The notes beneath the pieces are model-generated. The model was not told where the DNA came from. It was given only the letters and a program-made list of their open reading frames with translations, and searched no databases. The position numbers and the translations under genes are program-made. Of a stretch of DNA of 64,000 bases, positions 1-64,000 are shown in pieces; the first letter of the stretch is position 1; every line of letters begins with the position of its first letter. Source of the stretch: an uncultured Fibrobacteraceae bacterium (GTDB lineage: Bacteria > Krumholzibacteriota > Krumholzibacteriia > LZORAL124-64-63); the NCBI GenBank assembly GCA_964420395.1, contig CAYQTJ010000004.1:2506-66505 (forward strand). The letters run 5' to 3'.

Positions 1-1
1 C

Positions 2-121
2 CGCAGCTGGGAATCGCTGTTCGCCGCCGGGATGATCGCGCTGCTGCTGCTGTTCCTGGGCGTCTGGCCGGGCGGCCTGCAGCGCCTGGCCGAGGCGACG
101 TTCCGGACGCTGGCCGGCTAG
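2..121 (+). CDS. 3' end of a membrane-protein gene (partial; C-terminal fragment ...GMIALLLLFLGVWPGGLQRLAEATFRTLAG*)
   Basis: Open frame runs from the window edge to TAG at 119-121. The fragment is a hydrophobic helix. No family assignment is possible. Confidence 0.3.
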   Translation, partial: RSWESLFAAGMIALLLLFLGVWPGGLQRLAEATFRTLAG

Positions 122-147
122 GCGCGGCCCGACGGCCGCGGACGCGG

Positions 148-1317
148 TCAGCCGCGGAACGCCGGAATGCCGGTGATCTCCGCGCCGACGACCAGCGTGT
201 GGATCTCGTGGGTCCCTTCGTACGTCTTCACGGACTCGAGATTCGTGAGGTGGCGGCCGACGGGATACTCGTCGGTGATGCCGGCAGCGCCGAGGATCTC
301 CCGCGCGGAACGGGCGCAGTCGAGCGCCATCGCCACGTTGTTGCGCTTGGCGAGGGAGACCAGCGGCACCGGATTGACCCCGCGGTCCTTGAGCCGCCCG
401 AGCTGGTGCGCCAGCCCCTGCGCCTTGGTGATCTCCGTCAGCATGTCGACCAGGCGCGCCTGCACCAGCTGGAAGGAGGCCACGGGGCGATCGAACTGGC
501 GCCGCTCGAGGGCGTAGGCGAGCGCCGTGTGGTAGCAGTCGGCCGCCGCGCCGACGGCGCCCCAGGCGATGCCGTAGCGCGCCTCGTTGAGGCAGGCCAG
601 GGGCGCCCTGAGGCCGCGCGCGCCCGGGAGGCGGGCGCTGTCGGGCAGCCGCACGGCGTCCAGCGACAATTCTCCCGTGTCGCTCGCCCGCAGGCTGTAC
701 TTGCCGCGGATCGTCTGCGCGGCGAAGCCGGGCGCGTCCCGCTCGACGAGGAAGCCGAGCACGCCATCGGGCCCGCGCGCCCAGACCAGGGCCACGTCGG
801 CGAGGGTGGCGTTGGTGATCCACACCTTGGCTCCGTGGAGGACCCAGCCGTCGCCGTCGCGGACCGCGGTCGTTTCCATCCCCCCCGGATCGCTGCCGTG
901 GCCGGCCTCGGTCAGGCCGAAGCAGCCGAGCAGGCGGCCGGCCGCCAGCTCGGGCAGCCACTTCCGCTGCTGCGCCTCGCTGCCGTAGACGCTGATCGGC
1001 CACATGACGAGACTGCCCTGGACGGAGGCGAAGCTGCGCAGGCCGCTGTCACCCCGTTCGAGCTCCTGGCAGATCATTCCGTACAGGGTCGAGGAGAGGC
1101 CGGCGCAGCCGGGACCCCGCACGCTCGGGCCGAGCAGCCCCAGTTCGCCCAACTCGCGCCCCAGTTCGACGGGAAAGGTGCCGGCGGCGTGGTGTTCGCG
1201 CACCACCGGCAGGAAGCGCCGCTCGACCCAGCCGCGGACGGTGTCGCGCACCGAGCGCTCCTCGTCGCCGAGTTGGGCCTCGAAGCCGTAGAAATCGACG
1301 CCGCGATAGGCCTGCAT
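148..1317 (-). CDS. acyl-CoA dehydrogenase (glutaryl-CoA dehydrogenase-like)
   Basis: ORF 148..1392(-). Internal Met (MQAYRGVDFYGFEAQL...) gives a 389-aa product of typical ACAD length. ACAD motifs are present: GCFGLTEAGHGSDPGGMETTA, ...YEGTHEIHTLVVG. The N-terminal 25 aa of the long ORF are R/G-rich and were discarded. Confidence 0.85.
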   Translation of the reverse strand: MQAYRGVDFYGFEAQLGDEERSVRDTVRGWVERRFLPVVREHHAAGTFPVELGRELGELGLLGPSVRGPGCAGLSSTLYGMICQELERGDSGLRSFASVQGSLVMWPISVYGSEAQQRKWLPELAAGRLLGCFGLTEAGHGSDPGGMETTAVRDGDGWVLHGAKVWITNATLADVALVWARGPDGVLGFLVERDAPGFAAQTIRGKYSLRASDTGELSLDAVRLPDSARLPGARGLRAPLACLNEARYGIAWGAVGAAADCYHTALAYALERRQFDRPVASFQLVQARLVDMLTEITKAQGLAHQLGRLKDRGVNPVPLVSLAKRNNVAMALDCARSAREILGAAGITDEYPVGRHLTNLESVKTYEGTHEIHTLVVGAEITGIPAFRG

Positions 1318-1491
1318 GCTGCCTCCGATCCCGCGAGGACGGCCGGTCCGGACGCGGTCCGCGGCCGGCACCGCTGCGCGGCGCATTCCCAATCTGCCGC
1401 AAGCCGCGCTTGACCGCCAGCCGCATTTGATCGATCAATACGGCGCGCCGTCGCCGCCCGCGGGGGGAGTCGCGGCGCGGGGGAGGGCGCG

Positions 1492-3468
1492 TTGCGCGGC
1501 TGGTTGCGAAGCGGGGCGGCGGCGCTGCTGGCCGCGTGGGCGGTCGGCGCGGCGCTCGGGGGGCTGGAGGCGGTCCTGCAGTGGTTGCGCTTCGGCCCGC
1601 CGGCGGATCTGCCGCAGCAGGGATTCTGGCGCGCCTGCCTGCCGTCCGCGGTCGTCTGCGGCGCCGCCGCGGCCGCGGCCGCGCTCTTCGTCTTCCCGGC
1701 CGCCGGGCTGGTGTTGCGGCTGCGGCGGGCGCGCCGGCCGCGTCGCGGGGCCTTCGCCGCGGCGGTCGCCGGGGCGGCGTCCTCCCTGCTGGTCGTCTGG
1801 TCCGCCTACCTGCTGCGGGAGCACCTCGTGCCGGCCTGGTGGAGCGCGCACGGCGGCGTGGCCGGCAAGGGGGCGCTCGGCCTGCTCTGGCTCGGCGCCG
1901 CCGGCCTCGGCTGCGTCGCGCTGCGACCGGTGGCCGACCGCCTGGCCCGGCGCTCCGCCTGGCTGCTGCTCGGGCCGCTGGCGGCGATCGCCGCCGGTGC
2001 GCTCGCCTGGCCGCACTGGCGCGCCGACGAGCCGCGCCGTCGCACCGCGGGGCTGGAGCGGCGGGTCGCGGCGCCGGCGGGGGCGCCGAACGTCGTCCTG
2101 CTCACCATCGACGCCTGGCGGCGCGATCACCTGTCCTGCCTGGATCCGGCGTCGCCGCCCACGCCGCACCTCGACCGGCTGGCGGGGGAGGGGGCGCTGT
2201 TCGCGAACGCCTGGACGCCGAGTCCCTGGACGCTGCCGGCGGCCGGCGCCCTGCTGACCGGCTGGCCCCCGGCCGCGCTCGGCGTGCGCCAGTACCGGCC
2301 GCTGCCTGCCGGGGTCGGCACGCTGGCCGCGACGGCGTGGAGCGGCGGCTGGGAGACGGCGGCCTTCGTCACCAATCCGTACCTTTCGCGCTGGTACGGC
2401 TGCGACCGCGGCTTCGCCACCTTCGCGCACTCCCTCGTTCTGGAGCCGCTCGAGCCGGCGGCGCGTTGCGTGCTGGTGCGGGAGCTGTCCCGCTACGCCG
2501 ATCTCCATTTCGAGGCTTCGGAGGCGGGGGTCGTGATGCCGCAGGCGCTGCGCTGGCTGCGCCGCCACGGCGGCGAGCGCCCGTTCTTCCTCTGGATCCA
2601 CCTGCTCGACCCGCACCTGCCGTACAGCTGGCGCGAGCTGCCGGACGACCGGCCGGGGGCGGCCGGGGAAGGCCGCGGCGTCGCGCCGCTGGCCGCGGAC
2701 GTGCCGGATACCGGCCATTTCCGCGGGCGCCGCTTCATGGCGCTGCGCGAGGTGCGCTCGGGGGCCTGGGTGCCGGACGCGGCGGCGCGCCGCGCGATCG
2801 CCGCGCTCTACGGGCGGGAGGTGCAGTACGCCGACGCCTGGGCGGGCCGGCTGTTCGCGCAGTTGCGGGAGTCGGCGCTGCTGGACCGCACGCTGATCGT
2901 CGTCACGGCCGATCACGGCGAGGAGCTGTTCGATCACGGCGGAATCGACCACGGCCACAGCCTGTTGCCGGAGGTGACGGGGGTGCCGTTGATCGTCCGC
3001 TTCCCCGACGGCGCGGGGGCGGGGAGCGTGAGCCGCGAGCCGGTCTCGCTGCTCGACGTGGTTCCCACCATCGCGGCGGCGCTCCGCTGGCCGCGGCCGG
3101 CGGGGACCGTGGGCCGGAACCTGGCCCCGGCGCCTGCCGACCCGTCCGCGGAGGCGTCGCGGGGCGGGCCGCTGGTCCTGGAGAACCTGCTCTACGGTCC
3201 GCAGCAGGTGGGCTGGCTGCAGTGGCCATGGCTGGGTGTGGCGCCGGACTCGGGCGGTCGCGAAAGCTGGTACGACCTCGCGGCTTCGCCCCGGGCGGTC
3301 GTCGCCGCGCCGGCGCCGGCGGAGGCGGACTCGATCGTGGCGAGAGGGGCGCGGCTGCGCGCCGTCTGGCGACAGGCCGGCGACCTGCTGCGCGACGGAG
3401 CCGGCGGCCCTGCGGCCGGCGGGGTGCCGGAGGACCTGCGCCGCCAGTTGCGCAGCCTCGGCTACTGA
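1492..3468 (+). CDS. membrane-anchored sulfatase-like hydrolase/transferase (LtaS/EptA-like alkaline-phosphatase superfamily)
   Basis: N-terminal ~190 aa carry several hydrophobic helices. The sulfatase-family core follows (NVVLLTIDAWRRDHLSCLDP..TPHLDRLAGEGALFANAWTPSPWTLPAAGALLTGW; TADHGEELFDHGGIDHGHS). The exact start is uncertain. The overlapping 660-aa alternate-frame ORF 1536..3518 is rejected. Confidence 0.7.
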   Translation: MRGWLRSGAAALLAAWAVGAALGGLEAVLQWLRFGPPADLPQQGFWRACLPSAVVCGAAAAAAALFVFPAAGLVLRLRRARRPRRGAFAAAVAGAASSLLVVWSAYLLREHLVPAWWSAHGGVAGKGALGLLWLGAAGLGCVALRPVADRLARRSAWLLLGPLAAIAAGALAWPHWRADEPRRRTAGLERRVAAPAGAPNVVLLTIDAWRRDHLSCLDPASPPTPHLDRLAGEGALFANAWTPSPWTLPAAGALLTGWPPAALGVRQYRPLPAGVGTLAATAWSGGWETAAFVTNPYLSRWYGCDRGFATFAHSLVLEPLEPAARCVLVRELSRYADLHFEASEAGVVMPQALRWLRRHGGERPFFLWIHLLDPHLPYSWRELPDDRPGAAGEGRGVAPLAADVPDTGHFRGRRFMALREVRSGAWVPDAAARRAIAALYGREVQYADAWAGRLFAQLRESALLDRTLIVVTADHGEELFDHGGIDHGHSLLPEVTGVPLIVRFPDGAGAGSVSREPVSLLDVVPTIAAALRWPRPAGTVGRNLAPAPADPSAEASRGGPLVLENLLYGPQQVGWLQWPWLGVAPDSGGRESWYDLAASPRAVVAAPAPAEADSIVARGARLRAVWRQAGDLLRDGAGGPAAGGVPEDLRRQLRSLGY

Positions 3469-3497
3469 AGCCCGGGGCGGCCCCGCCGCGCCGGGCT
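3469..3497. terminator. putative bidirectional stem-loop between convergent genes (AGCCCGGGGCGG ccc CGCCGCGCCGGGCT)
   Basis: Inverted repeat of about 11-12 bp with one mismatch, lying between the sulfatase-like gene end (3468) and the nfu-like gene stop (3496-3498). There is no T-tract, which is usual for high-GC genomes. Confidence 0.3.
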
Positions 3498-3714
3498 ACA
3501 GCGCCTCGACCGACCTGACCTCGGGGATCTCGCTGCGCAGCCGGGCCTCGATCCCCTGCTTGAGCGTCATGAGCGACATGGGGCAACTGCCGCAGGCGCC
3601 GGTGAGCCTCAGCGTCACCACGCCGGCGTTGAAGTCGATGTATTCGAGGTCTCCGCCATCGGCCTGCAGGGCGGGCCTGATCCGCTCGAGGGCGGCCTTG
3701 ATCTTCTCTTCCAT
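3496..3714 (-). CDS. NifU/Nfu-type Fe-S cluster assembly scaffold, C-terminal NifU domain only (72 aa)
   Basis: MEEKIKAALERIRPALQADGGDLEYIDF..GVVTLRLTGACGSCPMSLMTLKQGIEARL matches the Nfu CxxC motif architecture. Confidence 0.85.
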   Translation of the reverse strand: MEEKIKAALERIRPALQADGGDLEYIDFNAGVVTLRLTGACGSCPMSLMTLKQGIEARLRSEIPEVRSVEAL

Positions 3715-3880
3715 GGCGCTTTGTCATCCTTTCTCAGGGTGGCGTGCGGCAAAGGTCGCCCACAAGCTACCGCGCGCCGCGGCGCTGTCAAGCGGGCGCG
3801 CAGCGCGCGGTTGCCGTGACGCGGCGGCCGCCCTATGATCGGCCGGCGGCGGCGGAACGGGCACGCGGTACGGGAGGGAC

Positions 3881-4705
3881 ATGGACGACCGGACCGGGTC
3901 GGAGCTGGCGCGGCTGCGCGCGATGGTGCTGCCGGCGGGGGAGCGGCTGCTGGCCGAGCAGGGCCGGCGACGCGAGATCGCCTGGAAGTCGCAGACGGAA
4001 CTGGTGACGGATCTCGACCGCCTGCTCGAGCGGGACCTCGTCGCCGCCCTGGCCGCGGCGCATCCCGACGACGGGGTGGTGGCCGAGGAGGGGGGGGCGC
4101 GCGCCGACGGTTCCGGCCGCGTCTGGTACCTCGATCCGATCGACGGTACGACGAACTACGTCCACGACTATCCGATGTACTGCGTCTCGCTGGCCTGCGC
4201 CGACGCGGAGGGGCCGCTGCTGGCCGCGGTCTACGCCCCCTACCTGGACGAGCTGTACCTGGCCGCCCGGGGCGCCGGCGCGTGGCTCGAACAGCCACGG
4301 GCCGGTGGCCGGCGTGCGCTGGCGCCGCGCGAGCCGGTGCCGATGCGCCGCGCCCTGCTCGCCACCGGCTTCCCCTACGTGCGCGACCGGCTCGTGGCGC
4401 GCAATGCCGCCAGCCTGCAGCGCTTCCTCATGATGGGGTGCGCCGACGTGCGGCGCGGCGGCAGCGCGGCGCTCGACCTGTGCCACGTGGGGGCCGGCAA
4501 GCTGGACGGCTACTGGGAACTGAGCCTGCGGGTCTGGGACGCCGCCGCCGGCACGCTGGTGGCGCGCGAAGCCGGCGCGCTGGTGACCGACTTCGCGGGG
4601 CGCGGCGGGTTGCTGAGCGGGAGCACGGTGCTGGCCGCCGCGCCGCAGCTGCACGGCGTGATGCTGGAGGCGCTGCGGGAGGGGGAGGATGGAAGCGGCG
4701 GCTGA
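3881..4705 (+). CDS. inositol monophosphatase family protein (SuhB/IMPase-like)
   Basis: IMPase metal-binding motifs are present: VAEEGG, WYLDPIDGTTNYVHDYPMYCVSLA, and the C-terminal WDAAAGTLVAREAGA. Confidence 0.85.
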   Translation: MDDRTGSELARLRAMVLPAGERLLAEQGRRREIAWKSQTELVTDLDRLLERDLVAALAAAHPDDGVVAEEGGARADGSGRVWYLDPIDGTTNYVHDYPMYCVSLACADAEGPLLAAVYAPYLDELYLAARGAGAWLEQPRAGGRRALAPREPVPMRRALLATGFPYVRDRLVARNAASLQRFLMMGCADVRRGGSAALDLCHVGAGKLDGYWELSLRVWDAAAGTLVAREAGALVTDFAGRGGLLSGSTVLAAAPQLHGVMLEALREGEDGSGG

Positions 4706-5024
4706 GGCGCTCTGGGTGCTGGTCACCACCTTCCCGCGGCGCGACCTCGCCCTGGCGGCGGGCCGGCGCCTCGTGGCGGAGGAGCTGGCCGCCTGCGCCC
4801 AGGTGGGGGGGGATCTCGTGTCGTTCTACCGCTGGCGCGGCGAGGTGCGGGAGGAGGCCGAGGTGGCCATGACGCTCAAGGTCCGCGCGTCGCGCTACGC
4901 CGCCTGCGCGGCCCGGCTGCGCGAGTTGCACCCCTACGAGGTGCCGCAGATCGCCGGCTGGCCGCTCGCGCGCGTGGACCCCGACTACGCGCGGTGGGCC
5001 CGGGGCGGGGAGGAGCCGGCGTGA
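4689..5024 (+). CDS. cutA: divalent-cation tolerance protein CutA
   Basis: 111 aa. VLVTTFPRRDLALAAGRRLVAEELAACAQVG..VSFYRWRGEVREEAEVAMTLKVRASRYAA..LHPYEVPQIAGWP matches the CutA1 fold signature. Overlaps the upstream gene by 17 nt. Confidence 0.8.
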   Translation: MEAAAEALWVLVTTFPRRDLALAAGRRLVAEELAACAQVGGDLVSFYRWRGEVREEAEVAMTLKVRASRYAACAARLRELHPYEVPQIAGWPLARVDPDYARWARGGEEPA

Positions 5025-5848
5025 TCCGCGCGCTGACGCTGACGACCGATTTCGGCCTCGCCGATCCGTACGTCGCGGAGTTGAAGGCGGCGCTGCTCGC
5101 GGAGTGGCGCCGCTTCCCCGACCCGTTTCCGCTCCCGCTCCTGGTCGACATCTCGCACGCCCTCGCGCCGGGCGACGTGCCGGCGGCCGCCTGGCTGCTG
5201 GGGCGGGTCGCACCGGCGTTCCCCCCGGGAACGGTGCACCTGGCGATCGTCGACCCGGGGGTCGGCACGGATCGGCCCGCGGTGGCGGTCGCCGCCGGCG
5301 GCCAGTTCTTCGTCGGTCCGGGCAACGGGCTGTTCGGCTTCCTCGCGCGGGGCGGGCCGGTGGCGGTGGTCCGGCTCGACAACCCGCTCTACCGGCGCGG
5401 CGGCGCGGGGGGTCCGGCGCCCACGTTCGCGGGGCGCGATCTGTTCGCCCCGGCAGCTGCCCACCTGGCGATGGGGGTGCCGCTGCATCAACTCGGGTCG
5501 CCGGCCGGTGAAGACGCCCTCGGCGCGCCGGCCGTCCGGATCGACGCGCCGGACGGAGCGGCGGGGCCGGAGCTCGGGCGGATCGTCTGGATCGACCGCT
5601 TCGGCAATGCGATCACGGACATCGCGCGGGACGGTCCCCACGGCGCGCGGCTGGGCGGAGGGAGCGCCGTGGCCGTCGGCGCGACCGCGGTCGCCGGACC
5701 GGTCCTCACCTTCGCGTTCGGCCCCGCGCAGCGGCCCTTCTGGTACTGGGGCAGCGGCGGCACGCTCGAGCTCGCCCTGCGCGACGGGGACGCGGCGGCC
5801 CGGCACGGCTGGCAGGTCGGCATGGCGGTGCGGCTCGCCGCGCCGTAG
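5021..5848 (+). CDS. SAM hydroxide adenosyltransferase family protein (DUF62)
   Basis: A GTG start overlaps the cutA stop (GTGA). ALTLTTDFGLADPYVAELKAALL..DISHAL is the N-terminal signature of the SAM-hydroxide adenosyltransferase/fluorinase-like family. The C-terminal half is consistent with its beta-barrel domain. Confidence 0.6.
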   Translation: MIRALTLTTDFGLADPYVAELKAALLAEWRRFPDPFPLPLLVDISHALAPGDVPAAAWLLGRVAPAFPPGTVHLAIVDPGVGTDRPAVAVAAGGQFFVGPGNGLFGFLARGGPVAVVRLDNPLYRRGGAGGPAPTFAGRDLFAPAAAHLAMGVPLHQLGSPAGEDALGAPAVRIDAPDGAAGPELGRIVWIDRFGNAITDIARDGPHGARLGGGSAVAVGATAVAGPVLTFAFGPAQRPFWYWGSGGTLELALRDGDAAARHGWQVGMAVRLAAP

Positions 5849-5887
5849 CTTCATTCGGTTCGGACCGCTCCGGGCAGGGAGGTACGC

Positions 5888-6673
5888 ATGACTGGTGATC
5901 GTCGTCCGGCGGCGCGGCGCCTGGCCCCCTGGCTGGGGTTCTGCCTGCCGGTCGCCTGCGCGCTGCTGCTCGGTTCGTGCAGCAGCCAGCGCATCGGGCT
6001 GCCCTATCCCGACGAGCAGGCGGGGATGGCCTTCGCCGACTCCCTGCCGCCGCCGCGCGTGTTCCTCGGCGCCATCGAGGACCGGCGTCCCCCGGAGCAG
6101 CACGAGGGACGAGGCGGGTTCTTCGGCATCACCTACCCGGCCGACGACACCTGGCAGCGCCCGGTCGACCAGCTGTACCGCGCCGCGCTGGCGCAGGACC
6201 TGACCCAGACCCGCATCGTGGAGCTGACCCCGCTCCCGCGGCAGGCCGCCTTCACGCTGGAGGCCGAGGTCTTCTCGCTCGCCTGCCGCCTGAAGCGCAC
6301 GCCGGGGGCCTACCTGCTCCCGATGAGCGCCGGGATGCTCGGCGGCATGGTCTTCGGCGAGACGGCGTCGGACCGCGTCCGCACCGGGATCGTGGCGGGC
6401 ATCGCGCTGATGATCGCCGCGCCGATGCCGACCGCGCATCGGGCCGAGTGCGAGGTGCGCCTGACGCTGCGCGACGCGGCGGGGGAAGTGGTCTGGCAGC
6501 AGACCTGCCTGGGCGAGGTCGACGGCCACATCTACGTGCCGGCGACCTCCCGCGAGGACAAGAAGCAGGCCGAGAAGACCCTGCCCCGGGCGGTCAAGCG
6601 GTGCAACGCCTGCCTGCTGGGGCAGTTGCGGCAGTTCCTGGCCGGCGCGCAGGCGGCCCCGGCCGGCGGCTGA
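5888..6673 (+). CDS. hypothetical lipoprotein
   Basis: Signal peptide with lipobox (LLLGSC|SSQ). No recognisable catalytic motif. Confidence 0.5.
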   Translation: MTGDRRPAARRLAPWLGFCLPVACALLLGSCSSQRIGLPYPDEQAGMAFADSLPPPRVFLGAIEDRRPPEQHEGRGGFFGITYPADDTWQRPVDQLYRAALAQDLTQTRIVELTPLPRQAAFTLEAEVFSLACRLKRTPGAYLLPMSAGMLGGMVFGETASDRVRTGIVAGIALMIAAPMPTAHRAECEVRLTLRDAAGEVVWQQTCLGEVDGHIYVPATSREDKKQAEKTLPRAVKRCNACLLGQLRQFLAGAQAAPAGG

Positions 6674-6688
6674 GCCGGCCCGCCCGGA

Positions 6689-8041
6689 TCAGAGCAGGCG
6701 GGCCGCGAGGCTCGCGAGTTCGCTGCGCTCGCTCTTGGCGAGCGTGATGTGGCCGTAGATCGCCTCCTGCTTGAACCGCTCCACGACGTAGGTGAGTCCG
6801 TTGCTCGACGCGTCGAGGTAGGGATTGTCGATCTGATAGGCGTCGCCGGCGAGGATGACCTTGGAGCCGGTGCCGGCCCGGCTGACGACGGTCTTCACCT
6901 CGTGCGGCGTGAGGTTCTGGGCCTCGTCGATGATGATGAACAGCTTGGGCAGGCTCCGCCCGCGGATGTAGGTGACCGCCTCGACCTCGATCAGTCCCGC
7001 ATCGAACAGGTACTGCACCTTGCCGGCCGATTTCTCCATCTCCGGATCGACCAGGAACTGCAGGTTGTCGTAGATCGGCTCCATCCAGCTCTCGAGCTTC
7101 TCGTCCTTGGAGCCGGGCAGGTAGCCGATGTCGCGGCCGAGCGGCATGATCGGGCGCGACACCATGATCTTGCGATAGCTCTTCTCCTCGGCCACCTGGT
7201 GCAGGCCGACGGCGAGGGCGAGCAGGGTCTTGCCGGTGCCGGCCTGGCCGAGCATGGTCACGAGCTGGATGTCGGGGCGCATCAGCAGTTCGAGGGCGAA
7301 GCGCTGCTGCAGGTTCAGCGGCTGCAGGCCCCAGGGGCGCGCCGCCTCGTGCTTCAGCGGCTCGACCCGCGCCGTGTCCCGGCGATAGATCCCCAGGGCG
7401 GTGTGCTTGGCGTTGCCGGCGGCGCGCAGCAGCACTCCCTCGTTGGGCAGCAGCGGCTCGGCCGGGGCGCACGGCTCGCCGCGGTAGAAGGCGTCGACGG
7501 CGGCGTCGGGCACCTCCAGCTCGCGCCAGCCGGTGTAGAGCTCGTCGAAGTTGACCGTGCTGCGCTGCAGGTCCTCGGCGACGAGGCCGAGGGCATCGCC
7601 CTTGACGCGGGCGTTGATGTCCTTGGTGACGAAGACCACGTCGGCGCCGTGGGCTTTCAGCCAGAGGCCGGCGGCCAGGATCCGGTTGTCGGGGATGCTG
7701 CCGTCGAGGCCGCGCGGCAACTGGTCGACGTAGGTGTCGACCAGCACGAAGAGGCGCCCGCCGTGGGGCAGCGGCACCCCTTCGCGCAGGTTGCCGGCCG
7801 CGCGCAGGGCGTCGATCTGCCGGATCACCCGCCGGGCGTTGCGGCCGCGCTCGTCGTTCTCGCGCTTGAACCGGTCCAGTTCCTCGAGCACGTCCACCGT
7901 CAGGATGATGTCGCGCCGCTCGAACGCCTCGAGGGCCGTGGCGTCGTGCAGCAGGACATTGGTGTCGAGCAGGTAGCAGCGCCCGCTCAGCTTGGCGAGG
8001 CTGGCGCCGTTGGCCCGGGTGACCGACGTCGAATCGGACAT
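6689..8041 (-). CDS. PhoH-like ATPase with N-terminal PIN domain (YlaK/PhoH2-like)
   Basis: N-terminal PIN motif (CYLLDTNVLLHD...VDVLEELDRFK). C-terminal PhoH P-loop ATPase (TMLGQAGTGKTLLALA, IIIDEAQNLTPHEVKTVVSRAG). Confidence 0.85.
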   Translation of the reverse strand: MSDSTSVTRANGASLAKLSGRCYLLDTNVLLHDATALEAFERRDIILTVDVLEELDRFKRENDERGRNARRVIRQIDALRAAGNLREGVPLPHGGRLFVLVDTYVDQLPRGLDGSIPDNRILAAGLWLKAHGADVVFVTKDINARVKGDALGLVAEDLQRSTVNFDELYTGWRELEVPDAAVDAFYRGEPCAPAEPLLPNEGVLLRAAGNAKHTALGIYRRDTARVEPLKHEAARPWGLQPLNLQQRFALELLMRPDIQLVTMLGQAGTGKTLLALAVGLHQVAEEKSYRKIMVSRPIMPLGRDIGYLPGSKDEKLESWMEPIYDNLQFLVDPEMEKSAGKVQYLFDAGLIEVEAVTYIRGRSLPKLFIIIDEAQNLTPHEVKTVVSRAGTGSKVILAGDAYQIDNPYLDASSNGLTYVVERFKQEAIYGHITLAKSERSELASLAARLL

Positions 8042-8268
8042 GGTCCCTCCATGGCAGAGAGCAGCGACCGGCGTGGCCGCGCCCGTTCCGTATCGGCCGA
8101 ACGGCGGGCGGATTGAGCCGTCCGGGGACCGCCAGCCCCCGAACGGGCTCAGGCGGTGGTGGCCGGGGCCGATTCTAGTAGATTGTGCCCCTTTGCGGGA
8201 CGAGAATCCGCGCGGGCGCCGGCCTGGCGGTCGCGCGGCGCGGGGGGACAGTCAGCCGAGGAGGGATC

Positions 8269-9666
8269 ATGTCCGGGGAAGCCTCGAAGTCGGATTACAT
8301 GCGGCCGTTCGCGGACGGGGTGGTGGCGTCGCCGGAGGAGCGGTCGGCGCTGCTGGAGCGGATGCAGCGGGACGGCGTCCGGTTCCTGCGCCTGATCTTC
8401 ACCGACATCATGGGCCAGAACAAGAACGTGGAGGTTCCGGCCAGCCAGTTCGCCAAGGCGCTGCAGGGCGAGATCATGTTCGACGGCTCCTCGATCGAGG
8501 GCTTCAGCCGCATCGAGGAGTCCGACATGCTGCTGGTGCCCGATCTCACCTCCTACGCGGTCTTCCCCTTCGACGGCGACCAGGGCAAGGTGGCGCGGCT
8601 GATCTGCGACGTCTACAACGCCGACCGCACGCCGTTCGCCGGCTGTCCCCGGCTGGCCCTGCGCCGGACGTTGCAACTGTTCGCCGAACACGGGCTGGCG
8701 CCGGTGTGCGGGCCGGAGCTCGAGTTCTTCCTCTTCCAGCGCGATGCCGCCGGGGATCCGACGGTGCGCACGCACGACGCCGGCGGCTACTTCGACCTGT
8801 CGCCCGTGGACCGCGGCGAGGAGGCGCGCCGCGAGATCGTCAACGCGCTCGAGGCCATGGGCTTCGAGATCGAGGCGGCGCACCACGAGGTCGCGCCGGG
8901 GCAGCACGAGATCGACTTCAAGTACGCGGGGGCGCTCGAGACGGCCGATCGCGTCACCACGTTCCGGCTGATCGTCAAGAAGGTGGCGTTCGACTACGGC
9001 CTGCACGCCACCTTCATGCCCAAGCCGATCCGCGGCATCAACGGCTCCGGCATGCACACGCACCAGTCGCTGTTCCGCACGGCTGGCGATCACGGCAACG
9101 CCTTCTTCGATCCGGCGGCGCCGTTCCAGCTGAGCGAGATCGCCCGGCACTACATGGGCGGCATCCTGGCGCACGCGCGCGCCTTCGTGGCCATCACGAA
9201 TCCCCTGGTGAACTCGTACAAGCGGCTGATGCCGGGCTACGAGGCGCCGGTGAACGTGGCGTGGTCGGAGCACAACCGGTCGCCGCTGCTGCGCGTGCCG
9301 GCGCGGCGCGGCGTCGGCACGCGGGTCGAGGTGCGCGTGCCGGATCCGAGCTGCAACCCGTACCTGGCGTTCGCGGTGATGCTCCGCTCCGGGCTGGACG
9401 GCATGGAACGCCGGCTCGATCCGGGCCCGCCGGTGAACCAGAACATCTTCGAGATGAGCGACCGCGAGAAGCGGCGGCTGAAGATCACGCAGCTGCCGGC
9501 CAACCTCAAGGAGGCGATCGACTGCCTGCGCCGGGACGCCGTGATGCGCGAAGTGCTCGGCGAGCACATCTTCACGCACTTCCTGGAGGCCAAGGAGGCG
9601 GTCTGGGCCGACTTCAACGCGCAGGTCCACGAGTGGGAACTGGAGCGCTATCTCGCGACCTACTAG
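8269..9666 (+). CDS. glnA: glutamine synthetase type I
   Basis: 465 aa from the internal ATG, which is preceded by GAGGAGGGA. GS-I signatures are present: RFLRLIFTDIMGQ, FDGSSIEGF, VAFDYGLHATFMPKP, NRSPLLRVP, and the C-terminal ...EWELERYL. Confidence 0.9.
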   Translation: MSGEASKSDYMRPFADGVVASPEERSALLERMQRDGVRFLRLIFTDIMGQNKNVEVPASQFAKALQGEIMFDGSSIEGFSRIEESDMLLVPDLTSYAVFPFDGDQGKVARLICDVYNADRTPFAGCPRLALRRTLQLFAEHGLAPVCGPELEFFLFQRDAAGDPTVRTHDAGGYFDLSPVDRGEEARREIVNALEAMGFEIEAAHHEVAPGQHEIDFKYAGALETADRVTTFRLIVKKVAFDYGLHATFMPKPIRGINGSGMHTHQSLFRTAGDHGNAFFDPAAPFQLSEIARHYMGGILAHARAFVAITNPLVNSYKRLMPGYEAPVNVAWSEHNRSPLLRVPARRGVGTRVEVRVPDPSCNPYLAFAVMLRSGLDGMERRLDPGPPVNQNIFEMSDREKRRLKITQLPANLKEAIDCLRRDAVMREVLGEHIFTHFLEAKEAVWADFNAQVHEWELERYLATY

Positions 9667-9693
9667 CGGTCGCCGGAGGGGGGGCGGGCCGTC

Positions 9694-10125
9694 GTGCCGC
9701 TGATCGGATTGCTGGCGGTGGCGACCGGGCTGGCCACGCAGGTGGCCAAGGTGCTCGTGTCGTCGTGGCGGCGCGGACGGCCCGACTTCTCCCTCCTGCT
9801 GGCCTCCGGCGGGATGCCGAGTTCGCACACGGCGACCGTGACCGCCCTCGCCCTGTTCGTCGGCAGCGGGTCGGGCTGGGGCGGCCCCCTCTTCTCGGTG
9901 ACGCTGGTGTTCGCGGGCTACGTGGTCTTCGAGGCGACCGGGCTGCGGCAGGAGGTGGGCAAGCAGGCCCGCGTCCTGAACGATCTGGTGGACGCGCTGA
10001 TCGCCACCCACACGCTCGATCGCGGACGCCTGCGCGAACTGACCGGCCACACCTGGGGCGAAGTGGCCGGCGGCCTGCTCTGCGGGGTCGCGGGGTGGCT
10101 TCTGGGACGGCGTTTCCTGCCGTAG
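9694..10125 (+). CDS. divergent PAP2 / acid phosphatase-vanadium haloperoxidase-related membrane protein (YuiD-like)
   Basis: 143 aa. ASGGMPSSHTATVTALA is the characteristic motif of the DUF212/divergent PAP2 family. Confidence 0.55.
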   Translation: MPLIGLLAVATGLATQVAKVLVSSWRRGRPDFSLLLASGGMPSSHTATVTALALFVGSGSGWGGPLFSVTLVFAGYVVFEATGLRQEVGKQARVLNDLVDALIATHTLDRGRLRELTGHTWGEVAGGLLCGVAGWLLGRRFLP

Positions 10126-10294
10126 CGCCCGCGTCGCGCGCGGGCGAATCCGCTTGACACGCGCCTCCTCTCACCTAAGCTCCGCGGGAATGGCCGGTCC
10201 GGCGGACGGTCGGGGCCGTCCGTCCGCGGCCGACCGGGGGTGATCGGCCGGTCGTGCCGCGCCGCCACGGCGCGGGTGCGGAAAGGACGGGGTC

Positions 10295-11368
10295 ATGAGA
10301 ATCATCGCCCTGGCCAACCAGAAGGGCGGCTGCGGCAAGACGACGGTCGCCACCAATCTCGCCGCCGCGCTCGCCGAGTCCGGGCAGCGGGTGCTGCTGT
10401 TCGACAACGATCCGCAGGGGCACGCCACCCTCGCCAGCGGCCTGGGCGAGGGGGATTTCGCCGCCGGCGCGTACGATCTCTACCTCACCCTGGACGCGCG
10501 CGTCGAGGAGGTCCGGCGGACGGTCGCGCCGAACCTCGACCTGGTTCCGGCGGGGATCGAACTGAGCGCCGTCGAGCAGGCGCTCGCCGGCGAACCGGGT
10601 CGCGAGTGGCGCCTGCGCCGGGCGCTGGACCGTTCCTCCCTGCCCTACGATGTCGTGCTGATCGACTGCCCGCCCAGCGTCGGCCTGCTCACCTTCAACG
10701 CCCTGCTGGCCAGCGGCGAGGTGATCGTTCCGGTGGACGCGAGCGTGCAGAGCGCGCAGGCCGTGCGCAAGTTCCGCGAAACCCTGACGGTCATCGACGA
10801 GCGACGGGGCCACCAGGCCCGGCCGCGCCTGCTGCTGTCGAACCACGATCCCCGTTCGCGGTTCGCGCGCGACTTCGCGGCGGATCTCGCCCGGGACTTC
10901 GGCGACCTGCTGCTCGACACCGTGGTCCACCACACCGTGCGTCTGAAGGAGGCCGTCGCGGCCGGCCTGGCCGTGGGACGGCTCGACGCCGGCTCGCGGG
11001 GGGCGCGCGACTTCCGGAGCCTGGCGGCGGAACTGCTCGCGGCCGGCGCGGGCCTGGCCGATCCGGCGGCGTTCCCGTTGCCACCGGCGGCGGGCGGGCC
11101 GCTCCTGACCCCCGCGGGGGTGCGCTTCGCGGCGCGCTTCCCGGAGGCCCGCGCCGTGCGGGTTACCGGGTCGTTCACCGACTGGGCGGCGGAGGGGGAG
11201 CCGCTCACGGCGAAGGGTGACGGAGAGTGGGAGGCCGTGCTGCCGGTGCCGCCGGGGCGCTACGAGTACCGCTTCATCGTGGACGGCGACTGGCTGCCCG
11301 ACCCGCAGAACGCCGAGGCCGTGCCGAACGACTTCGGCGGCGTGAATTCCCTGCTGGTCGTGCCGTGA
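10295..11368 (+). CDS. ParA/Soj-type partition ATPase fused to a C-terminal CBM48 (AMPK-beta/glycogen-binding) domain
   Basis: N-terminal deviant Walker A (IALANQKGGCGKTTVATNLAAALA) and the ParA core (LLFDNDPQGHAT, VLIDCPPSVG). C-terminal ~90 aa (VRVTGSFTDWAAEGEPL..GEWEAVLPVPPGRYEYRFIVDGDWLPDP) match the CBM48/AMPK1_CBM beta-sandwich. Confidence 0.8.
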   Translation: MRIIALANQKGGCGKTTVATNLAAALAESGQRVLLFDNDPQGHATLASGLGEGDFAAGAYDLYLTLDARVEEVRRTVAPNLDLVPAGIELSAVEQALAGEPGREWRLRRALDRSSLPYDVVLIDCPPSVGLLTFNALLASGEVIVPVDASVQSAQAVRKFRETLTVIDERRGHQARPRLLLSNHDPRSRFARDFAADLARDFGDLLLDTVVHHTVRLKEAVAAGLAVGRLDAGSRGARDFRSLAAELLAAGAGLADPAAFPLPPAAGGPLLTPAGVRFAARFPEARAVRVTGSFTDWAAEGEPLTAKGDGEWEAVLPVPPGRYEYRFIVDGDWLPDPQNAEAVPNDFGGVNSLLVVP

Positions 11369-11381
11369 GATCGGGACGAAC

Positions 11382-12242
11382 GTGGCCGTCGAACTGACCC
11401 CCCGCAACCACGACATCCGCACCGTCGTCGACCACTTCCTCGAACCTGCGGTCGCCCCGGCGGGGCGCGCCCGGGGGGGGACGCGGGCCTATCGCTTCGC
11501 CGTGGCCGCCGGGGCCCACGGCTTCCTGGCCGCCTGGACCGCCGCGGGGCTCGCGCGGGCAAGCCTGCTGCTCGGCGGCAGCGGTGCCCGGCAGGCCCCG
11601 ATGCGGGTCACCCTCGAGGAGTGGCACCGGCAGGCGTGGGCCGCGGCGCCGTTCCTGGGGGGGGGCGACCGGGAGCGGCTGCGCACGCTGTTCCGCCCGG
11701 AGGCGTTCGGCCACGCGGAGGGGGACGCGCGGCGCTGGCTGGGCGGCGTGGAGGTGGTGCCGCCGCGCTTCGTCGGCCGATCCGGCGGCGGGGAGCCGGG
11801 ACCGGTCTGCGCCTGGATCAATCTGGGCGGGGTGGCGGGACGGTCGCTCGCGGCCCTCGAGGCGGCCCATGCCTGGGACGGGGGAGGTCTCTTCGACGGC
11901 GGCCTGGACGGGCTCGTGTGGTGCGTGCGCGCGGAGGAGGCGGGGGCGCTCGGCACCGCCTACGGCCTGGGCCGGCTGGCGGCGGCGCTGCGCCCGCGCC
12001 AACTGAAGCTGCTGGTCTACGCGGATGGGGCGCGGACCGGTGCCGCGCGGGACCGCTGGCGGGAACTGGCCGGGCTGGCCGCCCCCGCCGCGGCGATCGA
12101 ACTGCTCGCGGAGGCCTGCGATCCCCGGAGCGCGGCGGCGGAGGGGAGCGCCAGCCCGTTCGCCTCCCTGGCCGCCAGCCTGGCGCTCGGCGCGGAGGGG
12201 GCCAGGCGGTCGGGCGCCGCGGCGCGGGAGGCCGGCGCGTGA
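11382..12242 (+). CDS. hypothetical protein (Ala/Gly-rich), co-operonic with the ParA-CBM48 gene
   Basis: GTG start 14 nt after the parA-like stop. No family recognised. Reality of the coding call is uncertain because of GC bias. Confidence 0.35.
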   Translation: MAVELTPRNHDIRTVVDHFLEPAVAPAGRARGGTRAYRFAVAAGAHGFLAAWTAAGLARASLLLGGSGARQAPMRVTLEEWHRQAWAAAPFLGGGDRERLRTLFRPEAFGHAEGDARRWLGGVEVVPPRFVGRSGGGEPGPVCAWINLGGVAGRSLAALEAAHAWDGGGLFDGGLDGLVWCVRAEEAGALGTAYGLGRLAAALRPRQLKLLVYADGARTGAARDRWRELAGLAAPAAAIELLAEACDPRSAAAEGSASPFASLAASLALGAEGARRSGAAAREAGA

Positions 12243-12556
12243 ACGGCGAGGCGGGAGCCGTGCAGGCGGGGCTGGTCCGCGCCGGACCGCTGCGGGAGGA
12301 CTTCCGCCGCTTCCTGGAACTGCTGGGCGAGCTCGACCCCGGTGTCACGCTGCACGAGGAACCGTTCCGGATCGTGGTCCGCCTCCACGGGCGCCCGCTC
12401 TGTGACTGCCACCCTCAATCCCACGCCGTGCACGTTCGGCTTGGCCGGGAGGCGGGGGGCGAGGTACGCTGTCGCACGCATGAGGACTTTGTCGACATCC
12501 TGGCGCGGTTGCTCGGCGAGCTGCGCGGCGCGGCCCGGCCGCTGCCGCCGGTCTGA
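12239..12556 (+). CDS. small hypothetical protein (~105 aa) with a CxC...H...H motif
   Basis: GTG start overlaps the upstream stop (GTGA). The sequence ...HGRPLCDCHPQSHAVHVRLGREAGGEVRCRTHEDF suggests a possible metal-binding site. Confidence 0.3.
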   Translation: MNGEAGAVQAGLVRAGPLREDFRRFLELLGELDPGVTLHEEPFRIVVRLHGRPLCDCHPQSHAVHVRLGREAGGEVRCRTHEDFVDILARLLGELRGAARPLPPV

Positions 12557-12586
12557 ACCGGACCGCGTGCGCGCGGCAGGCGCGGC

Positions 12587-13975
12587 GTGACGCGGGCGGG
12601 CGCGGCGCAATTCCTGTACGGCGGTTGCCTGCTGACCCTCCCGCTGATCGGGTGCGATCCGGTGCGCCTGGCGAGCGGGGCCGATCTGGGCGCCGGCTTC
12701 CAGCCGGCCTATCTGTTCCTGGCCGGGGCGACCCTGCTCGCCTGCGCCGCGACCGGGCGGCGGCGGCTGTGGGCCGGCTGGGCCGCGGCCCGTCCGTGGA
12801 GCACGCTCGGCCTGTGGGCCGCCGGGGCGGTGGCCGTCTCGGCGCTCGGCCTCGTGATCCGGCCTCCGGCGGGGGGGCCGGAAGCCGCGGCGCGGCTGTG
12901 GCGCCTGGGCAAGCAGTTCGGGCAGCTCCTGATCATGTTCACGTTCGTGGCCTGGCCGCTGCTCTGGACCCGGGGCAGCGCCCGCTGGGAGTGGACCCGC
13001 CGGCTGTTCGGCCTCGCCCTGCTCGGGCAACTGCTCTACGGGCTGGTGCAGGGGGCCCTGTTCGGCCACGCCTGCGCGCCGTTCGCGGCCCTGGAGCGGG
13101 TCTTCACCGCCAATCCTGCCATCCTGTCCGGCTCCGAGGAGCTGTACCTCGGCCACGGCTTCACCGGAATCCCCCGCCTGCGCGGCACCTGCTGCGAGCC
13201 GCTCTATCTCGGCAATTACCTCCTGCTGGCGCTGCCGGTGGTGCTGTTGCCGGGCGCACGGCATCGTCACCAGGCACTGGCGCTCGGCGGAGGCCTCCTG
13301 CTGCTGCTGACCTGGTCGCGCGGCGCCTGGCTGGCGGCGGGCGGCGCAGCCGTCGTCTGGGCGTTGCTGGCGGCGCGCGCGGGGCCTCGCCGGCGACCGG
13401 AGGCCGGGACGGAGTCCCCGCGGCGGTGGCTCATCGTTGCGGCGCTGTCGGGCATGGCGGTCGCGTTGCTGCTCTGGCGCCCCGACCTGGTCACGCTGCC
13501 GGCCCGACGGCTGGCGCAGTCGGTCAACCGCGAGGACTGGTCCAACCTCACGCGCCTCTACTCGATGCAGGCCGCCTGGCGCGCCTTCCTGCTGAGCCCG
13601 GTGGTGGGGGTGGGGTGGGGCCAGTTCGGCTTCCACTTCGTGGGGCTGGTCGATCCCCTCGGGCTGCAGAGCCAGTTCAGCTGGCCGGTCGTCAACTCCT
13701 ACCCGCTCCAGGTCCTCTGCGAAACGGGCCTCATCGGCTTCGCGGTCTTCGTCGGGGGGGCCGCGCTGGTGGCCCGGGCGATCGCGCGGGCGCTGGGCGG
13801 GGGAGGGGGAGTGGCGGGCGTCGAGGCCCGCCGCCGCACCGCCCTGCTCGCGGCGGCGCTCGTCGGGGTCTGGGGGCAGCTTCTGACGTTTTCCCAGTAC
13901 AACCTGCCCCACATATGGGTCGCCCTGGGGCTGCTGCTGGCGGCGACGCGGGAAGCGGAGGCGGGCCGTGGCTGA
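12587..13975 (+). CDS. O-antigen ligase/polymerase-like polytopic membrane protein (WaaL/Wzy_C family)
   Basis: About 10-12 hydrophobic helices. LTWSRGAWLAAGGAAVVWALL is the O-antigen-ligase (Wzy_C) signature. Confidence 0.65.
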   Translation: MTRAGAAQFLYGGCLLTLPLIGCDPVRLASGADLGAGFQPAYLFLAGATLLACAATGRRRLWAGWAAARPWSTLGLWAAGAVAVSALGLVIRPPAGGPEAAARLWRLGKQFGQLLIMFTFVAWPLLWTRGSARWEWTRRLFGLALLGQLLYGLVQGALFGHACAPFAALERVFTANPAILSGSEELYLGHGFTGIPRLRGTCCEPLYLGNYLLLALPVVLLPGARHRHQALALGGGLLLLLTWSRGAWLAAGGAAVVWALLAARAGPRRRPEAGTESPRRWLIVAALSGMAVALLLWRPDLVTLPARRLAQSVNREDWSNLTRLYSMQAAWRAFLLSPVVGVGWGQFGFHFVGLVDPLGLQSQFSWPVVNSYPLQVLCETGLIGFAVFVGGAALVARAIARALGGGGGVAGVEARRRTALLAAALVGVWGQLLTFSQYNLPHIWVALGLLLAATREAEAGRG

Positions 13976-15152
13976 GCGCCCCCTCGTGCTGCTGGACGCC
14001 CTGCTGGTGCAGCCGGAGCCGACCGGCGTCGGGCGGTCGATCCTGGAACTGACCCGGGCGCTGGCGGCCCGGGACCGGGGCTTCGATTTCGGGCTGCTGA
14101 CCACGCATCCGGAAGCGTTCGCGCCGCTGGAGGGGGTGCCGGGCTGGCGGGTGCTCACCTGTGCCGGCGCTCGCGGCGGCACCCTGCGCAAGGCGCTGTA
14201 CACCCAGTTCGCCCTGCCGGCGCTGGCGACGCGCCTGCGGGCGGCGGTCCTGCACAGCCTGCAGTTCGTGGCGCCACTGAGGCTGCCGTGCCGGAGCGTG
14301 GTCACCGTGCACGACCTGGCCTTCCGCCGTTTCCCGGGCACGGTGGAGGTGCCGCGGCGCTGGTACTACGAGGCCCTGGTGCCGGCGACCCTGCGGCGCG
14401 CCGGCCGGGTCGTCACGAATTCGCAGGCGACCGCGGACGACGTGGCGGCGCTGTTCCCCTCCGTCAGGGGGCGCCTGCGGGTGACCCCCTTCGGCACCCC
14501 CTCCTGGGTCTGGGAGCAGCCGGAGCGGCGGCGGGAGGGGGAGGCCGGGGGTCCGTTCCTGTTCGTGGGGACGCTCGAGCCGCGGAAGAACCTGCCGCGT
14601 ATCCTGGAGGCTTTTCGCCGGTTCCGAAACCGGGCCGAGGCCGCCGGCGGGCCGCCGCCGCCCGTTCTGAGCCTGGTGGGCGGTCGCGGCTGGGGAGATT
14701 CCCCCCTGCGGGAGCCGATCCGGGCCCTCTCGGCGCGGGGGGCGCTGCGGCTCGAGGGGTACTGCCAGCCGGCTCGTTTGTGGGAACTGTACGGCGCGGC
14801 ACGGGCGTTGCTATTTCCCTCCCTTCACGAGGGTTTCGGCTTCCCGATCCTGGAGGCGATGGCGGCCGGCCTGCCGGTCCTGACCGCCGACCGGGGGGCG
14901 ATGCGGGAGGTGGCGGGGGACGCGGCGCTGCTCGTGGATCCCGACGACGTCGAAGCGATCGCCGACGGGCTCGCCCGGCTGGACCGGGACGCCGCGCTGC
15001 GGGCGCGATTGATCGCGCGCGGCAGGGAGCGGGCGCGGGAGTGGTCGTGGGAGCGCACGGCCGCGGCCACGGTGGCGGTTTACGCGGAGTTGGTGGCGGC
15101 GCCCGGTCCCCGCGACGAAATTGCCGTTGCCGCGCCTGAGGATAGCGTTTAG
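13968..15152 (+). CDS. glycosyltransferase family 4 (GT-B, retaining)
   Basis: FVGTLEPRKNLPRILEAF... and FPSLHEGFGFPILEAMAAGLPVLTADRGAMREVAGDAALLVDPDD match the EX7E GT4 motif. Start overlaps the upstream stop. Confidence 0.85.
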   Translation: MAERPLVLLDALLVQPEPTGVGRSILELTRALAARDRGFDFGLLTTHPEAFAPLEGVPGWRVLTCAGARGGTLRKALYTQFALPALATRLRAAVLHSLQFVAPLRLPCRSVVTVHDLAFRRFPGTVEVPRRWYYEALVPATLRRAGRVVTNSQATADDVAALFPSVRGRLRVTPFGTPSWVWEQPERRREGEAGGPFLFVGTLEPRKNLPRILEAFRRFRNRAEAAGGPPPPVLSLVGGRGWGDSPLREPIRALSARGALRLEGYCQPARLWELYGAARALLFPSLHEGFGFPILEAMAAGLPVLTADRGAMREVAGDAALLVDPDDVEAIADGLARLDRDAALRARLIARGRERAREWSWERTAAATVAVYAELVAAPGPRDEIAVAAPEDSV

Positions 15153-15203
15153 CCTGCCGTAGCGACCAGCCGGCGATCGAGCCGCCAGGACAAGGAGCGC
15201 CGC

Positions 15204-16505
15204 GTGGATAGGGAGATCGTCGCGCTGTTGTGCGGACTGCTGGCGTTCAGCATGTCGTGGCTGGTGCAGCCGCACTTCCGCAACCTCGGCTTCCTCACCA
15301 AGATCGTGGACCATCCCGGCTACCGTCGCTCCCATCTGGAGCCGGTTCCGCGCACCGGCGGCATGGCCATATTCATCTCCTTCTTCTTCACCCTCTACAT
15401 CCAGGAGCGCCTCAGCCTCACGGATGCCATGCCGTGGTCGTGGCTCGGCATCCTGATCGGGGCCGGCCTGGCGATCCTGGCGCTGGGAGTGGGCGACGAT
15501 CGCTTCGGGATCCACGCGGAGAAGAAGCTCTACGGGCAGCTGCTCGTGATCGTGGGGCTGATGCTGTTCGGGCAGCGGCTCGAGGTGGTGAACCTGCCGC
15601 CGTTCGGCGAGGTGAACCTCGGCGGCTGGGCCTGGCCGGTCACCATGCTCTGGTACCTCGGCTTCATCAATTCGATGAACCTGATCGACGGGCTCGACGG
15701 ACTGGCGAGCGGCATCAGCGTGCTGGTCCTGCTCTCGCTCGGCGCGATCTCCCTGGCGGTGGGCGAATTCGTGCCGCTGGTGTGCGCGGCCACGCTGTGC
15801 GGGGCGACCGTGGCCTTCTTCTACTGGAACATCAGCCGGCGCAAGATCTTCCTCGGCGACTCCGGCAGCATGTGGATGGGGCTCGTGCTCGGCACGCTGC
15901 TGCTCGACCTGGGGCGCCGGACGAGCGTGGCGCTGCCGGTCCTGCTGGCGCCGATGGTGGTGCCGATCTGGGACACAGGAACCACGATCATCCGCCGCTG
16001 GCGCAAGCGGGCGTCGATCTTCCAGGCCGACGATTATCACCTGCACCACCGCCTGGTGCGGGTCGGCTTCTCGCCCCGCGCCGCGGTGGCGTTCCTGCTG
16101 CTGATCACCGCCGGCACCGTCCTGTTCGCGATGTCCGATTTTCTGGGCGCGCCGTGGATCGGGATGCCGGCGCTCGGTTGCTGGCTGCTCTCCCTGCACC
16201 TCGAAGCGACGCAGCACCGGCGCAACCGCGCGCTCGGCTTCGACTCGTTCACCGAAATCCTCTACATCCTCGGCTTCGACGACCGGCTCGAACTGCGCCT
16301 CGGGGCGCGGGGACGCAGGGTGGCGGAGATCGTCGACCTCCAGGCCGAGCGGCAGCGCGTGGAACGCACGCTCGCGGCGGCCGTCGGCGGCAGCGCGCCG
16401 GAGCGACTGGCGTCGCCCGCGCCGCGCCGACGCTCGACCAAGGCCGGCGCGGTGGAGGAAGCGGGCGAGGATGTCGTTCTCCCCACTACCCGCGATCTTT
16501 CTTGA
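15204..16505 (+). CDS. polyprenyl-phosphate N-acetylhexosamine-1-phosphate transferase (WecA/MraY family)
   Basis: Polytopic membrane protein. HPGYRRSHLEPVPRTGGMAIF and INSMNLIDGLDGLASGISVL are the MraY/WecA signatures. Confidence 0.85.
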   Translation: MDREIVALLCGLLAFSMSWLVQPHFRNLGFLTKIVDHPGYRRSHLEPVPRTGGMAIFISFFFTLYIQERLSLTDAMPWSWLGILIGAGLAILALGVGDDRFGIHAEKKLYGQLLVIVGLMLFGQRLEVVNLPPFGEVNLGGWAWPVTMLWYLGFINSMNLIDGLDGLASGISVLVLLSLGAISLAVGEFVPLVCAATLCGATVAFFYWNISRRKIFLGDSGSMWMGLVLGTLLLDLGRRTSVALPVLLAPMVVPIWDTGTTIIRRWRKRASIFQADDYHLHHRLVRVGFSPRAAVAFLLLITAGTVLFAMSDFLGAPWIGMPALGCWLLSLHLEATQHRRNRALGFDSFTEILYILGFDDRLELRLGARGRRVAEIVDLQAERQRVERTLAAAVGGSAPERLASPAPRRRSTKAGAVEEAGEDVVLPTTRDLS

Positions 16506-17139
16506 CGACCTGGCGCGGAGCGCCGGCCGACCCGCCCTCGAGGTGGGGTGCGGCGACGGACGCTTCAGCGCCGTGCTCGCGGCCCACGGGGCGCGCCCGT
16601 GGCGGCTCGACCGTCTGCCGCCGCGCCGGGGCACGGTGGCCGACGCCGTGGCCGACGCGCGCGCGCTGCCGCTGGCGGACGGGAGCCTGGGGCTGCTGGT
16701 CGCCGCCAACCTGCTGCGGCACCTCTGGTCGCCCCGCGGCCCGGAGGCGGTGCCCGAGGATTGGCTCCGCTGCATCGCCCCCGACGGCCGGCTCTGGATC
16801 TTCGAGGACGAGCCGGTGTCGCGGCCGCCGGCCGCGCGGCACTACCGGGACGCGATGACCCTGCTGGCGAGGCTCGACCCGGGAGGGCGCCGGCCGCTGC
16901 TGCCGCTCGGCCGGTTCCTGGCGCGGCTGGACGCGGCGGGACGAAGGGACGGCTGGAGGCACGGCATGGCGGTCAACGCCACGCCCGCGGCGGCGCCCGG
17001 AGCGCTGGCGGAGCTGCTCGCCGGGCAGGGGGGTGGGCCCGAGGCGCCCGGCGTCCGGCTGGCGGCCGCCATCCGGCGCGAAGGCCTCAGCTACGGGCCG
17101 TACTGGTGGGCGCGCTGGAGCCGGGAGGAGTCGGCGTGA
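16471..17139 (+). CDS. class I SAM-dependent methyltransferase
   Basis: ALEVGCGDGRFSAVLAAHG (motif I) ... DGSLGLLVAANLLRHL (motif II/III). Confidence 0.65.
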   Translation: MSFSPLPAIFLDDLARSAGRPALEVGCGDGRFSAVLAAHGARPWRLDRLPPRRGTVADAVADARALPLADGSLGLLVAANLLRHLWSPRGPEAVPEDWLRCIAPDGRLWIFEDEPVSRPPAARHYRDAMTLLARLDPGGRRPLLPLGRFLARLDAAGRRDGWRHGMAVNATPAAAPGALAELLAGQGGGPEAPGVRLAAAIRREGLSYGPYWWARWSREESA

Positions 17140-18470
17140 ACGGCTGGCGACGTCGGGGGGCGGGACTGGCGGCCGGGGGGGCGGCGCTGCTGCTGGGCGT
17201 GGCCGGCCTGCTGCTGGACGGCCCCCGGGGCCTGGTGGACTGGCGCGCCGCGCGCGTGGTGGTCCTCGAGAGCGACGACTGGGGCCTGAGCGGCTTCTTC
17301 CCGGAGAGCGCGCCGGCCGCCCCGGCGCGGGCCCTGCTCGGCGGGGGCTTCCCGGCCCCCTATTGGGACTCGACGCTCGAGGACAGCCTCGATGTGGCGT
17401 CCCTGGCCGCGCTCCTGGCGAGGCACGTCGGGCGGGACGGCCTGCCGCCGGTCCTGCAGGCGAACATGATCGTCTCCGCCCTGGAGCCTGAGCGGGCGGA
17501 GGGGGACGCCGCCGCGCCGCTCGCCTGGCGGCGGATCGACCTGCCCGACCTGCCGCGCGGCTACCCGCGCCCCGGCCTGGCCGCGGCGGTGGACGCGGCG
17601 ATCGCCGCGGGGGTCTGGCGGCCCGAGTTCCACGGCGCCTTCCACTACGATCCCGCCCGCCGCCGCGCGGCGCTGGAGTCGCGTCCCGATCTGCGCCCGT
17701 TGCTCGAGGAGACGGTGCTGTTTCCCGGCAGCGACACGGCGTGGGAATTGGGGGCCTGGCGGGCCACCGGGGAGTTGCGGGCGGAACTGGCCGCGGCCGT
17801 GGCGGTCTTCACGGCCCGCTTCGGCCACCGCCCGGTGTCGATCTGCGCGCCCGACTACGTCTGGGATCCCCGTTGCGAGGGGCTGTGGGCGGAGCAGGGG
17901 CTGACGGTGATCCAGGCCAAGCGCGAGCAGCGCGACTCCCGCCGGCCGGGGGGCGGGCCGGCGGCGCGGTTGCGCAAGGTGCTCGGGCGTGCCTGGGATC
18001 GCTGGCGCCACCCGGAGCGGCTCTACCTCGACCGCAATTGCCGGTTCGAGCCGGCGCAGGCGGCCGACAGCGCGGCCGCCGTGGCGGGCTGTGTCGCCGC
18101 GGTCCGGCGGGCCTGGGCTCGCGGCGAGCCGGCCGTCATCGAGACCCACCGCGTGAACTTCGTCAGCCTCGCCCCCGGGGCCGCCGCGCGGGGGCGGCGC
18201 CAACTCGACCTCCTGCTGGCTGCCCTGGCGGCCGAGCCGGGGGGAGGGCCCCTCTATCTGACCGATGCCGAACTGGCCCAATTGGCGCGGGGAGGCACCT
18301 GCCTGGCGTGGCGCGGCGACCGCGTCGTGCTCCGCAACCTGACCCGCGGGACCCGCGTGGCGACGATTCCCGGCCCGGCGGGCGGGGCGGACTCGCTGCT
18401 GGCGATCGCCCCCGGGACCACGCTCGTCCGGCGGGCCGCGGGGGGCCATTTGCGGGCGCCCCGACGGTGA
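17136..18470 (+). CDS. hypothetical protein with N-terminal membrane anchor (possibly a polysaccharide deacetylase-like fold; unassigned)
   Basis: GTG start overlaps the methyltransferase stop. One N-terminal helix (LAAGGAALLLGVAGLLL). No confident family. Confidence 0.4.
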   Translation: MNGWRRRGAGLAAGGAALLLGVAGLLLDGPRGLVDWRAARVVVLESDDWGLSGFFPESAPAAPARALLGGGFPAPYWDSTLEDSLDVASLAALLARHVGRDGLPPVLQANMIVSALEPERAEGDAAAPLAWRRIDLPDLPRGYPRPGLAAAVDAAIAAGVWRPEFHGAFHYDPARRRAALESRPDLRPLLEETVLFPGSDTAWELGAWRATGELRAELAAAVAVFTARFGHRPVSICAPDYVWDPRCEGLWAEQGLTVIQAKREQRDSRRPGGGPAARLRKVLGRAWDRWRHPERLYLDRNCRFEPAQAADSAAAVAGCVAAVRRAWARGEPAVIETHRVNFVSLAPGAAARGRRQLDLLLAALAAEPGGGPLYLTDAELAQLARGGTCLAWRGDRVVLRNLTRGTRVATIPGPAGGADSLLAIAPGTTLVRRAAGGHLRAPRR

Positions 18471-18474
18471 GGAA

Positions 18475-18503
18475 TTGACCCGCCGTCCCTGCTTGTGATA
18501 TCC
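18475..18503 (+). promoter_or_regulatory. putative sigma70-type promoter for giant gene 1 (-35 TTGACC, ~16-17-nt spacer ending in TG, AT-rich -10 GATATC/ATATCC)
   Basis: Lies in the only AT-rich patch of the 283-bp intergenic region. It shares TTGACC-cgCCc..CTT architecture with the promoter upstream of giant gene 2. Confidence 0.35.
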
Positions 18504-18753
18504 TAATAACCAGATCCGGATTCTGGGGAATCTCACCCGCTTTCCTCGGGACCCGGGCCTGCGCCAGTCAAGACAGCGGGCGCGCCGGGCGCGCCGATGA
18601 GACAGCAACCAGCGCTGGACCGGCGGGCTGGTGCCCCGGCCCATTCGCCATCCCGATCGCGCGGCATGCAGGATCCACGTCGTCTCCGGCCGGGCCGGAG
18701 GCAGCTCCCCTGCCGTAGCCCTATCGCCCACCCCCGTCGTTCGGAGGCCGCGG

Positions 18754-21700
18754 ATGAGATTGCGCCCCGCTCTCCTGGCCCTGTTCCTCTGGGTGATGCC
18801 GGCCCTCACCATCACGCTCTGTTCGAGCCCGCGGGAGGCGTGCGGCGCCGTCTCCGGTAGCGGCGCTCAGCTGCGCCAGGAGGTCACGTTCCCCCTTTCC
18901 CGCTCCGGATGGCCGGTGGCGGGGGAGGTCGGCGCCGCGCTGCTCACCGACGAACCGGGCGATCCGCGGGTGCCTTACCACGACGTCGTGCTGCTGCTCC
19001 CGCCGGGGCGGCGGGTCGCGGAGGCACGCTTCGCTCCTCGCGATCCGAGCGAGCGGGAACTGCCGGCGGCGGTGGTCACCGCGGCCCCGGCGCGGGTTTC
19101 CGCCGGGGGCGAGGTGGCCTGGGACCGGCTGCCGGCCGACGGGCCGGCGTATCCGCCGGCCTGGGGGGAACTGCTGGGCGAGACGGTCTGGCACGGCTAC
19201 CGCCTGGCCCACGTACGGCTCTACCCCTGGCAACTGACGCGGGGGGGCACGGGGACGTGGGACGGCGCACGCGCCGCAGCGGGGATGACGATCGAACTGG
19301 CGCTGGCTCCCGTGGCGGACGGCGGCGGTCGCCGGCGCCCGGCGCCGGAGCCGGACGCCGCGCTCAGGGCGCGGCTGCGGGGGCTGGTGGCGAATCCGGA
19401 CGCCGTCGCCGCCTACCCGCTGCCGGGCGTGGCGGCGGCGCGGGATGGCGCCGGCTTCTCGCCGACCTGGGCGCCGAGCCTGCTGGGCGACGATGTGGCC
19501 TACGTGATCATCACGAGCGCCGCGCTCGCGGCGGAGTTCCAGCGCCTGGCCGATTACAAGACCGCGCGGGGCGTCCCGACGGTCGTGCGCACGATCGAGG
19601 CGATCGTCGCCGCGGCGCCGGCCGGGATCGATCTGCCGGCGCAGATCCGCGCCTATTGCGCCGAGGCATACCGCGACTGGGGGACGACGGCTGTCCTGCT
19701 GGGCGGCGACACGCAGATCGTGCCGACGCGACGGATCCTCAACACGCTATATCCCGCGGGCGAGGGGACCGAGATGCCCGTGGACCTCTACTTCGCCTGC
19801 CTGGACGGGGACTGGAACGCCGACCACGACGAGAAGCTCGGCGAAGCCTACATGAATCCCTACGATTCGGGTGACTGGGCCGATCTGGCGGCCGAACTGG
19901 CGGTCGGGCGGGCGCCGGTCGCCACGGCGGCGGAGGCCGCCGTGTTCGTGGACAAGGTCATGGCCTACGAGGGGGGAACCGTCGCCGCGCCGGCTGGCCG
20001 CGCCCTCTTCCTGAGCGAAGTGCTCTTCCCGAGCGCCTGGACCGTCGGCACCCCCATCACCGACGACGGCGCGACGTACAGCGAGGCGATCATCAACGAA
20101 GTCATGGCGGAGTCGCCCATGCCCCCGGCGGCGACGCGGATGTACGAGGCGACCGCGCTCTGGCCCGGCTCGGTCCCCGAGCGGCGCCTCGCGGTGATCG
20201 ACTCGCTCAACACCGGGCACTTCGGGCTGGTCAACCACATCGGCCACGGTTTCTTCTACAACCTGTCCGTGGGCGATGCGACGCTCGATCTGAAGGATGC
20301 CGCCGGGGTCCACAACGACCCGAGCTACTTCATCCTGAACAGCCTCAACTGCTCCTCGTCCGCCTTCGACTACAACAGCATCCTCGAGCGGCTGGTGCTG
20401 AATCCGGGAGGCGGCGCCGTGGCCACGATCGGCTCGGCGCGCGCCGCCTTCCCGACCACCGCCAGCCAGTACCAGCGGGAGTTCTACGCCGCGCTGTTCC
20501 GCGACGGGATCCGGGAGGTGGGCGCAGCGGTGGCGGCCTGCCGCCTGCCTTTCCAGGGGCTGACCGCCGGGAACACGCCGGAGCGCTGGACGCACATGAC
20601 CCTGACGCTGCTCGGCGATCCGACGCTGGCGGTCTGGACCGCGCCGCCGGTGCCTCTCGTGGTCAGCGCGCCGGACACCCTGCCGCTCGGCGGGCAGGAG
20701 GTCGTCGTGAAGGTGACCCGCGGCGGGCTGGCCGTGGCGGGGGCCATGGTCTGCCTGCTCAAGACGGGCGAGTGCTACGCGCGCGGCTACACCGATGCGG
20801 GCGGGGAGGCCCGCCTGCCGGTCGTGGTGAAGTCGGCGGGGGCCGTCGCGCTGAGCGTGACGGCGGCCGACTCGCGCCCCGCGACGCGGACCCTGCCGGT
20901 GAGCGTCGCGCCGAGCCCGTACCTGAAGGTGACCTCGGTCCAGTTCCGGGATGACGGCACGCTCGGCTCGGTCGGCAACGGCGACGGCCTGCCGGATGCC
21001 GGCGAAACGGTGGCGTTGCTGCCGACCTTCACGAACAGCGGGACGGTCCTGGCCACCGGCGCGGTCTCGATGTCGGCATGGACCCTGACCCCGGGGGCGA
21101 CGCTGCTGTCGACCGCGACCGCCGTGCCGCCGCTGGCGCCCGGCGCGTCCGCGGTCGGCGGGAGCCCGCTGCTGCTGCGTCTCGAGGCCGGCGTGCCGGA
21201 CGGCACCCTGTTCACGGTGCAACTGGCCGCCATCGACGGCGGGCGGGTCTACTTGGACGAGATCTCCGAGCGGGGACGCGCGCCCGACCTGCGGCCGACG
21301 ATCATGACGTGGAGCGACTCGCCCGGGGGGGACGGCGACGGCGTGATCGAGCCCGACGAGGAGATCGTGCTGCGCGTGACGCTCCTGAATCCAGGCGGCG
21401 GGCGGGCCTCCGGCCTGACGGCCACCGTCGAGCCGGGAATCGGACTGACGGTGGTGGATGGCAGCGGCGCCTGGCCCGACATCGCGCCGGGGGGCGAGGC
21501 GACTCCGTCCGACGCGGTGAGCGTGCGCCCCGCCTCGCCGGTGTCGGCCGCCCGCGGCACGCTGGTCGTGCAGGACGCCTTCGGACACGAGTGGCGCCAG
21601 CGCTTCGACCTCACGCCGCCCGAACGGCCGACGGGAGTGACCGGCACCTCGCCCGCCGGCGGGGAGTGCCTCCTGCTCTGGACGCCGAACCCGGAGGCGG

Positions 21701-23562
21701 ACCTCTACGGGTATCACGTCTACCGGTCGCTGCAGCCGAATTACGGCTACGTGCGGCTCACCGCGGAACCGGTCACGGGCGGGAGCTTCTACCGCGACAC
21801 CGGACTCGCCGCGCTCACCCGGTACTACTATCAGATCGCCGCCGCCGACTCGTCGCGGCTGCTGAGCCGCGTCACCTCGACGCTCGGCGTCAGCACGGTG
21901 CCGTCGGAGCAGACCGGCTTCCCGATCGAGCTGCCCGCGGAGACGTCGAGCCATCCGGTCGTCGGAGACGTCAACGGCGACGGCCGGCTCGACGTGGTGC
22001 TGCCGGCCAATTACATCTACGTGTGGGACGCGGATGGGGTGGAACTGCGGAACGGCGACGGCGACAGCCAGACGCTCGGCCCCTTCAACTCCACGGCCGC
22101 CGACTGGGCGCCGGCCGGTGCCACGCTGGCCAACCTGACCAGCCGTCCGGGGCTGGAGATCATCGCCTCGAATCGCACCGCGCGGCAGATCTTCGTCTAC
22201 CAGGGGGACGGCACGGTGGCCGCGGGCTGGCCGCGCACGATGAGCGACTGGAACTGGGCGACGCCGGTGGCGGGGGATCTCGACGGGGACGGCGACCTGG
22301 AGGTCATCGCGAACACCGTCACGGGGACGCTCTACGTCTGGCACCACGACGGCACGGACTTCTTCGACGGCGACGCCAACCCCGCCACGGTCGGGGTGTT
22401 CCAGGTGCGCGTCAACGAGTGGTACAGCTTCTGCTCGCCGGCGCTCGCCGACCTCGACCAGGACGGGAAGCTGGAGATCATCCTCGGCACCCGCTACAGC
22501 GGCACGACGCCGGACGTGCTGATGGCGCTGCGCAACGACGGCACGAACCTGCCCGGCTTCCCGGTCAGCTTCGGCCTCTACGGCGAGACGCTCTGCAGCC
22601 CGGCCGTGGGCGATCTCGACCTGGACGGGCGGCTGGAGATCGTGGTGGTCACCGAGAACGATCGCCTGCAGGTCATCCGGCACACCGGGCTGTCGATGGC
22701 GCCGTTCCCGATCCTCTTCGTCTCCAACAACAACCCCGACGGGCTGAGCACCCCGTCGCCGGCGCTCGCCGACCTCGACGGCGACGGCTATCCGGAGATC
22801 GTGGCGGTGTCGGTCACCGACGCGCTGACCGCCGCGGTGCACGCGGTCAGGCGGACCGGCGTCAACCTGTCCGGCTGGCCGCGGGCGGTGGGGGGGAATT
22901 CGGAATCGTCGCCGGTGGTGGCGGACATCAGCGGCGACGGGCATCCGGACGTCCTGTTCGGCATCGGCGGCGGGGCCGACAGCAGCCCCAACGCGCTCTA
23001 CGCGTGGCGCCACGACGGCGGCGTGGTGCCGGGATTCCCGCTGCAGCTCAGCGGGCCGATCCGCCCGACCCCCTGCCTGACGGACCTGAACCAGGACGGG
23101 GACATCGACCTCGTCTACGGCGGCTGGGACCTGCAGATGCACGTCTGGGACCTGCCGGCGGCCTGGAATCCCGACCTGGCGTTCTGGCCCACCTTCAAGG
23201 GCAATCCGCTGCGCAGCGGCCTGGCCGGCCAGCTGTGGATCACCGCCGTGCCCGGGGGGGAGGACGGCGCCCCGCCGGCGGCGGTCGCGCTCGAGGGGAA
23301 TCGGCCCAACCCGTTCAATCCGCGCACGCGGATCACCTTCGCCCTGCCCGGCCCCGGCGCGGTCCGGGCCCGGCTGACCATCTACGACCTGCGGGGGCGG
23401 CGCGTGGCGCAGCTGGTGGACGGCTCCCTGCGGCCCGGGCGCCACACCGTCGACTGGTACGGGCGCGACGACGGGGGCGGGGCGGTCGCCAGCGGGGTCT
23501 ATCTCTGCCGGCTGACGGCCGGCGGGGTGGTGACGGAGCGCAAGATGACCCTGGTGCGGTGA
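18754..23562 (+). CDS. giant secreted multidomain protein: gingipain-like cysteine peptidase (C25) + FN3-like module + ~8 FG-GAP repeats + T9SS-type C-terminal sorting domain
   Basis: Signal peptide (MRLRPALLALFLWVMPALTITLC). C25 region (YVIITSAALAAEFQRLADYKTARGVPTVV..; LLGGDTQIVPTRRI; catalytic-type HIGHG and SLNCSSSAFD). FN3-like segment (GYHVYRS...YYYQIAAADSS). Repeated D-x-[DN]-x-D-G-x-x-[DE] FG-GAP units (DVNGDGRLDVV, GDLDGDGDLEVI, ADLDQDGKLEII, GDLDLDGRLEIV, ADLDGDGYPEIV, ADISGDGHPDVL, TDLNQDGDIDLV). C-terminal NRPNPFNPRTRITFALP...VYLCRLTAGGVVTERKMTLVR tail. Confidence 0.85.
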   Translation: MRLRPALLALFLWVMPALTITLCSSPREACGAVSGSGAQLRQEVTFPLSRSGWPVAGEVGAALLTDEPGDPRVPYHDVVLLLPPGRRVAEARFAPRDPSERELPAAVVTAAPARVSAGGEVAWDRLPADGPAYPPAWGELLGETVWHGYRLAHVRLYPWQLTRGGTGTWDGARAAAGMTIELALAPVADGGGRRRPAPEPDAALRARLRGLVANPDAVAAYPLPGVAAARDGAGFSPTWAPSLLGDDVAYVIITSAALAAEFQRLADYKTARGVPTVVRTIEAIVAAAPAGIDLPAQIRAYCAEAYRDWGTTAVLLGGDTQIVPTRRILNTLYPAGEGTEMPVDLYFACLDGDWNADHDEKLGEAYMNPYDSGDWADLAAELAVGRAPVATAAEAAVFVDKVMAYEGGTVAAPAGRALFLSEVLFPSAWTVGTPITDDGATYSEAIINEVMAESPMPPAATRMYEATALWPGSVPERRLAVIDSLNTGHFGLVNHIGHGFFYNLSVGDATLDLKDAAGVHNDPSYFILNSLNCSSSAFDYNSILERLVLNPGGGAVATIGSARAAFPTTASQYQREFYAALFRDGIREVGAAVAACRLPFQGLTAGNTPERWTHMTLTLLGDPTLAVWTAPPVPLVVSAPDTLPLGGQEVVVKVTRGGLAVAGAMVCLLKTGECYARGYTDAGGEARLPVVVKSAGAVALSVTAADSRPATRTLPVSVAPSPYLKVTSVQFRDDGTLGSVGNGDGLPDAGETVALLPTFTNSGTVLATGAVSMSAWTLTPGATLLSTATAVPPLAPGASAVGGSPLLLRLEAGVPDGTLFTVQLAAIDGGRVYLDEISERGRAPDLRPTIMTWSDSPGGDGDGVIEPDEEIVLRVTLLNPGGGRASGLTATVEPGIGLTVVDGSGAWPDIAPGGEATPSDAVSVRPASPVSAARGTLVVQDAFGHEWRQRFDLTPPERPTGVTGTSPAGGECLLLWTPNPEADLYGYHVYRSLQPNYGYVRLTAEPVTGGSFYRDTGLAALTRYYYQIAAADSSRLLSRVTSTLGVSTVPSEQTGFPIELPAETSSHPVVGDVNGDGRLDVVLPANYIYVWDADGVELRNGDGDSQTLGPFNSTAADWAPAGATLANLTSRPGLEIIASNRTARQIFVYQGDGTVAAGWPRTMSDWNWATPVAGDLDGDGDLEVIANTVTGTLYVWHHDGTDFFDGDANPATVGVFQVRVNEWYSFCSPALADLDQDGKLEIILGTRYSGTTPDVLMALRNDGTNLPGFPVSFGLYGETLCSPAVGDLDLDGRLEIVVVTENDRLQVIRHTGLSMAPFPILFVSNNNPDGLSTPSPALADLDGDGYPEIVAVSVTDALTAAVHAVRRTGVNLSGWPRAVGGNSESSPVVADISGDGHPDVLFGIGGGADSSPNALYAWRHDGGVVPGFPLQLSGPIRPTPCLTDLNQDGDIDLVYGGWDLQMHVWDLPAAWNPDLAFWPTFKGNPLRSGLAGQLWITAVPGGEDGAPPAAVALEGNRPNPFNPRTRITFALPGPGAVRARLTIYDLRGRRVAQLVDGSLRPGRHTVDWYGRDDGGGAVASGVYLCRLTAGGVVTERKMTLVR

Positions 23563-23580
23563 GGGAACGGGGCGCGGCCA

Positions 23581-23609
23581 TTGACCGCGCCCCGCTTCTC
23601 TGGTAAAAT
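23581..23609 (+). promoter_or_regulatory. sigma70-type promoter: -35 TTGACC (23581-86), 17-nt spacer, -10 TAAAAT (23604-09)
   Basis: Near-consensus hexamers with optimal spacing. It sits 245 nt upstream of the giant gene 2 start, implying a long 5' leader. Confidence 0.5.
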
Positions 23610-23853
23610 GGACGAAGTCACACCGGAGTGGGGCGCCGTCGGCGCCGCCGCTCCGCTACCACCTCCCGGAGGGCTGGACGACCGCACCTGGGTAACGGGC
23701 AGCAGTGGCGGGCCGGCAGGGCCGGCCCCGCATTGGCAGCAGCGTTCACAGTCCCCCGAGGAGGCATCCGTTTCCTCACGCAGAAGTCGATGAAGACACG
23801 TGCTTCTCGCGGCTCCGGCCGCGAGTTACGTCGCTATTGACCGGAGGGTATGC

Positions 23854-26800
23854 ATGGATCGCCATCGCCTGATGAGCCGCATCAGCCTGACCGTCGCGAC
23901 GGCCGCGGCGCTGACCTGGGGGACCGTGGCCCTCGGCGCCGGGGCCCCCGCCGCCTTCTTCGAGGGGAGGATCACCGGCGAGCTCTCGTGGGAAACGAAC
24001 GCCTCCGGGGCGGTGACGCCCCGCCTCGCCGGCGGTCGGGCCTGGGCCGAGACGGATCGGCCCGCGCTGGCGGTGCTCGACCTGCGCCTGCTGGTGCCGC
24101 TGGAGGCGGCGCCGGGCGGCGTCGAGGTGGTGCCCCTGGCGACGCACCGCGTGCGGGTGCCGGGGCGGCTGGCCGTCGGTTCGCCGCTCATCAGCAGCGA
24201 CGGGGTCGCCGTGGTCGCGGCCCGGCTCCCTCTGGACGGGGCGGTCTTTCCGGCGCAGTGGGGCGAATTCGGCGGCACGCAGGTCTGGCGGGGCTTCCGT
24301 CTCGCGTCGGTGCGGGTCTACCCGCTGCGGGCCGTGCGTGACGCGGCGGGCGAGTGGAGCGAACTCGAGGTGCTCGACAGCTACGCCATCCGGTTCCTGC
24401 CGGGCGGCGGCAAGCTCGCGGCGGGGGACGCCGCGGAGATCGCCGTGCGCGAACGTCGGGTGCCGGGCGAGCGGGCGCGCGCCGAGGCGGCGCTGGCCGG
24501 CCTGATCGCGAACCCCGGAGGGCTGTCCGGCTACGCGCGCGCCGACGGTGCGGTCGTGGCGGAGCCGGCGGGGGGCTTCGCGCCGAGCCAGACCCCCAGC
24601 CTGGAGGGGAGCCCGGTCCGTTACCTGATCATCACCCGGGAGGCGCTGGCCCCGGCCTTCCAGCGCCTGGCCGATCATCGCACCGCCCTGGGGGACCCTG
24701 CGGTCGTGCAGACGGTGGAGTGGATCGAGGCCAACTACCGCCACGGCGCGGATGTCCAGGAGACGATCCGGCTCTTCATCCGCGAGGCCTATCAGCGCTG
24801 GGGTGTGGAGTACGTCCTGCTCGGCGGCGACACCGACGTGGTCCCGGCCCGCTACATCCACAGCGAGTACTATCCCCCCTCGTCCAGCACCGACGTGCCG
24901 ACCGACCTCTATTTCGGGTGCCTGGACGGGAACTGGAACGCCGATGCCGACGATCTCTTCGGCGAGCACTACGCCAGCTATCTGAATCCCGGCGACAACG
25001 CCGATCTCGCCGACGAGGTGCGGGTGGGGCGCGCCCCGGTCAGCACCGTGAACGCGGTGAACGCGTTCATCGACAAGGTCATCGGCTACGAGCAGCAGGT
25101 GGCGGGGACGGGCTGGCCCAACCGGATGCTGTTCGCCGCGGAGGTGCTGTTCCCGGCCGACTACACCGCGGGGGCGACGATCACCCTCGACGGCGCGAGC
25201 TTCGCCGAGCAGTTGAACAACACCGCGCTCACCCCCTGCACCGGGATGACGCCGACGCGGCTTTACGAGTCGTATCCGCTCTGGCCCGGCTCGACGCGCC
25301 TCTCGCGCGCGGCGTTCACGGACTCCGTCAATACCGGTCACTTCGGCATCGTGAACCAGATCGGTCACGGCTTCTTCGTCAACATGTCGCTGGGCGACGC
25401 CAATTTCACCGTCGCCGACGCCGACGGATTGCACAACACGGGGCGCCCGTTCCTGCTCTATGCCCTCAACTGCGCCTCCGCGGCGTTCGACTACGCCTGT
25501 CTGATGGAGCGCTTCGTGCAGAATCCCAACGGCGGCGCGGTCGCGGCGATCGGCGCGGCCCGGGCCGCGTTCCCGTATACGGCGAACGACTATCAGATTG
25601 AGTTCTTCCGGCTGCTGTTCTGCAACGGCATCCACCGGCTGGGCGACCTGATGAGCCTCAGCCGCCTCCCGCAGCTGGCAGACACCTACTACAACACGGC
25701 CGACCGCTGGACCTTCCTGAACTACACGCTGCTCGGCGACCCCGGCCTGGCGGTGTGGACCGGTGCTCCGCGGCCGGCGAGCGTGGCGGCTCCCGCCTCC
25801 CTCACGGCCGGCGCCCAGTCGGTGACGGTGACCGTGACGGCCGACGGCCTGCCGGTCGAGGGGGCGCTCGTCTGCCTGAGCAAGGAGGGCGACGACTACG
25901 CCTCGGACTTCACGGATGCCGCGGGCCAGGTCTCCCTCGCCTACACCCCGGTCAGCGCCGGCGCGGCCAGCCTGGTCGTAAGCGGAGCGGGGCTGGCCCG
26001 CGAGGCGCGCGATCTGCCGGTGACGGTCCCCGGCGCGTACATCGCGCTCGACGCGGTGACGATCACCGATGACGGCTCCGCCGGCAGCAGCGGCAACGGG
26101 GACGGGCGCTTCGACGCCGGCGAGACGGTGGCGGTGGTCACCCAGTATCGCGACACCGGCACGGGGGGGGCGCTGAACTGCCTCGCCACTCTCAGCGGGG
26201 GGGCGGCCGGCCTGACCATCCTGGACGGCACGGCCAGCGTCGGCAACGTGCCGTCGGGCAGCGTCAAGGCGGCCACGGAGCCGTTCCTGGTGCGTGCCGA
26301 CGCCGCCCTGCCCGACGGTCTGCACGTGGCGTTCTCGGTCACGGTGACCGCGCAGGCCGGGGGGCCGTTCGCCAGCGAGTGGAATCCGGTCGTGCTGGCG
26401 CCGGAGCTGGCGCCGATCGCGCTGACCTGGTCGGACCTGGTCTACGGCAACGGGGACGGCGTGCAGCAGAACGGCGAGCGGATCACCGTGGCGGTGAAGC
26501 TCAAGAACTACGGCGACGGGCTGGCCGGGGCGATCACCGGGCGGCTGCGCAGCATGGACCCGGGCGTGGTCCTGCGCGACACCGTCGCGTCCTACGGCAC
26601 GCTGGCGCTGCTGCAGGAAGGGACCGGATCGGTGCCGTTCTCGCTGTCGGAGACGGACGTCAGCGTCGACCACCCCTGCTGGATCCTCTTCAGCGATCCG
26701 CAGGGGCGCACGGTGCGGCACGACTTCGTACTGAACGCGCCGGCGGCGCCGGCGGCGCCGGCGACCAGCGGCACGCTCGGGCCCGACGTCATCGGCCTGA

Positions 26801-28725
26801 CCTGGGCGCCGGTGACGACCCCGCACCTGCGCGGCTACCACGTCTACCGCGGCACCAGCGCCGGCGGTCCGTTCGTGCGGGCGAACGCCGACCTGGTCGA
26901 GCGCACGTCCTACTTCCGCGACTCCGGTCTCGCCCTGCTGACCCAGTACTTCTACCGGATCGCGGCGGTGGACTCCTCGCTGGTGGAGGGGCCGTTCTCG
27001 GCCGTGGTCTCGCAGAGCACCGCACCGCCGGAAATGGGCGGCTTCCCGCTGCCCATGACTAAGGAGACGAGCGGCCACAACGCCGTCGGCGACGTGGACG
27101 GCGACGGCACGCTCGAGGTCGTGCTCGGGGCGGACGAGGTCTACGTCTGGACCGCCGGCGGTGGCGAGCTGCGCGACGGTGACAACGACGCCCAGACGCT
27201 CGGGCCGTTCACGAACATGTCCAGCGGCACCACGAATCTGAGCTTCTCGCCGTCCGGCATCACCCTGGCCGATCTGGACGACGTACCGGGGCTCGAGATC
27301 ATCGCCAGCGAGAGGGTCCAGAACAAGATCCACATCTTCCGCCGGGACGGCAGCGAACTGCCGGGCTGGCCGCGGTCCCTGGTCGGCACGAGCTGGAACT
27401 GGACCACGCCCGCGGTCGGCGACGTGGACGGCGACGGCGCCCCGGAGATCGTCTGCAACGACATCGCCGGCCGCACCTTCGCCTGGCACCTCGACGGCAC
27501 GGAACTGAGGGACGGCGACAGCAATCCCGCCACGCTCGGCGTGTTCGTGGCGCGCGCCGGCGCGACCTACGAGTATGGCTTCAGCTCGCCCGCGCTGTGC
27601 GACCTGGACGGTGACGGGCGCAAGGAGATCATCTTCGGCTCGAAGCTCTCCGGCGTGCCCAACTACCTCTACGCCTATCGCTACGACGGCAGCCAGGCGA
27701 CCGGCTTCCCGTTCGCGACCGGCAACCTCGGCGCCATCGGGTGCAGCCCCAGCCTTGGAGACCTCGACAACGACGGTCAGCGGGAGATCGTCTTCGTGTC
27801 GGAAGCCGACTCGCTCTATGTCCTGCGGCGGAACGGCAGCCGCTATCCCGGCTTCCCGATCTGGTTCACCGCCAACAGCACCAGCAGCGGCGCCTCCTGT
27901 CCCAGCCCGGCGCTGGCCGACTTCGACGGCGACGGGCGGCTGGAGATCGCGGCGGTGACGGTCACGAACGCCGCGAGCGCGGCCCTGCGGCTGATCGACA
28001 CCGACGTCGCGGGCGGCACCTCCGGCCAGACCATGCCGGGCTGGCCGAAGAGCCTGCCGGGCAACTCGGAGTCCAGTCCCCTGGCGGGGGACATCGACGG
28101 CGACGGCGGCATCGACATCGTGTTCGGGATCGGCGGGGGCGACGAATCGACCCCCAACAACATCTACGCCTTCGAGGCGAGCGGCGCCGCGGTGCCTGGC
28201 TTCCCGATCACCGTCGGGGGGCCGATCCGGCCCTGCCCCGTGCTGTGCGACCTCGACGGGGACGGCAAAGTCAACATCGTCTATGGCGGATGGGACCTGC
28301 AGGTCCACGTCTGGAACCTGCCGTTCGCCTACGATCCGGATCTGATGCCGTGGCCCACCTTCCGCGGCAGCCACTGGCGCGACGGCGTCTACCGGCAGCC
28401 CACCCTGACCGGTGCGCCGGGGGAGGCGCCTCCGGCGGCGCTGGCCGTGGCGCCGAACTTCCCGAACCCGTTCAATCCCGTCACGACGGTGCGGCTCAAC
28501 GTGCCGGGCCCGTCCGGGCAGAGCGTGCCGCTCGGCCTGCGGGTGTACGACCTGCAGGGGCGGCTGGTGCGCGTCCTGCACGCCGGCCCGGCCGCGACCG
28601 GCTGGCGGACCTGGATCTGGGACGGTCGCGACGGCGCCGGGCAGCCGCAGGCGAGCGGCGTGTACCTGCTCCGGGCCGAAGCGGGCGGGCAGGTGCGGAC
28701 GCAAAAGATGGCCCTGGTGAAATGA
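23854..28725 (+). CDS. giant secreted multidomain protein (paralog of 18754..23562): C25 peptidase-like + FN3-like + FG-GAP repeats + T9SS-type C-terminal domain
   Basis: ATG preceded by GGAGGG. Signal peptide (MSRISLTVATAAALTWGTVALGAGA). Same architecture as the upstream giant: YLIITREALAPAFQRLADHRTALGDPAVV; LLGGDTDVVPARYI; QIGHG; ALNCASAAFD; GYHVYRGTSAG...YFYRIAAVDSS; DVDGDGTLEVV, GDVDGDGAPEIV, CDLDGDGRKEII, GDLDNDGQREIV, ADFDGDGRLEIA, GDIDGDGGIDIV, CDLDGDGKVNIV. C-terminal NFPNPFNPVTTVRLNVP...VYLLRAEAGGQVRTQKMALVK. Confidence 0.85.
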   Translation: MDRHRLMSRISLTVATAAALTWGTVALGAGAPAAFFEGRITGELSWETNASGAVTPRLAGGRAWAETDRPALAVLDLRLLVPLEAAPGGVEVVPLATHRVRVPGRLAVGSPLISSDGVAVVAARLPLDGAVFPAQWGEFGGTQVWRGFRLASVRVYPLRAVRDAAGEWSELEVLDSYAIRFLPGGGKLAAGDAAEIAVRERRVPGERARAEAALAGLIANPGGLSGYARADGAVVAEPAGGFAPSQTPSLEGSPVRYLIITREALAPAFQRLADHRTALGDPAVVQTVEWIEANYRHGADVQETIRLFIREAYQRWGVEYVLLGGDTDVVPARYIHSEYYPPSSSTDVPTDLYFGCLDGNWNADADDLFGEHYASYLNPGDNADLADEVRVGRAPVSTVNAVNAFIDKVIGYEQQVAGTGWPNRMLFAAEVLFPADYTAGATITLDGASFAEQLNNTALTPCTGMTPTRLYESYPLWPGSTRLSRAAFTDSVNTGHFGIVNQIGHGFFVNMSLGDANFTVADADGLHNTGRPFLLYALNCASAAFDYACLMERFVQNPNGGAVAAIGAARAAFPYTANDYQIEFFRLLFCNGIHRLGDLMSLSRLPQLADTYYNTADRWTFLNYTLLGDPGLAVWTGAPRPASVAAPASLTAGAQSVTVTVTADGLPVEGALVCLSKEGDDYASDFTDAAGQVSLAYTPVSAGAASLVVSGAGLAREARDLPVTVPGAYIALDAVTITDDGSAGSSGNGDGRFDAGETVAVVTQYRDTGTGGALNCLATLSGGAAGLTILDGTASVGNVPSGSVKAATEPFLVRADAALPDGLHVAFSVTVTAQAGGPFASEWNPVVLAPELAPIALTWSDLVYGNGDGVQQNGERITVAVKLKNYGDGLAGAITGRLRSMDPGVVLRDTVASYGTLALLQEGTGSVPFSLSETDVSVDHPCWILFSDPQGRTVRHDFVLNAPAAPAAPATSGTLGPDVIGLTWAPVTTPHLRGYHVYRGTSAGGPFVRANADLVERTSYFRDSGLALLTQYFYRIAAVDSSLVEGPFSAVVSQSTAPPEMGGFPLPMTKETSGHNAVGDVDGDGTLEVVLGADEVYVWTAGGGELRDGDNDAQTLGPFTNMSSGTTNLSFSPSGITLADLDDVPGLEIIASERVQNKIHIFRRDGSELPGWPRSLVGTSWNWTTPAVGDVDGDGAPEIVCNDIAGRTFAWHLDGTELRDGDSNPATLGVFVARAGATYEYGFSSPALCDLDGDGRKEIIFGSKLSGVPNYLYAYRYDGSQATGFPFATGNLGAIGCSPSLGDLDNDGQREIVFVSEADSLYVLRRNGSRYPGFPIWFTANSTSSGASCPSPALADFDGDGRLEIAAVTVTNAASAALRLIDTDVAGGTSGQTMPGWPKSLPGNSESSPLAGDIDGDGGIDIVFGIGGGDESTPNNIYAFEASGAAVPGFPITVGGPIRPCPVLCDLDGDGKVNIVYGGWDLQVHVWNLPFAYDPDLMPWPTFRGSHWRDGVYRQPTLTGAPGEAPPAALAVAPNFPNPFNPVTTVRLNVPGPSGQSVPLGLRVYDLQGRLVRVLHAGPAATGWRTWIWDGRDGAGQPQASGVYLLRAEAGGQVRTQKMALVK

Positions 28726-28856
28726 CCCGGCGGCGGGCCGACGTCACGCCGCCGGTTGACGGCGCGGCGCCCGCTCCTTAGCATCACGGTCCGGCCCGCG
28801 GCCCCTCCCAGCCGGAGGGGCCGCGGCTTTGGCGGCTCCGGACGGCGGGAGAGGGC

Positions 28857-30476
28857 ATGGGCGGACGACGGGCCACGTCGCTGGCGCTGGGGGTGGCGCT
28901 GGCCGCGCTGGCCGCGCTGGGGGGCGGCGGCTGCGGTGGCGGGGGGGGCGCGGGGCCGCGCGCCGGCGGCACCGCCATCCTCGCCCTGGCGGCCGAGCCC
29001 GATCTCCTCAATCCGCTGCTCACCGGCTCCGCCTACGCGACGCAGCTGCTGGGGCTGATGCAGGACGGGCTGATCGAGATGGACGAGGACCTCGAGTTCC
29101 GTCCCCGCATCGCCAGCGGCTGGACGTTCGCTCCGGACAGCCTCTCCGTGACTTTCCGGCTGCGACCCTGGGTCTGGTCCGACGGCGAGCCGCTGACCGC
29201 GCGCGACGTGGCGGCGAGCTTCGCCCTGCTGACCGATCCGGTCATCGCCAGCCCGCGTCGCGGGGGGCTGGCGAACGTCACCGCGGTGACGGCGCTGGAT
29301 CCGGCCACGGTGCGCTACGACTTCCGGAGCCGCCGCCCGCGAACGGAGGCGCTGTTCGCCGCGGCGCACGCGCTGCTGCCGGCGCACCGGACCGCCACGC
29401 TGGAGCCTGCCCGGGTGCGGGAGTGGCCGCTCAATCAGCAACCGCTCTCCTCCGGTCCGTACCGGCTCGAGAGCTGGCAGCGCAACCGCCAGGTGGTGCT
29501 GACGCGCAACGAACGCTATCCCGGACCGCGGCCGCGGCTCGATCGACTCGTCTTCCGGATCATTCCGGACGAGACGTCGCGGCTGATCGAGTTGGAAACG
29601 GGCGGCGTCGATTTCGTGGACGAGATCCCGCCGCAGGCGGCCCGCGCCCTGGCGGCCTCGGGCCGGGCTACGGTGCTGCGGGTTGGCGGCCGGCTGGTGG
29701 GGCAGGTGCAGTGGAACCTGCGCAGTCCCCTGCTGGCCGACCGCGCGGTCCGCCGCGCCCTCTCGTTCGCCATCGATCGCGCGGCGTTCATCGACGGCCT
29801 GCTGTGCGGTTACGGGGCGCCGGCGGCGAGCCCCATCCCGCCCTGCCTCTGGGCCCACGACGCCTCGCTGCTGCCCGACCGCCACGAGCCGCAGCGGGCG
29901 CGTGACCTGCTCGACTCCGCCGGCTGGCGCGACAGCGACGGGGACGGCGTGCGCGAGCGGGATGGCCGCCGCCTGTCGCTGCTGCTGATCACCCGCAAGG
30001 GCGACCCGGTGCGGGAGGACGGCGCGGCGCTGATCGCGGCGAACCTGCGGTCGGTGGGGGTGGAGGTGCGCCCGCGGATCCTCGAATTCGGGGCGGCGCT
30101 CGACGAGGTGCGGCAGGGCCGCTTCGACGGCTACCTCGGCTATTTCCAGCCGCGGCTGGTGCCCGATCCCTCGGCCCAGTTGCGCTCCGACGCCACGGAC
30201 CGCTTCAACTACGGCAGCTACGCGAGCGCCGCCGTCGATTCCCTGCTCGACGCCGCGCTCGCCTGCCCCGACCGGGCCCGCGCCGCACCGCTCTGGCACC
30301 GCCTGCAGCGGATCGTGGCGGAGGACGCGCCGTTCGCCTTCCTCTTCTACCCGGAAACGCTCTGCGGCGTCGGCCCGCGCCTGCGGGGGGTGCGCCCGCA
30401 CGTGCTGTCGCCGTTCAACAACGTGGGCGAATGGTGGATCGGCTCGCCGGACCGCGAGGCGAAGGCCGGGCATTGA
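28857..30476 (+). CDS. ABC transporter substrate-binding lipoprotein, family 5 (peptide/nickel/opine-type, DppA/OppA-like)
   Basis: Lipobox (AALGGGGC). SBP_bac_5 hallmarks are present: ILALAAEPDLLNP...GLIEMDEDLEFRPRIASGWTF..D...TFRLRP.V.WSDGEPLTARDV. No permease or ATPase genes are adjacent. Confidence 0.8.
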   Translation: MGGRRATSLALGVALAALAALGGGGCGGGGGAGPRAGGTAILALAAEPDLLNPLLTGSAYATQLLGLMQDGLIEMDEDLEFRPRIASGWTFAPDSLSVTFRLRPWVWSDGEPLTARDVAASFALLTDPVIASPRRGGLANVTAVTALDPATVRYDFRSRRPRTEALFAAAHALLPAHRTATLEPARVREWPLNQQPLSSGPYRLESWQRNRQVVLTRNERYPGPRPRLDRLVFRIIPDETSRLIELETGGVDFVDEIPPQAARALAASGRATVLRVGGRLVGQVQWNLRSPLLADRAVRRALSFAIDRAAFIDGLLCGYGAPAASPIPPCLWAHDASLLPDRHEPQRARDLLDSAGWRDSDGDGVRERDGRRLSLLLITRKGDPVREDGAALIAANLRSVGVEVRPRILEFGAALDEVRQGRFDGYLGYFQPRLVPDPSAQLRSDATDRFNYGSYASAAVDSLLDAALACPDRARAAPLWHRLQRIVAEDAPFAFLFYPETLCGVGPRLRGVRPHVLSPFNNVGEWWIGSPDREAKAGH

Positions 30477-30516
30477 ACCACTTGGCCCCGGGACCGATTC
30501 TCCGTATCCTGTAGAC

Positions 30517-32157
30517 ATGAAAGCAAGCGTGCCGATCCGGACCGCGGTCGCCCTGGCGGGCCTGCTCGCGGCGGCCGGCTGCGGCGATTCGCCGACGCCC
30601 CCGCCACCCCCGCCGGCGGGCTATGTCTTCACCCCCGCGGGCGACGACGTGACCGTGCTGTACGAGGGGCAGGTCGACTTCTCGGTGCGCACGGCGGCGG
30701 GGGGCGAGGTGGCGGCCGTCTTCCGGCGGGGGGACACGGTCCTCGCCACCGGCAGTTCCTACGCCTACGCCGGGACACGGGCCGGGCGGGACTCGCTGCG
30801 GGCCGAGGTGCCGGGGGCGCCGGCCGGCGTGAAGGACTGGCGGATCTGGGTGGAGAGCGGGTACGGCGACCGCCCCGCGCCGGTGCTCGCGTTGACGGCG
30901 GTGATCGGCGCGCGGCCGGGAACGCTGCGCGTGAACTGGCTGCGCGCCGCGCCCGAGCTCAACCCGCTGCCGGTCGCCCGCTACCTGGTGGGGCTGGGTC
31001 GGGACGGGCCGTTGACCGAGCTGAACTGGGACGTGGCGGAGCTGCTGGAAGAGGTGCCGAGCCTCGAAGCGACGGTCGGGTACGGGCGCGACTATGCCGG
31101 ACTGGCCGGCGGCGACACGGTCTGGGTGGGGGTGCGCGCCGAGGACGAGGCCGGCCGCCTCTCGCCGCTGGGGCCGGTGCCCCGGGTCCGGGTGGCGGGG
31201 GCGTACCGCATCGTCGGGACGGCCATCGGGATCGCGGGCGAGCCGCTCGTGGGAATCCTCGCCAGCGTTGGCGAGGCGCCGGAACTGCGGGCCATCACCG
31301 CGGACGGCGGCGGCTTCGACCTGCCGCGGCCGGCGCTCGTGCCCGAGGGCTTCCGGGACATCGACCGGTACGTGCTGTCGGTGCGCGACGAGACCGGCCC
31401 GGACATCGGCACGTACTACGACGTCCGGACCGACACGCTGTCGGCCGCCGATTCCTACCCGCGACCGATCACGCTGGTCGCCGCGCGGACCGCGCAGGGC
31501 GATCCACTCCTCGACCCGGACTGCGCCGCGCTGGTCTACCAGGGGGAGTTCCTCACCTTCCTGAAGCGGATGACCTTCACGGGCATGGGCGGGAACACCC
31601 GGCTCTATCGCTGGGGCCACTATCCGATCACCTACTGGGTGCAGCCGACGGGCGACTGGACGGCCCCGGGCGGCTTCGAGATGGGCCCGCTCGCGCGGGC
31701 CGCCGCCGCCGCCTGGAACGCCCGGCTCGGGGGGACCTTCTTCACGGAATCGGCGGACAGCGTCGCGGCGGACCTGAAGGTTGTCTTCAAGTCCCTCGGC
31801 GGCACGATCTACGGACTCACGGAGATCGTGGCGCCGTACTACGCGGCAATCAACACCATCGTGCCGACCAAGATGAAGATCACGCTGTCGCGCGAATTCA
31901 CGCGCCTGGCCTATGCGCAGGGGGTGGTGCTGCACGAGTTCGGCCACGCGCTCTGCATCGGCAACCACAGCGAATGCCCCGGCTACATGCACATCATGAG
32001 AATCGGCGCGCACGACGTGCCGCTCAGCCCCGAAATCCCGGGCGTCGATACGCAGGGCGAGATGGAGGCGGCCATCAGCGACGACGAGGTGCGCCTCGTG
32101 CACTACATCCGCAATCTCCCGCAGGGCGTCAACATGAATCAATATTTGCTTGACTGA
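30517..32157 (+). CDS. lipoprotein with C-terminal zincin-like HExxH motif (putative secreted metallopeptidase)
   Basis: Lipobox (LLAAAGC), Pro-rich linker (PTPPPPPPAGY), and HEFGHALCIGNHSECPGYMHIM near the C-terminus. Confidence 0.5.
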   Translation: MKASVPIRTAVALAGLLAAAGCGDSPTPPPPPPAGYVFTPAGDDVTVLYEGQVDFSVRTAAGGEVAAVFRRGDTVLATGSSYAYAGTRAGRDSLRAEVPGAPAGVKDWRIWVESGYGDRPAPVLALTAVIGARPGTLRVNWLRAAPELNPLPVARYLVGLGRDGPLTELNWDVAELLEEVPSLEATVGYGRDYAGLAGGDTVWVGVRAEDEAGRLSPLGPVPRVRVAGAYRIVGTAIGIAGEPLVGILASVGEAPELRAITADGGGFDLPRPALVPEGFRDIDRYVLSVRDETGPDIGTYYDVRTDTLSAADSYPRPITLVAARTAQGDPLLDPDCAALVYQGEFLTFLKRMTFTGMGGNTRLYRWGHYPITYWVQPTGDWTAPGGFEMGPLARAAAAAWNARLGGTFFTESADSVAADLKVVFKSLGGTIYGLTEIVAPYYAAINTIVPTKMKITLSREFTRLAYAQGVVLHEFGHALCIGNHSECPGYMHIMRIGAHDVPLSPEIPGVDTQGEMEAAISDDEVRLVHYIRNLPQGVNMNQYLLD

Positions 32158-32195
32158 ATTCCCCCTCCGCCCGAGCATTCCGACATTACACCAGC

Positions 32196-32226
32196 GACGC
32201 GACCGGTAATAATCGTCGGGCGCGTC
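32196..32226. terminator. possible stem-loop between convergent genes (GACGCGaCCGG taataat CGTCGGGCGCGTC)
   Basis: Imperfect inverted repeat around the only AT-rich heptamer in the 87-bp convergent intergenic region. Confidence 0.2.
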
Positions 32227-32244
32227 CGGCGATGGGCGGCGCCG

Positions 32245-32589
32245 TCAGCCGGGGGGCCAGCCGAGACGACGTCCGGCCAGCAGATGCAGGTGCAGGTGGG
32301 GCACGGTCTGACCCGCCGCTTCGCCGCAGTTGATGACCAGCCTGTAGCCCGCGGACTCCAGCCCGAGTTCGCGGGCCAGGCGCGCGGCCGTCGTGGCGAG
32401 TCGCCCGAGCAGCCCGGCGTCGTCGTCGGCGAGGTCGGCCAGGGAGGCGACGTGCCGGCGCGGGATCAGCAGGAGGTGCGTCGGCGCCTGCGGGTTGACG
32501 TCGTGGAAGGCCACGACCGCCTCGTCGCTGTAGGCCTGCCGGCTCGGGATGCGTCCGGCGGCGATCTCGCAGAACAGGCACTTTTCCAT
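32245..32589 (-). CDS. HIT-family (histidine triad) nucleotide hydrolase
   Basis: MEKCLFCEIAAGRIPS...AFHDVNPQAPTHLLLIPRRHV...VPHLHLHLLAG. The HxHxHxx triad is intact. The 15-aa N-terminal extension of the long ORF was discarded. Confidence 0.85.
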   Translation of the reverse strand: MEKCLFCEIAAGRIPSRQAYSDEAVVAFHDVNPQAPTHLLLIPRRHVASLADLADDDAGLLGRLATTAARLARELGLESAGYRLVINCGEAAGQTVPHLHLHLLAGRRLGWPPG

Positions 32590-32682
32590 CGGATGCCTCC
32601 CGGCGGCCGCCGGCGTTTCCGGCAGCGCGGCCACGGAGGCAGCCTACCACGCCGCCGCCGCGGGCGGCAACGGGGAGTGGGC

Positions 32683-33618
32683 ATGCCATCGCTGCTGGTG
32701 GTCGGCTACAACGCCTGGGATCTGCTGGCGCCGCTGCCGGCTCCCATCCCCCGCGACGCCAAGCTCGAAACGCCGGGCCTGACCATGGGGGGGGGAGGGC
32801 CGGCGGCCACCGCCGCGGTGGCGCTGGCGCGGCTCGGCGCGCGGGTCCGCCTGGTCACGCCGCTGGCGGACGATCTCGCGGGGCGGCTGCAGCGGCAGGA
32901 ACTGGTCTCCGCCGGGGTGGACCTGGCCCTCTCGCCGGCGCGTCCCGGCGGCGCCTCGCCCCTGGCCGTCAGCCTGATCGACGCCGACGGCTCGCGCGCG
33001 ATCCTCTGGCGCCGGGGCGATCTCGAACCGCTCGCGGCGTCGGAAGTCGCGGCGGACTGGCTGGACGGCACGGACGCGCTGCTGTGCGACAGCCACGAAC
33101 CGGTCGCCGCCGGGGCGCTGGCGCGGGCGGCGCGCGCCCGCGGCGTGCCGGTGGTGCTGGACGGTGGCAGCGTGCGCCCCGGGCTGGCCGAACTCGTGGC
33201 GCTGTGCGACGACGTGATCGGCTCCGCCGCCTTCGCGACGTCCCTGACCGGCGAGCCCGACCCGGGAGAGGCGCTGCGGGCGCTGGCTCGCCGCGGTCCC
33301 GGCCGCGTGGCCGCCACTTTCGGACCGGCCGGCTGCCTGCGGCTGGCCGACGGCCAACTGGCGCACCGGCCGGCCTTCGCCGTCCCGGTGGTCGATACGA
33401 CCGGTGCGGGCGATGCCTTCCACGCCGGCTACGCCTTCGCGCGCAGCCTCGGCCGCGACTTCGATGGCTGCCTCGCCTGGGGCGCCGCCGTGGCGGCGCT
33501 CGGCTGCCGCGCGCTCGGCGGCCGGGCGGGGCTTCCTGACCGGGCGGAGGCGGAGGCGCTGCTGCGGCACGGGCGGTTCCGGGCGGAGCGGCCGGTCTGG
33601 CGCGGGCGGCCCGACTGA
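32683..33618 (+). CDS. PfkB-family carbohydrate/nucleoside kinase (ribokinase-like)
   Basis: Internal ATG at 32683. GGGGPAATAAVALARLGARV matches the N-terminal GG motif. VVDTTGAGDAFHAGYAFA matches the C-terminal PfkB anion-hole/DTxGAGD motif. Confidence 0.8.
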   Translation: MPSLLVVGYNAWDLLAPLPAPIPRDAKLETPGLTMGGGGPAATAAVALARLGARVRLVTPLADDLAGRLQRQELVSAGVDLALSPARPGGASPLAVSLIDADGSRAILWRRGDLEPLAASEVAADWLDGTDALLCDSHEPVAAGALARAARARGVPVVLDGGSVRPGLAELVALCDDVIGSAAFATSLTGEPDPGEALRALARRGPGRVAATFGPAGCLRLADGQLAHRPAFAVPVVDTTGAGDAFHAGYAFARSLGRDFDGCLAWGAAVAALGCRALGGRAGLPDRAEAEALLRHGRFRAERPVWRGRPD

Positions 33619-33718
33619 GGCGCCGATCGGGGCTGGACTTTCGTCTATGTTTCGCCTATCATGAGCTGCAGGGCGCGGCGAGCCGCCGCGCCGCAACGCG
33701 TCGACCGGAGGCCGGAGC

Positions 33719-34321
33719 ATGGGACTGACGCCGCGCCAGGCGGAGATCCTGACCTTCATCGAGGACTACACCCGCCGCCACGGCTACGCGCCGACGCTCG
33801 TGGAGATCGCGCAGCGCCTGTCGCTCTCGTCCGTGGCCACCGTGCACAAGCATGTCAGCCGGCTGGTGGAGCAGGGACGCCTGCGACACGGACGGCACGC
33901 GCGACGGGAGCTCGAGGTGGTGGCCCTCCCCGGCGTCCGCGCCGCCCGGACCGTGCCGCTGCTCGGCGCCGTGGCGGCGGGCCGTCCCATCGAGCCGCTG
34001 CCGGAGACGGAGCAGCTCGAACTTCCGGAGGGCTGGCTCGGCCGCGCCCGCACCTACGCGCTGCGCGTGCGGGGCGATTCGATGATCGAAGAGCAGATCC
34101 GCGACGGCGACGTCGTCATCGTCGAGGAGCGCGAAACCGCGCGCAACGGGGAGACGGTCATTGCGCTCGTGGACGGCGAAGGGGTCACGGTGAAGCGGTA
34201 CCGGCGCGACGGCGGCCTGATCCGACTCGAACCGGCCAACCACGAGCTCTCCCCGCTCGTGCTGCCGGAGGAGCGGGTGCGTGTGCAGGGCGTCGTCATC
34301 GGCGTGCTCAGGCGCCTCTAG
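33719..34321 (+). CDS. lexA: LexA repressor (S24 peptidase, SOS regulator)
   Basis: N-terminal wHTH (LTPRQAEILTFIEDYTRRHGYAPTLVEIAQRL). Cleavage and catalytic region (...VRGDSMIEEQIRDGDVVIVEE..NGETVIALVDGEGVTVKRY). The Ser/Lys dyad context is conserved. Confidence 0.9.
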   Translation: MGLTPRQAEILTFIEDYTRRHGYAPTLVEIAQRLSLSSVATVHKHVSRLVEQGRLRHGRHARRELEVVALPGVRAARTVPLLGAVAAGRPIEPLPETEQLELPEGWLGRARTYALRVRGDSMIEEQIRDGDVVIVEERETARNGETVIALVDGEGVTVKRYRRDGGLIRLEPANHELSPLVLPEERVRVQGVVIGVLRRL

Positions 34322-35354
34322 CGGCGGGGGGCGGGAGCGCCCGCCGCGCTGCCTGCTCCACCTGCGTCCCCGCGATCCCGCCTGGGGGCGCTCCGCGGTG
34401 GCGTTCCACTGCGACCGCTGGGCGCCCGCCTGGGAGGCGGCCGACGGCGGCGTCCACCTCGACCTGACCGGCACCGGCCGGCTGTACGGCCGTGGCGCGG
34501 ATGGCCCGGTGCGTCTCTGCCGCGAGGCGGTCCGCGTCTGGGGGCCGCTGGCGGCGGGCGCCGCCCCCTCGCGCCTGGCCGCCGCGCTCGCCTCGCGCTG
34601 CGTGGCGGGCGAGGCGGGCGCCGGCGCGCTCCTGTACCTCCCCCCGACCGGCGTGCCCGGCTTCCTCGCCCCCTATCCGCTGAGCGTGCTGGGCGTTCGC
34701 CATGCCGCAGCCGTGACCCTGCTGACGGGGCGGGGCGTGCGGACGCTGGGGGACCTGCAGGCACTGCCGCCGGCGCTGCTGGCCGGTCTGCTCGGAGCGG
34801 AGGGAGCCTGGATCGCCGCGACCGCGGCGGGGGACGACGCGGCGCCGCTGGGCCGGGAGCGCCCCGCCGGCCGGCCGGTGGTGGCGGTCCGTCTGGCGCG
34901 GCCGCTGACCGGCGGCGAGGGGACGACGGCGCTGCTGCAGGCGGTGGCGGCGCGCGCCCTGCTGGGCTCGCCCGAAGGACCGTCCGGGCGCGCGTCCTGG
35001 ACCCTGCGGGTGCGCCGGGACGGGGCCTGGGAGCAGAGCGCGCTGGCCGGGGCACCCCTGCCCGACACCCTCGCCGGCTGGCGACGACTGCTGTCGCTGC
35101 TGTGGCGTCGGCTGCCGTCGCGCCGCGCCGGCGTGACCGCGCTGACGCTGTTGCCGGGACCGCGGTGCGTGGCGCCGGGCGGGACACAGGGGGACTGCTT
35201 CGCTTCCGGCGCCGATGGCCGGCTCACCAGGGGGTGGCGCCGCGTCGGCGCACCGCGGGCGCTCCACCCGGCCGCCGAGGAGTCGCTGCGGCGGTGGGGC
35301 GCCGTCTGGGACGAGGGGGAGGGGCCGCGGGGCGGGGGTTCCCCGTCCGGTTAG
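34281..35354 (+). CDS. ImuB-like Y-family DNA polymerase homolog (catalytically degenerate; SOS mutagenesis cassette component)
   Basis: Non-ATG start overlaps the lexA 3' end; the true start is uncertain. VHLDLTGTGRLYG matches the Y-family LDVTGS.RLFG motif. GVRTLGDLQALPPALLAGLLGAEGAWIAATAAGDDAAPL matches the HhH/little-finger linker region. The N-terminal DxD/FFA/VE catalytic motif is absent, as in ImuB. Confidence 0.55.
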   Translation: MCRASSSACSGASSGGGRERPPRCLLHLRPRDPAWGRSAVAFHCDRWAPAWEAADGGVHLDLTGTGRLYGRGADGPVRLCREAVRVWGPLAAGAAPSRLAAALASRCVAGEAGAGALLYLPPTGVPGFLAPYPLSVLGVRHAAAVTLLTGRGVRTLGDLQALPPALLAGLLGAEGAWIAATAAGDDAAPLGRERPAGRPVVAVRLARPLTGGEGTTALLQAVAARALLGSPEGPSGRASWTLRVRRDGAWEQSALAGAPLPDTLAGWRRLLSLLWRRLPSRRAGVTALTLLPGPRCVAPGGTQGDCFASGADGRLTRGWRRVGAPRALHPAAEESLRRWGAVWDEGEGPRGGGSPSG

Positions 35355-36352
35355 AAGAGCGTGGGTGCGGCATCGCCGCCACCGCGCCGGCCCGCCGCGC
35401 GGGGGGCGGCAGCCGGTAGGTCGGGAAACGGCCGGAGCTGCCGGGGATAGGCGGCGCGCAGCCCGGCCGGCACGGCGGGCGACAGGCCGCTCCAGAGCCG
35501 CTGCAACTGCAGCGCGTTCACCACGGCCTGTCCCCGGAAGTGGTTGTTCGCGATCACGTGGATCGCCGCGCCGGCCGGCAGGCGCGCGGCGGCCGCGCTC
35601 AACCGGGCCAGCAGGCCGCTCAACTCGGCGTCATCGTAGAGGTAGTCGTAGCGCGCATCGCGACCGGCGTCCGGGGCGAACCACGCGGCGCTGTTGCGGC
35701 CGTGCAGACGGACGTAGAGCGGTGCCGTCGCCCCGGGCGGTGGGGGCGGCCCTCCGAGCGCCGCCGCCAGGGCGTCGTCGGTCGACAGGTTGCCGCGCAG
35801 CGGCGGCTGGTCGCAGACGACGGGCCGGATGGGTGGCGAGGCGCCCCAGGCGGCGTGCCGCACCTCGATGGCGAGCGGCCAGCCGGCGTCGGCGGCGGCG
35901 CGCGCCAGTTCGGACAGCCGCTGCGCCCCGGCGGGCGAGGCGCGCAGCGACCAGGGGAACTGCAGCAACAGCGCCCCGAGGCGGCCGGCGTCGCGCGCCG
36001 GCCGGAAGGGGCCGGTCGCGTCGAGCAGGGCGTGCGGCGACGGCGGGGCACCGCCGTGGCTGAGTCGGCGGTGCAGCTTGAAGTTCCAGCGGAAGTCGGG
36101 ACGGCTCTCCACCCGGCGGCACCAGGACTCGACCTGGCGCGCCGACACGTCGCGGTAGAACGTGGCGTTGACCTCGACGGTGGCGAACAGCGTCGCCAGC
36201 AGGTCGAGCGGGTGGAAGCCGCGCGGACGTGGCCGGGGATAGACGATCCCCTCCCAGTCGGCATAGCTCCAGCCGGCGGGCCCGAAGCGGACCTCCGGTC
36301 CGGGCGCGGTCTTTCCCCCGGCCGGGCCGGGAGCCTCAGGCGCAACGTGCAT
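35351..36352 (-). CDS. DUF72 (YecE/UPF0759) family protein
   Basis: VRFGPAGWSYADWEGIVYP...TVEVNATFYR is the diagnostic DUF72 N-terminal signature. Confidence 0.75.
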   Translation of the reverse strand: MHVAPEAPGPAGGKTAPGPEVRFGPAGWSYADWEGIVYPRPRPRGFHPLDLLATLFATVEVNATFYRDVSARQVESWCRRVESRPDFRWNFKLHRRLSHGGAPPSPHALLDATGPFRPARDAGRLGALLLQFPWSLRASPAGAQRLSELARAAADAGWPLAIEVRHAAWGASPPIRPVVCDQPPLRGNLSTDDALAAALGGPPPPPGATAPLYVRLHGRNSAAWFAPDAGRDARYDYLYDDAELSGLLARLSAAAARLPAGAAIHVIANNHFRGQAVVNALQLQRLWSGLSPAVPAGLRAAYPRQLRPFPDLPAAAPRAAGRRGGGDAAPTLF

Positions 36353-36441
36353 CGCGACCCCCGCCGCGCCCCGGGCGGGGGCGGCGCGCGATTGTAGGCC
36401 GGACGGGCCCGGCGGGCAATGCCGTGGCGGCGCGGTCGCGG

Positions 36442-36470
36442 TTGACGCTGTGCCCGCGCCCCGTTAACAT
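36442..36470 (+). promoter_or_regulatory. putative promoter upstream of hsp20-lon (-35 TTGACG, ~17-nt spacer, -10 TAACAT; overlaps CCCCGTTAACAT, weakly sigma32-like)
   Basis: Hexamers with good spacing, 12-40 nt upstream of the hsp20 start. No CIRCE or HAIR element was seen. Confidence 0.35.
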
Positions 36471-36481
36471 CCGATCGGCAA

Positions 36482-36964
36482 ATGTCTTGTCGCGGACCAG
36501 TCAGGGGGGACGCCATGGTCGGCGAGCGCGCGGGCAATCCCGAGGGCCGGGGAGGGGCGGAGGATGTCTTCGAAATCCTCGTCACCTCGTTCTCCGGGCA
36601 GGAGGGGGGCCTGCCGGGGGAGGGGGACCTGTCGTGGCGTCCGGCCACCGACGCCTACGAGACCGCGGAGGCGTTCGTCGTGCAGATGGACCTGGCGGGG
36701 CTCGAGCCGCGCGGCATCGAGGTGGCGCTGGACGGCGACTGCCTCGTGGTACGGGGCGTGAGGCGGGACATCGCGCCGCCCGGCAAGAAGCACTATTCCA
36801 AGATGGAGATCAGCGTGGGACCGTTCGAGCGCCGCATCGTGGTGCCGATCGAGATCGATCCGCAGGGGGCGGTCGCGCGCTACCGCAACGGATTCCTGTT
36901 CGTGGAGCTGCGCAAGGGCAAGCGACGCACCTTCACGCGAAGGCGGATCGATGTCGACGCGTGA
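36482..36964 (+). CDS. Hsp20/alpha-crystallin family small heat-shock protein
   Basis: WRPATDAYETAEAFVVQMDLAGLEPRGIEVALDGDCLVVRGVRR...GPFERRIVVPIEIDPQGAVARYRNGFLFVEL is a canonical ACD domain. An alternative start lies at ATG 36515. Confidence 0.85.
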   Translation: MSCRGPVRGDAMVGERAGNPEGRGGAEDVFEILVTSFSGQEGGLPGEGDLSWRPATDAYETAEAFVVQMDLAGLEPRGIEVALDGDCLVVRGVRRDIAPPGKKHYSKMEISVGPFERRIVVPIEIDPQGAVARYRNGFLFVELRKGKRRTFTRRRIDVDA

Positions 36965-39413
36965 GGGGGGTCGGCGGCCCCGCGGCCGCGCAGACGGGGA
37001 GAGGAGCGGGCGTGCGATGAGCGGCGAAAAGACCAAAGGCGGCTCGGGCGGGTCGGATGTGGCGGAGGCGCGGGTCCCCGACGTGCTGCCGATCCTGCCG
37101 ATCAGCGAGGCCGTCATCTTCCCGTACATGATGGTCCCGCTGGTCCTGAGCGACCGCAAGCTGATCCAGCTCGCCGACGACTGCCTGGCGGGCGACAAGA
37201 TGCTCGGCGCGTTCGCGCAGCGACCCACCCCGGATGACGAAGAGGAGAAGGAGACGGCCGGCGCCGAGGAGGAACTGATCTACACCGTCGGCACGGCGGT
37301 CAAGCTGCAGAAGATGCTGCGCTTCCCGGACGGCAGCATGCGGCTGCTCGGGCAGGGGGTGGCGCGGGTGCAGCTGAGGGGGCTGACGTCGCGCCGGCCG
37401 TACCTGAAGGGCCGCGTGTCGGTCGTCGAGGAGGATGACAGCCGTGACTCGCGGACGCTGGCCTACATGCGCGGCGTGGCGAACAACTTCATGAAGATCG
37501 TCGACGCCAGCGAGAACCTGTCGGAGGAGCTGAAGGTCGTCGTCATGAACATCGACGACCCCGGCCGCCTCGCCGACCTGATCGCCACCAACCTCGACAT
37601 CGAGATCGGCGAGAAGCAGCAGGTGCTCGAGGAGCCGAGCCCGCGCAAGCGGCTCCAGCTGTTGACGAAGATCGTCATGCGCGAGCTGGAGGTCGTGGAG
37701 CTCGGGCGCAAGCTCCAGCTGCGCGTGCGCAAGTCGATCGACAAGGACCAGCGCGAGTACTACCTGCGGCAGCAGTTGAAGGCGATCCAGCGCGAGCTGG
37801 GCGACACGGACGAGGCGTCCGTGGAGATGGACGAGCTGAAGGAGCGGATCGCCGCGGCCGACCTGCCGGAGACGACGCGGGCCGCCGTCGAGCGGGAGTA
37901 CGACCGGCTGGCGCGCATGTCGCCCGGGGCGAGCGAGTACACAGTCAGCAAGACCTACGTGGACTGGCTGCTCGACCTGCCGTGGCACGTGGCCTCGGAG
38001 GACAAGCTCGACCTGCGCCGCGCCGAACGGCTGCTCGAGCGGGACCACTACGGACTGGCGGACGTCAAGGAGCGGATCCTCGAGTTTCTCGCCGTGCGCA
38101 AGCTCAAGGCCGACAACCGCGGCCCGATCCTCTGCCTCGTCGGCCCTCCCGGCGTGGGCAAGACGTCGCTGGGACGCAGCGTGGCGGAGGCGGTGGGCCG
38201 CAAGTTCTTCCGCTTCTCCCTGGGCGGCATGCGCGACGAAGCGGAGATCCGCGGGCACCGCCGCACCTACGTCGGCGCGATGCCGGGGCGGATCATCGCC
38301 GGGCTGAAGGAGTGCGGCACCAACAACCCGCTCATCATGCTCGACGAGATCGACAAGCTCGGCCAGGACTTCCGCGGGGACCCGGCCAGCGCGCTGCTGG
38401 AGGTGCTCGACCCGGAGCAGAACTGGTCCTTCACCGACCACTACCTGGCGCTGCCGTTCGACCTGTCGAAGGTCCTCTTCATCACGACGGCGAACGTTCT
38501 CGACTCGATCCCGCGCCCCCTGCTCGACCGCATGGAGATCATCAGTCTCGCCGGGTACACCAACCTCGAGAAGCTGGAGATCGCGCGGCGCTACCTGGTG
38601 CCGCGGCAGATCGAGTCGAACGGGCTCTCCGGGGGGTTGATCCGCTTCTCGGACGCCGCCGTGCAGCAGATCATCGCCGAGCACACGCGGGAGGCGGGGG
38701 TGCGCGAGCTGGAGCGGCGCATCGGCGCGGTGTGCCGGAAGGTGGCTCGCGACGTGGCCCGGGGAAAGCGCGGACAGCGCCGCATCACCGCCGCGAACCT
38801 CAACGACTATCTCGGCTCGCCCCCGTACGCCGACGACCGTCTGCGCAGCCGGGCGCGGGTGGGCGTGGCGACGGGGCTCGCCTGGACCGCCGTGGGCGGA
38901 AAGATCCTCTACCTCGAGGGGGTGCTGCTGCCCAACGGGAGCGGCACGATGAAGCTGACCGGACAGCTCGGCAGCGTGATGCAGGAGTCGGCCAGCGCCG
39001 CCTTCTCCTACCTGCGCAGCCGGTTCGGGGAGCGGCCGGAGCATCGCGAGTTCTTCCGCGCCCACGACCTGCACATCCACATCCCGGCGGGCGCCACCCC
39101 GAAGGACGGGCCGAGCGCGGGCATCGCGCTGGCTTCGGTGATGCTGTCGCTGCTGCTCGGCCGCCCGATCGACCGGCTGACGGCCATGACCGGGGAGATC
39201 ACGCTCACCGGCGACGTGCTGCCGATCGGCGGCCTCAAGGAGAAGGTGCTGGCCGCGCACCGGGCGGGCGTGCGGCGAATCATCCTGCCGGCGGCGAACG
39301 AGCCCGACCTGGACGACATCCCGAAGGAGGCGGCGCGCGAGATCCGCTTCGTTCCGGTGAAGCACATCGATGCGGTCTGGCGGGAGATCTTCCCGCGGCT
39401 GCGGCTGGACTGA
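36951..39413 (+). CDS. lon: ATP-dependent Lon protease (LonA)
   Basis: LON N-domain ([19 protein letters not shown]). AAA+ Walker A ([21 protein letters not shown]). Sensor ([14 protein letters not shown]). Catalytic serine context ([43 protein letters not shown]). The start is either 36951 (overlapping the hsp20 end) or ATG 37017. Confidence 0.9.
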
Positions 39414-39430
39414 AGCGGCGGGGAGGTCAC

Positions 39431-40552
39431 GTGGTGAGCCCGCTCATCGACCGGCTGCTGGATCCCTGGTCGCGCCGCGGCCGGGAGGCGGCCTTCACGC
39501 TGCCGGGGGCCCTGGCGCCCGGCGCCGCGGTCCTGGTGCTGGACAGCGGGGACCTGGCCGACCTCGTCTTCCACGGCCCGTTGCTGCACGGCCTGCGGGC
39601 GGGGGTGCCGGATCTGCGCGTGGACGTGCTGCTGCCGGAGGGGCACGCCCAGTTCGTGGCGGCGAGCGGCCTGGCGCGCAACTGCCTCACCTACCGGGAG
39701 GCGCAGCTGCGCCCCTTCCGCCGCGGTTTCTTTCCCCTGCTGCGGGCGGCCCGCGCGGGGGGGTACGACGCGACGATCATCGCCAGCCAGGAGCCGCAGC
39801 CGGCCCTGGCCCGGGTGGCGATGGCCACCGGCGCGCCGCTGAGGCTGGGACCGTCGCACGCGAACGCCTGGCCGGCCGTGAACCTGGAGATCCGCCGCGG
39901 CGCGGACGATGCCACGTACCGCGGGCGCCGGCCGGCCGCGGCCCTGCCGCTGCTGGGGCTGCCGGAGCCGGCGCCCGGCTGGAGCTGGCCCCTGCCGGAG
40001 GAGCGGCGGCGACACGTCCGGCAGCTGGTGCGCTTCAACAAGACCCGCCCCGACGACCTGCTGGTCGCCGTCGATCCGGGGGCGGGGAAGAACGGCCCTC
40101 CGCTGGCCCTGGCGAGCCTGCAGTTCCTGATCGCCCAACTGGCCGGCCGCCACGCCTGCCAGATCGTGCCGCTGTGCGCCAACGGCGGCGGGGAGCGGCT
40201 GCGCGAGCTCACCGCGGCGCTGCCGGCCGCGCCGCCGGCCCTGCCGCGGGCCGACCTCCTGGAGACCGCGCTGCTGCTGTCGCAGTGCGACCTCTTCCTG
40301 GGCGGGAACACCGATCTGTTCCATCTCGCGGTGTCGCTCGGCGTGCCGGCGATCGGCCTGTTCACCGAGGAGGATGGCGCCGACTGGGAGCCGCGGGGCC
40401 GGCCGACCGCGCGGGGGCTGCGGGTGAAACGGGGTGAGCGGGTGGACGCGGAGGCGCTGTTCGCCGCCGTGGCGGCCGTCGGCATCCGCAGCGGGCCGCG
40501 GGCGGCCGCCGCCGCGGACGGAGCGTCGGCATGGCGCGAGGGAGCGGTCTGA
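39431..40552 (+). CDS. glycosyltransferase family 9 (LPS heptosyltransferase-like) #1
   Basis: GTG start preceded by GGGAGG. ADP-heptose transferase fold motifs are present: VAVDPGAGKNGP..., LLLSQCDLFLGGNTDLFHLAVSLGVPAIGLF. The 856-aa long ORF 37982..40552 is rejected upstream of 39431 because that part overlaps lon in another frame. Confidence 0.7.
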   Translation: MVSPLIDRLLDPWSRRGREAAFTLPGALAPGAAVLVLDSGDLADLVFHGPLLHGLRAGVPDLRVDVLLPEGHAQFVAASGLARNCLTYREAQLRPFRRGFFPLLRAARAGGYDATIIASQEPQPALARVAMATGAPLRLGPSHANAWPAVNLEIRRGADDATYRGRRPAAALPLLGLPEPAPGWSWPLPEERRRHVRQLVRFNKTRPDDLLVAVDPGAGKNGPPLALASLQFLIAQLAGRHACQIVPLCANGGGERLRELTAALPAAPPALPRADLLETALLLSQCDLFLGGNTDLFHLAVSLGVPAIGLFTEEDGADWEPRGRPTARGLRVKRGERVDAEALFAAVAAVGIRSGPRAAAAADGASAWREGAV

Positions 40553-40553
40553 G

Positions 40554-41660
40554 ATGGACGCCGCGGCGCGGCCGCCGCGTGGCCGGCGCCTGCTGGTGGT
40601 CGCGCCGAACTGGCTCGGCGATCTGATCATGGCCACGCCGGCCCTCGACCGGCTGGCGGAGGCGCGCGCCGCGGGGTGGTCGCCGGTGCTGAGCCTCCCC
40701 GCGCGCTGGGCCCCCCTGTTCGCCGGCGATTCCCGCTGCGACGCCCTGTTGCCCTGGGACCGCCAGGGTCGCCACGCCGGGATCCTCGGCGTGCCGCGGC
40801 TGGCCGCCCTGTGGCGGGGGGCGCGGGCGGAGGCGGTGGTGTTGATGCCCCCGTCGCTGCGTGTGGCGCTCGCCGCGCGCCTGGCCGGGATCCCGCTGCG
40901 TGCCGGTCACGCGACGGACGGGCGGCGGGCCCTGCTGAGCCACCCCCTGCCGCGCCCGCCGCGCGGTTCCCGGCACTTCAGCCGCGAGATGCTCGATCTG
41001 GCCGAGGCGGCGCTCGCCGCGGTGGGGGGGGCGGCGGCCGGGGAGTCGGCGGCGCCGCGCCACCCGTCCCTGCCTGTCTGCGCGCGGGTGGCGCCCGATC
41101 CGCGGCTGGCGGGCGGTCCGCCGGTCTGGGCGCTGGGTGTGGGGACCACCTTCGGCGACGCCAAGAGCTGGCCGCCGGGTCGCCTCGCCGCCTTCGCCGC
41201 CCGGGCGGTCGGCGAGGAGGGGGTGCGGGTGCTGCTGCTGGGCGAGCCGGCGGGGCGGGCGGCGGCGGACGCGGCCCGGGCGGCCGGGGGCGCGCCGTGG
41301 CGGGAGACGCCGGAGGGGGGACCGGGCGTGGTCGATCTCGTCGGGCGCACCTCCCTGCTCGATGCGGTGGCGCTGTTGCGCGGCTGCGCGCTCTATGTGG
41401 GCAACGATTCCGGGCTGATGCATCTGGCGGCGGCCCTCGGCACGCCGACGCTCGGGCTGTTCGGCTCCACGAGCCCGGCCTGGACGGCGCCGCGCGGCCC
41501 CCGCGCGGCGTGCGTCGTCGCGGAGGGGTTCGCCTGCTCGCCCTGCTACCTGCGGCGCTGCCCGCAGCCGCTCTTCTGCCTCGAAACGGTCACGCCGGGG
41601 CAGGTGCTGGAACGGGCCCGGGCGCTGCTGGCCGCGCCGGCGGAGGGGGAGCCGGAATGA
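40554..41660 (+). CDS. glycosyltransferase family 9, ADP-heptose:LPS heptosyltransferase II-like (WaaF/RfaF-like) #2
   Basis: RRLLVVAPNWLGDLIMATPALDRL, ALGVGTTFGDAKSWPPGRLAAFA, VGRTSLLDAVALLRGCALYVGNDSGLMHLAAALGTPTLGLFGSTSPAWTAP and CSPCYLRRCP are canonical WaaF motifs. Confidence 0.8.
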   Translation: MDAAARPPRGRRLLVVAPNWLGDLIMATPALDRLAEARAAGWSPVLSLPARWAPLFAGDSRCDALLPWDRQGRHAGILGVPRLAALWRGARAEAVVLMPPSLRVALAARLAGIPLRAGHATDGRRALLSHPLPRPPRGSRHFSREMLDLAEAALAAVGGAAAGESAAPRHPSLPVCARVAPDPRLAGGPPVWALGVGTTFGDAKSWPPGRLAAFAARAVGEEGVRVLLLGEPAGRAAADAARAAGGAPWRETPEGGPGVVDLVGRTSLLDAVALLRGCALYVGNDSGLMHLAAALGTPTLGLFGSTSPAWTAPRGPRAACVVAEGFACSPCYLRRCPQPLFCLETVTPGQVLERARALLAAPAEGEPE

Positions 41661-42259
41661 GCCTGTGGCTGCCGGAGGGGTGCCCCGAGGCGGACGCCCG
41701 GAAGGACCGGACGGACGGTGGCGCCCTGTTCGTCGACCGCGACGGCGTGGTCATCGCGGACGCCGACTACCCGGCGGATCCGTCCGCCGTCCGGCTGCTG
41801 CCGGGCGCGGCGGCGGCCCTCGCGCGCGCCCGCGCCGCCGGCTACCTGGTGATCGGGGTGTCCAACCAGTCCGGCATCGGACGCGGTTACTACGGCGAGG
41901 CGGATTTCGCGGCGGTGCAGCGGCGCGTCGATGCGCAACTCGCCGCCGCCGGCGCCGGACTGGACGCGCTCTATTACTGTCCGCACGCCCCGGCGCAGGA
42001 CTGCCGCTGCCGCAAGCCGCGGCCCGGCCTGCTGGAGGAGGCGGCGACGCGCTTCCGGTGGCGCGCCGACCGCTCCTGGCTGGTGGGCGACAAGCTGACG
42101 GACGCGGAACTGGCGCGGGCGGCGGGGCTGCGTCCCGTTCTGGTGCTGACCGGCAAGGCGGAGGCGCGGTCCGCCGGCCTCCCGCCCGACGGGGCGGTGC
42201 TGGTGGTGGCGGATCTGGCGGAGGCGGTCTCCCGCCTCCTGAGCGGGGAGCGGGCGTGA
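41657..42259 (+). CDS. gmhB: D-glycero-D-manno-heptose-1,7-bisphosphate phosphatase (HAD-IIIA, GmhB)
   Basis: ATG overlaps the upstream stop (ATGA). ALFVDRDGVV (HAD motif I), IGVSNQSGIGRGYY (motif II), and the GmhB zinc-finger cysteines (CPHAPAQDCRCRKP). Confidence 0.8.
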   Translation: MSLWLPEGCPEADARKDRTDGGALFVDRDGVVIADADYPADPSAVRLLPGAAAALARARAAGYLVIGVSNQSGIGRGYYGEADFAAVQRRVDAQLAAAGAGLDALYYCPHAPAQDCRCRKPRPGLLEEAATRFRWRADRSWLVGDKLTDAELARAAGLRPVLVLTGKAEARSAGLPPDGAVLVVADLAEAVSRLLSGERA

Positions 42260-43482
42260 GCTGGCTGCTGGACGACCGACCGTTGCGGGCCATCCTCGTG
42301 ACCCGGCTGCGCTACCTCGGCGACGTGGCGATGGCGACCGTCGTGGCGGAGGCGCTGCGCCGGGGCGATCCGCAAGTCGACCTCGGCTTCCTCTGCGAGG
42401 AGGCGTACGCGCCGGTGCTGGCCGGCCAGCCGTCCCTGCGGCGCGTGCACGTGCTGCGGACCAGGCGGCGCTCGGCGGACGCGCGGGCCCGGTCGGTGCG
42501 CGCCGACCCGCGCACCCTCGCGGTGGCGCCGGTCCTGCCCGACGATTGCGAACCGGCCGGCGGGGCCCACCTCGGCCTGCCGCACGGCGGCGGCGGCATA
42601 ATGCGCGAACTGCGCACCGCCCGGTACGATCTGGCGGTCGATCTCCTGTTCAATCCGCGCAGCGCCCTGCTGCTCCGGCTGTCGGGGGCCGGGGCCCGGG
42701 TGGGGGGGCCGGCCGGTTGGCGGCGCCGGCTCTACACCCACCTGGCCGGGCCGGAGGCGCTGGACGGAGACCCGCAGCTGCGTCGGCTCGCGCCCGGCTG
42801 TCTCGGGGATCACCTGTCGCGGCTGGCGCCGCTGCGGCACGGGCCGAGCGGGCTGCCGTTCCTGGCGTGGTACCGGCGGGAGTACGCCGCCGCGCCGGCG
42901 AGGCCCCTGGTGGCCCGCCCCCCCCTGGGGGGAGGGGCGGCGCGCCGGGCCCTCGACGTGCTCGGCGTCGGGGGCGGGAACGGCTTCGTGCTGCTGGCTC
43001 CCGGTGCCACCTGGCCGAGCAAGGAGTGGCCGGCGGCGCGCTGGGCGCAGTTGGTCGGGCTGCTGGCGGCGCGGCAGGCGCGGCCGATCGTGCTCCTGTC
43101 GCCGCCGCTGCGGGGAGAGCTCTACGCGCCGCTGGCGCGCGAGGTGCCGCCGGGACGCGGCGGGCTGCTGCCGCCGCTGCCGCTGGTCGAGGTGCTGCGC
43201 ACGGTGGCGGCCGCGGATCTCGTGGTGAGCGTGGACGGGGGGATCATGCACGCGGCGGTGGCGATGGACCGGCCGACCCTGGCGCTCTTCGGCCCCACCG
43301 ATCCGGCGATCTGGTTCCCCTACCCCGGCCACGGCCGGCAGCGGGTGCTGGGGACCGCCCCCGCCTGCCACCCCTGCGACCGCCACGACTGCCAGGAGTT
43401 CGTCTGCCTGCCGGACCTCGCGGCGGACGCGGTGGCGGCGGCGGCGCTCTCCCTGCTGGCGACCGCCGGGAGCGACCGGTGA
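42256..43482 (+). CDS. glycosyltransferase family 9 (LPS heptosyltransferase-like) #3
   Basis: GTGA overlap with gmhB. ILVTRLRYLGDVAMATVVAEALR; VLLAPGATWPSKEWPAARWAQLV; VVSVDGGIMHAAVAMDRPTLALFGPTDP; CHPCDRHDC. Confidence 0.75.
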   Translation: MSWLLDDRPLRAILVTRLRYLGDVAMATVVAEALRRGDPQVDLGFLCEEAYAPVLAGQPSLRRVHVLRTRRRSADARARSVRADPRTLAVAPVLPDDCEPAGGAHLGLPHGGGGIMRELRTARYDLAVDLLFNPRSALLLRLSGAGARVGGPAGWRRRLYTHLAGPEALDGDPQLRRLAPGCLGDHLSRLAPLRHGPSGLPFLAWYRREYAAAPARPLVARPPLGGGAARRALDVLGVGGGNGFVLLAPGATWPSKEWPAARWAQLVGLLAARQARPIVLLSPPLRGELYAPLAREVPPGRGGLLPPLPLVEVLRTVAAADLVVSVDGGIMHAAVAMDRPTLALFGPTDPAIWFPYPGHGRQRVLGTAPACHPCDRHDCQEFVCLPDLAADAVAAAALSLLATAGSDR

Positions 43483-44534
43483 TCGGCGGAGCGGCGGCAG
43501 CTCCCGGCCGCGTGAGGAGCATCCTCGTGATCCGCCGGCGGGCCCTCGGAGACGCGCTGGTCACGCTGCCGGCCGTGTTGCGGCTGGCGGAGGCGTTCCC
43601 CGCGGCCCGGATCGACCTGGTCGTGGACCGCGCTTTCGCCGCGCTGCTCACCGGCCTGGCGCCGGGGCTGACGATCCTGCCGTGGCCGCCGGGGCGGGGC
43701 GAACGACCGCGCTGGATCGCCCGGCTGCGCGCGGCGCGGTACGACCTGGCGCTCGATTACCTCGGCAGCCCCCGCACGGCGCTCTGGACGGCGCTGACCG
43801 GCGCCCCGCTGCGGGTCGGCTACGCGCTGCGGGGGCGCGCCTGGGCCTACAACGTGCGCGTCCCGCGCAACCGGGACGGCGCGACGCCGCTGGCCGCCTT
43901 CGCCGGGGAGGCGTTCCTCGATCCGCTGCGGGCGCTCGGGCTGGCCCCGGCGCCGTGGCGGGCCGTTGGAGCGGCCGCCGCCCATCCGAACCCAGGCTCC
44001 GCGGGACCGTCCGGCCCGCGGATCGGCCTGGCCCTCGGCGCCACCTGGCCCGCGAAGGGGTGGCCGCTGGCGCACGCGGCCGAACTGGCGGCGCTGGCCG
44101 CGGCGGCGGGGGCGACCGTGCTGCTGCTGCCGGGGCCGGGCGAGGAGCGGCTGGCGGCCGAGTTCCGGAGCGTGGCGCCGGCGGCGGAGGTGGCGCCGCC
44201 GACCAGCCTCGTCGAACTCGCGGCGCTGCTGGCCACGCTCGACCTGCTGGTGGCCACCGATTGCGGCGCCCGTCACCTGGCCGCCGCGCTCGAGGTGCCG
44301 ACCGTGACCCTGTTCGGCCCGACCGATCCCCGGGGCTGGAACCCCGCGGATCCGCGCCATGTTGCAGCACGGACCGGCGAGTCGTGCTCGCCGTGCGATC
44401 TCACGATCTGCCCGATCCCCGGTCATCCCTGCATGACCGGCTTGACCGGGTCGCTCGTCTGGGACAAGGTGCAGGCACTGCTGGCGCGCCGCGCGGCCGC
44501 GGACGGCCGGCGCGGGGAAGGGACGGGCGCATGA
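43479..44534 (+). CDS. glycosyltransferase family 9 (LPS heptosyltransferase-like) #4
   Basis: GTGA overlap with the upstream gene. ILVIRRRALGDALVTLPAVLRLAEAFP; IGLALGATWPAKGWP; LVATDCGARHLAAALEVPTVTLFGPTDP; CSPCDLTICP. Confidence 0.75.
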   Translation: MIGGAAAAPGRVRSILVIRRRALGDALVTLPAVLRLAEAFPAARIDLVVDRAFAALLTGLAPGLTILPWPPGRGERPRWIARLRAARYDLALDYLGSPRTALWTALTGAPLRVGYALRGRAWAYNVRVPRNRDGATPLAAFAGEAFLDPLRALGLAPAPWRAVGAAAAHPNPGSAGPSGPRIGLALGATWPAKGWPLAHAAELAALAAAAGATVLLLPGPGEERLAAEFRSVAPAAEVAPPTSLVELAALLATLDLLVATDCGARHLAAALEVPTVTLFGPTDPRGWNPADPRHVAARTGESCSPCDLTICPIPGHPCMTGLTGSLVWDKVQALLARRAAADGRRGEGTGA

Positions 44535-45361
44535 CGGGGCGGAAGCAGGGGGCGACGTGGCTCGCGGCGACCCTCGTATCGGCATGGCTCGTGGCGGCGT
44601 CGGCGGGGTCGGCGTCGGCCCAGGCCGGGACCGACAGCCTGCCGGCCGGTGCGCCGGCGGCGGGGGCCGGTCCCGATTCCGCGGCCGTTGTCCCGTTCGC
44701 GCCGGGCGAGCGGCTGGTCTTCTCCATCGACTACGGACCGGTCAACGCCGGCGAGGGCACGCTGGAGGTGCGGGGGCTGGTCGAGACCGACGGGCACCCC
44801 TGCTATCTGATCGAGAGCCGTGCCTCGTCCAATCGATTCTTCTCCGCCTTCTACATGGTGCGGGACAAGGTCGTCTCGCATGTCGACGTGGCGCGCCTCT
44901 ACTCCCGCTACTTCGCGAAGCGGCTGCGGGAGGGGGAGTACCGGCAGAACATCGAGGTGCGGTTCGACCAGGTGGCCGGGAAGGCGCACTATGCCGACGG
45001 GCGGACTTTTGATACCATGCCGGGCGTCCACGACGTGCTGTCGGCCTTCTATTTCGTGCGGACGCTCGCGCTCGAGCCGGGCCGGACCTACCACGTCGAC
45101 ACCCACAGTTCGCGCAAGAACTATCCGCTGGAAGTCATCGTGCACGGGCGGGAGAGGGTGAAGGTGCCGGCGGGGGAGTTCGACTGCCTGGTGGTGGAGC
45201 CGGTGATCCTGGGCGACGGCCTGTTCCAGCACGAGGGCAGCCTGACCATCTGGCTGACCGACGACGCCCGCAAGATGCCGGTCCTCATGAAGACCAAGGT
45301 GAAGGTCGGGTCGATCGACGCCTCGCTCAAGGAGTTCGTGACGGGAGGGGCGCCGCGCTGA
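44531..45361 (+). CDS. secreted DUF3108-like protein
   Basis: ATGA overlap with the upstream gene. Signal peptide (WLAATLVSAWLVAASAGSASA). The pattern GERLVFSIDYGPVNAGEGTLEV...YLIESRASSNRFFSAFYMVRDKV...D is as in the DUF3108 beta-barrel family that is often LPS-cluster-associated. Confidence 0.55.
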   Translation: MTGRKQGATWLAATLVSAWLVAASAGSASAQAGTDSLPAGAPAAGAGPDSAAVVPFAPGERLVFSIDYGPVNAGEGTLEVRGLVETDGHPCYLIESRASSNRFFSAFYMVRDKVVSHVDVARLYSRYFAKRLREGEYRQNIEVRFDQVAGKAHYADGRTFDTMPGVHDVLSAFYFVRTLALEPGRTYHVDTHSSRKNYPLEVIVHGRERVKVPAGEFDCLVVEPVILGDGLFQHEGSLTIWLTDDARKMPVLMKTKVKVGSIDASLKEFVTGGAPR

Positions 45362-45383
45362 GGCGGGGCCCGGGGAGGGATCC

Positions 45384-46412
45384 GTGTCGTCATCGGGGAA
45401 CGACGGTCGGTCGCCTGGCCTGCCGCTGCGCGGCTGGCCGGAGGTCGACCTGGACCGGGTGCGTCGGCTCCCGTTCCAGGCGCGCCTGAACAAGGTCTCC
45501 ATCGACGACTTCGGCCGGCCGTCCGCCCCGGGCGACGGCGGCGGCGCGTGGAACCGCTGGCTCGACGGCCTGCCACGGCTGCTGGCGGCGGACAACCTGC
45601 GCCTGCTCGTGGCCCGGCTGCGGGAGGCCCGGCGCGACCGCCGCGTCATCCTCTGGCTGCTCGGCGGGCACGTCGTCAAGACCGGCCTCGCCCCCTACCT
45701 GATCGACCTGATGGATCGCGGCTACCTGACGGCCGTGGCGATGAACGGCTCGGCCTCCATCCATGACGTGGAGGCGGCGCTGTTCGGTCGCACCAGCGAG
45801 GACGTGGCGCGGAATCTCGAGGACGGCAGCTTCGGGATGGTCGCCGAAACCGGCGACTTCTTCCGCGCGGCCTACCGCGAGGCCTTCGCGGACGGATGCG
45901 GCATGGGCGAAGGGGTCGCCCGGAAGCTCGAGCGGGCGGCCGCGCCCCATCGCGACCGGAGCGTGCTGCACGGAGCCTGGCGGCGCGACCTGCCGTGCAC
46001 CGTGCACGTCGCCATCGGCACCGACATCATCCATCAGCAGCCCGGCGCCGACGGCGCGGCCATCGGCGAGTTGACGATGCGCGACTTCCGCGTGCTGGCC
46101 GAGGTGACGCGCGGCCTGGCGCCGGTCGGCGTGGTGGTCAACCTGGGCTCGGCGGTGGTCATGCCGGAGGTGTTCCTGAAGGCCTATACGGTCGCGCGCA
46201 ATCTGGGCTGTCGCCCCGACCGACTGACGACCGCCAATCTGGACATGCTCCAGCACTACCGACCGCGCGAGAACGTGCTGCAGCGCCCCACCGCGCTCGG
46301 CGGCGACGCGATCCCGCTGACCGGTCACCACGAGATCATGGTGCCGCTGCTGCACGCGCTGCTGGTCGACGCGGATGACGCCGACGCGGGCGCGCGGCGG
46401 GGGCCGGCATGA
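45384..46412 (+). CDS. hypothetical protein with deoxyhypusine-synthase-like fold features
   Basis: ILWLLGGHVVKTGLAPYLIDLMDRGYLTAVAMNGSASIHDVE resembles the DHS LGYTSN..SG...I..L.....VD.LVTTAGG.EED block. DLPCTVHVAIGTDIIHQ resembles the IPVF.PA.TDGS.GDM block. Assignment is by eye only. Confidence 0.4.
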   Translation: MSSSGNDGRSPGLPLRGWPEVDLDRVRRLPFQARLNKVSIDDFGRPSAPGDGGGAWNRWLDGLPRLLAADNLRLLVARLREARRDRRVILWLLGGHVVKTGLAPYLIDLMDRGYLTAVAMNGSASIHDVEAALFGRTSEDVARNLEDGSFGMVAETGDFFRAAYREAFADGCGMGEGVARKLERAAAPHRDRSVLHGAWRRDLPCTVHVAIGTDIIHQQPGADGAAIGELTMRDFRVLAEVTRGLAPVGVVVNLGSAVVMPEVFLKAYTVARNLGCRPDRLTTANLDMLQHYRPRENVLQRPTALGGDAIPLTGHHEIMVPLLHALLVDADDADAGARRGPA

Positions 46413-48001
46413 GGAGCCGCGGACGCGCCGACTCCGCCTGGGTGCCCGACCCGGCCTGGCTCCATCCGGACCGGGCGGCGCAGGACGCCGAGGGGATCAG
46501 CGGCGGCTTCCTGCTGCTGGTCACGCTGCTGGCGGCGGTGGTGCGGTTCTACCACCTCGGCGGGCAGCCGCTCTGGGTCGACGAGGAGATGACCTGGGCG
46601 ATGATCCGCCCCGACGCAGGGCTGTCGTTCGGCCGCCAGCTGCTCGACGAGATCCAGGGACCGCTCTATCTCGCGGCGAGCTGGCCGCTGGCGCGGGAGT
46701 TCGGGCTGTCGGAGTCGTGGGTGCGGGCGCCGGCGGCGCTGGCCGGCGTGCTGGCGGTGCCGCTGGCCGGGCTGCTCGGGCGGCGGCTGTGCGGGGCGCG
46801 CACGGGGCGCCTGCTGGCGCTCCTGCTGGCCGTCAGTCCGTTCCACCTCTGGTACAGCCAGGAGGCGCGGGGCTACAGCTTCCTGGTGCTGTTCGCGATC
46901 CTCTCGACCCTGGCCTTCCTGCGGCTCGCGGAGTCGCCGCGCGGCGGACGGGCGGCGGCCTACGCGCTGGCCGCGGCCGCGATGGCCTGGAGCAATCTGT
47001 CGGGGCTGTTCCTGATCGGGGCGCAGGCCGTGGCGGTCCTGATCGTGGTGCGTCCCCGGGGCGCGCGTGCCCGCTGGCTCTGGGTGGCCGCCTTCGGCCT
47101 GGTGGGGCTGGGGGTCCTGCCGTGGCTGCTGCGGGCGTCGGGCATCCTCGCCGTGGACCGGCTGCTGCCGGGGGCGGCGGCCGGCGCGGCGCTGAGGGGG
47201 GAAACCACCTTCAGCCCGCTGGCCCTGCCGTTCACCCTGTTCGCCTTCCTCTTCGGCTACAGCCTCGGCCCGTCGCTCGCGGAACTGCACCAGGCGGATC
47301 GCCTGGGGGTGGTGCGGGCGCACTGGCCGGTGCTGGCCGCGGCGGCCACCGCCGCCGCGGTGGTGCTCGCGGCCGGCGTGGCGCGCCTGGGTCGCCGCAC
47401 CGGGACCCTGCTCGCGCTCTGGATCCTGTTGCCGGCCGCGGCGATCAGCCTGCTGGCGCTGCAGAACGTGAAGCCGTTCAATCCCCGATACCTGGCGGCG
47501 ACCTTCCCGCTGGTGCTGCTGGTCGCGGCCCGCGGCCTGGGGGGGCTGCCACGGCGCCTGGGCCGGGCGGGCGGTTTCCTGCTCTGCGGGCTCTGCCTCT
47601 GGTCGCTCTGGGGCTACCACGGCGACCCGCGCTACGCGAAGGAGGACGTGCGGGACGCGGCGGCGTGGGTCGGGGGGCGGGCCGAAGCGGGCGATCCGGT
47701 GATCGTGCCGGTGATCACCCGGGTCTGGAACCTCTATCACCAGGGACCGGGCCGCGTCGTGCCGATGTGGGAATCGACCACGGTCGCCGATGCCGCCACC
47801 GCGCGCGCCTTCCTGGTCCCGCGGATGGCCGGCGCCGCCCACGGCTTCCTGGTGCTGTCGCGAGCCTGGGAGATCGACCCCGACGGTCGGCTGGCCGCCG
47901 CGCTGGCTAGCGAGGCGCGCGTGGTCGAAGAGGTGCGTTTCCCCGGCGTGCGGGTGATGGAGTGGAGGCGCGAGCCGCCCCGGGCGGGGGACGGGCCATG
48001 A
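46409..48001 (+). CDS. ArnT/PMT-family (GT39/GT83-type) membrane glycosyltransferase
   Basis: ATGA overlap with the upstream gene. Polytopic. The N-terminal loop YHLGGQPLWVDEEMTWAMI and FHLWYSQEARGYSF resemble the 4-amino-arabinose/Dol-P-Man-dependent transferase family. Confidence 0.7.
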   Translation: MRSRGRADSAWVPDPAWLHPDRAAQDAEGISGGFLLLVTLLAAVVRFYHLGGQPLWVDEEMTWAMIRPDAGLSFGRQLLDEIQGPLYLAASWPLAREFGLSESWVRAPAALAGVLAVPLAGLLGRRLCGARTGRLLALLLAVSPFHLWYSQEARGYSFLVLFAILSTLAFLRLAESPRGGRAAAYALAAAAMAWSNLSGLFLIGAQAVAVLIVVRPRGARARWLWVAAFGLVGLGVLPWLLRASGILAVDRLLPGAAAGAALRGETTFSPLALPFTLFAFLFGYSLGPSLAELHQADRLGVVRAHWPVLAAAATAAAVVLAAGVARLGRRTGTLLALWILLPAAAISLLALQNVKPFNPRYLAATFPLVLLVAARGLGGLPRRLGRAGGFLLCGLCLWSLWGYHGDPRYAKEDVRDAAAWVGGRAEAGDPVIVPVITRVWNLYHQGPGRVVPMWESTTVADAATARAFLVPRMAGAAHGFLVLSRAWEIDPDGRLAAALASEARVVEEVRFPGVRVMEWRREPPRAGDGP

Positions 48002-48684
48002 GCCACGATCTCTTCGCGGCGCGGGGGGGCTTCGACGCCTTCCTGGGCGACGCCGCGGGCGACCTGCCGCGCCCGGACACCGTCCCGTTCGCCGTGGGCA
48101 AGCGGCTGTTCGACCTGGCCGCCGCGCTCGGCGGCCTGCTGCTGCTGCTGCCGCTCTTCCCGTTCCTCGTGCTCCTGATCCGTCTCGACACCCCGGGGCC
48201 GATCTTCTTCCGCCAGGAGCGGGTCGGGCGGTACGGGCGCCGGTTCACCTGCTGGAAGTTCCGCTCCATGGTGTGCGATGCCGAGGCGCGCAAGCGGGAC
48301 ATCTCCTATCTCAACGAAGCCACCGGCGCCGCCTTCAAGATCAAGGACGATCCGCGCATCACCGGCGTCGGCCGGTTCATTCGGCGCAGCAGCCTCGACG
48401 AATTCCCGCAGCTGTTCAACGTCCTGCGGGGGGAGATGTCGATCGTCGGACCGCGGCCGCAGATCCCCGACGAGGTGGCACAGTACACGCCACGACAGGC
48501 CGCGCGCCTGCTCGTCAAGCCGGGGCTGACCTGCCTGTGGCAGGTGTCGGGGCGCAGCCAGCTCGATTTCGAGGAGTGGATGTCGCTGGACCTGGAATAC
48601 GTGCGGCGCCGCAGCCTCGGCCTCGACTTCTGGATCCTGGGCCGCACCCTGCCGGCGGTCATCGAGCGCAAAGGCGCGTACTAG
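47998..48684 (+). CDS. polyprenyl-phosphate sugar phosphotransferase (bacterial sugar transferase, WbaP/CpsE/PglC C-terminal-domain type)
   Basis: ATGA overlap with the upstream gene. KRLFDLAAALGGLLLLLPLFPFLVLLIRLDTPGPIFFRQERVGRYGRRFTCWKFRSMVCDAE...DDPRITGVGRFIRRSSLDEFPQLFNVLRGEMSIVGPRP is canonical. Confidence 0.8.
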   Translation: MSHDLFAARGGFDAFLGDAAGDLPRPDTVPFAVGKRLFDLAAALGGLLLLLPLFPFLVLLIRLDTPGPIFFRQERVGRYGRRFTCWKFRSMVCDAEARKRDISYLNEATGAAFKIKDDPRITGVGRFIRRSSLDEFPQLFNVLRGEMSIVGPRPQIPDEVAQYTPRQAARLLVKPGLTCLWQVSGRSQLDFEEWMSLDLEYVRRRSLGLDFWILGRTLPAVIERKGAY

Positions 48685-48692
48685 GGGGCCTC

Positions 48693-49067
48693 TTGCTCGG
48701 ACTCGGGGCCGACCTGGTGGAGGTTTCGCGCGTGGAGGCGCTGCTGCGGCGTCACGGCGCCCGCTTCCGGGAGCGGATCTCGAGCGCGGCCGAGCTGGCC
48801 GGCGGTCCCGCGGCGACCGCCGCCGGCGAGGCGGCGGCGCTGGCGGAGCGCTGGGCGGCCAAGGAGGCCTGCCTGAAGGCGCTGGGGGCGGGCGCCGCCG
48901 GCGTGCCCCTGTCGGCGATCGAGGTGATCGCCGGGCGGGAGGGGGCGCCGGCGCTGCGGCTGCGGGGGGCCGCGGCGGCGGCGCTGGCGGCGATGGGGGG
49001 CAGCTCGGCCCACCTCGCGCTCGCGCGGGCCGGCGACTGGGCCGCGGCGCTCGTGGCGATCGCCTGA
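48693..49067 (+). CDS. acpS: holo-[acyl-carrier-protein] synthase (4'-phosphopantetheinyl transferase, AcpS type)
   Basis: TTG start 8 nt after AGGGGG. LGLGADLVEVSRVEALL...RFRERISSAAEL...ERWAAKEACLKALG is the AcpS signature. Confidence 0.7.
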   Translation: MLGLGADLVEVSRVEALLRRHGARFRERISSAAELAGGPAATAAGEAAALAERWAAKEACLKALGAGAAGVPLSAIEVIAGREGAPALRLRGAAAAALAAMGGSSAHLALARAGDWAAALVAIA

Positions 49068-49168
49068 GATGACGCGGCGGAGGGAGCTTGCCCGGCCGCG
49101 CTCCTGCGGATATCATCCGGCTGCCGACGATCGGGCGAAACCGCGGTCGTTCCGGGAGGGACGTGCCT

Positions 49169-50101
49169 TTGCTCCGGCTGGACTACCTGCAGTTGGACGT
49201 CTTCACCGACCGCCCGTTCGGGGGGAGTCGGCTCACGCTCTTTCCGCGCGGCGAGGGGCTCTCCGGCCGCCTGATGCAGGCCATCGCCGGCGAGGTGGGC
49301 TGCGGCGAGACCGCCTTCGTGCTGCCCAGCCGCCAGCGTCGGCAGAACTGGTGGGCGCTGCGCATCTTCACGCCCCGCGCGGAGATCCCGTTCGCCGGCC
49401 ATTCGGTGCTCGGCGCCGCCTGCGCGCTCGACCACCTCGGCCTGCTCGCGCACAGTGGCGATCGCACGCTGTGCGAGTGGGAACTCGAGGCGGGGTATTT
49501 TCCGGTGGTGATCCGGGACGAGGGGGGCAGTCCCCTCTACAGCCTCGTGCACAACCCGCCGGTGTTCCTCGGCCGCTACTACCACCGGGATCGCGTGGCG
49601 CGTGCGCTTGGCCTGCCGGTGGAAGAGCTGGCGATCACCGGACTGCCGTGCGAGGTGATCTCGACCGGCCTGCCGATCCACGTCGTGCCGGTCGGCTCGC
49701 TGGCTGCCGTGCAGAGCATCGTGCCGCGCGCGGCCGAGACCGAGGCGATCGCCGCCGATCTCGGCTTCGGCGACCTGTTCGTGTTCACGTGCGAGACGGA
49801 AGCCGAAGACGCCGACGTGCATTGCCGGATGTTCGCGCCCCACTTCGGCATTCCCGAGGATCCGGCGAGCGGCTCGGCCATGGGGGCGCTGGCGGCGTAC
49901 CTGATCAAGCACCGCCTCGTGGCCATGGAGCCGCACCTGCGGCTCGTCGGCGAGCAGGGGCTGGAGATGGGCCGTCCCAGCCGCCTGATCGTCGAGGCCG
50001 AGATCGAGAACGGACAGGCCAGCCTGATCCAGGTGGGGGGGCGCTGCCTCGTCGTGGGCGAGGGGCGGCTCACCCTCGCGGGTGACCCCTTCGCGAGTTG
50101 A
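49169..50101 (+). CDS. PhzF-family phenazine-biosynthesis-like isomerase
   Basis: LQLDVFTDRPFGGSRLTLF...GEVGCGETAFVLP...PFAGHSVLGAACAL match the conserved PhzF motifs. The start is ambiguous (GTG 49163 or TTG 49169, after GGGAGGG). Confidence 0.7.
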   Translation: MLRLDYLQLDVFTDRPFGGSRLTLFPRGEGLSGRLMQAIAGEVGCGETAFVLPSRQRRQNWWALRIFTPRAEIPFAGHSVLGAACALDHLGLLAHSGDRTLCEWELEAGYFPVVIRDEGGSPLYSLVHNPPVFLGRYYHRDRVARALGLPVEELAITGLPCEVISTGLPIHVVPVGSLAAVQSIVPRAAETEAIAADLGFGDLFVFTCETEAEDADVHCRMFAPHFGIPEDPASGSAMGALAAYLIKHRLVAMEPHLRLVGEQGLEMGRPSRLIVEAEIENGQASLIQVGGRCLVVGEGRLTLAGDPFAS

Positions 50102-50138
50102 ATCCTGCGACTGCCGGAGCGAAAGGAGCCGACGCCCG

Positions 50139-51797
50139 ATGACCACGCCCGCCGGACTGAGCCCCGAGATGTGCGACATGGTGGTGCAGACCCTGCGCCA
50201 GGTGGTGAAGCGCGACCTTCCCGACGAACGGGTGCTGGCGCTCGATCACGACGAGACCTTCCCGGAGGAGTTCATCCGAACCCTGCTTTCGCCCGAGGTG
50301 GGACTGCACCTGCTGTTCCTCCCCGAAGCCGTGGGGGGGCTCGGCGGCGGCGCGCGCGACATCTGCCGCGTCTCGGAAGAGATGGCGGGCATCGACCTGG
50401 GGGTGGCCACCGCGTTCCTGGCCATCTGCCTCGGAACCGATCCGATCATCGTGGGGGGCACGCCGGAGCAGAAGACGCGCTGGTTGTCGCGCATCGCGGG
50501 CGAGGGGCTGATCGTCGCCTACGGCGTGACCGAGCCGGCGGCCGGCAGCAACGTGGCGGCGCTCCAGACGCGGGCCGAGCCGGTGCGCGATCCGGCCGGC
50601 ACGATCACGCACTACCGCCTCAACGGCGCGAAGCAGTTCATCACCAATGGCGGCGTGGCGCAGCTGTACACGATCCTGGCGCAGGCCCCCGCGGGGCCGA
50701 CATTCTTCGTGGTGGAGCGCGACACGCCCGGGGTGTCGGCCGGCAGGCAGGAGGACAAGCACGGCATCCGGGCGTCCAACACGACCAGCGTCCTGCTCGA
50801 GGACGTGCTGGTGCCGGCGGACCAGTTGATCGGTCTCGAGGAGGGGCGGGGCCTGAAGCAGGCCAACGCGGTCTTCGGCTACACGCGGCTCATGGTGGGC
50901 GCGTTCGGGCTCGGCGCGGGCCAGATGGCGCTCGACCGGGCGCTCGACTACGCCCGCTCGCGCGTCCAGTTCGGCTCGCCGCTGATCGAGAAGCAGGGTT
51001 ACACGCACAAGCTGCTGGTGCCGAACTGGGTCGACCTGGCGGCCGGCCGGGCGTACGTGCGGGAGATCGCGCTGCGCATCGACTCGGGGGAGCACGACCT
51101 GCAGGTGGAGGGCTCGATCGCCAAGCTCTGGTGCACCGAGGCGGGCAACCGCGCCGCGGACGCCGCGCTGCAGGCCTTCGGCGGCTATGGCTACACGCGC
51201 GAGTACATGGTCGAGAAGATCCGGCGCGACGTGCGCATCACGAGCATCTACGAGGGAACCAGCGAGATCCAGCAGAGCATCATCGGACTGTTCCGCTGGA
51301 AGGAGACCGTCCGCTCGAAGGGGGCCTTCTACGGCGACGCCGCCGCCTCGCTCGACGCGCTGCACGAGCGGCATCCGCAGGTGGGGGCCCGGCTCGCGGC
51401 GGTGGCGCTGCGCACGCTGGGGGAGGCGATCCTCCATTGCCACGCGGCGGGGTTGACCAGGCAGCAGATCGTCCAGTTCACCCTCGCCGACATGGCCACG
51501 GCGGCGGAGGTGGCGGGGGCGTTCTGCCGCCTGACCGCCGCCGAGGCCGACGCCGGCGCGGCCGACGCGACGACGCGGGCCGCGATGAGCCGGCAGTGCG
51601 CGCGGCAGGCGCTGGCGGCGGTGCGGCGCGGAGCCCTGGAGTGCGCGTTGGGCCAGGTCGATCCGGCGGACGAGGCGCAACTGGCACAGGCGGCGCCGGC
51701 GGTGGCGACCCTGGCGCCGGTGGAGGCCTGGCGGACCCTGGCGGGCGGGTGGCGGGACCACGATCTGATCGCGCAGCACCTGCGGGGGCTCGCCTAG
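50139..51797 (+). CDS. acyl-CoA dehydrogenase with ~170-aa Ala-rich C-terminal extension
   Basis: ATG after AAAGGAG. ACAD core (GVTEPAAGSNVAALQTRAE, QAFGGYGYTREYMVEKIRRDVRITSIYEGTSEIQ) followed by an extra C-terminal domain. Confidence 0.85.
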   Translation: MTTPAGLSPEMCDMVVQTLRQVVKRDLPDERVLALDHDETFPEEFIRTLLSPEVGLHLLFLPEAVGGLGGGARDICRVSEEMAGIDLGVATAFLAICLGTDPIIVGGTPEQKTRWLSRIAGEGLIVAYGVTEPAAGSNVAALQTRAEPVRDPAGTITHYRLNGAKQFITNGGVAQLYTILAQAPAGPTFFVVERDTPGVSAGRQEDKHGIRASNTTSVLLEDVLVPADQLIGLEEGRGLKQANAVFGYTRLMVGAFGLGAGQMALDRALDYARSRVQFGSPLIEKQGYTHKLLVPNWVDLAAGRAYVREIALRIDSGEHDLQVEGSIAKLWCTEAGNRAADAALQAFGGYGYTREYMVEKIRRDVRITSIYEGTSEIQQSIIGLFRWKETVRSKGAFYGDAAASLDALHERHPQVGARLAAVALRTLGEAILHCHAAGLTRQQIVQFTLADMATAAEVAGAFCRLTAAEADAGAADATTRAAMSRQCARQALAAVRRGALECALGQVDPADEAQLAQAAPAVATLAPVEAWRTLAGGWRDHDLIAQHLRGLA

Positions 51798-51902
51798 GTC
51801 CGGATGGCGCCGCCGCGCCGCTCAAGCCGGGGGCGGGAGGCGCGATGTACAGACGCTGGCGGTCGCGGAGCGCCTCGCCGCCGCGGAGCCGGCAGGAGTG
51901 GC

Positions 51903-52703
51903 ATGGATGAGCCGGACGAAATGTCATGGACGACCCACCCGTTCCGCCGCCACCCCGGGCGCGGCCTGGCCGGTCTCGGCGTGAGCCTCGCCGCGCTGGC
52001 GCTGGTGCAGGCGTGGGCGCGGACGGCCGCGCTCACCGGGCTGGGGGCGCTGCTGCTGGCGGTGTCGCTCTGGCCGTTCTACTTCCCCACGCGCTGGCGG
52101 GTCGACGGGACCGGCGTCGCGGCCGACTACGGGCTGTGGCGACGGCGATGGCCCTGGGAGCGTTTCCGGGCCTGCGTCCCGCTGCCGGGCGCGGTGGTGC
52201 TGACCCCCCTTCGCCCGGCCGCACCCGCTGGAGCGCTGGCGCGCGGTCGTGGTGCCGTGCCCGGACGCGGGGGAGCGGCTGCTGGCGACGCTGTCCCGGC
52301 GTCTGCCCTGCCGGGACGGGAAGGGGGGGGGTGCCGCGTGAACGCGCCCCGGTCCCAGCCGCCGGCCCTGCCCGGCGCGGCGGCGCTCGCCGAAGCGACC
52401 GGCCCTCGGCCCGCCACACTCGAGGCCGCGGACGACCTCCTGCTGGCCGAACTGGCCCTCGCGGTGCAGCGGCGCGGCCTGGCCACCCCCGCGGTGCTTT
52501 GGCTGGAGAGCCTGCGGCCGCTCTCGTTCGTCGGCGCGCAGGCGATGCACGCGCTGACCCCCTTCGTCCAACTGCTGACCAGGGGTGCCCGGTTCGAACG
52601 GCTCGCCGAGATCTTCGAGGATCGCGGGCACCTGGAGCGCTTCCTGCGCCTGATCGAGACCGCGGCGGCGGCGCCGGCCGCAAGGACGGAGGGCCCGCAG
52701 TGA
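51903..52703 (+). CDS. hypothetical protein; N-terminal two-helix membrane/bPH-like part, possibly two fused or adjacent genes
   Basis: Two hydrophobic helices, then RWRVDGTGVAADYGLWRRRWPWERF. An in-frame GTG at 52338 after a G-rich SD-like run could start a separate ~121-aa soluble protein. Ends in GTGA overlap with the next gene. Confidence 0.35.
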   Translation: MDEPDEMSWTTHPFRRHPGRGLAGLGVSLAALALVQAWARTAALTGLGALLLAVSLWPFYFPTRWRVDGTGVAADYGLWRRRWPWERFRACVPLPGAVVLTPLRPAAPAGALARGRGAVPGRGGAAAGDAVPASALPGREGGGCRVNAPRSQPPALPGAAALAEATGPRPATLEAADDLLLAELALAVQRRGLATPAVLWLESLRPLSFVGAQAMHALTPFVQLLTRGARFERLAEIFEDRGHLERFLRLIETAAAAPAARTEGPQ

Positions 52704-54553
52704 GCGCCCCCGCCGGCGGTCCGCACCCGGCCGCGCCGCCCCCCGCCGCCTGCGACGTCATTCTGGTCACCGACTGCGGATCGACCTCGACGAAGGCGAT
52801 CCTCGTCGAGCGCCGCGACGGACGGTTCCGCCTGACCGCCCGGGGCGAGGCGCCGACGACCGTGGAGGCCCCCTGGGAGGACGTCACGCGCGGCGTGCGC
52901 AACGCGATCGCCGAAGTGTCCGAACTGTCCGGCCGGCGGCTCCTCGACCCCGCGACCGGCGCCCTGCTCCGCCCGGCGCGCGACGGCGAGGGGGTGGACC
53001 TCTTCCTCAGCACCAGCAGCGCCGGCGGCGGGCTGCAGATGCTGGTGGCGGGAGTCGTGCGCAACATGACCGCCGAGAGCGCCGAGCGGGCCGCGCTGGG
53101 CGCCGGGGCCATCGTGATGGACGTCATCGCGTTCAACGATCCGCGCCGGCCGCACGAGCAGATCGAGCGGATCCGGCAGCTTCGTCCCGACATGATCCTG
53201 CTCAGCGGCGCCGTCGACGGGGGCAGCACCAGCCACGTGGTCAAGCTGGCGGAGCTGGTCGCCGCGGCCGAGCCGCGGCCGCGCCTCGGCGGGGCGGGCG
53301 AGCTGCCGGTCGTCTACGCGGGCAACGTCGACGCGCGGGCCGCGGTCGCCGCCGCCTTCGGCGGCCGGGTGGACCTCGTGATGGTGGACAACCTGCGGCC
53401 GGTCCTGGAGCGGGAGAACCTCGGTCCGGCGCGGGAGAAGATCCACGACGTCTTCCTGGAGCACGTCATGGCGCGGGCGCCCGGCTACCTCGCCCTGATG
53501 GCCATGTGCGACCATCCGATCATGCCTACGCCCGCGGCCGTCGGCATGATGGTGCAGTCGATCTCGGCCGAGGGGGGGCGCGACGTGCTGGCGGTCGACA
53601 TCGGCGGCGCCACGACCGATGTCTTCTCCGTCTTCGACGGGCAGTTCAACCGCACGGTCAGCGCGAACCTGGGGATGAGCTACAGCGTGGCCAACGTGCT
53701 GCGCAGCGCGGGGCTGGAGAACGTGAAGCGGTGGGTGCCGGCGCCGATCGAGGAGCGCGACCTGCGGGATCGCCTGCTCAACAAGATGATCCGCCCCACG
53801 ACGCTCCCGCAGCTGATGAGCGACCTGCTCGTGGAGCAGGCGGTGGCCCGGGAGGCGCTGCGCCTCGCCTTCGCGCAGCACCGGGCTTTCGCCACGCGAC
53901 GCCTGATGGGGGTCCACCGGCGGCGCACCATCGGCGACGCCTTCCGGCAGGACGACGAGGACCAGAGCCTCGTCAACCTGCTGGACCTCGACCTGCTCAT
54001 CGGATCGGGCGGGGTGCTCTCGCACGCGCCGCGCCGCGCGCAGGCGGCGCTGATGCTGGTGGACGCCTTCCTGCCCGAGGGGCTGACCAGGCTGGCCGTG
54101 GATTCGGTGTTCATGCTGCCGCAACTCGGGGTGCTCAACGGCGTCCACCCGGTCGCGGCGCACGAGGTATTGGCGAGCGACTGCCTGATCCCGCTGGGCT
54201 CCTGCCTGGCGCCCGTCGGTCCGGCGCTCCGGCCCGGCAGCCCGCTGGCGCGCGTGACGCTGGCGCTGGAGAGCGGCGCCACGCTGGAGGCGCGGGTGCT
54301 GGCGGGGGAAGTCGAACTGCTGCCGCTGGCGCGCGGCACGCGGGCGCGGCTGCGGGTGGAGCCGGGCCGCGGCTTCGACGTCGGGCGCGGCCCCGGCACC
54401 CCGCTCGAGACCGATGTCGCGGGGGGCGAGGTGGGCCTGATCCTGGACGGCCGCGGCCGGCCCCTGGCCTGGCCGGCGCGCGAGAGCGAGCGCCTCGATT
54501 GCCTGCGGCGGTGGCATGCCGCGCTCGACATCTACCCCGAGGGAGCCGCGTGA
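52700..54553 (+). CDS. GlmL/MutL-like ASKHA-superfamily ATPase (glutamate-mutase L-component-like) with C-terminal extension
   Basis: VILVTDCGSTSTKAILVE (phosphate-1 motif as in GlmL LIDFGSTFTK) ... VLAVDIGGATTDVFSV (phosphate-2/adenosine motif). The first 258 aa of the 875-aa ORF 51926..54553 are rejected because they overlap the upstream gene in another frame. Confidence 0.5.
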   Translation: MSAPAGGPHPAAPPPAACDVILVTDCGSTSTKAILVERRDGRFRLTARGEAPTTVEAPWEDVTRGVRNAIAEVSELSGRRLLDPATGALLRPARDGEGVDLFLSTSSAGGGLQMLVAGVVRNMTAESAERAALGAGAIVMDVIAFNDPRRPHEQIERIRQLRPDMILLSGAVDGGSTSHVVKLAELVAAAEPRPRLGGAGELPVVYAGNVDARAAVAAAFGGRVDLVMVDNLRPVLERENLGPAREKIHDVFLEHVMARAPGYLALMAMCDHPIMPTPAAVGMMVQSISAEGGRDVLAVDIGGATTDVFSVFDGQFNRTVSANLGMSYSVANVLRSAGLENVKRWVPAPIEERDLRDRLLNKMIRPTTLPQLMSDLLVEQAVAREALRLAFAQHRAFATRRLMGVHRRRTIGDAFRQDDEDQSLVNLLDLDLLIGSGGVLSHAPRRAQAALMLVDAFLPEGLTRLAVDSVFMLPQLGVLNGVHPVAAHEVLASDCLIPLGSCLAPVGPALRPGSPLARVTLALESGATLEARVLAGEVELLPLARGTRARLRVEPGRGFDVGRGPGTPLETDVAGGEVGLILDGRGRPLAWPARESERLDCLRRWHAALDIYPEGAA

Positions 54554-55665
54554 GCCACGCCTATTATCCCGGCCTGCGGGCCAGCGAGTGGGTCGCCCTG
54601 CGGCGGGAGCGCTTCCTGCCGGTCGAGGGCGAGGTCCTGGTGCGCGAAGGGCAGACGGTCGCGTCGGACACCGTGGTGGCGCGCACGATCCTGCGGGGGA
54701 CGCTCACGCCGGTGAACGTGGCGGCCAGTCTGGGGGTCGAGCCGGGCGAGGTCAACGAGGCGCTCCTGAAGCGCGCCGGCGAGGCGGTGTGCCAGGGCGA
54801 GCTGCTCGCCCGCACGAAGGGGGTCTTCGGGCTGTTGCGGGCCGAGTGCCGGGCGCCGGTCACCGGCACGATCGCCACGGCCTCGGTCGCGACCGGTCAG
54901 GTGATGATCGAGGGGCCGCCGCTGCCGGTGGAGGTCAAGGCGCACCTGGCCGGCACGGTGGTGTCGGTGCGGCCGGGGCGCGGGGCGACGATCGCCGCCG
55001 CGGGCACCTGGATCCAGGGGATCTTCGGCATCGGCGGCGAGGCGTGGGGGGCGATCGTCCTGGGGGTCTCGGCGCCGAGCGAACGGCTGACGGAGAAGGA
55101 GATCACCCCCGAGCTGCAGGGCAAGATCGTCGTGGGGGGCGCGCTGGTCACGCGTGAGGCGCTGGCGCGCGCCGCGCAACTCGGGATCGGCGCGATCGTC
55201 ACCGGCGGCGTGCACGCGCTCGATCTGGGCGAATTCATGGGTTGCGAGATCGGCGCCGGCGTGACCGGCGCCGAGCAGGTCGGCCTGACCCTGATCGTGA
55301 CCGAGGGTTTCGGCGAGATCGCCATGGCGCGCCGCACCTTCCGGCTGCTCGGCCAGCGCGAGGGCTTCCTGGCGAGCGTGAGCGGAGCCACCCAGATCCG
55401 GTCCGGGGTGCTGCGCCCCGAGATCATCGTGCCGGCGGCGACGGGGGAGCGCGGCGCGGCGGACGCCGTGGCGGCCGACGGCATCGCCGTCGGCACCTCC
55501 GTGCGGCTGGTGCGCGCGCCGCACTTCGGACAGCTCGGGACGGTGGTGGCCCTGCCGCCCGACCCGTGCGCGGTGGCGAGCGGCGCGGTCGTGCGGATCC
55601 TCGAGGCCGAACTGGAATCGGGCGTGCGGGTCACCGTGCCGCGCAGCAACGTCGAACTGTTCTGA
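54550..55665 (+). CDS. hypothetical soluble protein, coupled to the GlmL-like gene
   Basis: GTGA overlap. Gly-rich segments KIVVGGALV...GIGAIVTGGVHALDLGEFMG. No family recognised. Confidence 0.4.
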   Translation: MSHAYYPGLRASEWVALRRERFLPVEGEVLVREGQTVASDTVVARTILRGTLTPVNVAASLGVEPGEVNEALLKRAGEAVCQGELLARTKGVFGLLRAECRAPVTGTIATASVATGQVMIEGPPLPVEVKAHLAGTVVSVRPGRGATIAAAGTWIQGIFGIGGEAWGAIVLGVSAPSERLTEKEITPELQGKIVVGGALVTREALARAAQLGIGAIVTGGVHALDLGEFMGCEIGAGVTGAEQVGLTLIVTEGFGEIAMARRTFRLLGQREGFLASVSGATQIRSGVLRPEIIVPAATGERGAADAVAADGIAVGTSVRLVRAPHFGQLGTVVALPPDPCAVASGAVVRILEAELESGVRVTVPRSNVELF

Positions 55666-55686
55666 GCCGCTCCGCGAGGAGGCCGC

Positions 55687-56505
55687 GTGGACGCCTGGTT
55701 TGCGCCGGAAAGCTGGAACCTGGCGCTGTTCGCGCTGGTCGTGGGCGGGACGATCATGCTTTCCATCCGCCGGGCCGAACGGGGCCGGCCGCCCCGCGTG
55801 CGCCGCCTGCCGGGCGTGGACGCGATCGCGGAGGCGGTGGGCCGGGCGGTGGAACTGGGGCGGCCGGTGCTGTTCGTGCCCGGCTCGCGCGACCTCGACA
55901 ACGTGCAGACGGTGGCCGGTCTGGCGCTGCTGGGCGAGGTGGCCGGACTGGCCGCCCGGCTGGAGTGCCAGCTCCAGGTTCCGACCAGCCGGAGCCTCGT
56001 GCTGGCGGCCGCCCGCGACGCCTGCCGCACCGCCTTCATCTCCGCCGGCCGCGCGGAGGCCTGGCGTGACGAGACCGTCAGCTACGTCTCGGACGACCAG
56101 CTCGGGCTGGCGGCGCGCGTGGACGGGATGATCGCCCGCGACCGCCCCGCGGCCTGCCTGCTGTTCGGCTTCTTCGGCGCGGAATCGCTGCTGATGGCCG
56201 AGGCGGGCGCGCAGGCGGGGGCGATCCAGATCGCCGGCACCGCGGAGAAGAGCCAGTTGCCGCTGTTCGTGGCGGCGTGCGATTACACCCTCATCGGCGA
56301 GGAGCTCTTCGCCGCCAGCGCCTGCCTGACGGGTGAGCCGGCGCTGCTCGGCACGCTGCGCGGACAGGATCTGGGCAAGGCGTTCGCGGCGGCCTGCCTG
56401 GTCGCCGGCGCTCTGCTCGCCACGGCCGCCACGCTCACGGACTGGGCGCCGCTGGTGGCGCTGCGCGCCGCCTTCCTGCGCCTCTTCGAGACGGGGGTCG
56501 GCTGA
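55687..56505 (+). CDS. hypothetical membrane-anchored protein (N- and C-terminal helices)
   Basis: GTG after GAGGAGG. WNLALFALVVGGTIMLSI helix, then a soluble domain and a C-terminal helix. Confidence 0.4.
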   Translation: MDAWFAPESWNLALFALVVGGTIMLSIRRAERGRPPRVRRLPGVDAIAEAVGRAVELGRPVLFVPGSRDLDNVQTVAGLALLGEVAGLAARLECQLQVPTSRSLVLAAARDACRTAFISAGRAEAWRDETVSYVSDDQLGLAARVDGMIARDRPAACLLFGFFGAESLLMAEAGAQAGAIQIAGTAEKSQLPLFVAACDYTLIGEELFAASACLTGEPALLGTLRGQDLGKAFAAACLVAGALLATAATLTDWAPLVALRAAFLRLFETGVG

Positions 56506-56506
56506 C

Positions 56507-57202
56507 ATGCGCCGTCGCCTCCCGCGGATCGTGGTCGGGATCGTCGGCAGCCTGCTGATCCTGAAGGCGTTCGTGCCGCGGCCGGGCGCGGCCGGTCCCA
56601 CCGAGTGGCAGGCGTTCTTCGCCTACGTCGACGAGAACTTCTCCGTCTGGTTCAACATCCTTGCCGTGTTCGCCTTCGGCCTGGGGGCCGCGAGCCTCCT
56701 GAGGGTCCACGGCGGGCGGGTGCTGCGGCGGCAGCGCGACTGGCCCTATTCCCTGGCGGGGCTGACCGCCTTCGGGGTGGTGCTGATCGCCGGGCTGGCG
56801 CGCGTCGGCGGGGATCCCTCGGACGCCGGCTCGACCGTGCACTGGATCTTCCGGGCCGTGATCAGCCCGTTGCAGGCGAGCATCTTCGCCCTGCTCGCCT
56901 TCTACATCGCCTCCGCCTCCTACCGCGCGTTCCGCGTCCGGTCGCGCGAGGCGGCGGCCCTGCTGGTGGCGGCGCTCATCATCCTGGCGGGGCGCACGCC
57001 GTTCGGCCACTCGCTGACCGACTGGCTGCCGGCGTCGCTGTCGTTCCTGCGCCTGGAGAACGTGGCGCTGTGGGTGGTGCAGGTCCCCAACACGGCCGGC
57101 CAGCGGGCGATCACCATCGGCATCGCGCTCGGGACCGTGGCGATGTCGCTGCGACTGCTGCTGGGGATCGAGCGCGGCCTGCTCGGGCGGGGGGACTCGT
57201 GA
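56507..57202 (+). CDS. hypothetical polytopic membrane protein (about 5-6 helices)
   Basis: ATG 1 nt after the upstream stop. Consecutive hydrophobic helices. Confidence 0.45.
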   Translation: MRRRLPRIVVGIVGSLLILKAFVPRPGAAGPTEWQAFFAYVDENFSVWFNILAVFAFGLGAASLLRVHGGRVLRRQRDWPYSLAGLTAFGVVLIAGLARVGGDPSDAGSTVHWIFRAVISPLQASIFALLAFYIASASYRAFRVRSREAAALLVAALIILAGRTPFGHSLTDWLPASLSFLRLENVALWVVQVPNTAGQRAITIGIALGTVAMSLRLLLGIERGLLGRGDS

Positions 57203-58083
57203 GCGGGGGGGGCGAACGGCCGGTGCGGGGATCGGCGCTCTCGTCGCTCGACCGGCGCTGGGTCCATGCGGCGCTGGCCGGGGCGATCCTGCTCTCGATC
57301 GTGGCGCGGATCCGCTTTCCCGACACCCCGTCGCCGCTCGTGCAGGGGCTGTACGACCGGGTGGAGAGCCTGCCGGCGGGAGCGCCGATCGTGCTCTCGC
57401 TCGACTATTCACCGAATTCCCGTCCGGAGCTGGAGCCGATGGCGCGCGCGCTGGCGCGCCACGCGCTGCTGCGCGGCCACCGCCTGATCCTGCTCTCGGT
57501 CTGGGACACCGGCAACGCGATGATCGAGGAGCTGCGGACCGACGTGCTGGCCGTCGAGTTCCCCGACCGGCGGGAGGGGGCCGACTGGGTGGCGCTGGGC
57601 TACAAGGCCGGGAACGAGATCCTGATCAACGCCATCCGGGACAACTTCGGCTCCATGTACCGCACCGACCTGCGCGACAGCCTGCTCGCGTCGCTGCCGG
57701 CCCTCGCGGGGGTGCGCGGCCTCTCGGACTGCGGGCTGATCGTGTCGCTGTCCGGCGGGTCGCCCGGCCTGAAGGAGTGGATCCTGTTCGCCGGCGACGT
57801 GACCGGCGTGCCGGTGGCCGGGGGCTGCACCGGGGTCGGGACGCCGGAGTTCCTGCCCTATTTCCCGCGGCAGTTGATCGGTCTGCTGGGCGGACTGAAG
57901 GGGGCCGCGGAGTACGAGGCGGCCCTCGAGCGCGGGCATCCCGACTTCCCCCAGCGCACCATGGCCGCCACGGACGGCATGGGACCGCAGTCGGTCGCGC
58001 ACACGGTCATCATCGTCTTCATCCTCCTGGGCAACGCCGGCTACCTGATCGAGCGGCGGCGCCGGCGGCGGGGGTCGCCGTGA
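57199..58083 (+). CDS. hypothetical membrane-anchored protein (architecture resembles 55687..56505)
   Basis: GTGA overlap. N-terminal helix AALAGAILLSIVARI, soluble domain, C-terminal helix VIIVFILLGNAGYLI followed by RRRRRR. Confidence 0.4.
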   Translation: MSGGGERPVRGSALSSLDRRWVHAALAGAILLSIVARIRFPDTPSPLVQGLYDRVESLPAGAPIVLSLDYSPNSRPELEPMARALARHALLRGHRLILLSVWDTGNAMIEELRTDVLAVEFPDRREGADWVALGYKAGNEILINAIRDNFGSMYRTDLRDSLLASLPALAGVRGLSDCGLIVSLSGGSPGLKEWILFAGDVTGVPVAGGCTGVGTPEFLPYFPRQLIGLLGGLKGAAEYEAALERGHPDFPQRTMAATDGMGPQSVAHTVIIVFILLGNAGYLIERRRRRRGSP

Positions 58084-58772
58084 GCGGCGGGCTGCACCCG
58101 AGCGGGAGCCTGGAGGTGTGGGTCGGCGCCTGCCTGACGCTGATGGTCTTCAGCTTCCTGTGGCGGGACAATCCCTTCTACAAGTTCGCCGAGCACGTGC
58201 TCGTCGGCGCGTCCGCCGCCTACGTGATGGTGATCAACTTCTGGAGCACCCTCTGGCCGAACGCGATCGTCAAGCTCTGGCCGGCCGCGGAGCGGGTGGT
58301 CAATCCGGAGGCGGTACCGGGGTCGCCCGAGCCGGTGGTGCTGGTGCCGGTCGCGCTGGGCCTGCTGATGCTCTGCCGCCTGCACCCGCGGACCGCCGCC
58401 TGGAGCCGCTGGCCGACCGCCTTCGCGATCGGCGTCAGCGCCGGCACCAACCTGCTGCGCTACCTGCAATCGGATTTCCTCCTGCAACTGCGCGCGGCGG
58501 CGGCGCCGAGCCTGGTGGTCCTGCACGGGGGCCGGCTGCAGCTGGGGGAGAGCCTGTCCAACATCGTGCTGCTGGTCGGTACGCTGTGCGGCCTCGCCTA
58601 CTTCACGTACACCCGCGAGCACCGCGGCCCGCTGGGCCGGATGGCCCGCTTCGGCATCGGTTTCATGATGGTGACTTTCGGAACCTCCTTCGGCTACACC
58701 GTGATGGCGCGTATATCCTTGCTGGTAAGCAGGTTGCACTTTCTCGTCGGGAACTGGCTCGGCCTGATCTGA
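58080..58772 (+). CDS. hypothetical polytopic membrane protein (about 6 helices)
   Basis: GTGA overlap with the upstream gene. Hydrophobic helices throughout. Confidence 0.45.
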   Translation: MSGGLHPSGSLEVWVGACLTLMVFSFLWRDNPFYKFAEHVLVGASAAYVMVINFWSTLWPNAIVKLWPAAERVVNPEAVPGSPEPVVLVPVALGLLMLCRLHPRTAAWSRWPTAFAIGVSAGTNLLRYLQSDFLLQLRAAAAPSLVVLHGGRLQLGESLSNIVLLVGTLCGLAYFTYTREHRGPLGRMARFGIGFMMVTFGTSFGYTVMARISLLVSRLHFLVGNWLGLI

Positions 58773-58891
58773 ACCCCGCCGCCGGCCGGGCGCCGGCCGG
58801 CGCTACAGGTCGCGCGCCGGGCGGCCGAAGATAAAGTTGACGGCCCAGGGTCCGTATCCATAGACTGGCGCCCCGCGTCAGAGAGGGCTTC

Positions 58892-59815
58892 ATGCTGGAT
58901 TCCGGCACGAATATCGAGCGGCAGATTCAATTCTATCAGCGCAAGTACGAGCTGAATCCGCACTCGCGCGCCTTCGCGCCGCTGGCCGACCTCTACCGCA
59001 AGGCAGGACGGCTCGAGGAGGCGCTGGAGGTGCTGGAGGCGGGACTCGCCGAGCATCCCCAGTACGTTTCCGCGCTGGTGATCATGGCCCGTTGCCACGT
59101 CGACGCGGGACGCGCGGCCGAGTCCGGCGAGGCGTTCACGCGCGTGCTGGCGCTCGACCCGGACAATCTCGTCGCGCTCAAGAGCCTCGCCGAGATGGCC
59201 CTGGCCGGCGGTGACGACGCCCGCGGCGCCTCGTTGCTCGAGCGCGTCGTCTTCCTCGACCCCACGGACGAACCCGCGGCGGAGCGTCTCGAAACGTTGC
59301 GCGGCGGGGCGGTCGCCTCGCCGGCCGGCCCCGAGGAGACCGGGCAGGCCGCCGAGCCTCCCGAGGCGCCGGAGCACGCCGCCGTGGCGCTCCCCCCGCC
59401 CGCCGCCGAGGCGGAGCATGCGCCGCAGACCGCCGTCGCGACAGCGCCGGAGGCGGTGGCGGAAGCCGCCGCGGCCGCGCCGACGCCGGACGGCGAAGGG
59501 GTGTCGGACCGGGAGGCCGTCTCTCCCGTGCAGGAGCGCCAGTCGTTCGCCACGCGGACCCTGGCGGAGATCTACCTGGCCCAGGGCTATCGGGAGAAGG
59601 CCCTGACGGTCCTGCGCGAGATCCTGGCGCGCCATCCGGACCGCGAGGACGTCGCGGCGAAGGTCGCGGAAATCGAGAGCCAGCCGCCCGCCGCCGTTCC
59701 CGCCGGCCCCTCCGCGCCGCCGTCGGCCGCTTCGCCGCCCCCACCGGCGACCGAGAACCGGCTGCACTTCGAGGCGTGGCTCGGCCGCGTGGCCAAGCCG
59801 GAAGAGGGCCCTTGA
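58892..59815 (+). CDS. TPR-repeat protein
   Basis: Multiple 34-aa TPR-like units (..YRKAGRLEEALEVLEAGLAEHPQYVSALVIMARCHVDAGR..; LAEIYLAQGYREKALTVLREIL) with a Pro/Ala-rich linker. Confidence 0.65.
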   Translation: MLDSGTNIERQIQFYQRKYELNPHSRAFAPLADLYRKAGRLEEALEVLEAGLAEHPQYVSALVIMARCHVDAGRAAESGEAFTRVLALDPDNLVALKSLAEMALAGGDDARGASLLERVVFLDPTDEPAAERLETLRGGAVASPAGPEETGQAAEPPEAPEHAAVALPPPAAEAEHAPQTAVATAPEAVAEAAAAAPTPDGEGVSDREAVSPVQERQSFATRTLAEIYLAQGYREKALTVLREILARHPDREDVAAKVAEIESQPPAAVPAGPSAPPSAASPPPPATENRLHFEAWLGRVAKPEEGP

Positions 59816-60264
59816 GCGATCCGATCCCGGTTTCCATCCTGAACGGCCCCAACCTGGACCAGCTCGGACGGCGCGAACCGGCCCTCTACGGCCCGACCAG
59901 CTGGCCCGAACTGGTGTCGCTGTGCGGGCAGTGGGCCACGGCCGCCGGGCTGCGCGCCGACGTGGAGCAGGCCGACGGGGAAGGGGAGCTGATCGCCCGG
60001 CTGCACGCGGCCGGTCGGTCCGCCGCCGGCATCGTCCTGAACGCCGCCGCCTACAGCCACACCTCGGTCGCCCTGCGCGACTGCCTGCTCTGCCTCCAGG
60101 TGCCGGTCGTCGAGGTCCACCTGACGAACCCCCTGCGACGAGAGCCGTTCCGTCGCACCAGCCTCATCGCCGACGTCGTGGCCGCGACCGTCCAGGGTTT
60201 CGGCGTGGACGGCTACCGCCTCGCCATCGAGGGGCTGGCAGGGCTCCTGCGCCAGCGTCGCTGA
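59812..60264 (+). CDS. aroQ: type II 3-dehydroquinate dehydratase
   Basis: TTGA overlap with the upstream gene. ILNGPNLDQLGRREPALYG...IVLNAAAYSHTSVALRD...HLTNPLRREPFR matches the AroQ signature. Confidence 0.85.
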   Translation: MSDPIPVSILNGPNLDQLGRREPALYGPTSWPELVSLCGQWATAAGLRADVEQADGEGELIARLHAAGRSAAGIVLNAAAYSHTSVALRDCLLCLQVPVVEVHLTNPLRREPFRRTSLIADVVAATVQGFGVDGYRLAIEGLAGLLRQRR

Positions 60265-60367
60265 CCGGCGCGCCGCCCATCCTGGCGTTGCCAACCCCGC
60301 CGCGGAATGCTATCAATAGGGGCGCTCGCGGCGGTTGAAGACGATTCTTCAGGAAGAAAGCGAGGCG

Positions 60368-60928
60368 GTGTTGGCCTCCACCAGTGATTTCCGCAATGGC
60401 ATGGTGATCCGCTTCCGCGAGGGGCTCTGGTCCATCGTGGAATTCCAGCATGTCAAGCCGGGCAAGGGTGGCGCCTTCGTGCGCACCAAGCTCAAGAACG
60501 TCGAGACCGGCCGGGTGGTCGAGGAGACCTTCCGCGCCGGGGAGAAGGTCGAGGAGGTCCGCATCGAACGGCAGGACTACCAGTACCTGTACCGCGAGGC
60601 CGATTTCCTGACGTTCATGAACCTGGCCACCTACGAGCAGATGCACCTGCCGATGGAGAACATCGAGGATGTCGTCCCCTACCTGAAGGAGGGGGAGAAG
60701 GTCATCCTCGTCCTGCACGAGGAGCGTCCTCTCGCCGTGGAGCCGCCGTACACGGTCGAATTGAAGGTCGTCACCACCGATCCCGGCGTGCGCGGCGACA
60801 CCGCGCAGGGCGGGTCGAAGCCGGCGACCATGGAGACGGGCCTGGTCGTGCAGGTCCCGCTCTTCATCGAACAGGGGGAGGTGCTGAAGGTCGACACGCG
60901 CACCGGAAAGTACCTGGGCCGCGTCTGA
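60368..60928 (+). CDS. efp: translation elongation factor P
   Basis: 186 aa from GTG. VEFQHVKPGKGGAFVRTKLKNVETGRVVEETFRAGEKVE carries the conserved KPGKG loop. Confidence 0.9.
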   Translation: MLASTSDFRNGMVIRFREGLWSIVEFQHVKPGKGGAFVRTKLKNVETGRVVEETFRAGEKVEEVRIERQDYQYLYREADFLTFMNLATYEQMHLPMENIEDVVPYLKEGEKVILVLHEERPLAVEPPYTVELKVVTTDPGVRGDTAQGGSKPATMETGLVVQVPLFIEQGEVLKVDTRTGKYLGRV

Positions 60929-60956
60929 GTCCGGCCCGACCCGCGGAAAGGAAGCC

Positions 60957-61436
60957 ATGCAGATCGACGACGTCCGCCAACTCGTCAAGCTGGTCGAGGA
61001 GAGCGGGATCGAGGAGCTCGAGATCTCCAGCGAAGGCACCACGATCCGCATCCAGAAGAGGCGGAGCGGGGAGGCGGCCGTGATAGCTCCGCCGCCGCAG
61101 TACTACTATCCGGCGCCCGGCGCTCCCGGCTCGCCGGGCGCTCCGCCGGCCCCGGCCCCGGCCGCGCTGTCGGGCGTGGCCGAGGAGCGCGCGCGCTGGA
61201 AGGAATTCCGCTCCCCGATTGTGGGCACCTTCTACCGGGCCGCCGCCCCCGGCGCGGAGCCGTTCGTCTCCGTTGGCGATCGCATTTCGGTCGGCCAGAC
61301 CGTCTGCATCATCGAGGCGATGAAGGTGATGAACGAGATCGAGGCCGAGACCGCCGGCATCATCCGGGAGATCCTCGTGGAGAACGCGAGCCCCGTGGAG
61401 GCCGAAGCCATCCTGTTCCTCATCGAGCCCCAATAG
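60957..61436 (+). CDS. accB: acetyl-CoA carboxylase biotin carboxyl carrier protein
   Basis: Pro/Ala-rich linker, then SPIVGTFY...VSVGDRISVGQTVCIIEAMKVMNEIEAE (biotinyl-lysine motif EAMKVMN). No accC follows. Confidence 0.85.
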   Translation: MQIDDVRQLVKLVEESGIEELEISSEGTTIRIQKRRSGEAAVIAPPPQYYYPAPGAPGSPGAPPAPAPAALSGVAEERARWKEFRSPIVGTFYRAAAPGAEPFVSVGDRISVGQTVCIIEAMKVMNEIEAETAGIIREILVENASPVEAEAILFLIEPQ

Positions 61437-61633
61437 TCGCCACGCGGTCGCGTGGCGCCACGCGCATCGCCCCGCCCGCCCGTCGCCCCGGCCCCCCGCC
61501 GGGGCGACCTTCGTCCCGCCCCGCCGTTGCGCTCAAGCCTGACGAGCTTCGTGCCGATGATGGTGGAGCCGGATTCCAGTCCGTCGCGGGATTCCGCGCG
61601 GCGTCATCGACCGTCAGCACCGGGGGAGTCCCG

Positions 61634-62776
61634 ATGGAGATCAAGCCGATCCTGCAAGCGATGATCGAACACAAGGCCAGCGACCTGCACCTGAAGGTCG
61701 GCGTGAAGCCGATCCTGCGCGTCAACGGCCGGCTGCTCGCCGTGGACTTCGCCGCCCCCGGCCCCAAGGACATGATCACGATCGCGCAGCAGATCCTCAC
61801 GCCGGCGCAGCGCGAGATCTTCGAGTCGACGCGCGAGATCGACTTCGCGTTCGGCGTGCCCGGCCTGGCCCGCTTCCGCGCCAACTTCTACGTGCAGCGC
61901 GGCACCATCGCGATGGTGTTCCGGCACGTGCCGGTGGAGATCCAGGACTTCGACAGCCTGCGTCTGCCCGCCGCCGTGAAGGAACTCTCAACCCGCCGCC
62001 GCGGACTGATCCTCGTCACCGGCACGGTGGGGAGCGGCAAGTCCACGACCCTGGCCGCGATGGTCGACATCATCAACAGCACCCAGCCGTCGAACATCAT
62101 CACCATCGAGGATCCCATCGAGTTCCTGCATCGCGACAAGATGAGCATCATCAACCAGCGCGAAGTCGGCACCGACACGGGCTCCTTCGCCGAGGCGCTG
62201 CGCCACATCCTGCGGCAGGACCCCGATTGCATCCTCATCGGAGAAATCCGCGACGCCGATTCCATGAAGGTGGCCCTGACCGCCGCCGACACCGGCCACC
62301 TGGTGCTCAGCACCCTGCACACGATCGACACCACCCAGACGATCAGCCGCATCATCTCGTTCTTCCCGCCGCACCAGCACCAGGAGATCCGCTACCTGCT
62401 GGCCTCGACGCTGCAGGCAATCATTTCGCAGCGCCTGATCCCCGACATCAGCGGCACCCGGCGGTACCCGGCGGTGGAGGTCATGATCAACACCAGCACG
62501 ATCCGCGAGTACATCGTGGACGCCGAGAAGACGGTGCTGATCCGCCAGGCGATTCAGGACGGCTTCGTCCAGTACCAGATGCAGACTTTCGACCAGGCGC
62601 TGATGGCGCTCTACCGCGAGAAGACGATCTCCCTCGAGGAGGCGCTCAAGGCCAGCTCCAACCCGCACGAATTTGCGCTGCGCGTGAAGGGGATCCAGGC
62701 GAGTTCGGATGTGAGTTGGGATCGCTTCGAGGCCCCGGCGCCGGCCGAGCCCGAACCCCAATTCTCACGCATCTAG
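61634..62776 (+). CDS. pilT: type IV pilus retraction ATPase PilT
   Basis: Walker A (VTGTVGSGKSTTLAAM). IITIEDPIEFLH. Asp box and His box (LVLSTLHT). The AIRNLIRE-like motif is present as STIREYIVDA. Confidence 0.9.
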   Translation: MEIKPILQAMIEHKASDLHLKVGVKPILRVNGRLLAVDFAAPGPKDMITIAQQILTPAQREIFESTREIDFAFGVPGLARFRANFYVQRGTIAMVFRHVPVEIQDFDSLRLPAAVKELSTRRRGLILVTGTVGSGKSTTLAAMVDIINSTQPSNIITIEDPIEFLHRDKMSIINQREVGTDTGSFAEALRHILRQDPDCILIGEIRDADSMKVALTAADTGHLVLSTLHTIDTTQTISRIISFFPPHQHQEIRYLLASTLQAIISQRLIPDISGTRRYPAVEVMINTSTIREYIVDAEKTVLIRQAIQDGFVQYQMQTFDQALMALYREKTISLEEALKASSNPHEFALRVKGIQASSDVSWDRFEAPAPAEPEPQFSRI

Positions 62777-62782
62777 CCCCTT

Positions 62783-63996
62783 GTGCCGTCGAGATTGTTG
62801 CTCTGTCGCATACGTGGTGGCCGTCGTCACTCTGCGGGCCGGCCTAGAAGGCGTACTTGAGTGCGTGTCGTCGATTGCGCGGCAGCGCCGGCGTGATCAC
62901 GCGGCGCTCGTAGTACTGCGCCCACCGCTCCGGCAGCTCGATCCGGTTCCGGAATAGCCGTTTGCTCAACACATCCTCCACCCGAAGCGGACGGTCGAGC
63001 ACCCCCTTGAGCATCGCCGGCGTCTGCCGGCACCGCTTCTCCCAGCGGTTCTTGATGTAGTTGCGCCAGACCAGCAGGATCGCCAGCCGCTCCGCGGCCG
63101 CCTGCCGCCGTTTCGACGCGGCGATCGTCTCCCGCTTGTGGTTGGCCTGGCTGTGGCGGATCAGCAGGTCGAGCAGGTTGGCCTCGAACAGCGGGTTGTC
63201 GGCGTCGCGCCGGTCCGTGGAGGGGGTGACGAGATGGCGGATCCGGCAGGCGAGCCCGCGAAACGCCCGCGGGTAGGCGCGGTGATCGTCGCTGCGCACG
63301 GTGGCCTCCGTTTCGTGCTCCAGGATCGTCCGGAGCAGGTGATGGACATCCTTCTCGACGGCCCGCGGATCGGGCCGGCCAAGGCATTGTTCGAGCTGCT
63401 CGCGGCGCCGCTTCTGCGCGTCGGTCATGCGGCCCTTGCGGCGCAGCGGACTGTCGGTGAAGTGCCAGAAGAAGCTGTTGTCGGCCTCGGCGAGCACGTG
63501 GAAGTGGAACGGGAAGAACTGGCTGAACTCGAAGGACTCAAGGCCGTCCATGACGAGGTCGCCCTGGGGGCGGACGCCGGCGGTGAGCCGGGTGTGCAGC
63601 AGCAGGCAGTGACGTCCGAGGCGGGCGAGGAGTCGGTCGATGGTGGAGGGGGCGGCGCGGACGTCGCGGGCGATCTGTCGGTTGGCCATGCCACCGACGG
63701 CCTTCATGAAGATGAGTTGGGGGAGGTCGGGACGTTTGAGCCAGTAGGAGGAGGCGAAGGTCTGTGAACTGAAGGAGCGTCGGCAGGCGAGACACGTAAA
63801 GCGCTGGACACGGTGCGGGGCGATGAGTCGGCGGTAGTGGCCGGCGCGCTTGAAGCGCCAGCCTGCGGTCAAGGTGTTGTGGTAGGGGCAGTTGGGGTTG
63901 GGGCAGAAGGGCGGGCGGAACCCGTAGGCAGTGCGATCGGGGGTGTCCATGGTCCCGAACACTGCAACCGGGACGCCAGGGACAATTTCGGCGGCA
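62783..63996. mobile_element. IS-like insertion element (~1.2 kb) with 16-bp imperfect terminal inverted repeats, inserted 7 nt downstream of pilT
   Basis: Left end GTGCCGTCGAGATTGT (62783-98) versus reverse complement of the right end GTGCCGCCGAAATTGT (63981-96), 14/16 identical. The repeats flank a single transposase ORF. The right end is at the window edge, so target-site duplications cannot be checked. Confidence 0.5.
62844..63962 (-). CDS. transposase with N-terminal zinc-ribbon (IS1595/ISXO2-like or related single-ORF IS family)
   Basis: CPNPNCPYHN...FTCLACRRSF zinc ribbon; acidic residues spaced through the central region; basic C-terminus. The composition is lower in GC-skewed codons than the neighbouring genes. 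Confidence 0.6.
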   Translation of the reverse strand: MFGTMDTPDRTAYGFRPPFCPNPNCPYHNTLTAGWRFKRAGHYRRLIAPHRVQRFTCLACRRSFSSQTFASSYWLKRPDLPQLIFMKAVGGMANRQIARDVRAAPSTIDRLLARLGRHCLLLHTRLTAGVRPQGDLVMDGLESFEFSQFFPFHFHVLAEADNSFFWHFTDSPLRRKGRMTDAQKRRREQLEQCLGRPDPRAVEKDVHHLLRTILEHETEATVRSDDHRAYPRAFRGLACRIRHLVTPSTDRRDADNPLFEANLLDLLIRHSQANHKRETIAASKRRQAAAERLAILLVWRNYIKNRWEKRCRQTPAMLKGVLDRPLRVEDVLSKRLFRNRIELPERWAQYYERRVITPALPRNRRHALKYAF

Positions 63997-64000
63997 CAAC

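Follow-up and report, generated by a model that had tools for sequence, protein, structure and literature searches.

A widespread fusion of a ParA-type ATPase to a CBM48 module as a candidate system for positioning glycogen granules

ParA/MinD ATPases are the general bacterial means of placing things in the cell without a cytoskeletal motor, and the cargos described for them so far are DNA, carboxysomes, chemoreceptor arrays, flagella and division proteins. Glycogen is, to our knowledge, the commonest bacterial carbon store, and we know of essentially no account of how bacteria distribute it. For another store, PhaM attaches PHB granules to the nucleoid, so that this carbon store is shared at division. 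PhaM is not an ATPase, and it is unrelated in sequence to the protein described here, the likeness being one of concept (i.e., a storage granule tied to the nucleoid). Here we analyse a locus in a stretch of DNA of 64,000 nucleotides (the whole of which we refer to as the window) where a ParA-type ATPase carries a C-terminal carbohydrate-binding module of the CBM48 type. We henceforth refer to this protein as ParA-CBM48 and to the two small genes downstream of it as orf286 and orf105.

Several described systems bear comparison with this locus. With chromosomal ParA/Soj-ParB (M. xanthus ParA, 8RAY; T. thermophilus Soj, 1WCV) it shares the deviant Walker A core (E values of 1e-34 to 1e-38), and a basic VR/KLK/REA segment of ParA-CBM48 is conserved at the region of Soj R189. 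Unlike Soj, ParA-CBM48 has the C-terminal CBM48, a cysteine in its Walker A motif (KGGCGKT) and DPQGH instead of DPQGN. Unlike the ParA/Soj-ParB pair as a whole, the locus has neither a ParB/Srx CTPase nor parS, and the partner is a MinD/ParA-like protein (mostly degenerate) or is built on another domain. What this partner has in common with ParB is its N-terminus, an unstructured peptide that combines hydrophobic residues with a basic one at the centre, LGRGL... (PMC12462528). McdA/McdB, PpfA, ParC and PomZ offer a second point of comparison, as there too a ParA-type ATPase stands next to a fast-evolving, low-complexity partner, with a presumed non-DNA cargo on the nucleoid (PMC11407121). In those systems the partner recognises the cargo, whereas here the module is fused to the ATPase. 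The presumed cargo here would be a storage polysaccharide, for which the literature that we reviewed (including PMC11407121) mentions no ParA system.

The module itself is like the CBM of AMPK beta (4Y0G, 1Z0M) and the CBM48 of SEX4/LSF, with the same Pfam families above threshold and an E value of 2.6e-10 to AMPK beta-2 (4y0g), but it sits on a P-loop positioning ATPase and not on a kinase scaffold or a phosphatase. A further likeness is to the SIMIBI pairs FlhG/FlhF and MinD/MinE, given that in other phyla the partner of ParA-CBM48 is MinD/FlhG-like and has an N-terminal regulatory peptide. FlhG activates FlhF via its N-terminus. In contrast to FlhG, whose target is the GTPase FlhF, the partner studied here would act on a ParA; in Krumholzibacteria it also lacks a P-loop, and the locus has no flagellar or divisome context.

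Architecture and spread of the ParA-CBM48 fusion

A first-pass annotation, made from the DNA alone, had proposed that ParA is here fused to CBM48, a reading that would fall if a frameshift had joined two separate genes. We found that the gene is a single uninterrupted reading frame (see Table 1), with a GC3 of 0.90-0.94 in the same frame through ATPase, linker and CBM. All 120 homologues among the matches listed are full-length proteins of 356-406 aa (115 of them 356-358 aa), and in all 120 we found both PF16561 and 100% query coverage. A frameshift or fusion artefact is thus ruled out by the continuous frame and by hundreds of full-length homologues, and the proposed fusion stands as a conserved single gene on the combined evidence of Pfam, GC3 and homologues. 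The AlphaFold2 model of ParA-CBM48 has a mean pLDDT of 86.7. The window's own protein (P0001) had no entry when looked up by exact match. The DNA of the window is 74% GC, and scans of it for promoters, terminators and repeats were uninformative.

Table 1. Features of the locus, with positions counted from the first letter of the window
Feature	Position	Strand	Description
DUF212 (YuiD-like) membrane protein	9694..10125	+	Upstream neighbour conserved within Krumholzibacteriota; context only
ParA-CBM48 gene	10295..11368	+	357 aa plus stop: ATPase domain, flexible linker, C-terminal CBM
Soj-like ParA/MinD ATPase domain	10295..11044	+	aa 1-250; Walker A K10-T17, Walker A' D37/D39, Walker B D124
Deviant Walker A KGGCGKTT	10322..10345	+	Motif scan; Cys is a family signature
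Disordered Ala/Pro-rich linker	11051..11092	+	aa 253-266; only segment with pLDDT below 50
CBM48 / AMPK-beta-type beta-sandwich	11102..11362	+	aa 270-356; W297, R326, W333, F347, N351 conserved
orf286	11382..12242	+	Likely cognate partner/ATPase regulator; ParB-like N-terminal peptide, probable degenerate MinD/ParA-like alpha/beta domain without P-loop
N-terminal partner peptide R8-N-H-D-I-R-T-V-V-D-H-F-L20	11403..11441	+	Krumholzibacteria variant of LGRGLxDVSHLFLS; aligns with the motif of other phyla
orf105	12239..12556	+	Small clade-specific ORF; GTGA overlap with orf286
Wzy_C, GT4, WecA-like (Glycos_transf_4) genes	12587..16505	+	Co-directional; context only; Pfam labels from syntenic relatives

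The ATPase domain matches Pfam AAA_31 at residues 1-170 (E value of 2e-43; 148.8 bits against a cut-off of 27) as well as CbiA (E value of 2.8e-18; 66.5 bits against 25.4), and its sequence matches in the PDB are ParA 8ray (2.6e-38), 4pfs (8.9e-37) and T. thermophilus Soj 1wcv (4.4e-34). The ParA/MinD motif KGGxxGK[ST] is present with its signature lysine. Across 49 diverse family members K10, G11, G12, G14, K15, T16, D37, D39 and D124 are invariant, which covers both Walker A lysines and the acidic residues of Walker A' and Walker B. C13 of Walker A is found in 48 of the 49 aligned members, and KGGCGKT in 119 of 129 fusion representatives. At least 593 genomes have ParAs of the NQKGGCGK type. 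To judge by these residues and profiles, ParA-CBM48 has the catalytic core of a Soj-like ParA intact, in agreement with the intact ParA/Soj core and deviant Walker A noted at first pass. Basic residues are also kept in the region of Soj R189 (R/K216 in 39 and K/R218 in 44 of the 49 members). In the AlphaFold2 model the C-terminus of the protein is the CBM and not an amphipathic helix; DNA binding by ParA-CBM48 is suggested by the two conserved basic positions only.

Narrower identities were considered and found no support. Every NCBIfam score for MinD, MipZ, RepA and SopA was under its cut-off. The data do not support that the protein is a BcsQ (TIGR03371 score of 96.9, cut-off of 157.85; no bcs genes among the neighbours) or a BY-kinase (TIGR01007 score of 38.9, cut-off of 108; the C-terminal CBM has no Tyr cluster), nor that it belongs to a chromosomal ParABS system (NCBIfam ParA_partition score of 120.7, cut-off of 180; no ParB and no parS). 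Specifically, no parS was found within 3 mismatches across the 64 kb of the window, and no GLGRGL-type ParB N-terminus was found in it. That no parB-like gene follows had been noted before, and indeed neither orf286 nor orf105 matched a ParB model in Pfam or NCBIfam.

The linker that joins the two domains varies between 7 and 359 aa in length across the family. Beyond it, the AlphaFold2 model is all-beta at residues 270-356 with a pLDDT of about 90, and this part of the protein matches AMPK1_CBM (PF16561; residues 285-356; 48.2 bits against a cut-off of 26.8) and CBM_48 (PF02922; 31.3 bits against 22.4). In the alignment with AMPK beta, residues W100/K126/W133/L146/N150 of the kinase subunit correspond to W297/R326/W333/F347/N351 of ParA-CBM48. 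The sugar-contact positions are strongly conserved among the 49 members (W297 in 49, K/R326 in 48, W333 in 48 and N/D351 in 45), and position 347 is hydrophobic in 37 of them (counting F, Y, L and I among the six commonest residues listed). The nearest relatives of this module outside ParA proteins are the CBMs of GH13 amylases and pullulanases. With both family models above threshold, a beta-sandwich in the model and the contact residues in place, the CBM looks ligand-competent from its sequence, and the AMPK-beta/CBM48-like C-terminus seen in the first reading is confirmed.

We also assessed how widely the fusion occurs. An ATPase plus exactly one terminal CBM was found in 129 of the 150 best cluster representatives at 50% identity, and each of the best 80 genome loci matched through residue 343-357 of ParA-CBM48. 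The labels of these 80 loci, all from uncultured organisms, span more than ten phyla and include Krumholzibacteriota, Omnitrophota, Planctomycetota, Myxococcota and Desulfobacterota, as well as Acidobacteriota, Rokuibacteriota, Margulisiibacteriota, Zixiibacteriota and Eisenbacteria. The genome survey suggested at first pass thus found a fusion conserved over many phyla, with a partner peptide recurring downstream of it. A literature search for ParA with CBM48, glycogen or AMPK1_CBM returned no relevant paper; the family may have been overlooked because all members found are from uncultured lineages.

The probable partner gene and its N-terminal peptide

In Krumholzibacteria orf286 is kept directly downstream of ParA-CBM48, and in the window it starts 13 nt past the ParA stop. 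It is indeed Ala-rich, as first described (23% Ala, 15% Gly), with a coding-type GC3 of 0.93, and it matched no Pfam or NCBIfam model, ParB/Srx and HTH included. Its N-terminal peptide follows the pattern R8xH10xI12...F19L20, in which R8, H10, I12, F19 and L20 are invariant among Krumholzibacteria orf286 homologues. Searches of 11,634 six-frame segments with motif profiles gave 24 matches at E <= 1e-3 and 29 at E <= 1e-2. All of them (24/24 and 29/29) are on the + strand, between -4 and +376 nt relative to the ParA-CBM48 stop, and within the fetched loci no place other than the start of the gene directly after ParA-CBM48 scores significantly for the motif, non-seed loci included. It is established that ParA is activated by an N-terminal peptide of its partner that combines hydrophobic residues with a central Arg/Lys (PMC12462528; PMC11407121). 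In sequence, the consensus LGRGLxDVSHLFLS, of which orf286 carries a diverged copy, resembles this ParA-activating peptide of ParB. We thus consider orf286 the likely cognate partner of ParA-CBM48.

Behind the peptide, the bodies of the partners differ. In other phyla the partner is a MinD/ParA-like protein, and the bodies in three loci (L080, L021 and L024) pass the Pfam thresholds for CbiA or ParA. Overall the bodies comprise MinD-like proteins, HTH plus RodZ_C, AAA_22, one of no assigned domain and a bitopic membrane protein, none of them glycogen-related. For orf286 the relationship to ParA is transitive and bridged only, through a chain of hhalign comparisons that runs from the orf286 side (K) to M1 at 91% (E value of 1e-6; score of 51, where column shuffles reached 15 at most), from M1 to the MinD-like partners (C) at 95% and from C to ParA at 97.5%; direct comparisons of orf286 with the MinD-like partners (K-C) or with ParA (K-ParA) were not significant with either hhalign or HMMER. 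In orf286 'AAGAHGFLAAW' aligns with 'SGKGVRGKTLV', and the P-loop lysines are absent. The AlphaFold2 model of orf286 has a pLDDT of 55, a low confidence that reflects a shallow alignment, as the homologue search gave 11 close matches only; its best fold match in Foldseek is FlhG 4rz2 (E value of 1e-2, TM 0.41-0.45), with no match at E <= 1e-3. Taken with this low-confidence model, the profile chain suggests that orf286 is probably a degenerate MinD/ParA-like protein without a P-loop. It had been proposed that the two downstream ORFs could form an adaptor. Of this, the part that survives is that orf286 looks like a cognate partner, given its peptide, but an ATPase regulator of the degenerate MinD/ParA type is a more likely role for it than a glycan adaptor; for orf105, which is limited to one clade, the role is unsupported.

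Genomic context and the candidate explanations

The neighbourhood of the fusion differs between lineages. The DUF212 neighbour cluster was found in 16 loci, among them L015, L026 and L077, which are more distant, and the Wzy_C, GT4 and WecA-like genes are kept with the ParA-CBM48 locus only within the class Krumholzibacteriia and are missing beside the fusion in other phyla. These envelope-glycan neighbours leave room for readings other than granules. A motif scan for glycogen genes (glgA, glgP, GH57) found none in the 64 kb window. In 11 low-GC Omnitrophota-type loci a GH57 gene without signal peptide (i.e., of intracellular type; PF03065, E value of 8e-63) lies upstream on the same strand, and in a Thermodesulfobacteriota locus (L024) a branching-enzyme-like GH57 gene is found close to the fusion on the opposite strand; no consistent glycogen neighbour was found among the examined loci beyond these. 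One Krumholzibacteriota MAG described in the literature has an abundance of starch/glycogen hydrolases (PMC10936416).

Our preferred explanation, held tentatively and at a little under an even chance, is that the sequences describe a two-gene positioning module of the ParA/MinD type, in which the ATPase bears its own cargo-binding domain and the cargo is glycogen granules. ParA-CBM48 starts directly at strand beta-1 of the ATPase, leaving no room for a signal peptide, so that a cytoplasmic location is expected for the module. ATP-bound dimers would sit on the nucleoid, like Soj, while the two CBM48 modules of each dimer would hold cytoplasmic glycogen. The ParB-like N-terminal peptide of orf286 would then dock on the ParA dimer and trigger ATP hydrolysis and release, such that cycles of binding and release could tether the granules and distribute them over the length of the nucleoid, with each daughter cell receiving a share. 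A covalent cargo on ParA misfits the classical Brownian-ratchet scheme, where it is the partner that sits on the cargo. ParA-CBM48 can be seen as a natural experiment on the ParA mechanism, with the motor covalently tied to its presumed cargo.

An alternative is suggested by AMPK, where the CBM48 module is regulatory. Here, too, the module could sense glycogen or malto-oligosaccharides and tune the ATPase, while ParA positions or regulates some other cargo, which the partner would specify (for instance DNA, a membrane complex or a MinD-like assembly). Partner bodies that are diverse and unrelated to glycogen (the bitopic ones occurring in low-GC Omnitrophota-type loci) are in keeping with such a sensor, as is the fact that among solved structures the AMPK-beta CBMs are closest in sequence to this CBM, and classical ParA systems do carry their cargo via the partner (PMC11407121). 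By contrast, the linker is long, disordered and of widely varying length, as one would expect of a tether more than of an allosteric module that packs against the ATPase, and we regard a sensor as unlikely. The neighbouring genes raise a different prospect, namely a BcsQ-like organiser of polysaccharide synthesis or export, with the ATPase localising or gating Wzy_C/GT4/WecA-like enzymes, the CBM gripping the nascent glucan and, in low-GC Omnitrophota-type loci, the ATPase serving a cluster of GH57 and an Alginate_exp porin. Throughout Krumholzibacteriia the fusion is strictly syntenic with Wzy_C, GT4 and Glycos_transf_4, in the low-GC Omnitrophota-type loci it is flanked by the porin and by membrane proteins, and BcsQ models give sub-threshold matches. 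However, the envelope-glycan genes are missing beside the fusion in all other phyla, the BcsQ score stays under its cut-off (see above) and no glucan synthase is nearby; moreover, CBM48 has alpha-glucans as its ligands, and these are not expected products of Wzy-type pathways. All this renders an organiser of this kind quite improbable.

It is less probable still, at a chance that we put as very small, that the protein is a chromosome- or plasmid-partition ParA (Soj) which gained an accessory domain and segregates DNA, with orf286 replacing ParB as activator. The best solved relatives of the ATPase are chromosomal ParA/Soj proteins, the partner peptide resembles the ParB N-terminus, and some partners have an HTH domain (L074). 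Yet orf286 itself has neither ParB/Srx nor HTH, the window lacks parS and the ParA_partition score falls short of its cut-off, and DNA segregation gives no reason to keep glucan-binding residues. Myxococcota and Planctomycetota, both of which carry the family, are also expected to have a canonical ParAB. The beta-sandwich could, finally, be a protein-binding domain that merely resembles CBM48, in a system unrelated to carbohydrate: many bacterial CBM48-like domains are uncharacterised, and the AMPK CBM also contacts protein. We find this highly unlikely in view of a family that is 33-66% identical overall and yet keeps the residues with which AMPK-beta contacts sugar (both stacking Trp, the Lys/Arg and the Asn), of two CBM Pfam models over their curated thresholds, and of nearest relatives that are amylase and pullulanase CBMs.

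Returning to glycogen-granule positioning, we put forward a wider claim that is possible but rather doubtful as a whole. This is that the family may be a previously unrecognised ParA/MinD system for glycogen granules in many phyla, which would make it the first case of a positioning ATPase that serves a storage polysaccharide and of a ParA whose motor is fused to a cargo domain, its activator being a paralogous, often pseudo-ATPase MinD/ParA-like protein with an acquired ParB-like peptide. A ParA with a glycogen-binding module is in any case a concrete and testable candidate, present in many phyla, for how glycogen is distributed. Its partners are marked by a short, portable peptide, borne by intact MinD-like ATPases at one extreme and by degenerate pseudo-ATPases at the other.

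The third gene, orf105

The first-pass annotation had counted a 105-aa Cys/His-containing ORF, which overlaps orf286 at a GTGA, as part of the system. The overlap and the residues (3 Cys and 6 His) are present, and the GC3 of 0.86 is of coding type, but the pattern is not conserved, as only C78 and H81 persist in the 49%-identical homologue. We found no match of orf105 to any Pfam or NCBIfam model. Among the loci compared, homologues occur only in L004 (90% identity), L005/L006 (49%) and L007, and the gene is confined to close relatives in which ParA is at least 66% identical; no similarity was found to a 228-aa ORF in L003 or to the third-gene families of other phyla. As a clade-limited gene whose Cys/His pattern is not kept, orf105 was rejected as a conserved adaptor or metal-binding protein. 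The first-pass interpretation therefore holds for the domain call, the conserved fusion and orf286 as partner, but not for orf105. In other Krumholzibacteria the slot of orf105 is taken by an unrelated membrane protein.

An intact ParA ATPase with a C-terminal CBM48 module

We analysed the domain composition of ParA-CBM48, which the first-pass annotation had read as an intact ParA core joined to a CBM48/AMPK-beta module. Pfam searches recovered the ATPase and, above cut-off, two carbohydrate-binding models (see table); none of the curated NCBIfam models reached its cut-off. GC3 stayed at 0.90–0.94 in a single frame across ATPase, linker and CBM (window GC ~74%), and because it was steady throughout, and full-length homologues were found, a frameshift artefact could be excluded. 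The initial observation is therefore confirmed, including the two coding-type ORFs that follow.

Features of the fusion gene and the surrounding window
Feature	Position	Strand	Details
PIN + PhoH ATPase gene	6689-8041	-	Pfam label from syntenic relatives
Glutamine synthetase gene	8185-9666	+	Pfam label from syntenic relatives
ParA-CBM48 ORF	10295-11368	+	357 aa
Walker A KGGCGKTT	10322-10345	+	in ParA-CBM48
C13 codon	10331-10333		Walker A
H43 codon	10421-10423		DPQGH
AAA_31	residues 1-170		E 2e-43 (Pfam)
CbiA	residues 4-225		best stretch; E 2.8e-18 (Pfam)
CBM_48	residues 275-331		best stretch; 31.3 bits, cut-off 22.4 (Pfam)
AMPK1_CBM	residues 285-356		48.2 bits, cut-off 26.8 (Pfam)
AMPK beta W100 counterpart	W297		49/49 members
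AMPK beta K126 counterpart	R326		K or R in 48/49
AMPK beta W133 counterpart	W333		48/49 members
AMPK beta L146 counterpart	F347		hydrophobic in most of 49
AMPK beta N150 counterpart	N351		N or D in 45/49
orf286	11382-12242	+	starts 13 nt past ParA-CBM48 stop codon; 23% Ala, 15% Gly; GC3 0.93, coding-type
orf105	12239-12556	+	GTGA overlap with orf286; GC3 0.86, coding-type
Peptidase_C25 paralogue 1	18631-23562		~1,640 aa
Peptidase_C25 paralogue 2	23800-28725		~1,640 aa
GC-rich region	39400-45400		GC ~78%
Glycosyltransferase family 9-like (by eye)	40434-41660	+	GC3 0.93

The AlphaFold2 model (mean pLDDT 86.7) comprised an alpha/beta domain (residues 1–250), a disordered linker (253–266) and a beta-sandwich (270–356; pLDDT ~90). 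The nearest solved relatives of the ATPase core were chromosomal ParA/Soj proteins (8ray, 2.6e-38; 4pfs, 8.9e-37; T. thermophilus Soj, 4.4e-34). Among 49 diverse fusion members (33–66% identical to the query), K10, G11, G12, G14, K15, T16, D37, D39 and D124 were invariant, while C13 and H43, each present in 48/49, constitute a family signature; Soj proteins have Val and Asn at these positions, and the substitutions might bear on redox sensitivity or partner specificity. The segment equivalent to Soj R189 keeps basic residues (R/K at 216 in 39/49 members and at 218 in 44/49).

The CBM aligned with that of AMPK beta-2 (E 2.6e-10), and the sugar-contacting residues of AMPK beta (W100, K126, W133, L146 and N150) have the conserved counterparts listed in the table. 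ParA-CBM48 pairs an intact Soj-like ParA with a CBM48 on a flexible tether, and this CBM48 looks competent to bind ligand. Since ATPase strand beta-1 opens the protein directly, a signal peptide is absent and any CBM ligand would therefore be cytoplasmic; given this location, an alpha-glucan ligand, if any, would be glycogen or maltodextrin. The top non-ParA matches to the CBM were tandem-CBM48 proteins, several with GH13 alpha-amylase or pullulanase domains. Three cluster representatives from the searches (P0121, 1812 aa with 16 Pfam stretches; P0190; P0204) consisted nearly end to end of tandem CBM48/AMPK1_CBM repeats, with no catalytic domain detected, and could be glycogen- or starch-binding scaffolds.

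The fusion family is real, large and widely distributed across phyla. A protein search gave 2,393 matches at E <= 1e-10, the best 120 of which were 356–406 aa long (115 of them 356–358), 57–100% identical, covered the query completely and all carried PF16561; their sources, where named, were given as Candidatus Krumholzibacteria or simply as "bacterium". When 50%-identity cluster representatives were searched exhaustively, 1,618 matched at E <= 1e-30, and 129 of the best 150 combined the ATPase with exactly one CBM. In these 129 the CBM lay at the extreme C-terminus (median of 3 residues behind it) after a linker of 7–359 aa (median 49), and Walker A read KGGCGKT in 119. Scanning species-representative genomes with the patterns NQKGGCGK and L[LI][VIL]DxDPQ[GA]H yielded at least 600 stretches, 593 of those listed encoding a relative of the query. 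The best 80 loci, the ones in which CBM presence was checked, all matched through residue 343–357 of the query, all came from metagenome-assembled genomes (MAGs), and were labelled Krumholzibacteriota, Eisenbacteria, Zixiibacteriota, Omnitrophota, Planctomycetota (Phycisphaerae, Pirellulales), Myxococcota, Desulfobacterota, Acidobacteriota, Rokuibacteriota, Margulisiibacteriota and others. Our literature search for ParA with CBM48, AMPK1_CBM or glycogen found no linking paper and no account of the family, and the words glycogen, carbohydrate and granule are absent from a 2024 review of ParA/MinD cargos (PMC11407121).

Downstream of the fusion: a conserved partner bearing a ParB-like peptide

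The ORF immediately 3' of the fusion was inspected in each of the 87 fetched loci (L-numbers), and a recurring N-terminal peptide emerged with the consensus LGRGLxDVSHLFLS, e.g., KLGRGLSDVSHIFLSG (L021), RLGRGLADVSHVFLSG (L080), KRGLEEISHLFLSS (L033), RNLREISHFFLSE (L067) and RKRQHIRSIGHYFLSG (L077); a typical ParB sequence is LGRGLxALL. Screening the complete set of 11,634 six-frame segments from these loci with a profile of 20 such peptides gave 24 matches at E <= 1e-3, all on the + strand and 5–376 nt past the ParA-CBM48 stop, four of them in non-seed loci. With the Krumholzibacteria variant included, a second profile gave 29 matches at E <= 1e-2, every one between 4 nt before and 173 nt after that stop. 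An N-terminal partner motif containing hydrophobic residues and a central Arg or Lys suffices for ParA stimulation (PMC12462528; review PMC11407121). The bodies behind the peptide were diverse: a MinD/ParA-type P-loop domain above Pfam thresholds (L080, L021, L024), HTH + RodZ_C (L074), AAA_22 (L037), or a domain family without assignment that is elsewhere a separate third gene (L059, L048, L038).

Neither orf286 nor orf105 matched any Pfam or NCBIfam model. Every Krumholzibacteria homologue of orf286 keeps the N-terminal peptide R-x-H-H-I-x-x-V-x-H-F-L, and these homologues diverge much faster than the ATPase (76, 47, 31 and 29% identity vs 82, 66, 59 and 60% for ParA). In profile comparisons the Krumholzibacteria partners (group K, including orf286) matched the L077/L026 partners (M1) with 89–91% probability (E 1e-6 to 2e-6); the 83 aligned columns span the peptide, strand beta-1 and the next helix, and the alignment scored 51.1 vs a maximum of 15.1 in 30 column shuffles of M1. 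M1 in turn matched the MinD-like partners of other phyla (group C) at 95%, and group C the ParA core at 97.5%; direct K–C and K–ParA comparisons and a HMMER search were not significant. The joint alignment places 'RFAVAAGAHGFLAAWTAAGLA' over 'LIAITSGKGVRGKTLVAFGLA' and 'LVWCVRAEEAG' over the Walker B strand. The AlphaFold2 model of orf286 was poor (pLDDT 55, pTM 0.61) with a visible alternating beta/alpha pattern, and the top fold match of this low-confidence model was the MinD-like ATPase FlhG (E 1e-2, TM 0.41–0.45; none at E 1e-3). This is suggestive evidence for reading orf286 as a probable degenerate MinD/ParA-like protein that lacks a P-loop and bears the partner peptide.

Of the two downstream ORFs first proposed as a possible adaptor, only orf286 is a credible partner, and for it a role in regulating the ATPase is likelier than one as a glycan adaptor. 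Homologues of orf105 are confined to its nearest relatives (L004, 90%; L005/L006, 49%; L007).

Proposed glycogen-granule positioning and its alternatives

Judging by sequence, we rate the system as a putative ParA/MinD positioning module whose ATPase is fused to a carbohydrate-binding module and whose partner is a probable pseudo-ATPase. ParA-CBM48 ATP-dimers would bind the nucleoid, the two CBMs per dimer would hold cytoplasmic glycogen, and the orf286 peptide would set off ATP hydrolysis and release; granules would thereby be tethered, spaced and inherited. In 11 low-GC Omnitrophota-type loci, whose labels are Omnitrophota, Planctomycetales or Thermodesulfobacteriota-free MAGs, the fusion is preceded on its own strand by a GH57 gene without signal peptide (PF03065, E 8e-63), and a GH57 branching-enzyme-like gene is nearby on the other strand in L024 (Thermodesulfobacteriota). 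Phosphoglucomutase occurs at a median of ~4.5 kb from the fusion in five loci, the Pfam-checked one being from Myxococcota. In one published Krumholzibacteriota MAG, starch/glycogen hydrolases are the most abundant glycoside hydrolases (PMC10936416). The initial domain reading was correct. Granule positioning, as first proposed, is the best available hypothesis but is only partly supported. Its main weaknesses are that a motif scan found no glgA/glgP/GH57 motifs in the window, that partner bodies vary, and that a cargo-bound ParA fits the classical ratchet model awkwardly.

Glycogen sensing by the CBM might instead regulate the positioning of another cargo, which we consider possible though unlikely. 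Wzy_C, GT4 and WecA-like genes stand beside the fusion only within Krumholzibacteriia (DUF212 does so across Krumholzibacteriota), and a BcsQ-like organiser of polysaccharide machinery appears improbable. As originally noted, no parB-like gene follows; the motif scan of the window found no ParB-type N-terminus or second KGGxGK gene, no parS was found there, and a ParA that serves DNA partition and has the CBM as an accessory domain would be a very unlikely reading. To a pseudo-CBM that binds protein, set beside the conserved AMPK beta counterparts, we likewise give little credence.

Gene order around the fusion

The conserved Krumholzibacteria order is DUF212, ParA-CBM48, the orf286 homologue (249–290 aa), an optional small ORF, Wzy_C, GT4 and Glycos_transf_4, continuing 3' with a methyltransferase, an uncharacterised protein and a giant Peptidase_C25 protein. 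The orf105 slot (partner gene to Wzy_C) is taken in more distant Krumholzibacteria by an unrelated membrane-anchored protein of roughly 200 aa (~120–230; L003 9821–10507; L012, L013, L009, L010), which has a hydrophobic segment at its N-terminus and, at its C-terminus, a transmembrane helix and a basic tail.

Another neighbourhood is conserved in the low-GC Omnitrophota-type loci (L017, L019, L028-L031, L041-L044, L050, L053, L054, L060, L063): an Alginate_exp porin comes first, then GH57 and a bitopic membrane protein of 191 aa; ParA-CBM48 is next, followed by a DUF4870-like membrane protein and a Lys-rich protein weakly similar to EF-Tu domain 2. The standard partner peptide is absent in these loci; the 191-aa protein has a cytoplasmic N-terminus, 'DEIYDHLAKVYLGK', that bears a loose likeness to it.

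A third conserved gene family (~150–250 aa, no Pfam match) lies ~0.2–1.2 kb downstream of the fusion in L020, L024, L038, L049, L059, L061, L062, L067, L075, L076 and L082. Its two sub-clusters match each other (98% hhalign probability), its 'GEIDLLAVD...LxIID' motif has a PD-(D/E)xK-like look by eye, and in L059, L048 and L038 the partner peptide is fused straight onto it. Directly upstream of ParA-CBM48, a MerR-family regulator gene (MerR_1 E 1e-13, Pfam on the L076 representative only) forms a cluster of six loci, including L049, L062, L076 and L079, labelled as several Myxococcota, one Thiogranum and one unclassified MAG (L076).

Upstream of the fusion in the window, the PIN/PhoH and glutamine synthetase arrangement is kept in L004 and L005, two of the closer Krumholzibacteria relatives, and this points to ordinary core chromosome, not a mobile element. 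The two tandem paralogues both combine Peptidase_C25 with FG-GAP repeats and have an FlgD_ig domain at the C-terminus, and a Peptidase_C25-type gene closes the conserved gene string in L001, L003 and L005. The GC-rich region contains long overlapping ORFs on both strands, mostly without a clear GC3 winner, the glycosyltransferase-like ORF being its only clearly coding part.

Follow-up and report, generated by a model that had tools for sequence, protein, structure and literature searches.

Positions 12587-18470 of the 64,000-nucleotide stretch of DNA analyzed here (the window) hold a cluster of five glycan genes, G1 to G5, which we tentatively read as the central part of an operon shared across Krumholzibacteriota, whose products would make, tailor, and transfer one short, conserved lipid-linked glycan, serving the surface display of the giant C25 protease encoded next to it and of similar proteins. 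A first-pass annotation had picked out the same cluster and set it in a Bacteroidetes frame, as a dedicated glycan pathway for anchoring T9SS cargo. The window has a G+C content of 73.5%, and its closest named homologues come from Krumholzibacteriota; that frame is therefore not directly applicable, and by these sequence criteria the host is predicted to be a Krumholzibacteriota MAG, from an uncultured phylum, rather than a member of the Bacteroidota. No report of a T9SS in Krumholzibacteriota was found in the literature searched.

GC3 frame plots and an ORF listing, by which the genes were defined, showed that five plus-strand genes fill the interval exactly (Table 1). Three of the four junctions overlap (8 bp at G1/G2, 35 bp at G3/G4, and 4 bp at G4/G5), with a 51-bp gap between G2 and G3, and identical overlaps were obtained when genes were called independently in a relative at 62% identity, bearing out the earlier remark that several starts overlap the upstream stops. 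Although G1 to G5 are tightly coupled, as had been claimed, the five genes are probably not the whole of the run, which we place from 10295 onward, three genes earlier, with U3 as its probable first gene, followed by U4 and U5 (a 13-bp gap at U3-U4, a 4-bp overlap at U4/U5, and a 30-bp gap between U5 and G1). At the other end, G5 stops at 18470 and the first giant gene starts with an ATG at 18754, leaving a spacer of 283 bp, the distance originally given. Within this spacer lies the one site in 9.4 kb that resembles a promoter, where 0.1 were expected, and extended -10 boxes of a TGTGnTAnAAT-like type are found again in the G5-giant spacer of many relatives; the region matched no Rfam family. 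Judged by these motifs, the giant gene is predicted to have its own promoter and to form a separate transcription unit, so that it would adjoin the operon rather than be part of it.

Table 1. Features of the cluster and its surroundings (positions in the window)
Feature	Position	Strand	Description	Basis
U3	10295..11368	+	ParA/MinD/BcsQ-like P-loop ATPase with C-terminal CBM48/AMPK1_CBM carbohydrate-binding domain	Pfam
U4	11382..12242	+	286-aa soluble protein	GC3 frame plot
U5	12239..12556	+	105-aa soluble protein	Sequence reading
G1	12587..13975	+	Polytopic Wzy_C protein, WaaL fold	Pfam, AF2 model, Foldseek
G2	13968..15152	+	GT4-family (GT-B) glycosyltransferase	Pfam
G3	15204..16505	+	WecA-type polyprenyl-phosphate HexNAc-1-phosphate transferase (initiating enzyme)	Pfam, NCBIfam
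G4	16471..17139	+	Small cytoplasmic SAM-dependent methyltransferase	Pfam
G5	17136..18470	+	Membrane-anchored CE4/NodB-fold, deacetylase-like protein	Fold, residue conservation
Promoter	18475..18504	+	Predicted sigma-70-type promoter with extended -10 (TTGACC, 18-nt spacer, TG-n-TATCCT) for giant gene	Sequence motif
Giant 1	18754..23562	+	Signal peptide, gingipain-type C25 peptidase, Ig/FN3-like domains, FG-GAP propeller, CTD	
Giant 2	23872..28725	+	Architecture as giant 1; conserved orthologue directly after G5 in most relatives	

The gene identities proposed for the cluster held up: the HMM searches matched Wzy_C, Glycos_transf_1, Glycos_transf_4, and Methyltransf_11/25, and the fifth product is membrane anchored through a single N-terminal hydrophobic/transmembrane helix. 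G3 scored 116 bits against Glycos_transf_4 (PF00953, the MraY/WecA family), and its best NCBIfam match was WecA (TIGR02380), at 116.9 bits, which falls short of the equivalog cut-off of 326; MraY (TIGR00445) reached 47.6 bits. G3, which has a C-terminal extension of ~120 aa and at least six hydrophobic segments, is therefore predicted to be a member of the family and not an orthologue of E. coli WecA. G2 matched Glycos_transf_1 (101 bits) and Glyco_transf_4 (54.8 bits) and reached no NCBIfam equivalog, and G4 matched Methyltransf_11 (33.1 bits) and Methyltransf_25 (27.7 bits). Among the upstream genes, U3 matched AAA_31 (148.8 bits), CBP_BcsQ (58.7 bits), and AMPK1_CBM (48.2 bits) in Pfam and, weakly, BY-kinase models, with every NCBIfam match under its cut-off. 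U4 had no Pfam, NCBIfam, or PADLOC match and no predicted transmembrane segment, and its position is held by a 289-aa gene in relative L001 and a 273-aa gene in relative L003; U5 had no Pfam or NCBIfam family match, and a 111-aa gene stands in its position in L001.

The Wzy_C domain of G1 (PF04932) spans residues 232-389 and scored 50.8 bits (cut-off 31.7). When the AF2 model of G1 (pLDDT 85.7) was compared with the PDB by Foldseek, WaaL (7tpg) was the sole match at E < 1e-3 (E 1.2e-6, TM 0.51/0.57), the next-best fold being FtsW at E 0.04; at the sequence level, G1 matched no solved chain, WaaL included. R245, R308, R323, H350, and H442 are invariant among 32 orthologues. R215, R288, and H338 are functionally important in E. 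coli WaaL (PMC3643930), and R245, R308/R323, and H350 of G1 occur in that order too and are similarly spaced, a comparison made by position alone. We regard G1 as a putative ligase moving the lipid-linked glycan onto its acceptor. Because the fold and the Pfam domain do not separate ligases from polymerases or protein O-oligosaccharyltransferases, G1 could be one of these instead of a lipid A-core ligase.

G5 had no Pfam (including Polysacc_deac_1) or NCBIfam match at E <= 0.01. Its fold is a distorted beta/alpha-barrel of the deacetylase type, resembling the exopolysaccharide deacetylases Agd3, PelA, PgaB, and IcaB, and a CE4-like D-D / HxxxH / H signature, made up of D47-D48 (MT1), H166-x3-H170 (MT2), and H338 (MT5), is invariant in 32 homologues. 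G5 is thus predicted to be a deacetylase-like enzyme with a metal triad and catalytic Asp/His motifs. It differs from the CE4/NodB deacetylases (ArnD, PgaB, IcaB, PelA, Agd3, PgdA) in lying outside the Polysacc_deac_1 and NCBIfam models, in having an extra C-terminal beta domain of ~60 residues, and in reading SDDWG rather than TFDDG at MT1 and lacking the MT3 Arg. Homologues of G5 in Eisenbacteria-labelled genomes occur in other contexts, with neither G1-G4 nor a C25 gene nearby.

Synteny was compared across 80 species-level genomes carrying a G5 relative. The G1-G5 cluster was present in 70, and in the 60 species loci in which the whole set could be detected, content and order were identical throughout. 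A C25 giant followed G5 immediately in every one of the 64 loci whose sequence extends 2 kb or more downstream, so the physical linkage pointed out earlier is not a one-off. Conservation of the cluster in relatives without the giants would have spoken against a link between the two; we found the opposite, at least within Krumholzibacteriota. Both outer flanks of the cluster differ between loci: upstream, ParA (U3) was found in 35 of the 45 species loci with enough sequence and GlnA was directly adjacent in 8 of the 45, and downstream, SBP_bac_5 was found in 28 of 47 loci and a second giant in ~19 of 47. Approached from the giant side, the link is weak, most homologues of the C25 giant elsewhere standing without the G1-G5 cluster; G5 lay upstream of 11 of 14 close homologues, 5 of 9 of intermediate identity, and 1 of 24 distant ones. 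Close homologues that stand without the cluster include L091, L098, and L110.

Both giants contain Peptidase_C25, FG-GAP, and a FlgD_ig match over its cut-off (Peptidase_C25 205.8 bits, FG-GAP_3 118.6 bits, and FlgD_ig 31.8 bits in giant 1; Peptidase_C25 203.3 bits, Peptidase_C25_C 26.5 bits, and FlgD_ig 32.8 bits in giant 2). The T9SS tail originally ascribed to them holds for giant 2, which scored 29.4 bits with TIGR04183 (T9SS type A sorting domain; cut-off 23), but giant 1, at 21.6 bits, is just below. Giant 1 is an extra paralogue confined to a sub-clade, and the neighboring gene of single-giant relatives is closer to giant 2. In 26 sequences, G498-H499-G500 and N533-C534-x-S536 (the Cys/His dyad) of giant 2 are invariant and a C-terminal NPFNP motif is nearly so. 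A profile of 26 orthologues run against the PDB placed the protease domain nearer gingipain R (77 bits across the catalytic and Ig domains) than PorU (51 bits across ~40 residues). The giants were also considered as the PorU sortase itself, which we rejected, as they scored 92.7 and 99 bits with NF033707 against a cut-off of 420 and gingipain R was closer. The C25 giant combines its invariant Cys/His dyad and conserved CTD with a beta-propeller reminiscent of that of PorZ.

From the known biochemistry of each enzyme family, we infer the following order of steps. G3 would load HexNAc-1-P onto undecaprenyl phosphate at the cytoplasmic face, G2 would add a second sugar, and G4 would methylate the product, which an unlinked flippase would carry to the periplasmic face; there G5, as a signal-anchored CE4-fold metallo-deacetylase, would strip an N-acyl group to expose an amine, and G1 would transfer the glycan en bloc to its acceptor. 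Lipid A-core would be the most likely acceptor, given that the window also contains, 21 kb further downstream, an inner-core heptosyltransferase cluster (39431-45361; four GT9 genes, a HAD phosphatase, and DUF3108). G1-G5 encode neither a flippase nor a chain-length regulator nor a nucleotide-sugar enzyme, and the pathway as seen is therefore incomplete. Since gene content is invariant across ~70 species, the product would be a surface glycan of the "common antigen" type rather than an O-antigen that varies by serotype, and G1-G5 is in this sense an ordinary Und-PP-glycan pathway of the conserved type. That it is linked to one CTD protease throughout the phylum suggests that glycan and protease work together, the most likely meaning of the adjacency being that the glycan would serve as anchor or acceptor for the surface display of the giant and similar proteins.

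A housekeeping "common" glycan would account for the unchanging gene content as well as a dedicated anchor would, and the cluster might accordingly be a general LPS outer-core, O-unit, or ECA-like pathway unrelated to the giant, the adjacency being inherited order in a slowly rearranging phylum. WecA-primed LPS or ECA synthesis typically uses such enzyme families: the cluster shares with the enterobacterial O-antigen/ECA systems that use WaaL the priming of undecaprenyl phosphate, cytoplasmic extension by a GT-B enzyme, and periplasmic transfer by a Wzy_C/WaaL-fold protein. G1 is also the sole Wzy_C protein among the window proteins scanned, where the heptosyltransferase core cluster has no ligase of its own. 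Moreover, unrelated genes (GlnA, SBP_bac_5, HIT) spanning ~20 kb are syntenic in many relatives as well, so part of the cluster-giant adjacency may be inherited gene order, and both the predicted separate transcription of the giant and the lack of the cluster beside most giant homologues fit this account. Against it, the core block and the giant stayed together in all 64 loci despite rearranged flanks, duplication of the giant, and loss of the upstream ParA/DUF212 genes in a sub-clade that retains G1-G5; their selective persistence therefore exceeds that of the flanks. The cluster further departs from the enterobacterial systems in several respects: G3 is far under the cut-off of the WecA equivalog, the sequence of G1 matches no solved WaaL, gene content is constant throughout the phylum where O-antigen loci vary, and a methyltransferase and a periplasmic CE4-fold enzyme are added. 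On balance we consider a pathway unrelated to the giant rather unlikely.

It is less probable still that G1 is a Wzy_C-type O-oligosaccharyltransferase, like PglL, PilO/TfpO, or PglS, transferring a short Und-PP-linked glycan to Ser/Thr of the giant. Such enzymes have the Wzy_C domain in common with WaaL, and their genes usually adjoin the target gene in the same orientation, outside LPS loci (PMC3643930); G1 matches this pattern, as it is encoded 4.8 kb upstream of a candidate secreted target and on the same strand, with 21 kb between it and the LPS core genes, and the one extra glycosyltransferase in the cluster fits a short glycan. PglL_A, the motif that tells PglL from WaaL (PMC3643930), was not matched in G1 in the Pfam scan (PF15864, E <= 0.01), although PilO is also without it. 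At 1600 aa, the candidate target is a protease and not a pilin, and it is predicted not to be cotranscribed with the cluster, and the lack of a sequence match between G1 and any solved chain likewise gives this assignment no help.

Our preferred reading, a glycan serving surface display, has its nearest parallel in the A-LPS/T9SS pathway of Porphyromonas gingivalis (WbaP, Wbp/Vim, Wzx/Wzy/WzzP, and WaaL; PorU with PorZ, PorV, and PorQ), which likewise has a WaaL-type ligase as the last enzyme of a surface glycan and gingipain-type C25 proteins bearing a type A CTD. The glycan genes of P. gingivalis are scattered and do not adjoin the cargo genes. T9SS cargo is joined there to the amine of an A-LPS sugar, and the anchor depends on the Wbp/Vim nucleotide-sugar enzymes, which make its amino-acyl linking sugar (PMC10202324). 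G5 could create such an amine here, but the phylum is another one, the initiating enzyme is WecA-type and not WbaP-type, and the cluster is without Wbp/Vim enzymes, Wzx, and Wzz. Wbp/Vim-type domains (aminotransferase, dehydrogenase, acyltransferase) were found neither in the cluster nor among the window proteins scanned, and the latter also included no T9SS machinery (Sov/SprA, PorK/L/M/N, PorV, PorU, PorZ). The dedicated anchoring-glycan pathway of the first-pass annotation is thus partly supported: the conserved adjacency backs it, and the giant's own predicted promoter, the lack of T9SS machinery and Wbp/Vim domains among the window proteins scanned, and the loose link from the giant side speak against it. 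A bolder version, which we think distinctly improbable, is that the locus is a one-locus, non-Bacteroidota counterpart of A-LPS attachment, in which G3, G2, and G4 would build the glycan, G5 would unmask its amine, and G1 would ligate it to lipid A-core, with the amine acting as nucleophile in a sortase-like transpeptidation of CTD proteins and the adjacent C25 protein, as PorU and PorZ fused, being transpeptidase and glycan presenter, not mere cargo.

Finally, a Wzy-dependent exopolysaccharide or capsule, with G1 as polymerase, G5 as a PgaB/IcaB/Agd3-like polymer deacetylase, and the CBM48-bearing ParA/BcsQ-like ATPase organizing the machinery, would suit the resemblances of G5, the BcsQ and weak BY-kinase matches of U3, and the inclusion of polymerases under Wzy_C, but it is very improbable, as Wzx, PCP/Wzc, and OPX/Wza export genes are absent from the cluster and from the window proteins scanned, a sub-clade keeps G1-G5 without U3, and the one fold that G1 matches significantly is that of a ligase.

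Because the G+C content of the window is 73.5%, we called genes from third-position G+C together with the list of open reading frames, and both bore out the five plus-strand genes, G1 to G5, that the first-pass annotation had placed at 12587-18470. The HMM assignments suggested there were confirmed, with Wzy_C, Glycos_transf_1, PF00953 and Methyltransf_11/Methyltransf_25 all matched, and the starts said to overlap upstream stops were seen at three junctions (G1/G2, 8 bp; G3/G4, 35 bp; G4/G5, 4 bp); a relative at 62% identity has the identical overlaps in an independent gene call. The spacer between G5 and the ATG of the first gingipain-like giant gene measured 283 bp, in agreement with the earlier figure. 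The G3 product scored 116.9 bits for WecA vs 47.6 bits for MraY, far below the WecA equivalog cut-off of 326. The coupled run probably starts earlier than G1, at 10295, where a gene for a ParA/BcsQ-like ATPase with a fused CBM48 domain is followed by genes for two small soluble proteins without assigned function. Membership of G2 in an anti-phage "conflict system," raised by a Pfam GT4-conflict match, was rejected when PADLOC gave only two negligible matches.

Features of the window, with domain assignments and scores
Feature	Position	Strand	Assignment
DUF212 and ParA-like ATPase/CBM48 fusion	9694-11368		DUF212, divergent PAP2 membrane phosphatase family; CBM48, glycogen-binding domain
G1	12587-13975	+	Wzy_C, 50.8 bits (cut-off 31.7)
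G2	13968-15152	+	GT4-family enzyme; Glycos_transf_1, 101 bits
G3	15204-16505	+	MraY/WecA family; PF00953, 116 bits
G4	16471-17139	+	SAM methyltransferase; Methyltransf_11, Methyltransf_25
G5	17136-18470	+	No match in Pfam or NCBIfam
G5-giant spacer	18471-18753
Sigma-70-like site	18475-18504		Extended -10
Giant 1	18754-23562		C25/FG-GAP/CTD protein
Giant 2	23872-28725		C25/FG-GAP/CTD protein
546-aa protein	30517-32157		Follows SBP_bac_5; no match in Pfam or NCBIfam
LPS inner-core-type cluster	39431-45361		Four GT9, HAD phosphatase, DUF3108
GT9 heptosyltransferases	39431-40552, 40554-41660, 42256-43482, 43479-44534
HAD/GmhB-like phosphatase	41657-42259
DUF3108	44531-45361
ArnT-like PMT_2 GT-C glycosyltransferase	46409-48001		Downstream of inner-core cluster
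Bac_transf initiating transferase	47998-48684		WbaP/PglC type; start overlapped by PMT_2 gene
Tight run of genes	52700-56505	+	PF13941 'MutL protein' (hydantoinase-like ATPase, 403 bits), 371-aa protein, DUF6754
Type IVa pilus retraction ATPase	61634-62776		PilT/PilU family, 444 bits (cut-off 319)

The first-pass annotation had proposed that the cluster supplies a dedicated anchoring glycan for the giants, a proposal staked on the cluster not recurring in relatives that lack them and T9SS. We scanned 185,579 species genomes with an alignment of G5, kept 80 species loci and screened these by tblastn with the window's proteins. Within the phylum we found the opposite of a cluster without giants: the cluster was present in 70 of the 80 loci, its gene order was identical in all 60 loci where the five genes were detectable, and a C25 giant came next after G5 in every locus with at least 2 kb of downstream sequence (64/64). 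These linked giants are about 1600-1740 aa long and begin no more than a few hundred bases past the G5 stop. The flanks vary among loci, with ParA/DUF212 genes upstream in 35/45, glnA directly adjacent in 8/45, SBP_bac_5 downstream in 28/47 and a second giant in about 19/47. Even the deepest clade has the DUF212 and ParA-CBM48 genes upstream of the cluster, and they are missing in the sub-clade where glnA abuts G1; many relatives have the 546-aa protein in the same place after SBP_bac_5, with 23-43% identity.

For the reverse test, we scanned metagenomes with an alignment of the giant and screened the loci likewise by tblastn. G5 lay upstream of 11 of 14 giants at 45% identity or more, of 5 of 9 at 38-44% and of only 1 of 24 below 38%. 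Three close giant homologues sat elsewhere, with a radical SAM enzyme and a TonB receptor, with ankyrin and CTD proteins, and with a sigma-54 activator, respectively. From these counts and contexts, the C25-propeller-CTD giants are a wide family mostly without the cluster, which is associated with a single lineage within that family. The chief argument for a functional link is this one-directional conservation, from cluster to giant.

The two giants agree in domain architecture, each with a signal peptide, Peptidase_C25, modules of Ig/FN3-like type, an FG-GAP propeller and, at the C-terminus, a FlgD_ig domain. The T9SS-type tails ascribed to them held up for giant 2, which scored 29.4 bits with the type A sorting-domain model, and were borderline for giant 1, which at 21.6 bits fell just below the cut-off of 23. 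The catalytic motifs, GHG and NCxS, do not vary among 26 orthologues, and NPFNP at the C-terminus is nearly invariant. Calling these proteins gingipain-like proved accurate: a profile of the same 26 orthologues searched against the PDB gave gingipain R as its best match (77 bits, spanning the catalytic and Ig domains) vs 51 bits over only about 40 residues for PorU, and a single giant sequence retrieved only FN3 and FlgD domains. That the giants are PorU orthologues or PorU-like sortases is not supported, because they score far below the NF033707 cut-off and the PDB profile favors gingipain R.

The two giants are tandem paralogues at 44% identity. Genomes with a single giant have the giant 2 orthologue beside G5, and giant 1 is thus an inserted paralogue; the insertion is common to a sub-clade of the loci from the genome scan (e.g., L006, L035 and L053-L062). 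The predicted sigma-70-like site just past the G5 stop is the only such site in 9.4 kb, and TGTGnTAnAAT-type boxes recur in the G5-giant spacers of relatives (L001-L073), indicating that the giant is a separate transcription unit. The extended -10 promoter in the spacer is locally A+T-rich and is followed by about 250 nt of untranslated leader. A search of 9000-30000, which includes the spacer and the cluster, gave no Rfam match.

The G5 family is missing from current sequence libraries. Its AlphaFold model is confident (pLDDT 90.7, pTM 0.90) and scored 16.8 against chitin deacetylase, 16.2 against Agd3 and 15.8 against ArnD, the same families that Foldseek placed at the top. An alignment of 32 homologues has S46-D47-D48-W49-G50, H166-x3-H170, D240-Y241 and H338-R339 invariant, and the protein has one N-terminal hydrophobic helix. 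On this modeling, G5 is best read as a predicted membrane-anchored, periplasm-facing CE4/NodB-fold metallo-deacylase, and a family invisible to Pfam and NCBIfam thereby gains a fold and a probable activity. Ten more distant genomes, by label eight Eisenbacteria, one Limnocylindria and one unclassified, have a G5 homologue but neither G1-G4 nor a C25 gene. In two of the ten, an Eisenbacteria-/Limnocylindria-labelled pair (L074 and L076), the homologue adjoins an ArnT-like PMT_2 GT-C transferase; this arrangement resembles the ArnD/ArnT pair and, by analogy, would fit action on a lipid-linked sugar. In both genomes the two genes are divergent, at about 7200-11270, and in L074 the G5-family gene also comes after a protein with three FlgD_ig domains.

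The link of G1 to WaaL comes from fold comparison only, not from sequence: a G1 profile had no match among PDB sequences even at E = 10, and the sole significant fold match of the model (pLDDT 85.7) was the WaaL O-antigen ligase 7tpg (E 1.2e-6). R245, R308, R323 and H350 are invariant in G1 orthologues and are alike, in order and spacing only, to the Arg/Arg/His residues that matter in Escherichia coli WaaL and Neisseria PglL (PMC3643930). Only same-phylum orthologues appeared among the 120 G1 matches listed, and of the window proteins scanned, G1 alone has Wzy_C.

A standard Und-PP-glycan pathway is predicted from the G1-G5 enzymes. WecA-type priming would yield an Und-PP-glycan, which would be extended by the GT4 enzyme, methylated, flipped by a flippase encoded outside the cluster, de-N-acylated on the periplasmic side and transferred en bloc by the WaaL-fold enzyme. 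Judged from gene content, which is invariant over about 70 species, the product would be a conserved "common" glycan and not a variable O-antigen. We tentatively read the cluster as a conserved glycan module with a functional tie to the CTD protease. If so, the locus would offer the first genomic entry point to CTD surface-protein anchoring outside Bacteroidota; compact and phylum-conserved, it would join a glycan pathway to a target or processing enzyme and could be reconstituted in E. coli.

A somewhat unlikely alternative is that of a housekeeping LPS glycan whose adjacency to the giant was inherited, which would leave an ordinary conserved LPS-glycan operon from an uncultured phylum. Since the window encodes an LPS inner-core cluster, the organism makes LPS, and there is no ligase gene within that cluster; 46409-48684 is a second, separate glycan-priming system. 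The Wzy_C domain and fold of G1 cannot separate a ligase, a polymerase and a protein O-oligosaccharyltransferase. Protein O-glycosylation of the giant would call for the last, and we consider it improbable; a Pfam scan of G1 did not find the PglL_A motif. An exopolysaccharide unit seems very unlikely. Two useful additions are the G5 fold assignment and a testable linkage that spans the phylum.

The proposal of a dedicated anchoring pathway for the giants is partly supported. In Bacteroidota, PorU joins T9SS cargo to the amine of an A-LPS sugar from the Wbp/Vim pathway (PMC10202324). The window proteins scanned yielded no T9SS machinery gene; neither they nor the cluster contained a Wbp/Vim-type domain. 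In the paper library searched, nothing dealt with T9SS, LPS or gingipains for Krumholzibacteriota. Because de-N-acylation by the predicted deacetylase would likewise leave an amine on the sugar, a dedicated anchoring glycan could still work mechanistically, through different chemistry.

The Bacteroidetes premise is not directly applicable because the G5 and G1 homologues that bear names are from Candidatus Krumholzibacteriota MAGs, as are most species-level genomes with the locus. Krumholzibacteriota groups with the FCB lineages, and NCBI taxonomy places it directly under Bacteria. The full-synteny Krumholzibacteriota-type locus also occurs in many species-representative MAGs titled "uncultured Fibrobacteraceae bacterium" and in one titled "Gemmatimonadales" (L006, L007, L011, L018, L020, L031, L033, L035 and others), titles that are probably taxonomic mislabels.

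What the first reader, a model, noticed from the sequence alone, without database searches (positions are those of the whole stretch)
18475..28725. Tandem paralogous ~1600-aa secreted gingipain-like (peptidase C25) / FG-GAP beta-propeller proteins with T9SS-type C-terminal tails
Two adjacent genes, 18754..23562 and 23854..28725, encode proteins of ~1600 aa with the same architecture. From N- to C-terminus each has a signal peptide, a propeptide-like region, a clan-CD C25-type catalytic region, an FN3-like module, at least 7 FG-GAP/VCBS calcium-binding repeats, and an ~80-aa C-terminal 'PNPFNP...KM.LVK' domain. The C25 region has candidate His in an IGHG box and Cys in an LNC[SA]S box. The FG-GAP repeats have the form D-x-D-G-D-G-x-x-E-[IV] and suggest an integrin-like beta-propeller. 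The C-terminal domain is typical of T9SS type-A / FlgD-Ig-like sorting signals. This domain combination, in a high-GC non-Bacteroidetes genome, is not a described protease family and would be a new kind of surface-anchored or secreted adhesin-protease. Both genes have their own TTGACC -35 promoter, and the pair is a local duplication.
Basis: partly seen in the sequence, partly recalled or inferred. Interest (0 to 1): 0.78.

Follow-up and report, generated by a model that had tools for sequence, protein, structure and literature searches.

The report
Paired gingipain-like surface proteases, Krumholzibacteria
Two neighbouring genes encode ~1600-residue secreted cysteine proteases related to the gingipains of the gum pathogen Porphyromonas; they belong to a large, uncharacterised family conserved across the uncultured phylum Krumholzibacteriota, so they are real and moderately interesting but not a new kind of system.

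Summary
Genes A (18754..23562) and B (23854..28725) are real, 45% identical, and share one architecture. It runs signal peptide, N-terminal beta-sandwich domain, C25 catalytic domain, Ig-like domain, beta-sandwiches, FN3, eight FG-GAP repeats, then an ~88-aa C-terminal domain.

The C-terminal domain passes the T9SS type-A model for B and falls just below it for A. It carries the sequence motifs shown to matter in P. gingivalis.

Three claims need correcting:
- The host is a Krumholzibacteriia MAG.
- The family is already in databases (>500 relatives, machine-named "C25 family cysteine peptidase"), though no paper I found describes it.
- The pair is an ancient tandem duplication found in 18 of 79 loci, not a local one.

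T9SS machinery could not be checked: none lies in the window.

Most likely these are surface or secreted gingipain-type adhesin-proteases. A PorU/PorZ-like housekeeping role is a minority alternative.

The parts
18475..18504 (+). Sigma-70-like promoter site upstream of gene A (TTGACC, 18-nt spacer, TATCCT), followed by a ~250-nt leader
   Evidence: 3 sites found against 0.2 expected from shuffles
18754..23562 (+). Gene A: 1602-aa C25 peptidase, the upstream ('A-type') paralogue
18868..19467 (+). Gene A N-terminal domain (aa 39-238). It occupies the prodomain position and has no family hit; it is 32% identical to the B domain.
19501..20631 (+). Gene A Peptidase_C25 catalytic domain (aa 250-626). 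His498 is encoded at 20245-20247 and Cys533 at 20350-20352.
21907..23172 (+). Gene A FG-GAP repeat region (aa 1052-1473), with 7 canonical DxDxDG loops
23302..23559 (+). Gene A C-terminal domain (aa 1517-1602). Scores: FlgD_ig 34.0 bits, TIGR04183 21.6 bits (cut-off 23).
23581..23609 (+). Sigma-70-like promoter site upstream of gene B (TTGACC, 17-nt spacer, TAAAAT, with TG extension)
   Evidence: conserved in L004, L007 and L008
23610..23853 (+). Conserved ~245-nt 5' leader of gene B, with predicted pairing between ACCTCCCGG and the Shine-Dalgarno region CCGGAGGGT
23854..28725 (+). Gene B: 1623-aa C25 peptidase, the downstream ('B-type', mainstream) paralogue
23959..24588 (+). Gene B N-terminal beta-sandwich plus helices (aa 36-245), in the prodomain position, with no family hit
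24622..25752 (+). Gene B Peptidase_C25 catalytic domain (aa 257-633). His505 is encoded at 25366-25368 and Cys540 at 25471-25473.
25774..26025 (+). Gene B Ig-like domain after the catalytic domain (aa 641-724). Peptidase_C25_C scores 26.5 bits (cut-off 25).
26041..26727 (+). Gene B beta-sandwich modules (aa 730-958), with no family hit
26734..27018 (+). Gene B FN3 domain (aa 961-1055)
27031..28338 (+). Gene B FG-GAP beta-propeller (aa 1060-1495), with 8 repeats of which one is degenerate
28459..28722 (+). Gene B C-terminal sorting-type domain (aa 1536-1623). Scores: TIGR04183 29.4 bits (cut-off 23), FlgD_ig 37.3 bits.

Best explanation
Genes A and B encode two anciently duplicated, catalytically competent gingipain-type (MEROPS C25, clan CD) cysteine endopeptidases of a Krumholzibacteriia bacterium.

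Proposed mechanism:
1. Each protein crosses the inner membrane through a Sec signal peptide (inferred from the N-terminal sequence).
2. Each is then exported across the outer membrane by a type-IX-like pathway that recognises the ~88-aa C-terminal beta-sandwich domain (inferred).
3. Each acts at the cell surface or in the medium (inferred).
4. The Cys/His dyad cleaves protein substrates.
5. The N-terminal ~210-aa domain may act as a latency or folding prodomain, as in gingipains. This rests on its position only.
6. The Ig-like, beta-sandwich and FN3 modules and the eight-repeat Ca-binding FG-GAP propeller take the place that the haemagglutinin/adhesin modules hold in RgpA and Kgp. They would bind substrate or surface ligands (inferred).

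The genes downstream encode an OppA-type peptide-binding protein and a lipoprotein with an HEFGH zinc-protease motif. This is consistent with protein scavenging, but the evidence is weak because gene order is conserved over the whole region. Each paralogue has its own promoter-like site and a ~250-nt leader.
For: - Shown: Peptidase_C25 E 1.6e-60 and 9.4e-60.
- Shown: the dyad aligns with RgpB His211/Cys244.
- Shown: His, the following Gly, and Cys are invariant in 85 aligned homologues and in 84 of 84 family ORFs from 79 distinct loci, covering both A-type and B-type copies.
- The propeller plus C-terminal domain model has pLDDT 90.3. FG-GAP_3 and FG-GAP score above their cut-offs. The family profile hits CRTAC1 and YesW, which are FG-GAP propellers.
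- C-terminal domain: TIGR04183 scores 29.4 bits for B (cut-off 23). The family profile aligns its C-terminal domain with that of P. gingivalis PorU. The conserved [VI][YF]DxxGRxV and KMxL[VI][KR] motifs correspond to the L-beta3-beta4 motif (FDMNGRR in RgpB, with a functionally required Gly) and the C-terminal Lys motif described in PMC11285876. The same domain ends other, unrelated small ORFs in related genomes.
- T9SS is reported in several non-Bacteroidota FCB phyla (PMC11285876).
- Downstream genes: SBP_bac_5 (E 2.8e-76) and a lipoprotein carrying HEFGH.
Against: - No T9SS machinery gene was found in the 64-kb window. No paper in the library links Krumholzibacteria with T9SS.
- Gene A's C-terminal domain is just below the TIGR04183 cut-off (21.6 against 23). 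Both are below the Pfam PF18962 cut-off, while FlgD_ig, a generic Ig-like model, scores higher.
- The N-terminal domain shows no detectable similarity to the gingipain prodomain.
- Substrate specificity is unknown. Invariant acidic residues (E430, D446 in B) lie near, but do not align exactly with, RgpB Glu152/Asp163.
- Phylum-wide conservation, near-constant length (about 1590-1630 aa) and a fixed chromosomal position are more typical of a housekeeping protein than of a nutritional protease.
- The synteny also covers unrelated genes (LexA, Lon), so neighbours say little about function.
Confidence: 0.6

Rival explanations
1. Housekeeping role in surface-protein processing. The family would be this phylum's functional counterpart of the T9SS sortase PorU, which is also a C25 peptidase with a C-terminal domain. 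The fused beta-propeller would play a PorZ-like role in presenting glycolipid. The enzyme would remove C-terminal domains from cargo and attach the cargo to a surface glycan.
For: - The gene is core to the phylum: at least 520 relatives in species-representative genomes, with 1-3 copies per genome.
- Length is nearly constant and the chromosomal position is fixed, directly downstream of Wzy_C (O-antigen-ligase family), GT4, WecA-like and methyltransferase genes. This holds in 47 of 62 loci with enough upstream flank.
- There are partial hits to NCBIfam PorU models (93-99 bits).
- The propeller plus C-terminal domain model retrieves PorZ (5m11, Foldseek E 1e-8) and PorU (6za2).
- The family profile matches PorU at 2.2e-12, including its C-terminal domain.
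Against: - PorU model scores are far below the cut-off (93-99 against 420 bits).
- The PorZ match has a very low TM-score (0.17-0.20) and reflects only 'a propeller followed by a C-terminal domain'.
- The FG-GAP propeller belongs to a different repeat family from the one that, from my own knowledge, forms PorZ's propellers. This was not tested here.
- The conserved gene order extends to unrelated genes (LexA, Lon, glutamine synthetase), so adjacency to glycan genes is weak evidence.
- Each gene has its own promoter-like site.
Confidence: 0.1
2. The C-terminal FlgD-Ig-like domain is not a T9SS signal. The proteins would be Sec-exported and then kept in the periplasm, or released or anchored by another route. 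They would still be active C25 peptidases.
For: - FlgD_ig is the best-scoring model on the isolated tails (37.3 and 34.0 bits), while PF18962 is below its cut-off (22.3 and 17.6 against 27).
- TIGR04183 fails for gene A.
- No T9SS genes were seen in the window, and none is documented for this phylum in the searched literature.
Against: - TIGR04183 passes for B, and several orthologues carry precomputed PF18962 hits.
- The domain sits at the extreme C-terminus and ends in the Lys-containing motif.
- It has the YDxxGRxV loop motif that matches the functionally required RgpB motif.
- It aligns with the PorU C-terminal domain.
- It recurs at the end of unrelated ORFs, as a sorting tag would.
Confidence: 0.2
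3. The proteins are non-catalytic adhesins built on a degenerate C25 scaffold.
For: More than half of each protein consists of large binding-type modules: the propeller, FN3 and beta-sandwiches.
Against: His, the following Gly, and Cys are invariant in 84 of 84 members. Several other catalytic-domain residues are also invariant: D326, D381, D384, R393 and G447. The catalytic domain is among the most conserved parts between A and B (52% identity; propeller 53%).
Confidence: 0.03

Closest known systems
Gingipains RgpB, RgpA and Kgp of Porphyromonas gingivalis (MEROPS C25; PDB 1cvr, 4ief, 4rbm)
   Same: - The overall order is the same: signal peptide, N-terminal domain, caspase-like C25 catalytic domain, Ig-like domain, (adhesin modules), T9SS-type C-terminal domain.
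- The His-Gly...Cys dyad is aligned and spaced 35 residues apart, against 33 in RgpB.
   Different: - Sequence identity is only about 20-22%.
- The N-terminal domain has no detectable similarity to Propeptide_C25.
- The adhesin part is three beta-sandwiches, an FN3 and an eight-repeat FG-GAP propeller, not the haemagglutinin/'cleaved adhesin' domains.
- The family is core to a whole phylum. Gingipains, from my own knowledge, are confined to a few Porphyromonas species.
- The host is a ~74% GC Krumholzibacteriia MAG.
PorU, the T9SS C-terminal signal peptidase/sortase (NCBIfam NF033707; PDB 6za2)
   Same: - It is a C25-family catalytic domain carried on a large multidomain protein that itself ends in a T9SS C-terminal domain.
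- It is conserved as a core gene across its phylum.
- The family profile matches PorU at E 2.2e-12, including a match between the two C-terminal domains.
   Different: - It scores 93-99 bits against the 420-bit cut-off.
- The domains before and after the catalytic unit are different.
- PorU has no propeller.
Other modular gingipain-like C25 peptidases of uncultured phyla, such as the dockerin-bearing C25 peptidase of Ca. Stygibacter (Cloacimonadota), PMC8542988
   Same: A C25 catalytic module is combined with accessory modules and a C-terminal targeting domain, in a candidate phylum outside Bacteroidota.
   Different: The targeting module there is a dockerin (a cellulosome-like complex). Here it is a T9SS-type C-terminal domain plus an FG-GAP propeller.
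FG-GAP/VCBS beta-propeller proteins (integrin alpha, CRTAC1 9etn, rhamnogalacturonan lyase YesW 2z8r)
   Same: They share repeated DxDxDG Ca-binding loops and an FG-GAP_3/FG-GAP profile. The family profile hits CRTAC1 and YesW.
   Different: Here the propeller is an accessory module of a cysteine peptidase, and its ligand is unknown.

Membership tests
Peptidase family C25 (Pfam PF01364, clan CD) | Profile match above the curated cut-off over the whole catalytic domain | tested here: met
   Scores are 205.8 and 203.2 bits (cut-off 23), covering profile positions 1-373 of 374.
Peptidase family C25 (Pfam PF01364, clan CD) | Catalytic His (His-Gly) and Cys after hydrophobic strands, aligned with RgpB His211/Cys244 | tested here: met
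   The residues are invariant in 85 homologues and in 84 of 84 ORFs from the loci.
Peptidase family C25 (Pfam PF01364, clan CD) | Caspase-like alpha/beta fold followed by an Ig-like domain | tested here: met
Peptidase family C25 (Pfam PF01364, clan CD) | Cysteine endopeptidase activity | not testable with these tools
   This needs a biochemical assay.
Gingipains proper (Rgp/Kgp) | N-terminal Propeptide_C25 prodomain | tested here: not met
   There is no Pfam hit at E<=1 on aa 31-253 of B or aa 31-249 of A. A folded domain does exist at that position.
Gingipains proper (Rgp/Kgp) | Peptidase_C25_C Ig-like domain | tested here: inconclusive
   B scores 26.5 bits (cut-off 25). A has no hit at E<=0.1. 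The Ig domain is present in the model.
Gingipains proper (Rgp/Kgp) | Arg- or Lys-specific S1 pocket with an Asp at its base | tested here: inconclusive
   Invariant E430 and D446 lie in the segment aligned to RgpB residues 146-166, but they are offset by 2-4 positions from Glu152/Asp163.
PorU T9SS sortase (NCBIfam NF033707) | Equivalog model score at or above 420 bits | tested here: not met
   Scores are 92.7 (A) and 99.0 (B) bits, covering the catalytic region only.
PorU T9SS sortase (NCBIfam NF033707) | Closest structural neighbour is PorU | tested here: not met
T9SS type-A C-terminal sorting domain (TIGR04183 / PF18962) | TIGR04183 score at or above 23 bits | tested here: inconclusive
   B scores 29.4 (pass) and A scores 21.6 (just below).
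T9SS type-A C-terminal sorting domain (TIGR04183 / PF18962) | PF18962 score at or above 27 bits | tested here: not met
   Scores are 22.3 (B) and 17.6 (A) bits on the isolated tails. Some orthologues do carry precomputed PF18962 hits.
T9SS type-A C-terminal sorting domain (TIGR04183 / PF18962) | A beta-sandwich of ~70-100 aa at the extreme C-terminus, with the L-beta3-beta4 Gly motif and the C-terminal Lys motif | tested here: met
   The model shows six to seven strands at aa 505-582 of model 2. YDLQGRLV and YDLRGRRV compare with RgpB FDMNGRR. The tails end in KMALVK and KMTLVR. The domain aligns with the PorU C-terminal domain.
T9SS type-A C-terminal sorting domain (TIGR04183 / PF18962) | The T9SS translocon and attachment genes are present in the same genome | not testable with these tools
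   None was found among the window ORFs that were scanned. Whole genomes could not be read.
FG-GAP / VCBS beta-propeller (PF13517, PF01839) | Repeated FG-GAP units with Ca-binding DxDxDG loops forming a propeller | tested here: met
   FG-GAP_3 scores 118.6 and 99 bits, and FG-GAP 65.5 and 40.6 bits. There are 7-8 motifs. The model has pLDDT 90.3 with eight repeated strand groups.

The most novel reading that the evidence does not exclude
The family is not a nutritional protease. It would be the Krumholzibacteriota version of the T9SS attachment machinery: one polypeptide joining a PorU-like C25 transpeptidase to a PorZ-like glycolipid-presenting propeller. It would be kept next to the O-antigen-ligase-like and glycosyltransferase genes that make the anchor glycan. 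The A and B paralogues might then serve different cargo classes.
Probability: 0.1. Interest if true: 0.75.

Novelty: new variant of a known kind. Interest (0 to 1): 0.4.

Why it matters
Gingipains are the model T9SS cargo and a drug target. To my knowledge, close structural relatives have only been studied in Porphyromonas. This family shows the gingipain-type catalytic plus Ig unit as a vertically inherited core gene of a whole uncultured phylum. There it is joined to a different adhesin module and to a C-terminal domain that keeps the motifs needed for T9SS export in P. gingivalis.

That has three uses:
- It gives a natural comparison set for asking which features of gingipains and of their C-terminal domains are ancestral.
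- It suggests that T9SS-type sorting operates in Krumholzibacteriota.
- It points to extracellular proteolysis as a conserved trait of these widespread sediment, soil and wastewater bacteria.

It is not a new class of system.

Tried and rejected
- T9SS machinery. I scanned about 45 candidate ORFs of the window against Pfam and NCBIfam and found no T9SS component.
- Literature. No paper combines Krumholzibacteri* with 'type IX secretion'. None of the six that mention 'secretion system' addresses T9SS. No paper combines 'peptidase C25' with 'FG-GAP'.
- Search with the C-terminal domain alone. It returned only 28 short proteins or fragments, so it did not show the range of cargo. It did show that related tails carry PF18962.
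- PorU membership. Rejected on score and on structure.
- Recent local duplication. Rejected by the NJ tree.
- Operon coupling with the upstream glycan genes. Not accepted, because gene order is conserved over about 35 kb that includes unrelated genes and each C25 gene has its own promoter-like site.
- Leader RNA of gene B. There is no Rfam family in the window. A covariance model built from five sequences found only those five. Two metagenome pattern scans gave nothing or only chance matches. A short upstream ORF in the leader is not conserved (by inspection).
Full report
**1. Observation**

The region holds two long + strand ORFs with clear coding signal: GC3 is 0.93 and GC2 about 0.54, in a window of about 74% GC. 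Both products are exactly on record from an NCBI contig of 68,656 bp, without a name. They are 45% identical over essentially their whole length. By domain, identity is 52% in the catalytic domain, 53% in the propeller, 49% in the C-terminal domain and 32% in the N-terminal domain.

Pfam gives the following for A and B respectively:
- Peptidase_C25: 205.8 and 203.2 bits, covering the full profile.
- FG-GAP_3: 118.6 and 99 bits.
- FG-GAP: 65.5 and 40.6 bits.
- FlgD_ig at the C-terminus.

The IGHG and LNC[SA]S boxes, the DxDxDG repeats, the FN3 module and the PNPFNP...KMxLV[KR] tail are all present. Promoter-like TTGACC sites lie at 18475 and 23581, with a third at 28756 before the next gene. 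That is 3 found against 0.2 expected from shuffles.

**2. What the proteins are**

- *Catalytic dyad.* It aligns with RgpB His211/Cys244 in single-sequence and in profile comparisons. His505, Gly506 and Cys540 (B numbering) are invariant in an 85-sequence alignment. They are also invariant in 84 of 84 family ORFs taken from 79 distinct genomic loci. Both A-type and B-type copies therefore look catalytically competent.
- *Residues 730-958.* The model shows further beta-sandwiches that have no family hit.
- *Residues 961-1055.* An FN3 domain.
- *C-terminal 584 residues.* The model has pLDDT 90.3 and shows eight repeated strand groups followed by a terminal beta-sandwich. Eight DxDxDG-type motifs are present in B, one of them degenerate. 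The profile reaches the FG-GAP propellers CRTAC1 and YesW.
- *N-terminal ~210 residues.* They fold as a beta-sandwich plus helices in the position of a gingipain prodomain. They have no detectable similarity to Propeptide_C25 or to any other Pfam family.

**3. The C-terminal domain**

Profile scores are mixed:
- NCBIfam TIGR04183 (T9SS type A sorting domain) scores 29.4 bits for B, above the cut-off of 23. It scores 21.6 for A, just below.
- On the isolated tails, FlgD_ig scores 37.3 and 34.0 bits. Pfam Por_Secre_tail scores 22.3 and 17.6, below its cut-off of 27.

Beyond the scores, several things point to a sorting domain:
- The family-wide conserved motifs are PNPFNP, [VI][YF]DxxGRxV, SGVY and a terminal KMxL[VI][KR].
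- The second and last of these match the two elements shown to be needed for export in P. gingivalis. These are the loop motif L-beta3-beta4 (FDMNGRR in RgpB, with an essential Gly) and the C-terminal strand with a conserved Lys (PMC11285876).
- The profile aligns this tail with the C-terminal domain of PorU.
- Similar tails end unrelated small ORFs in related genomes.

I therefore read it as a T9SS-type sorting domain. No T9SS machinery gene lies among the scanned ORFs of the window, and whole genomes could not be read. The same paper notes that T9SS is thought to occur in several non-Bacteroidota FCB phyla. That Krumholzibacteriota belongs to the FCB group is from my own knowledge; the taxonomy copy lists it directly under Bacteria.

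**4. Where it comes from and how widespread it is**

A search with gene B returned more than 338 homologues. Nearly all of the 120 listed are 1590-1630 aa long with the same Pfam set. The few that NCBI names are called 'C25 family cysteine peptidase', 'T9SS type A sorting domain-containing protein' or 'VCBS repeat-containing protein', mostly from Candidatus Krumholzibacteriia. A scan of one genome per species found at least 520 loci encoding a relative. The 76 kept are mostly Krumholzibacteriota MAGs or unclassified 'bacterium' MAGs. Some are labelled Fibrobacteraceae or Gemmatimonas yet share the same gene order. A GC content near 70% is typical of such MAGs (PMC10936416).

The family is thus already catalogued by automatic annotation. 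I found no paper that describes it. A modular gingipain-like C25 peptidase has been noted in Cloacimonadota (PMC8542988).

**5. Genomic context and the duplication**

Gene order is strikingly conserved:

ParA-like/CBM48 | Wzy_C | GT4 | WecA-like | methyltransferase | a membrane-anchored protein with no family | one or two C25 genes | SBP_bac_5 | a lipoprotein with an HEFGH motif | PfkB | LexA | Lon

- Of 62 loci with at least 3 kb upstream, 47 have the upstream genes.
- Of 60 loci with at least 2 kb downstream, 41 have SBP_bac_5.

The conserved block includes clearly unrelated genes, so it shows vertical inheritance of a core gene rather than operon coupling.

Tandem pairs occur in 18 of 79 distinct loci. 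In a neighbour-joining tree, gene A groups with the upstream copies of nine other tandem loci. Gene B groups with the downstream copies and with the single-copy orthologues. A second set of tandem pairs (L059-L064) forms its own clade, and L039 has two nearly identical copies, so duplication has recurred.

The window's closest relatives (L004, L007; 81% identical to B) lack both gene A and the upstream unknown gene. A third paralogue lies elsewhere in some genomes. The duplication that produced A and B is therefore old, not local.

**6. Mechanism**

*Shown:*
- C25 membership.
- An invariant dyad.
- The domain composition, and a gingipain-like predicted fold for the catalytic unit.
- A C-terminal domain with T9SS-type motifs.
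- Separate promoter-like sites.

*Inferred:*
- Sec export, from the hydrophobic N-termini.
- Outer-membrane export through a T9SS-like route.
- Action at the surface or outside the cell.
- A prodomain role for the N-terminal domain.
- Ligand binding by the propeller, FN3 and beta-sandwiches, in the place of the gingipain adhesin modules.

The downstream peptide-binding protein and the putative zinc-protease lipoprotein fit protein scavenging, but only weakly. Specificity is open: invariant E430 and D446 lie near, but not exactly at, the positions of RgpB Glu152/Asp163.

**7. Rivals**

- *PorU/PorZ-like housekeeping role.* This is suggested by the core-gene pattern, the constant length, the position next to the O-antigen-ligase-like and glycosyltransferase genes, and weak PorU and PorZ matches. 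Against it, PorU model scores are far below the cut-off and the fold is closer to gingipains. I give it about 0.1.
- *The tail is only a generic Ig domain.* This cannot be excluded without the machinery. About 0.2.
- *A non-catalytic adhesin.* Very unlikely, given the invariance of the dyad.

**8. Verdict**

The finding is real and well described. The novelty claim and the 'local duplication' claim do not hold. This is a new, uncharacterised variant of a known kind (a gingipain-type C25 peptidase with a T9SS-type C-terminal domain). It is notable for its phylum-wide conservation and its propeller module. Interest is 0.4.

**9. Side observation**

The ~245-nt leader between the gene B promoter and its start codon is conserved well above synonymous sites:

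| Orthologue | Leader identity | Fourfold-site identity |
|---|---|---|
| L004 | 0.77 | 0.63 |
| L007 | 0.73 | 0.67 |
| L002 | 0.61 | 0.58 |
| L008 | 0.50 | 0.53 |

The random expectation at fourfold sites is 0.46. L002 keeps the leader even though its copy of the gene sits at a different chromosomal site. The consensus fold pairs ACCTCCCGG with the Shine-Dalgarno region. There is no Rfam match. With only five sequences, covariation cannot be judged.

Noticed in passing
window 23610-23853 (also L004 9755-10000, L007 9757-10000, L002 9762-10000, L008 9673-9913): The ~245-nt 5' leader of gene B is conserved well above synonymous sites. Identity to the orthologues is 0.77, 0.73, 0.61 and 0.50, against fourfold-site identity of 0.63, 0.67, 0.58 and 0.53. 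L002 keeps the leader although its gene sits at a different locus. The predicted fold has stem-loops and a long-range pairing of ACCTCCCGG with the Shine-Dalgarno region. There is no Rfam family. This may be an undescribed cis-regulatory leader, but five sequences are too few to judge covariation.
   Followed up: partly
window 18475-18504, 23581-23609, 28756-28784: Three classical sigma-70-type promoter-like sites (TTGACC or TTGACG, a 17-18 nt spacer, TAnnnT) sit exactly in the three intergenic gaps before gene A, gene B and the SBP_bac_5 gene. That is 3 found against 0.2 expected. The gene B site is conserved in the orthologous loci.
   Followed up: partly
window 23569-23593: A GC-rich hairpin (GGGGCGCGG ... 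CCGCGCCCC) follows the gene A stop codon and overlaps the -35 box of the gene B promoter. It is also present in L004 and L007, which have no gene A upstream.
   Followed up: no
window ~17140-18470 (ORF 16548..18470; coding signal starts near 17100): A conserved protein of ~430-460 aa with one N-terminal membrane anchor has no Pfam, NCBIfam or PDB relative. It lies immediately upstream of the C25 gene(s) in 51 of 82 loci. It is absent, together with gene A, in the window's closest relatives L004 and L007.
   Followed up: partly
window 30517-32157: A conserved lipoprotein (LLAAAGC lipobox) has a C-terminal HEFGHALCIGNH zinc-protease-like motif and no family hit; similarity to MMP-9 is faint and not significant. 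It follows the SBP_bac_5 peptide-binding protein gene downstream of gene B in 32 loci.
   Followed up: partly
window ~6700-39400 and loci L001-L082: About 30 kb of gene order is conserved across much of the phylum. The order is PhoH, glutamine synthetase, DUF212, ParA-like/CBM48, Wzy_C, GT4, WecA-like, methyltransferase, C25 gene(s), SBP_bac_5, PfkB, LexA, HSP20, Lon, GT9. That is unusually stable synteny at 45-80% protein identity.
   Followed up: partly
window 40434-45361: Three consecutive GT9 (heptosyltransferase-type) genes are followed by a DUF3108 protein, then a PMT_2-like and a Bac_transf gene (46379-48684). This is a second envelope-glycan cluster in the window.
   Followed up: no
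L039 4826-9628 and 10001-14803: The two tandem C25 copies are almost identical to each other on the tree. This is either a very recent duplication or an assembly artefact, in contrast with the old A/B pair.
   Followed up: no
L041 4093-4797 (-), L047 220-978 (-); proteins P0124, P0128, P0131, P0135, P0145: Small ORFs or proteins of about 115-250 aa consist of little more than the same C-terminal sorting-type domain. Some are on long contigs, so they are not fragments.
   Followed up: no
window 55687-56505: A DUF6754 protein (E 2e-94) sits among several ORFs with no family (54550-58772), just downstream of a MutL-family (PF13941) gene.
   Followed up: no
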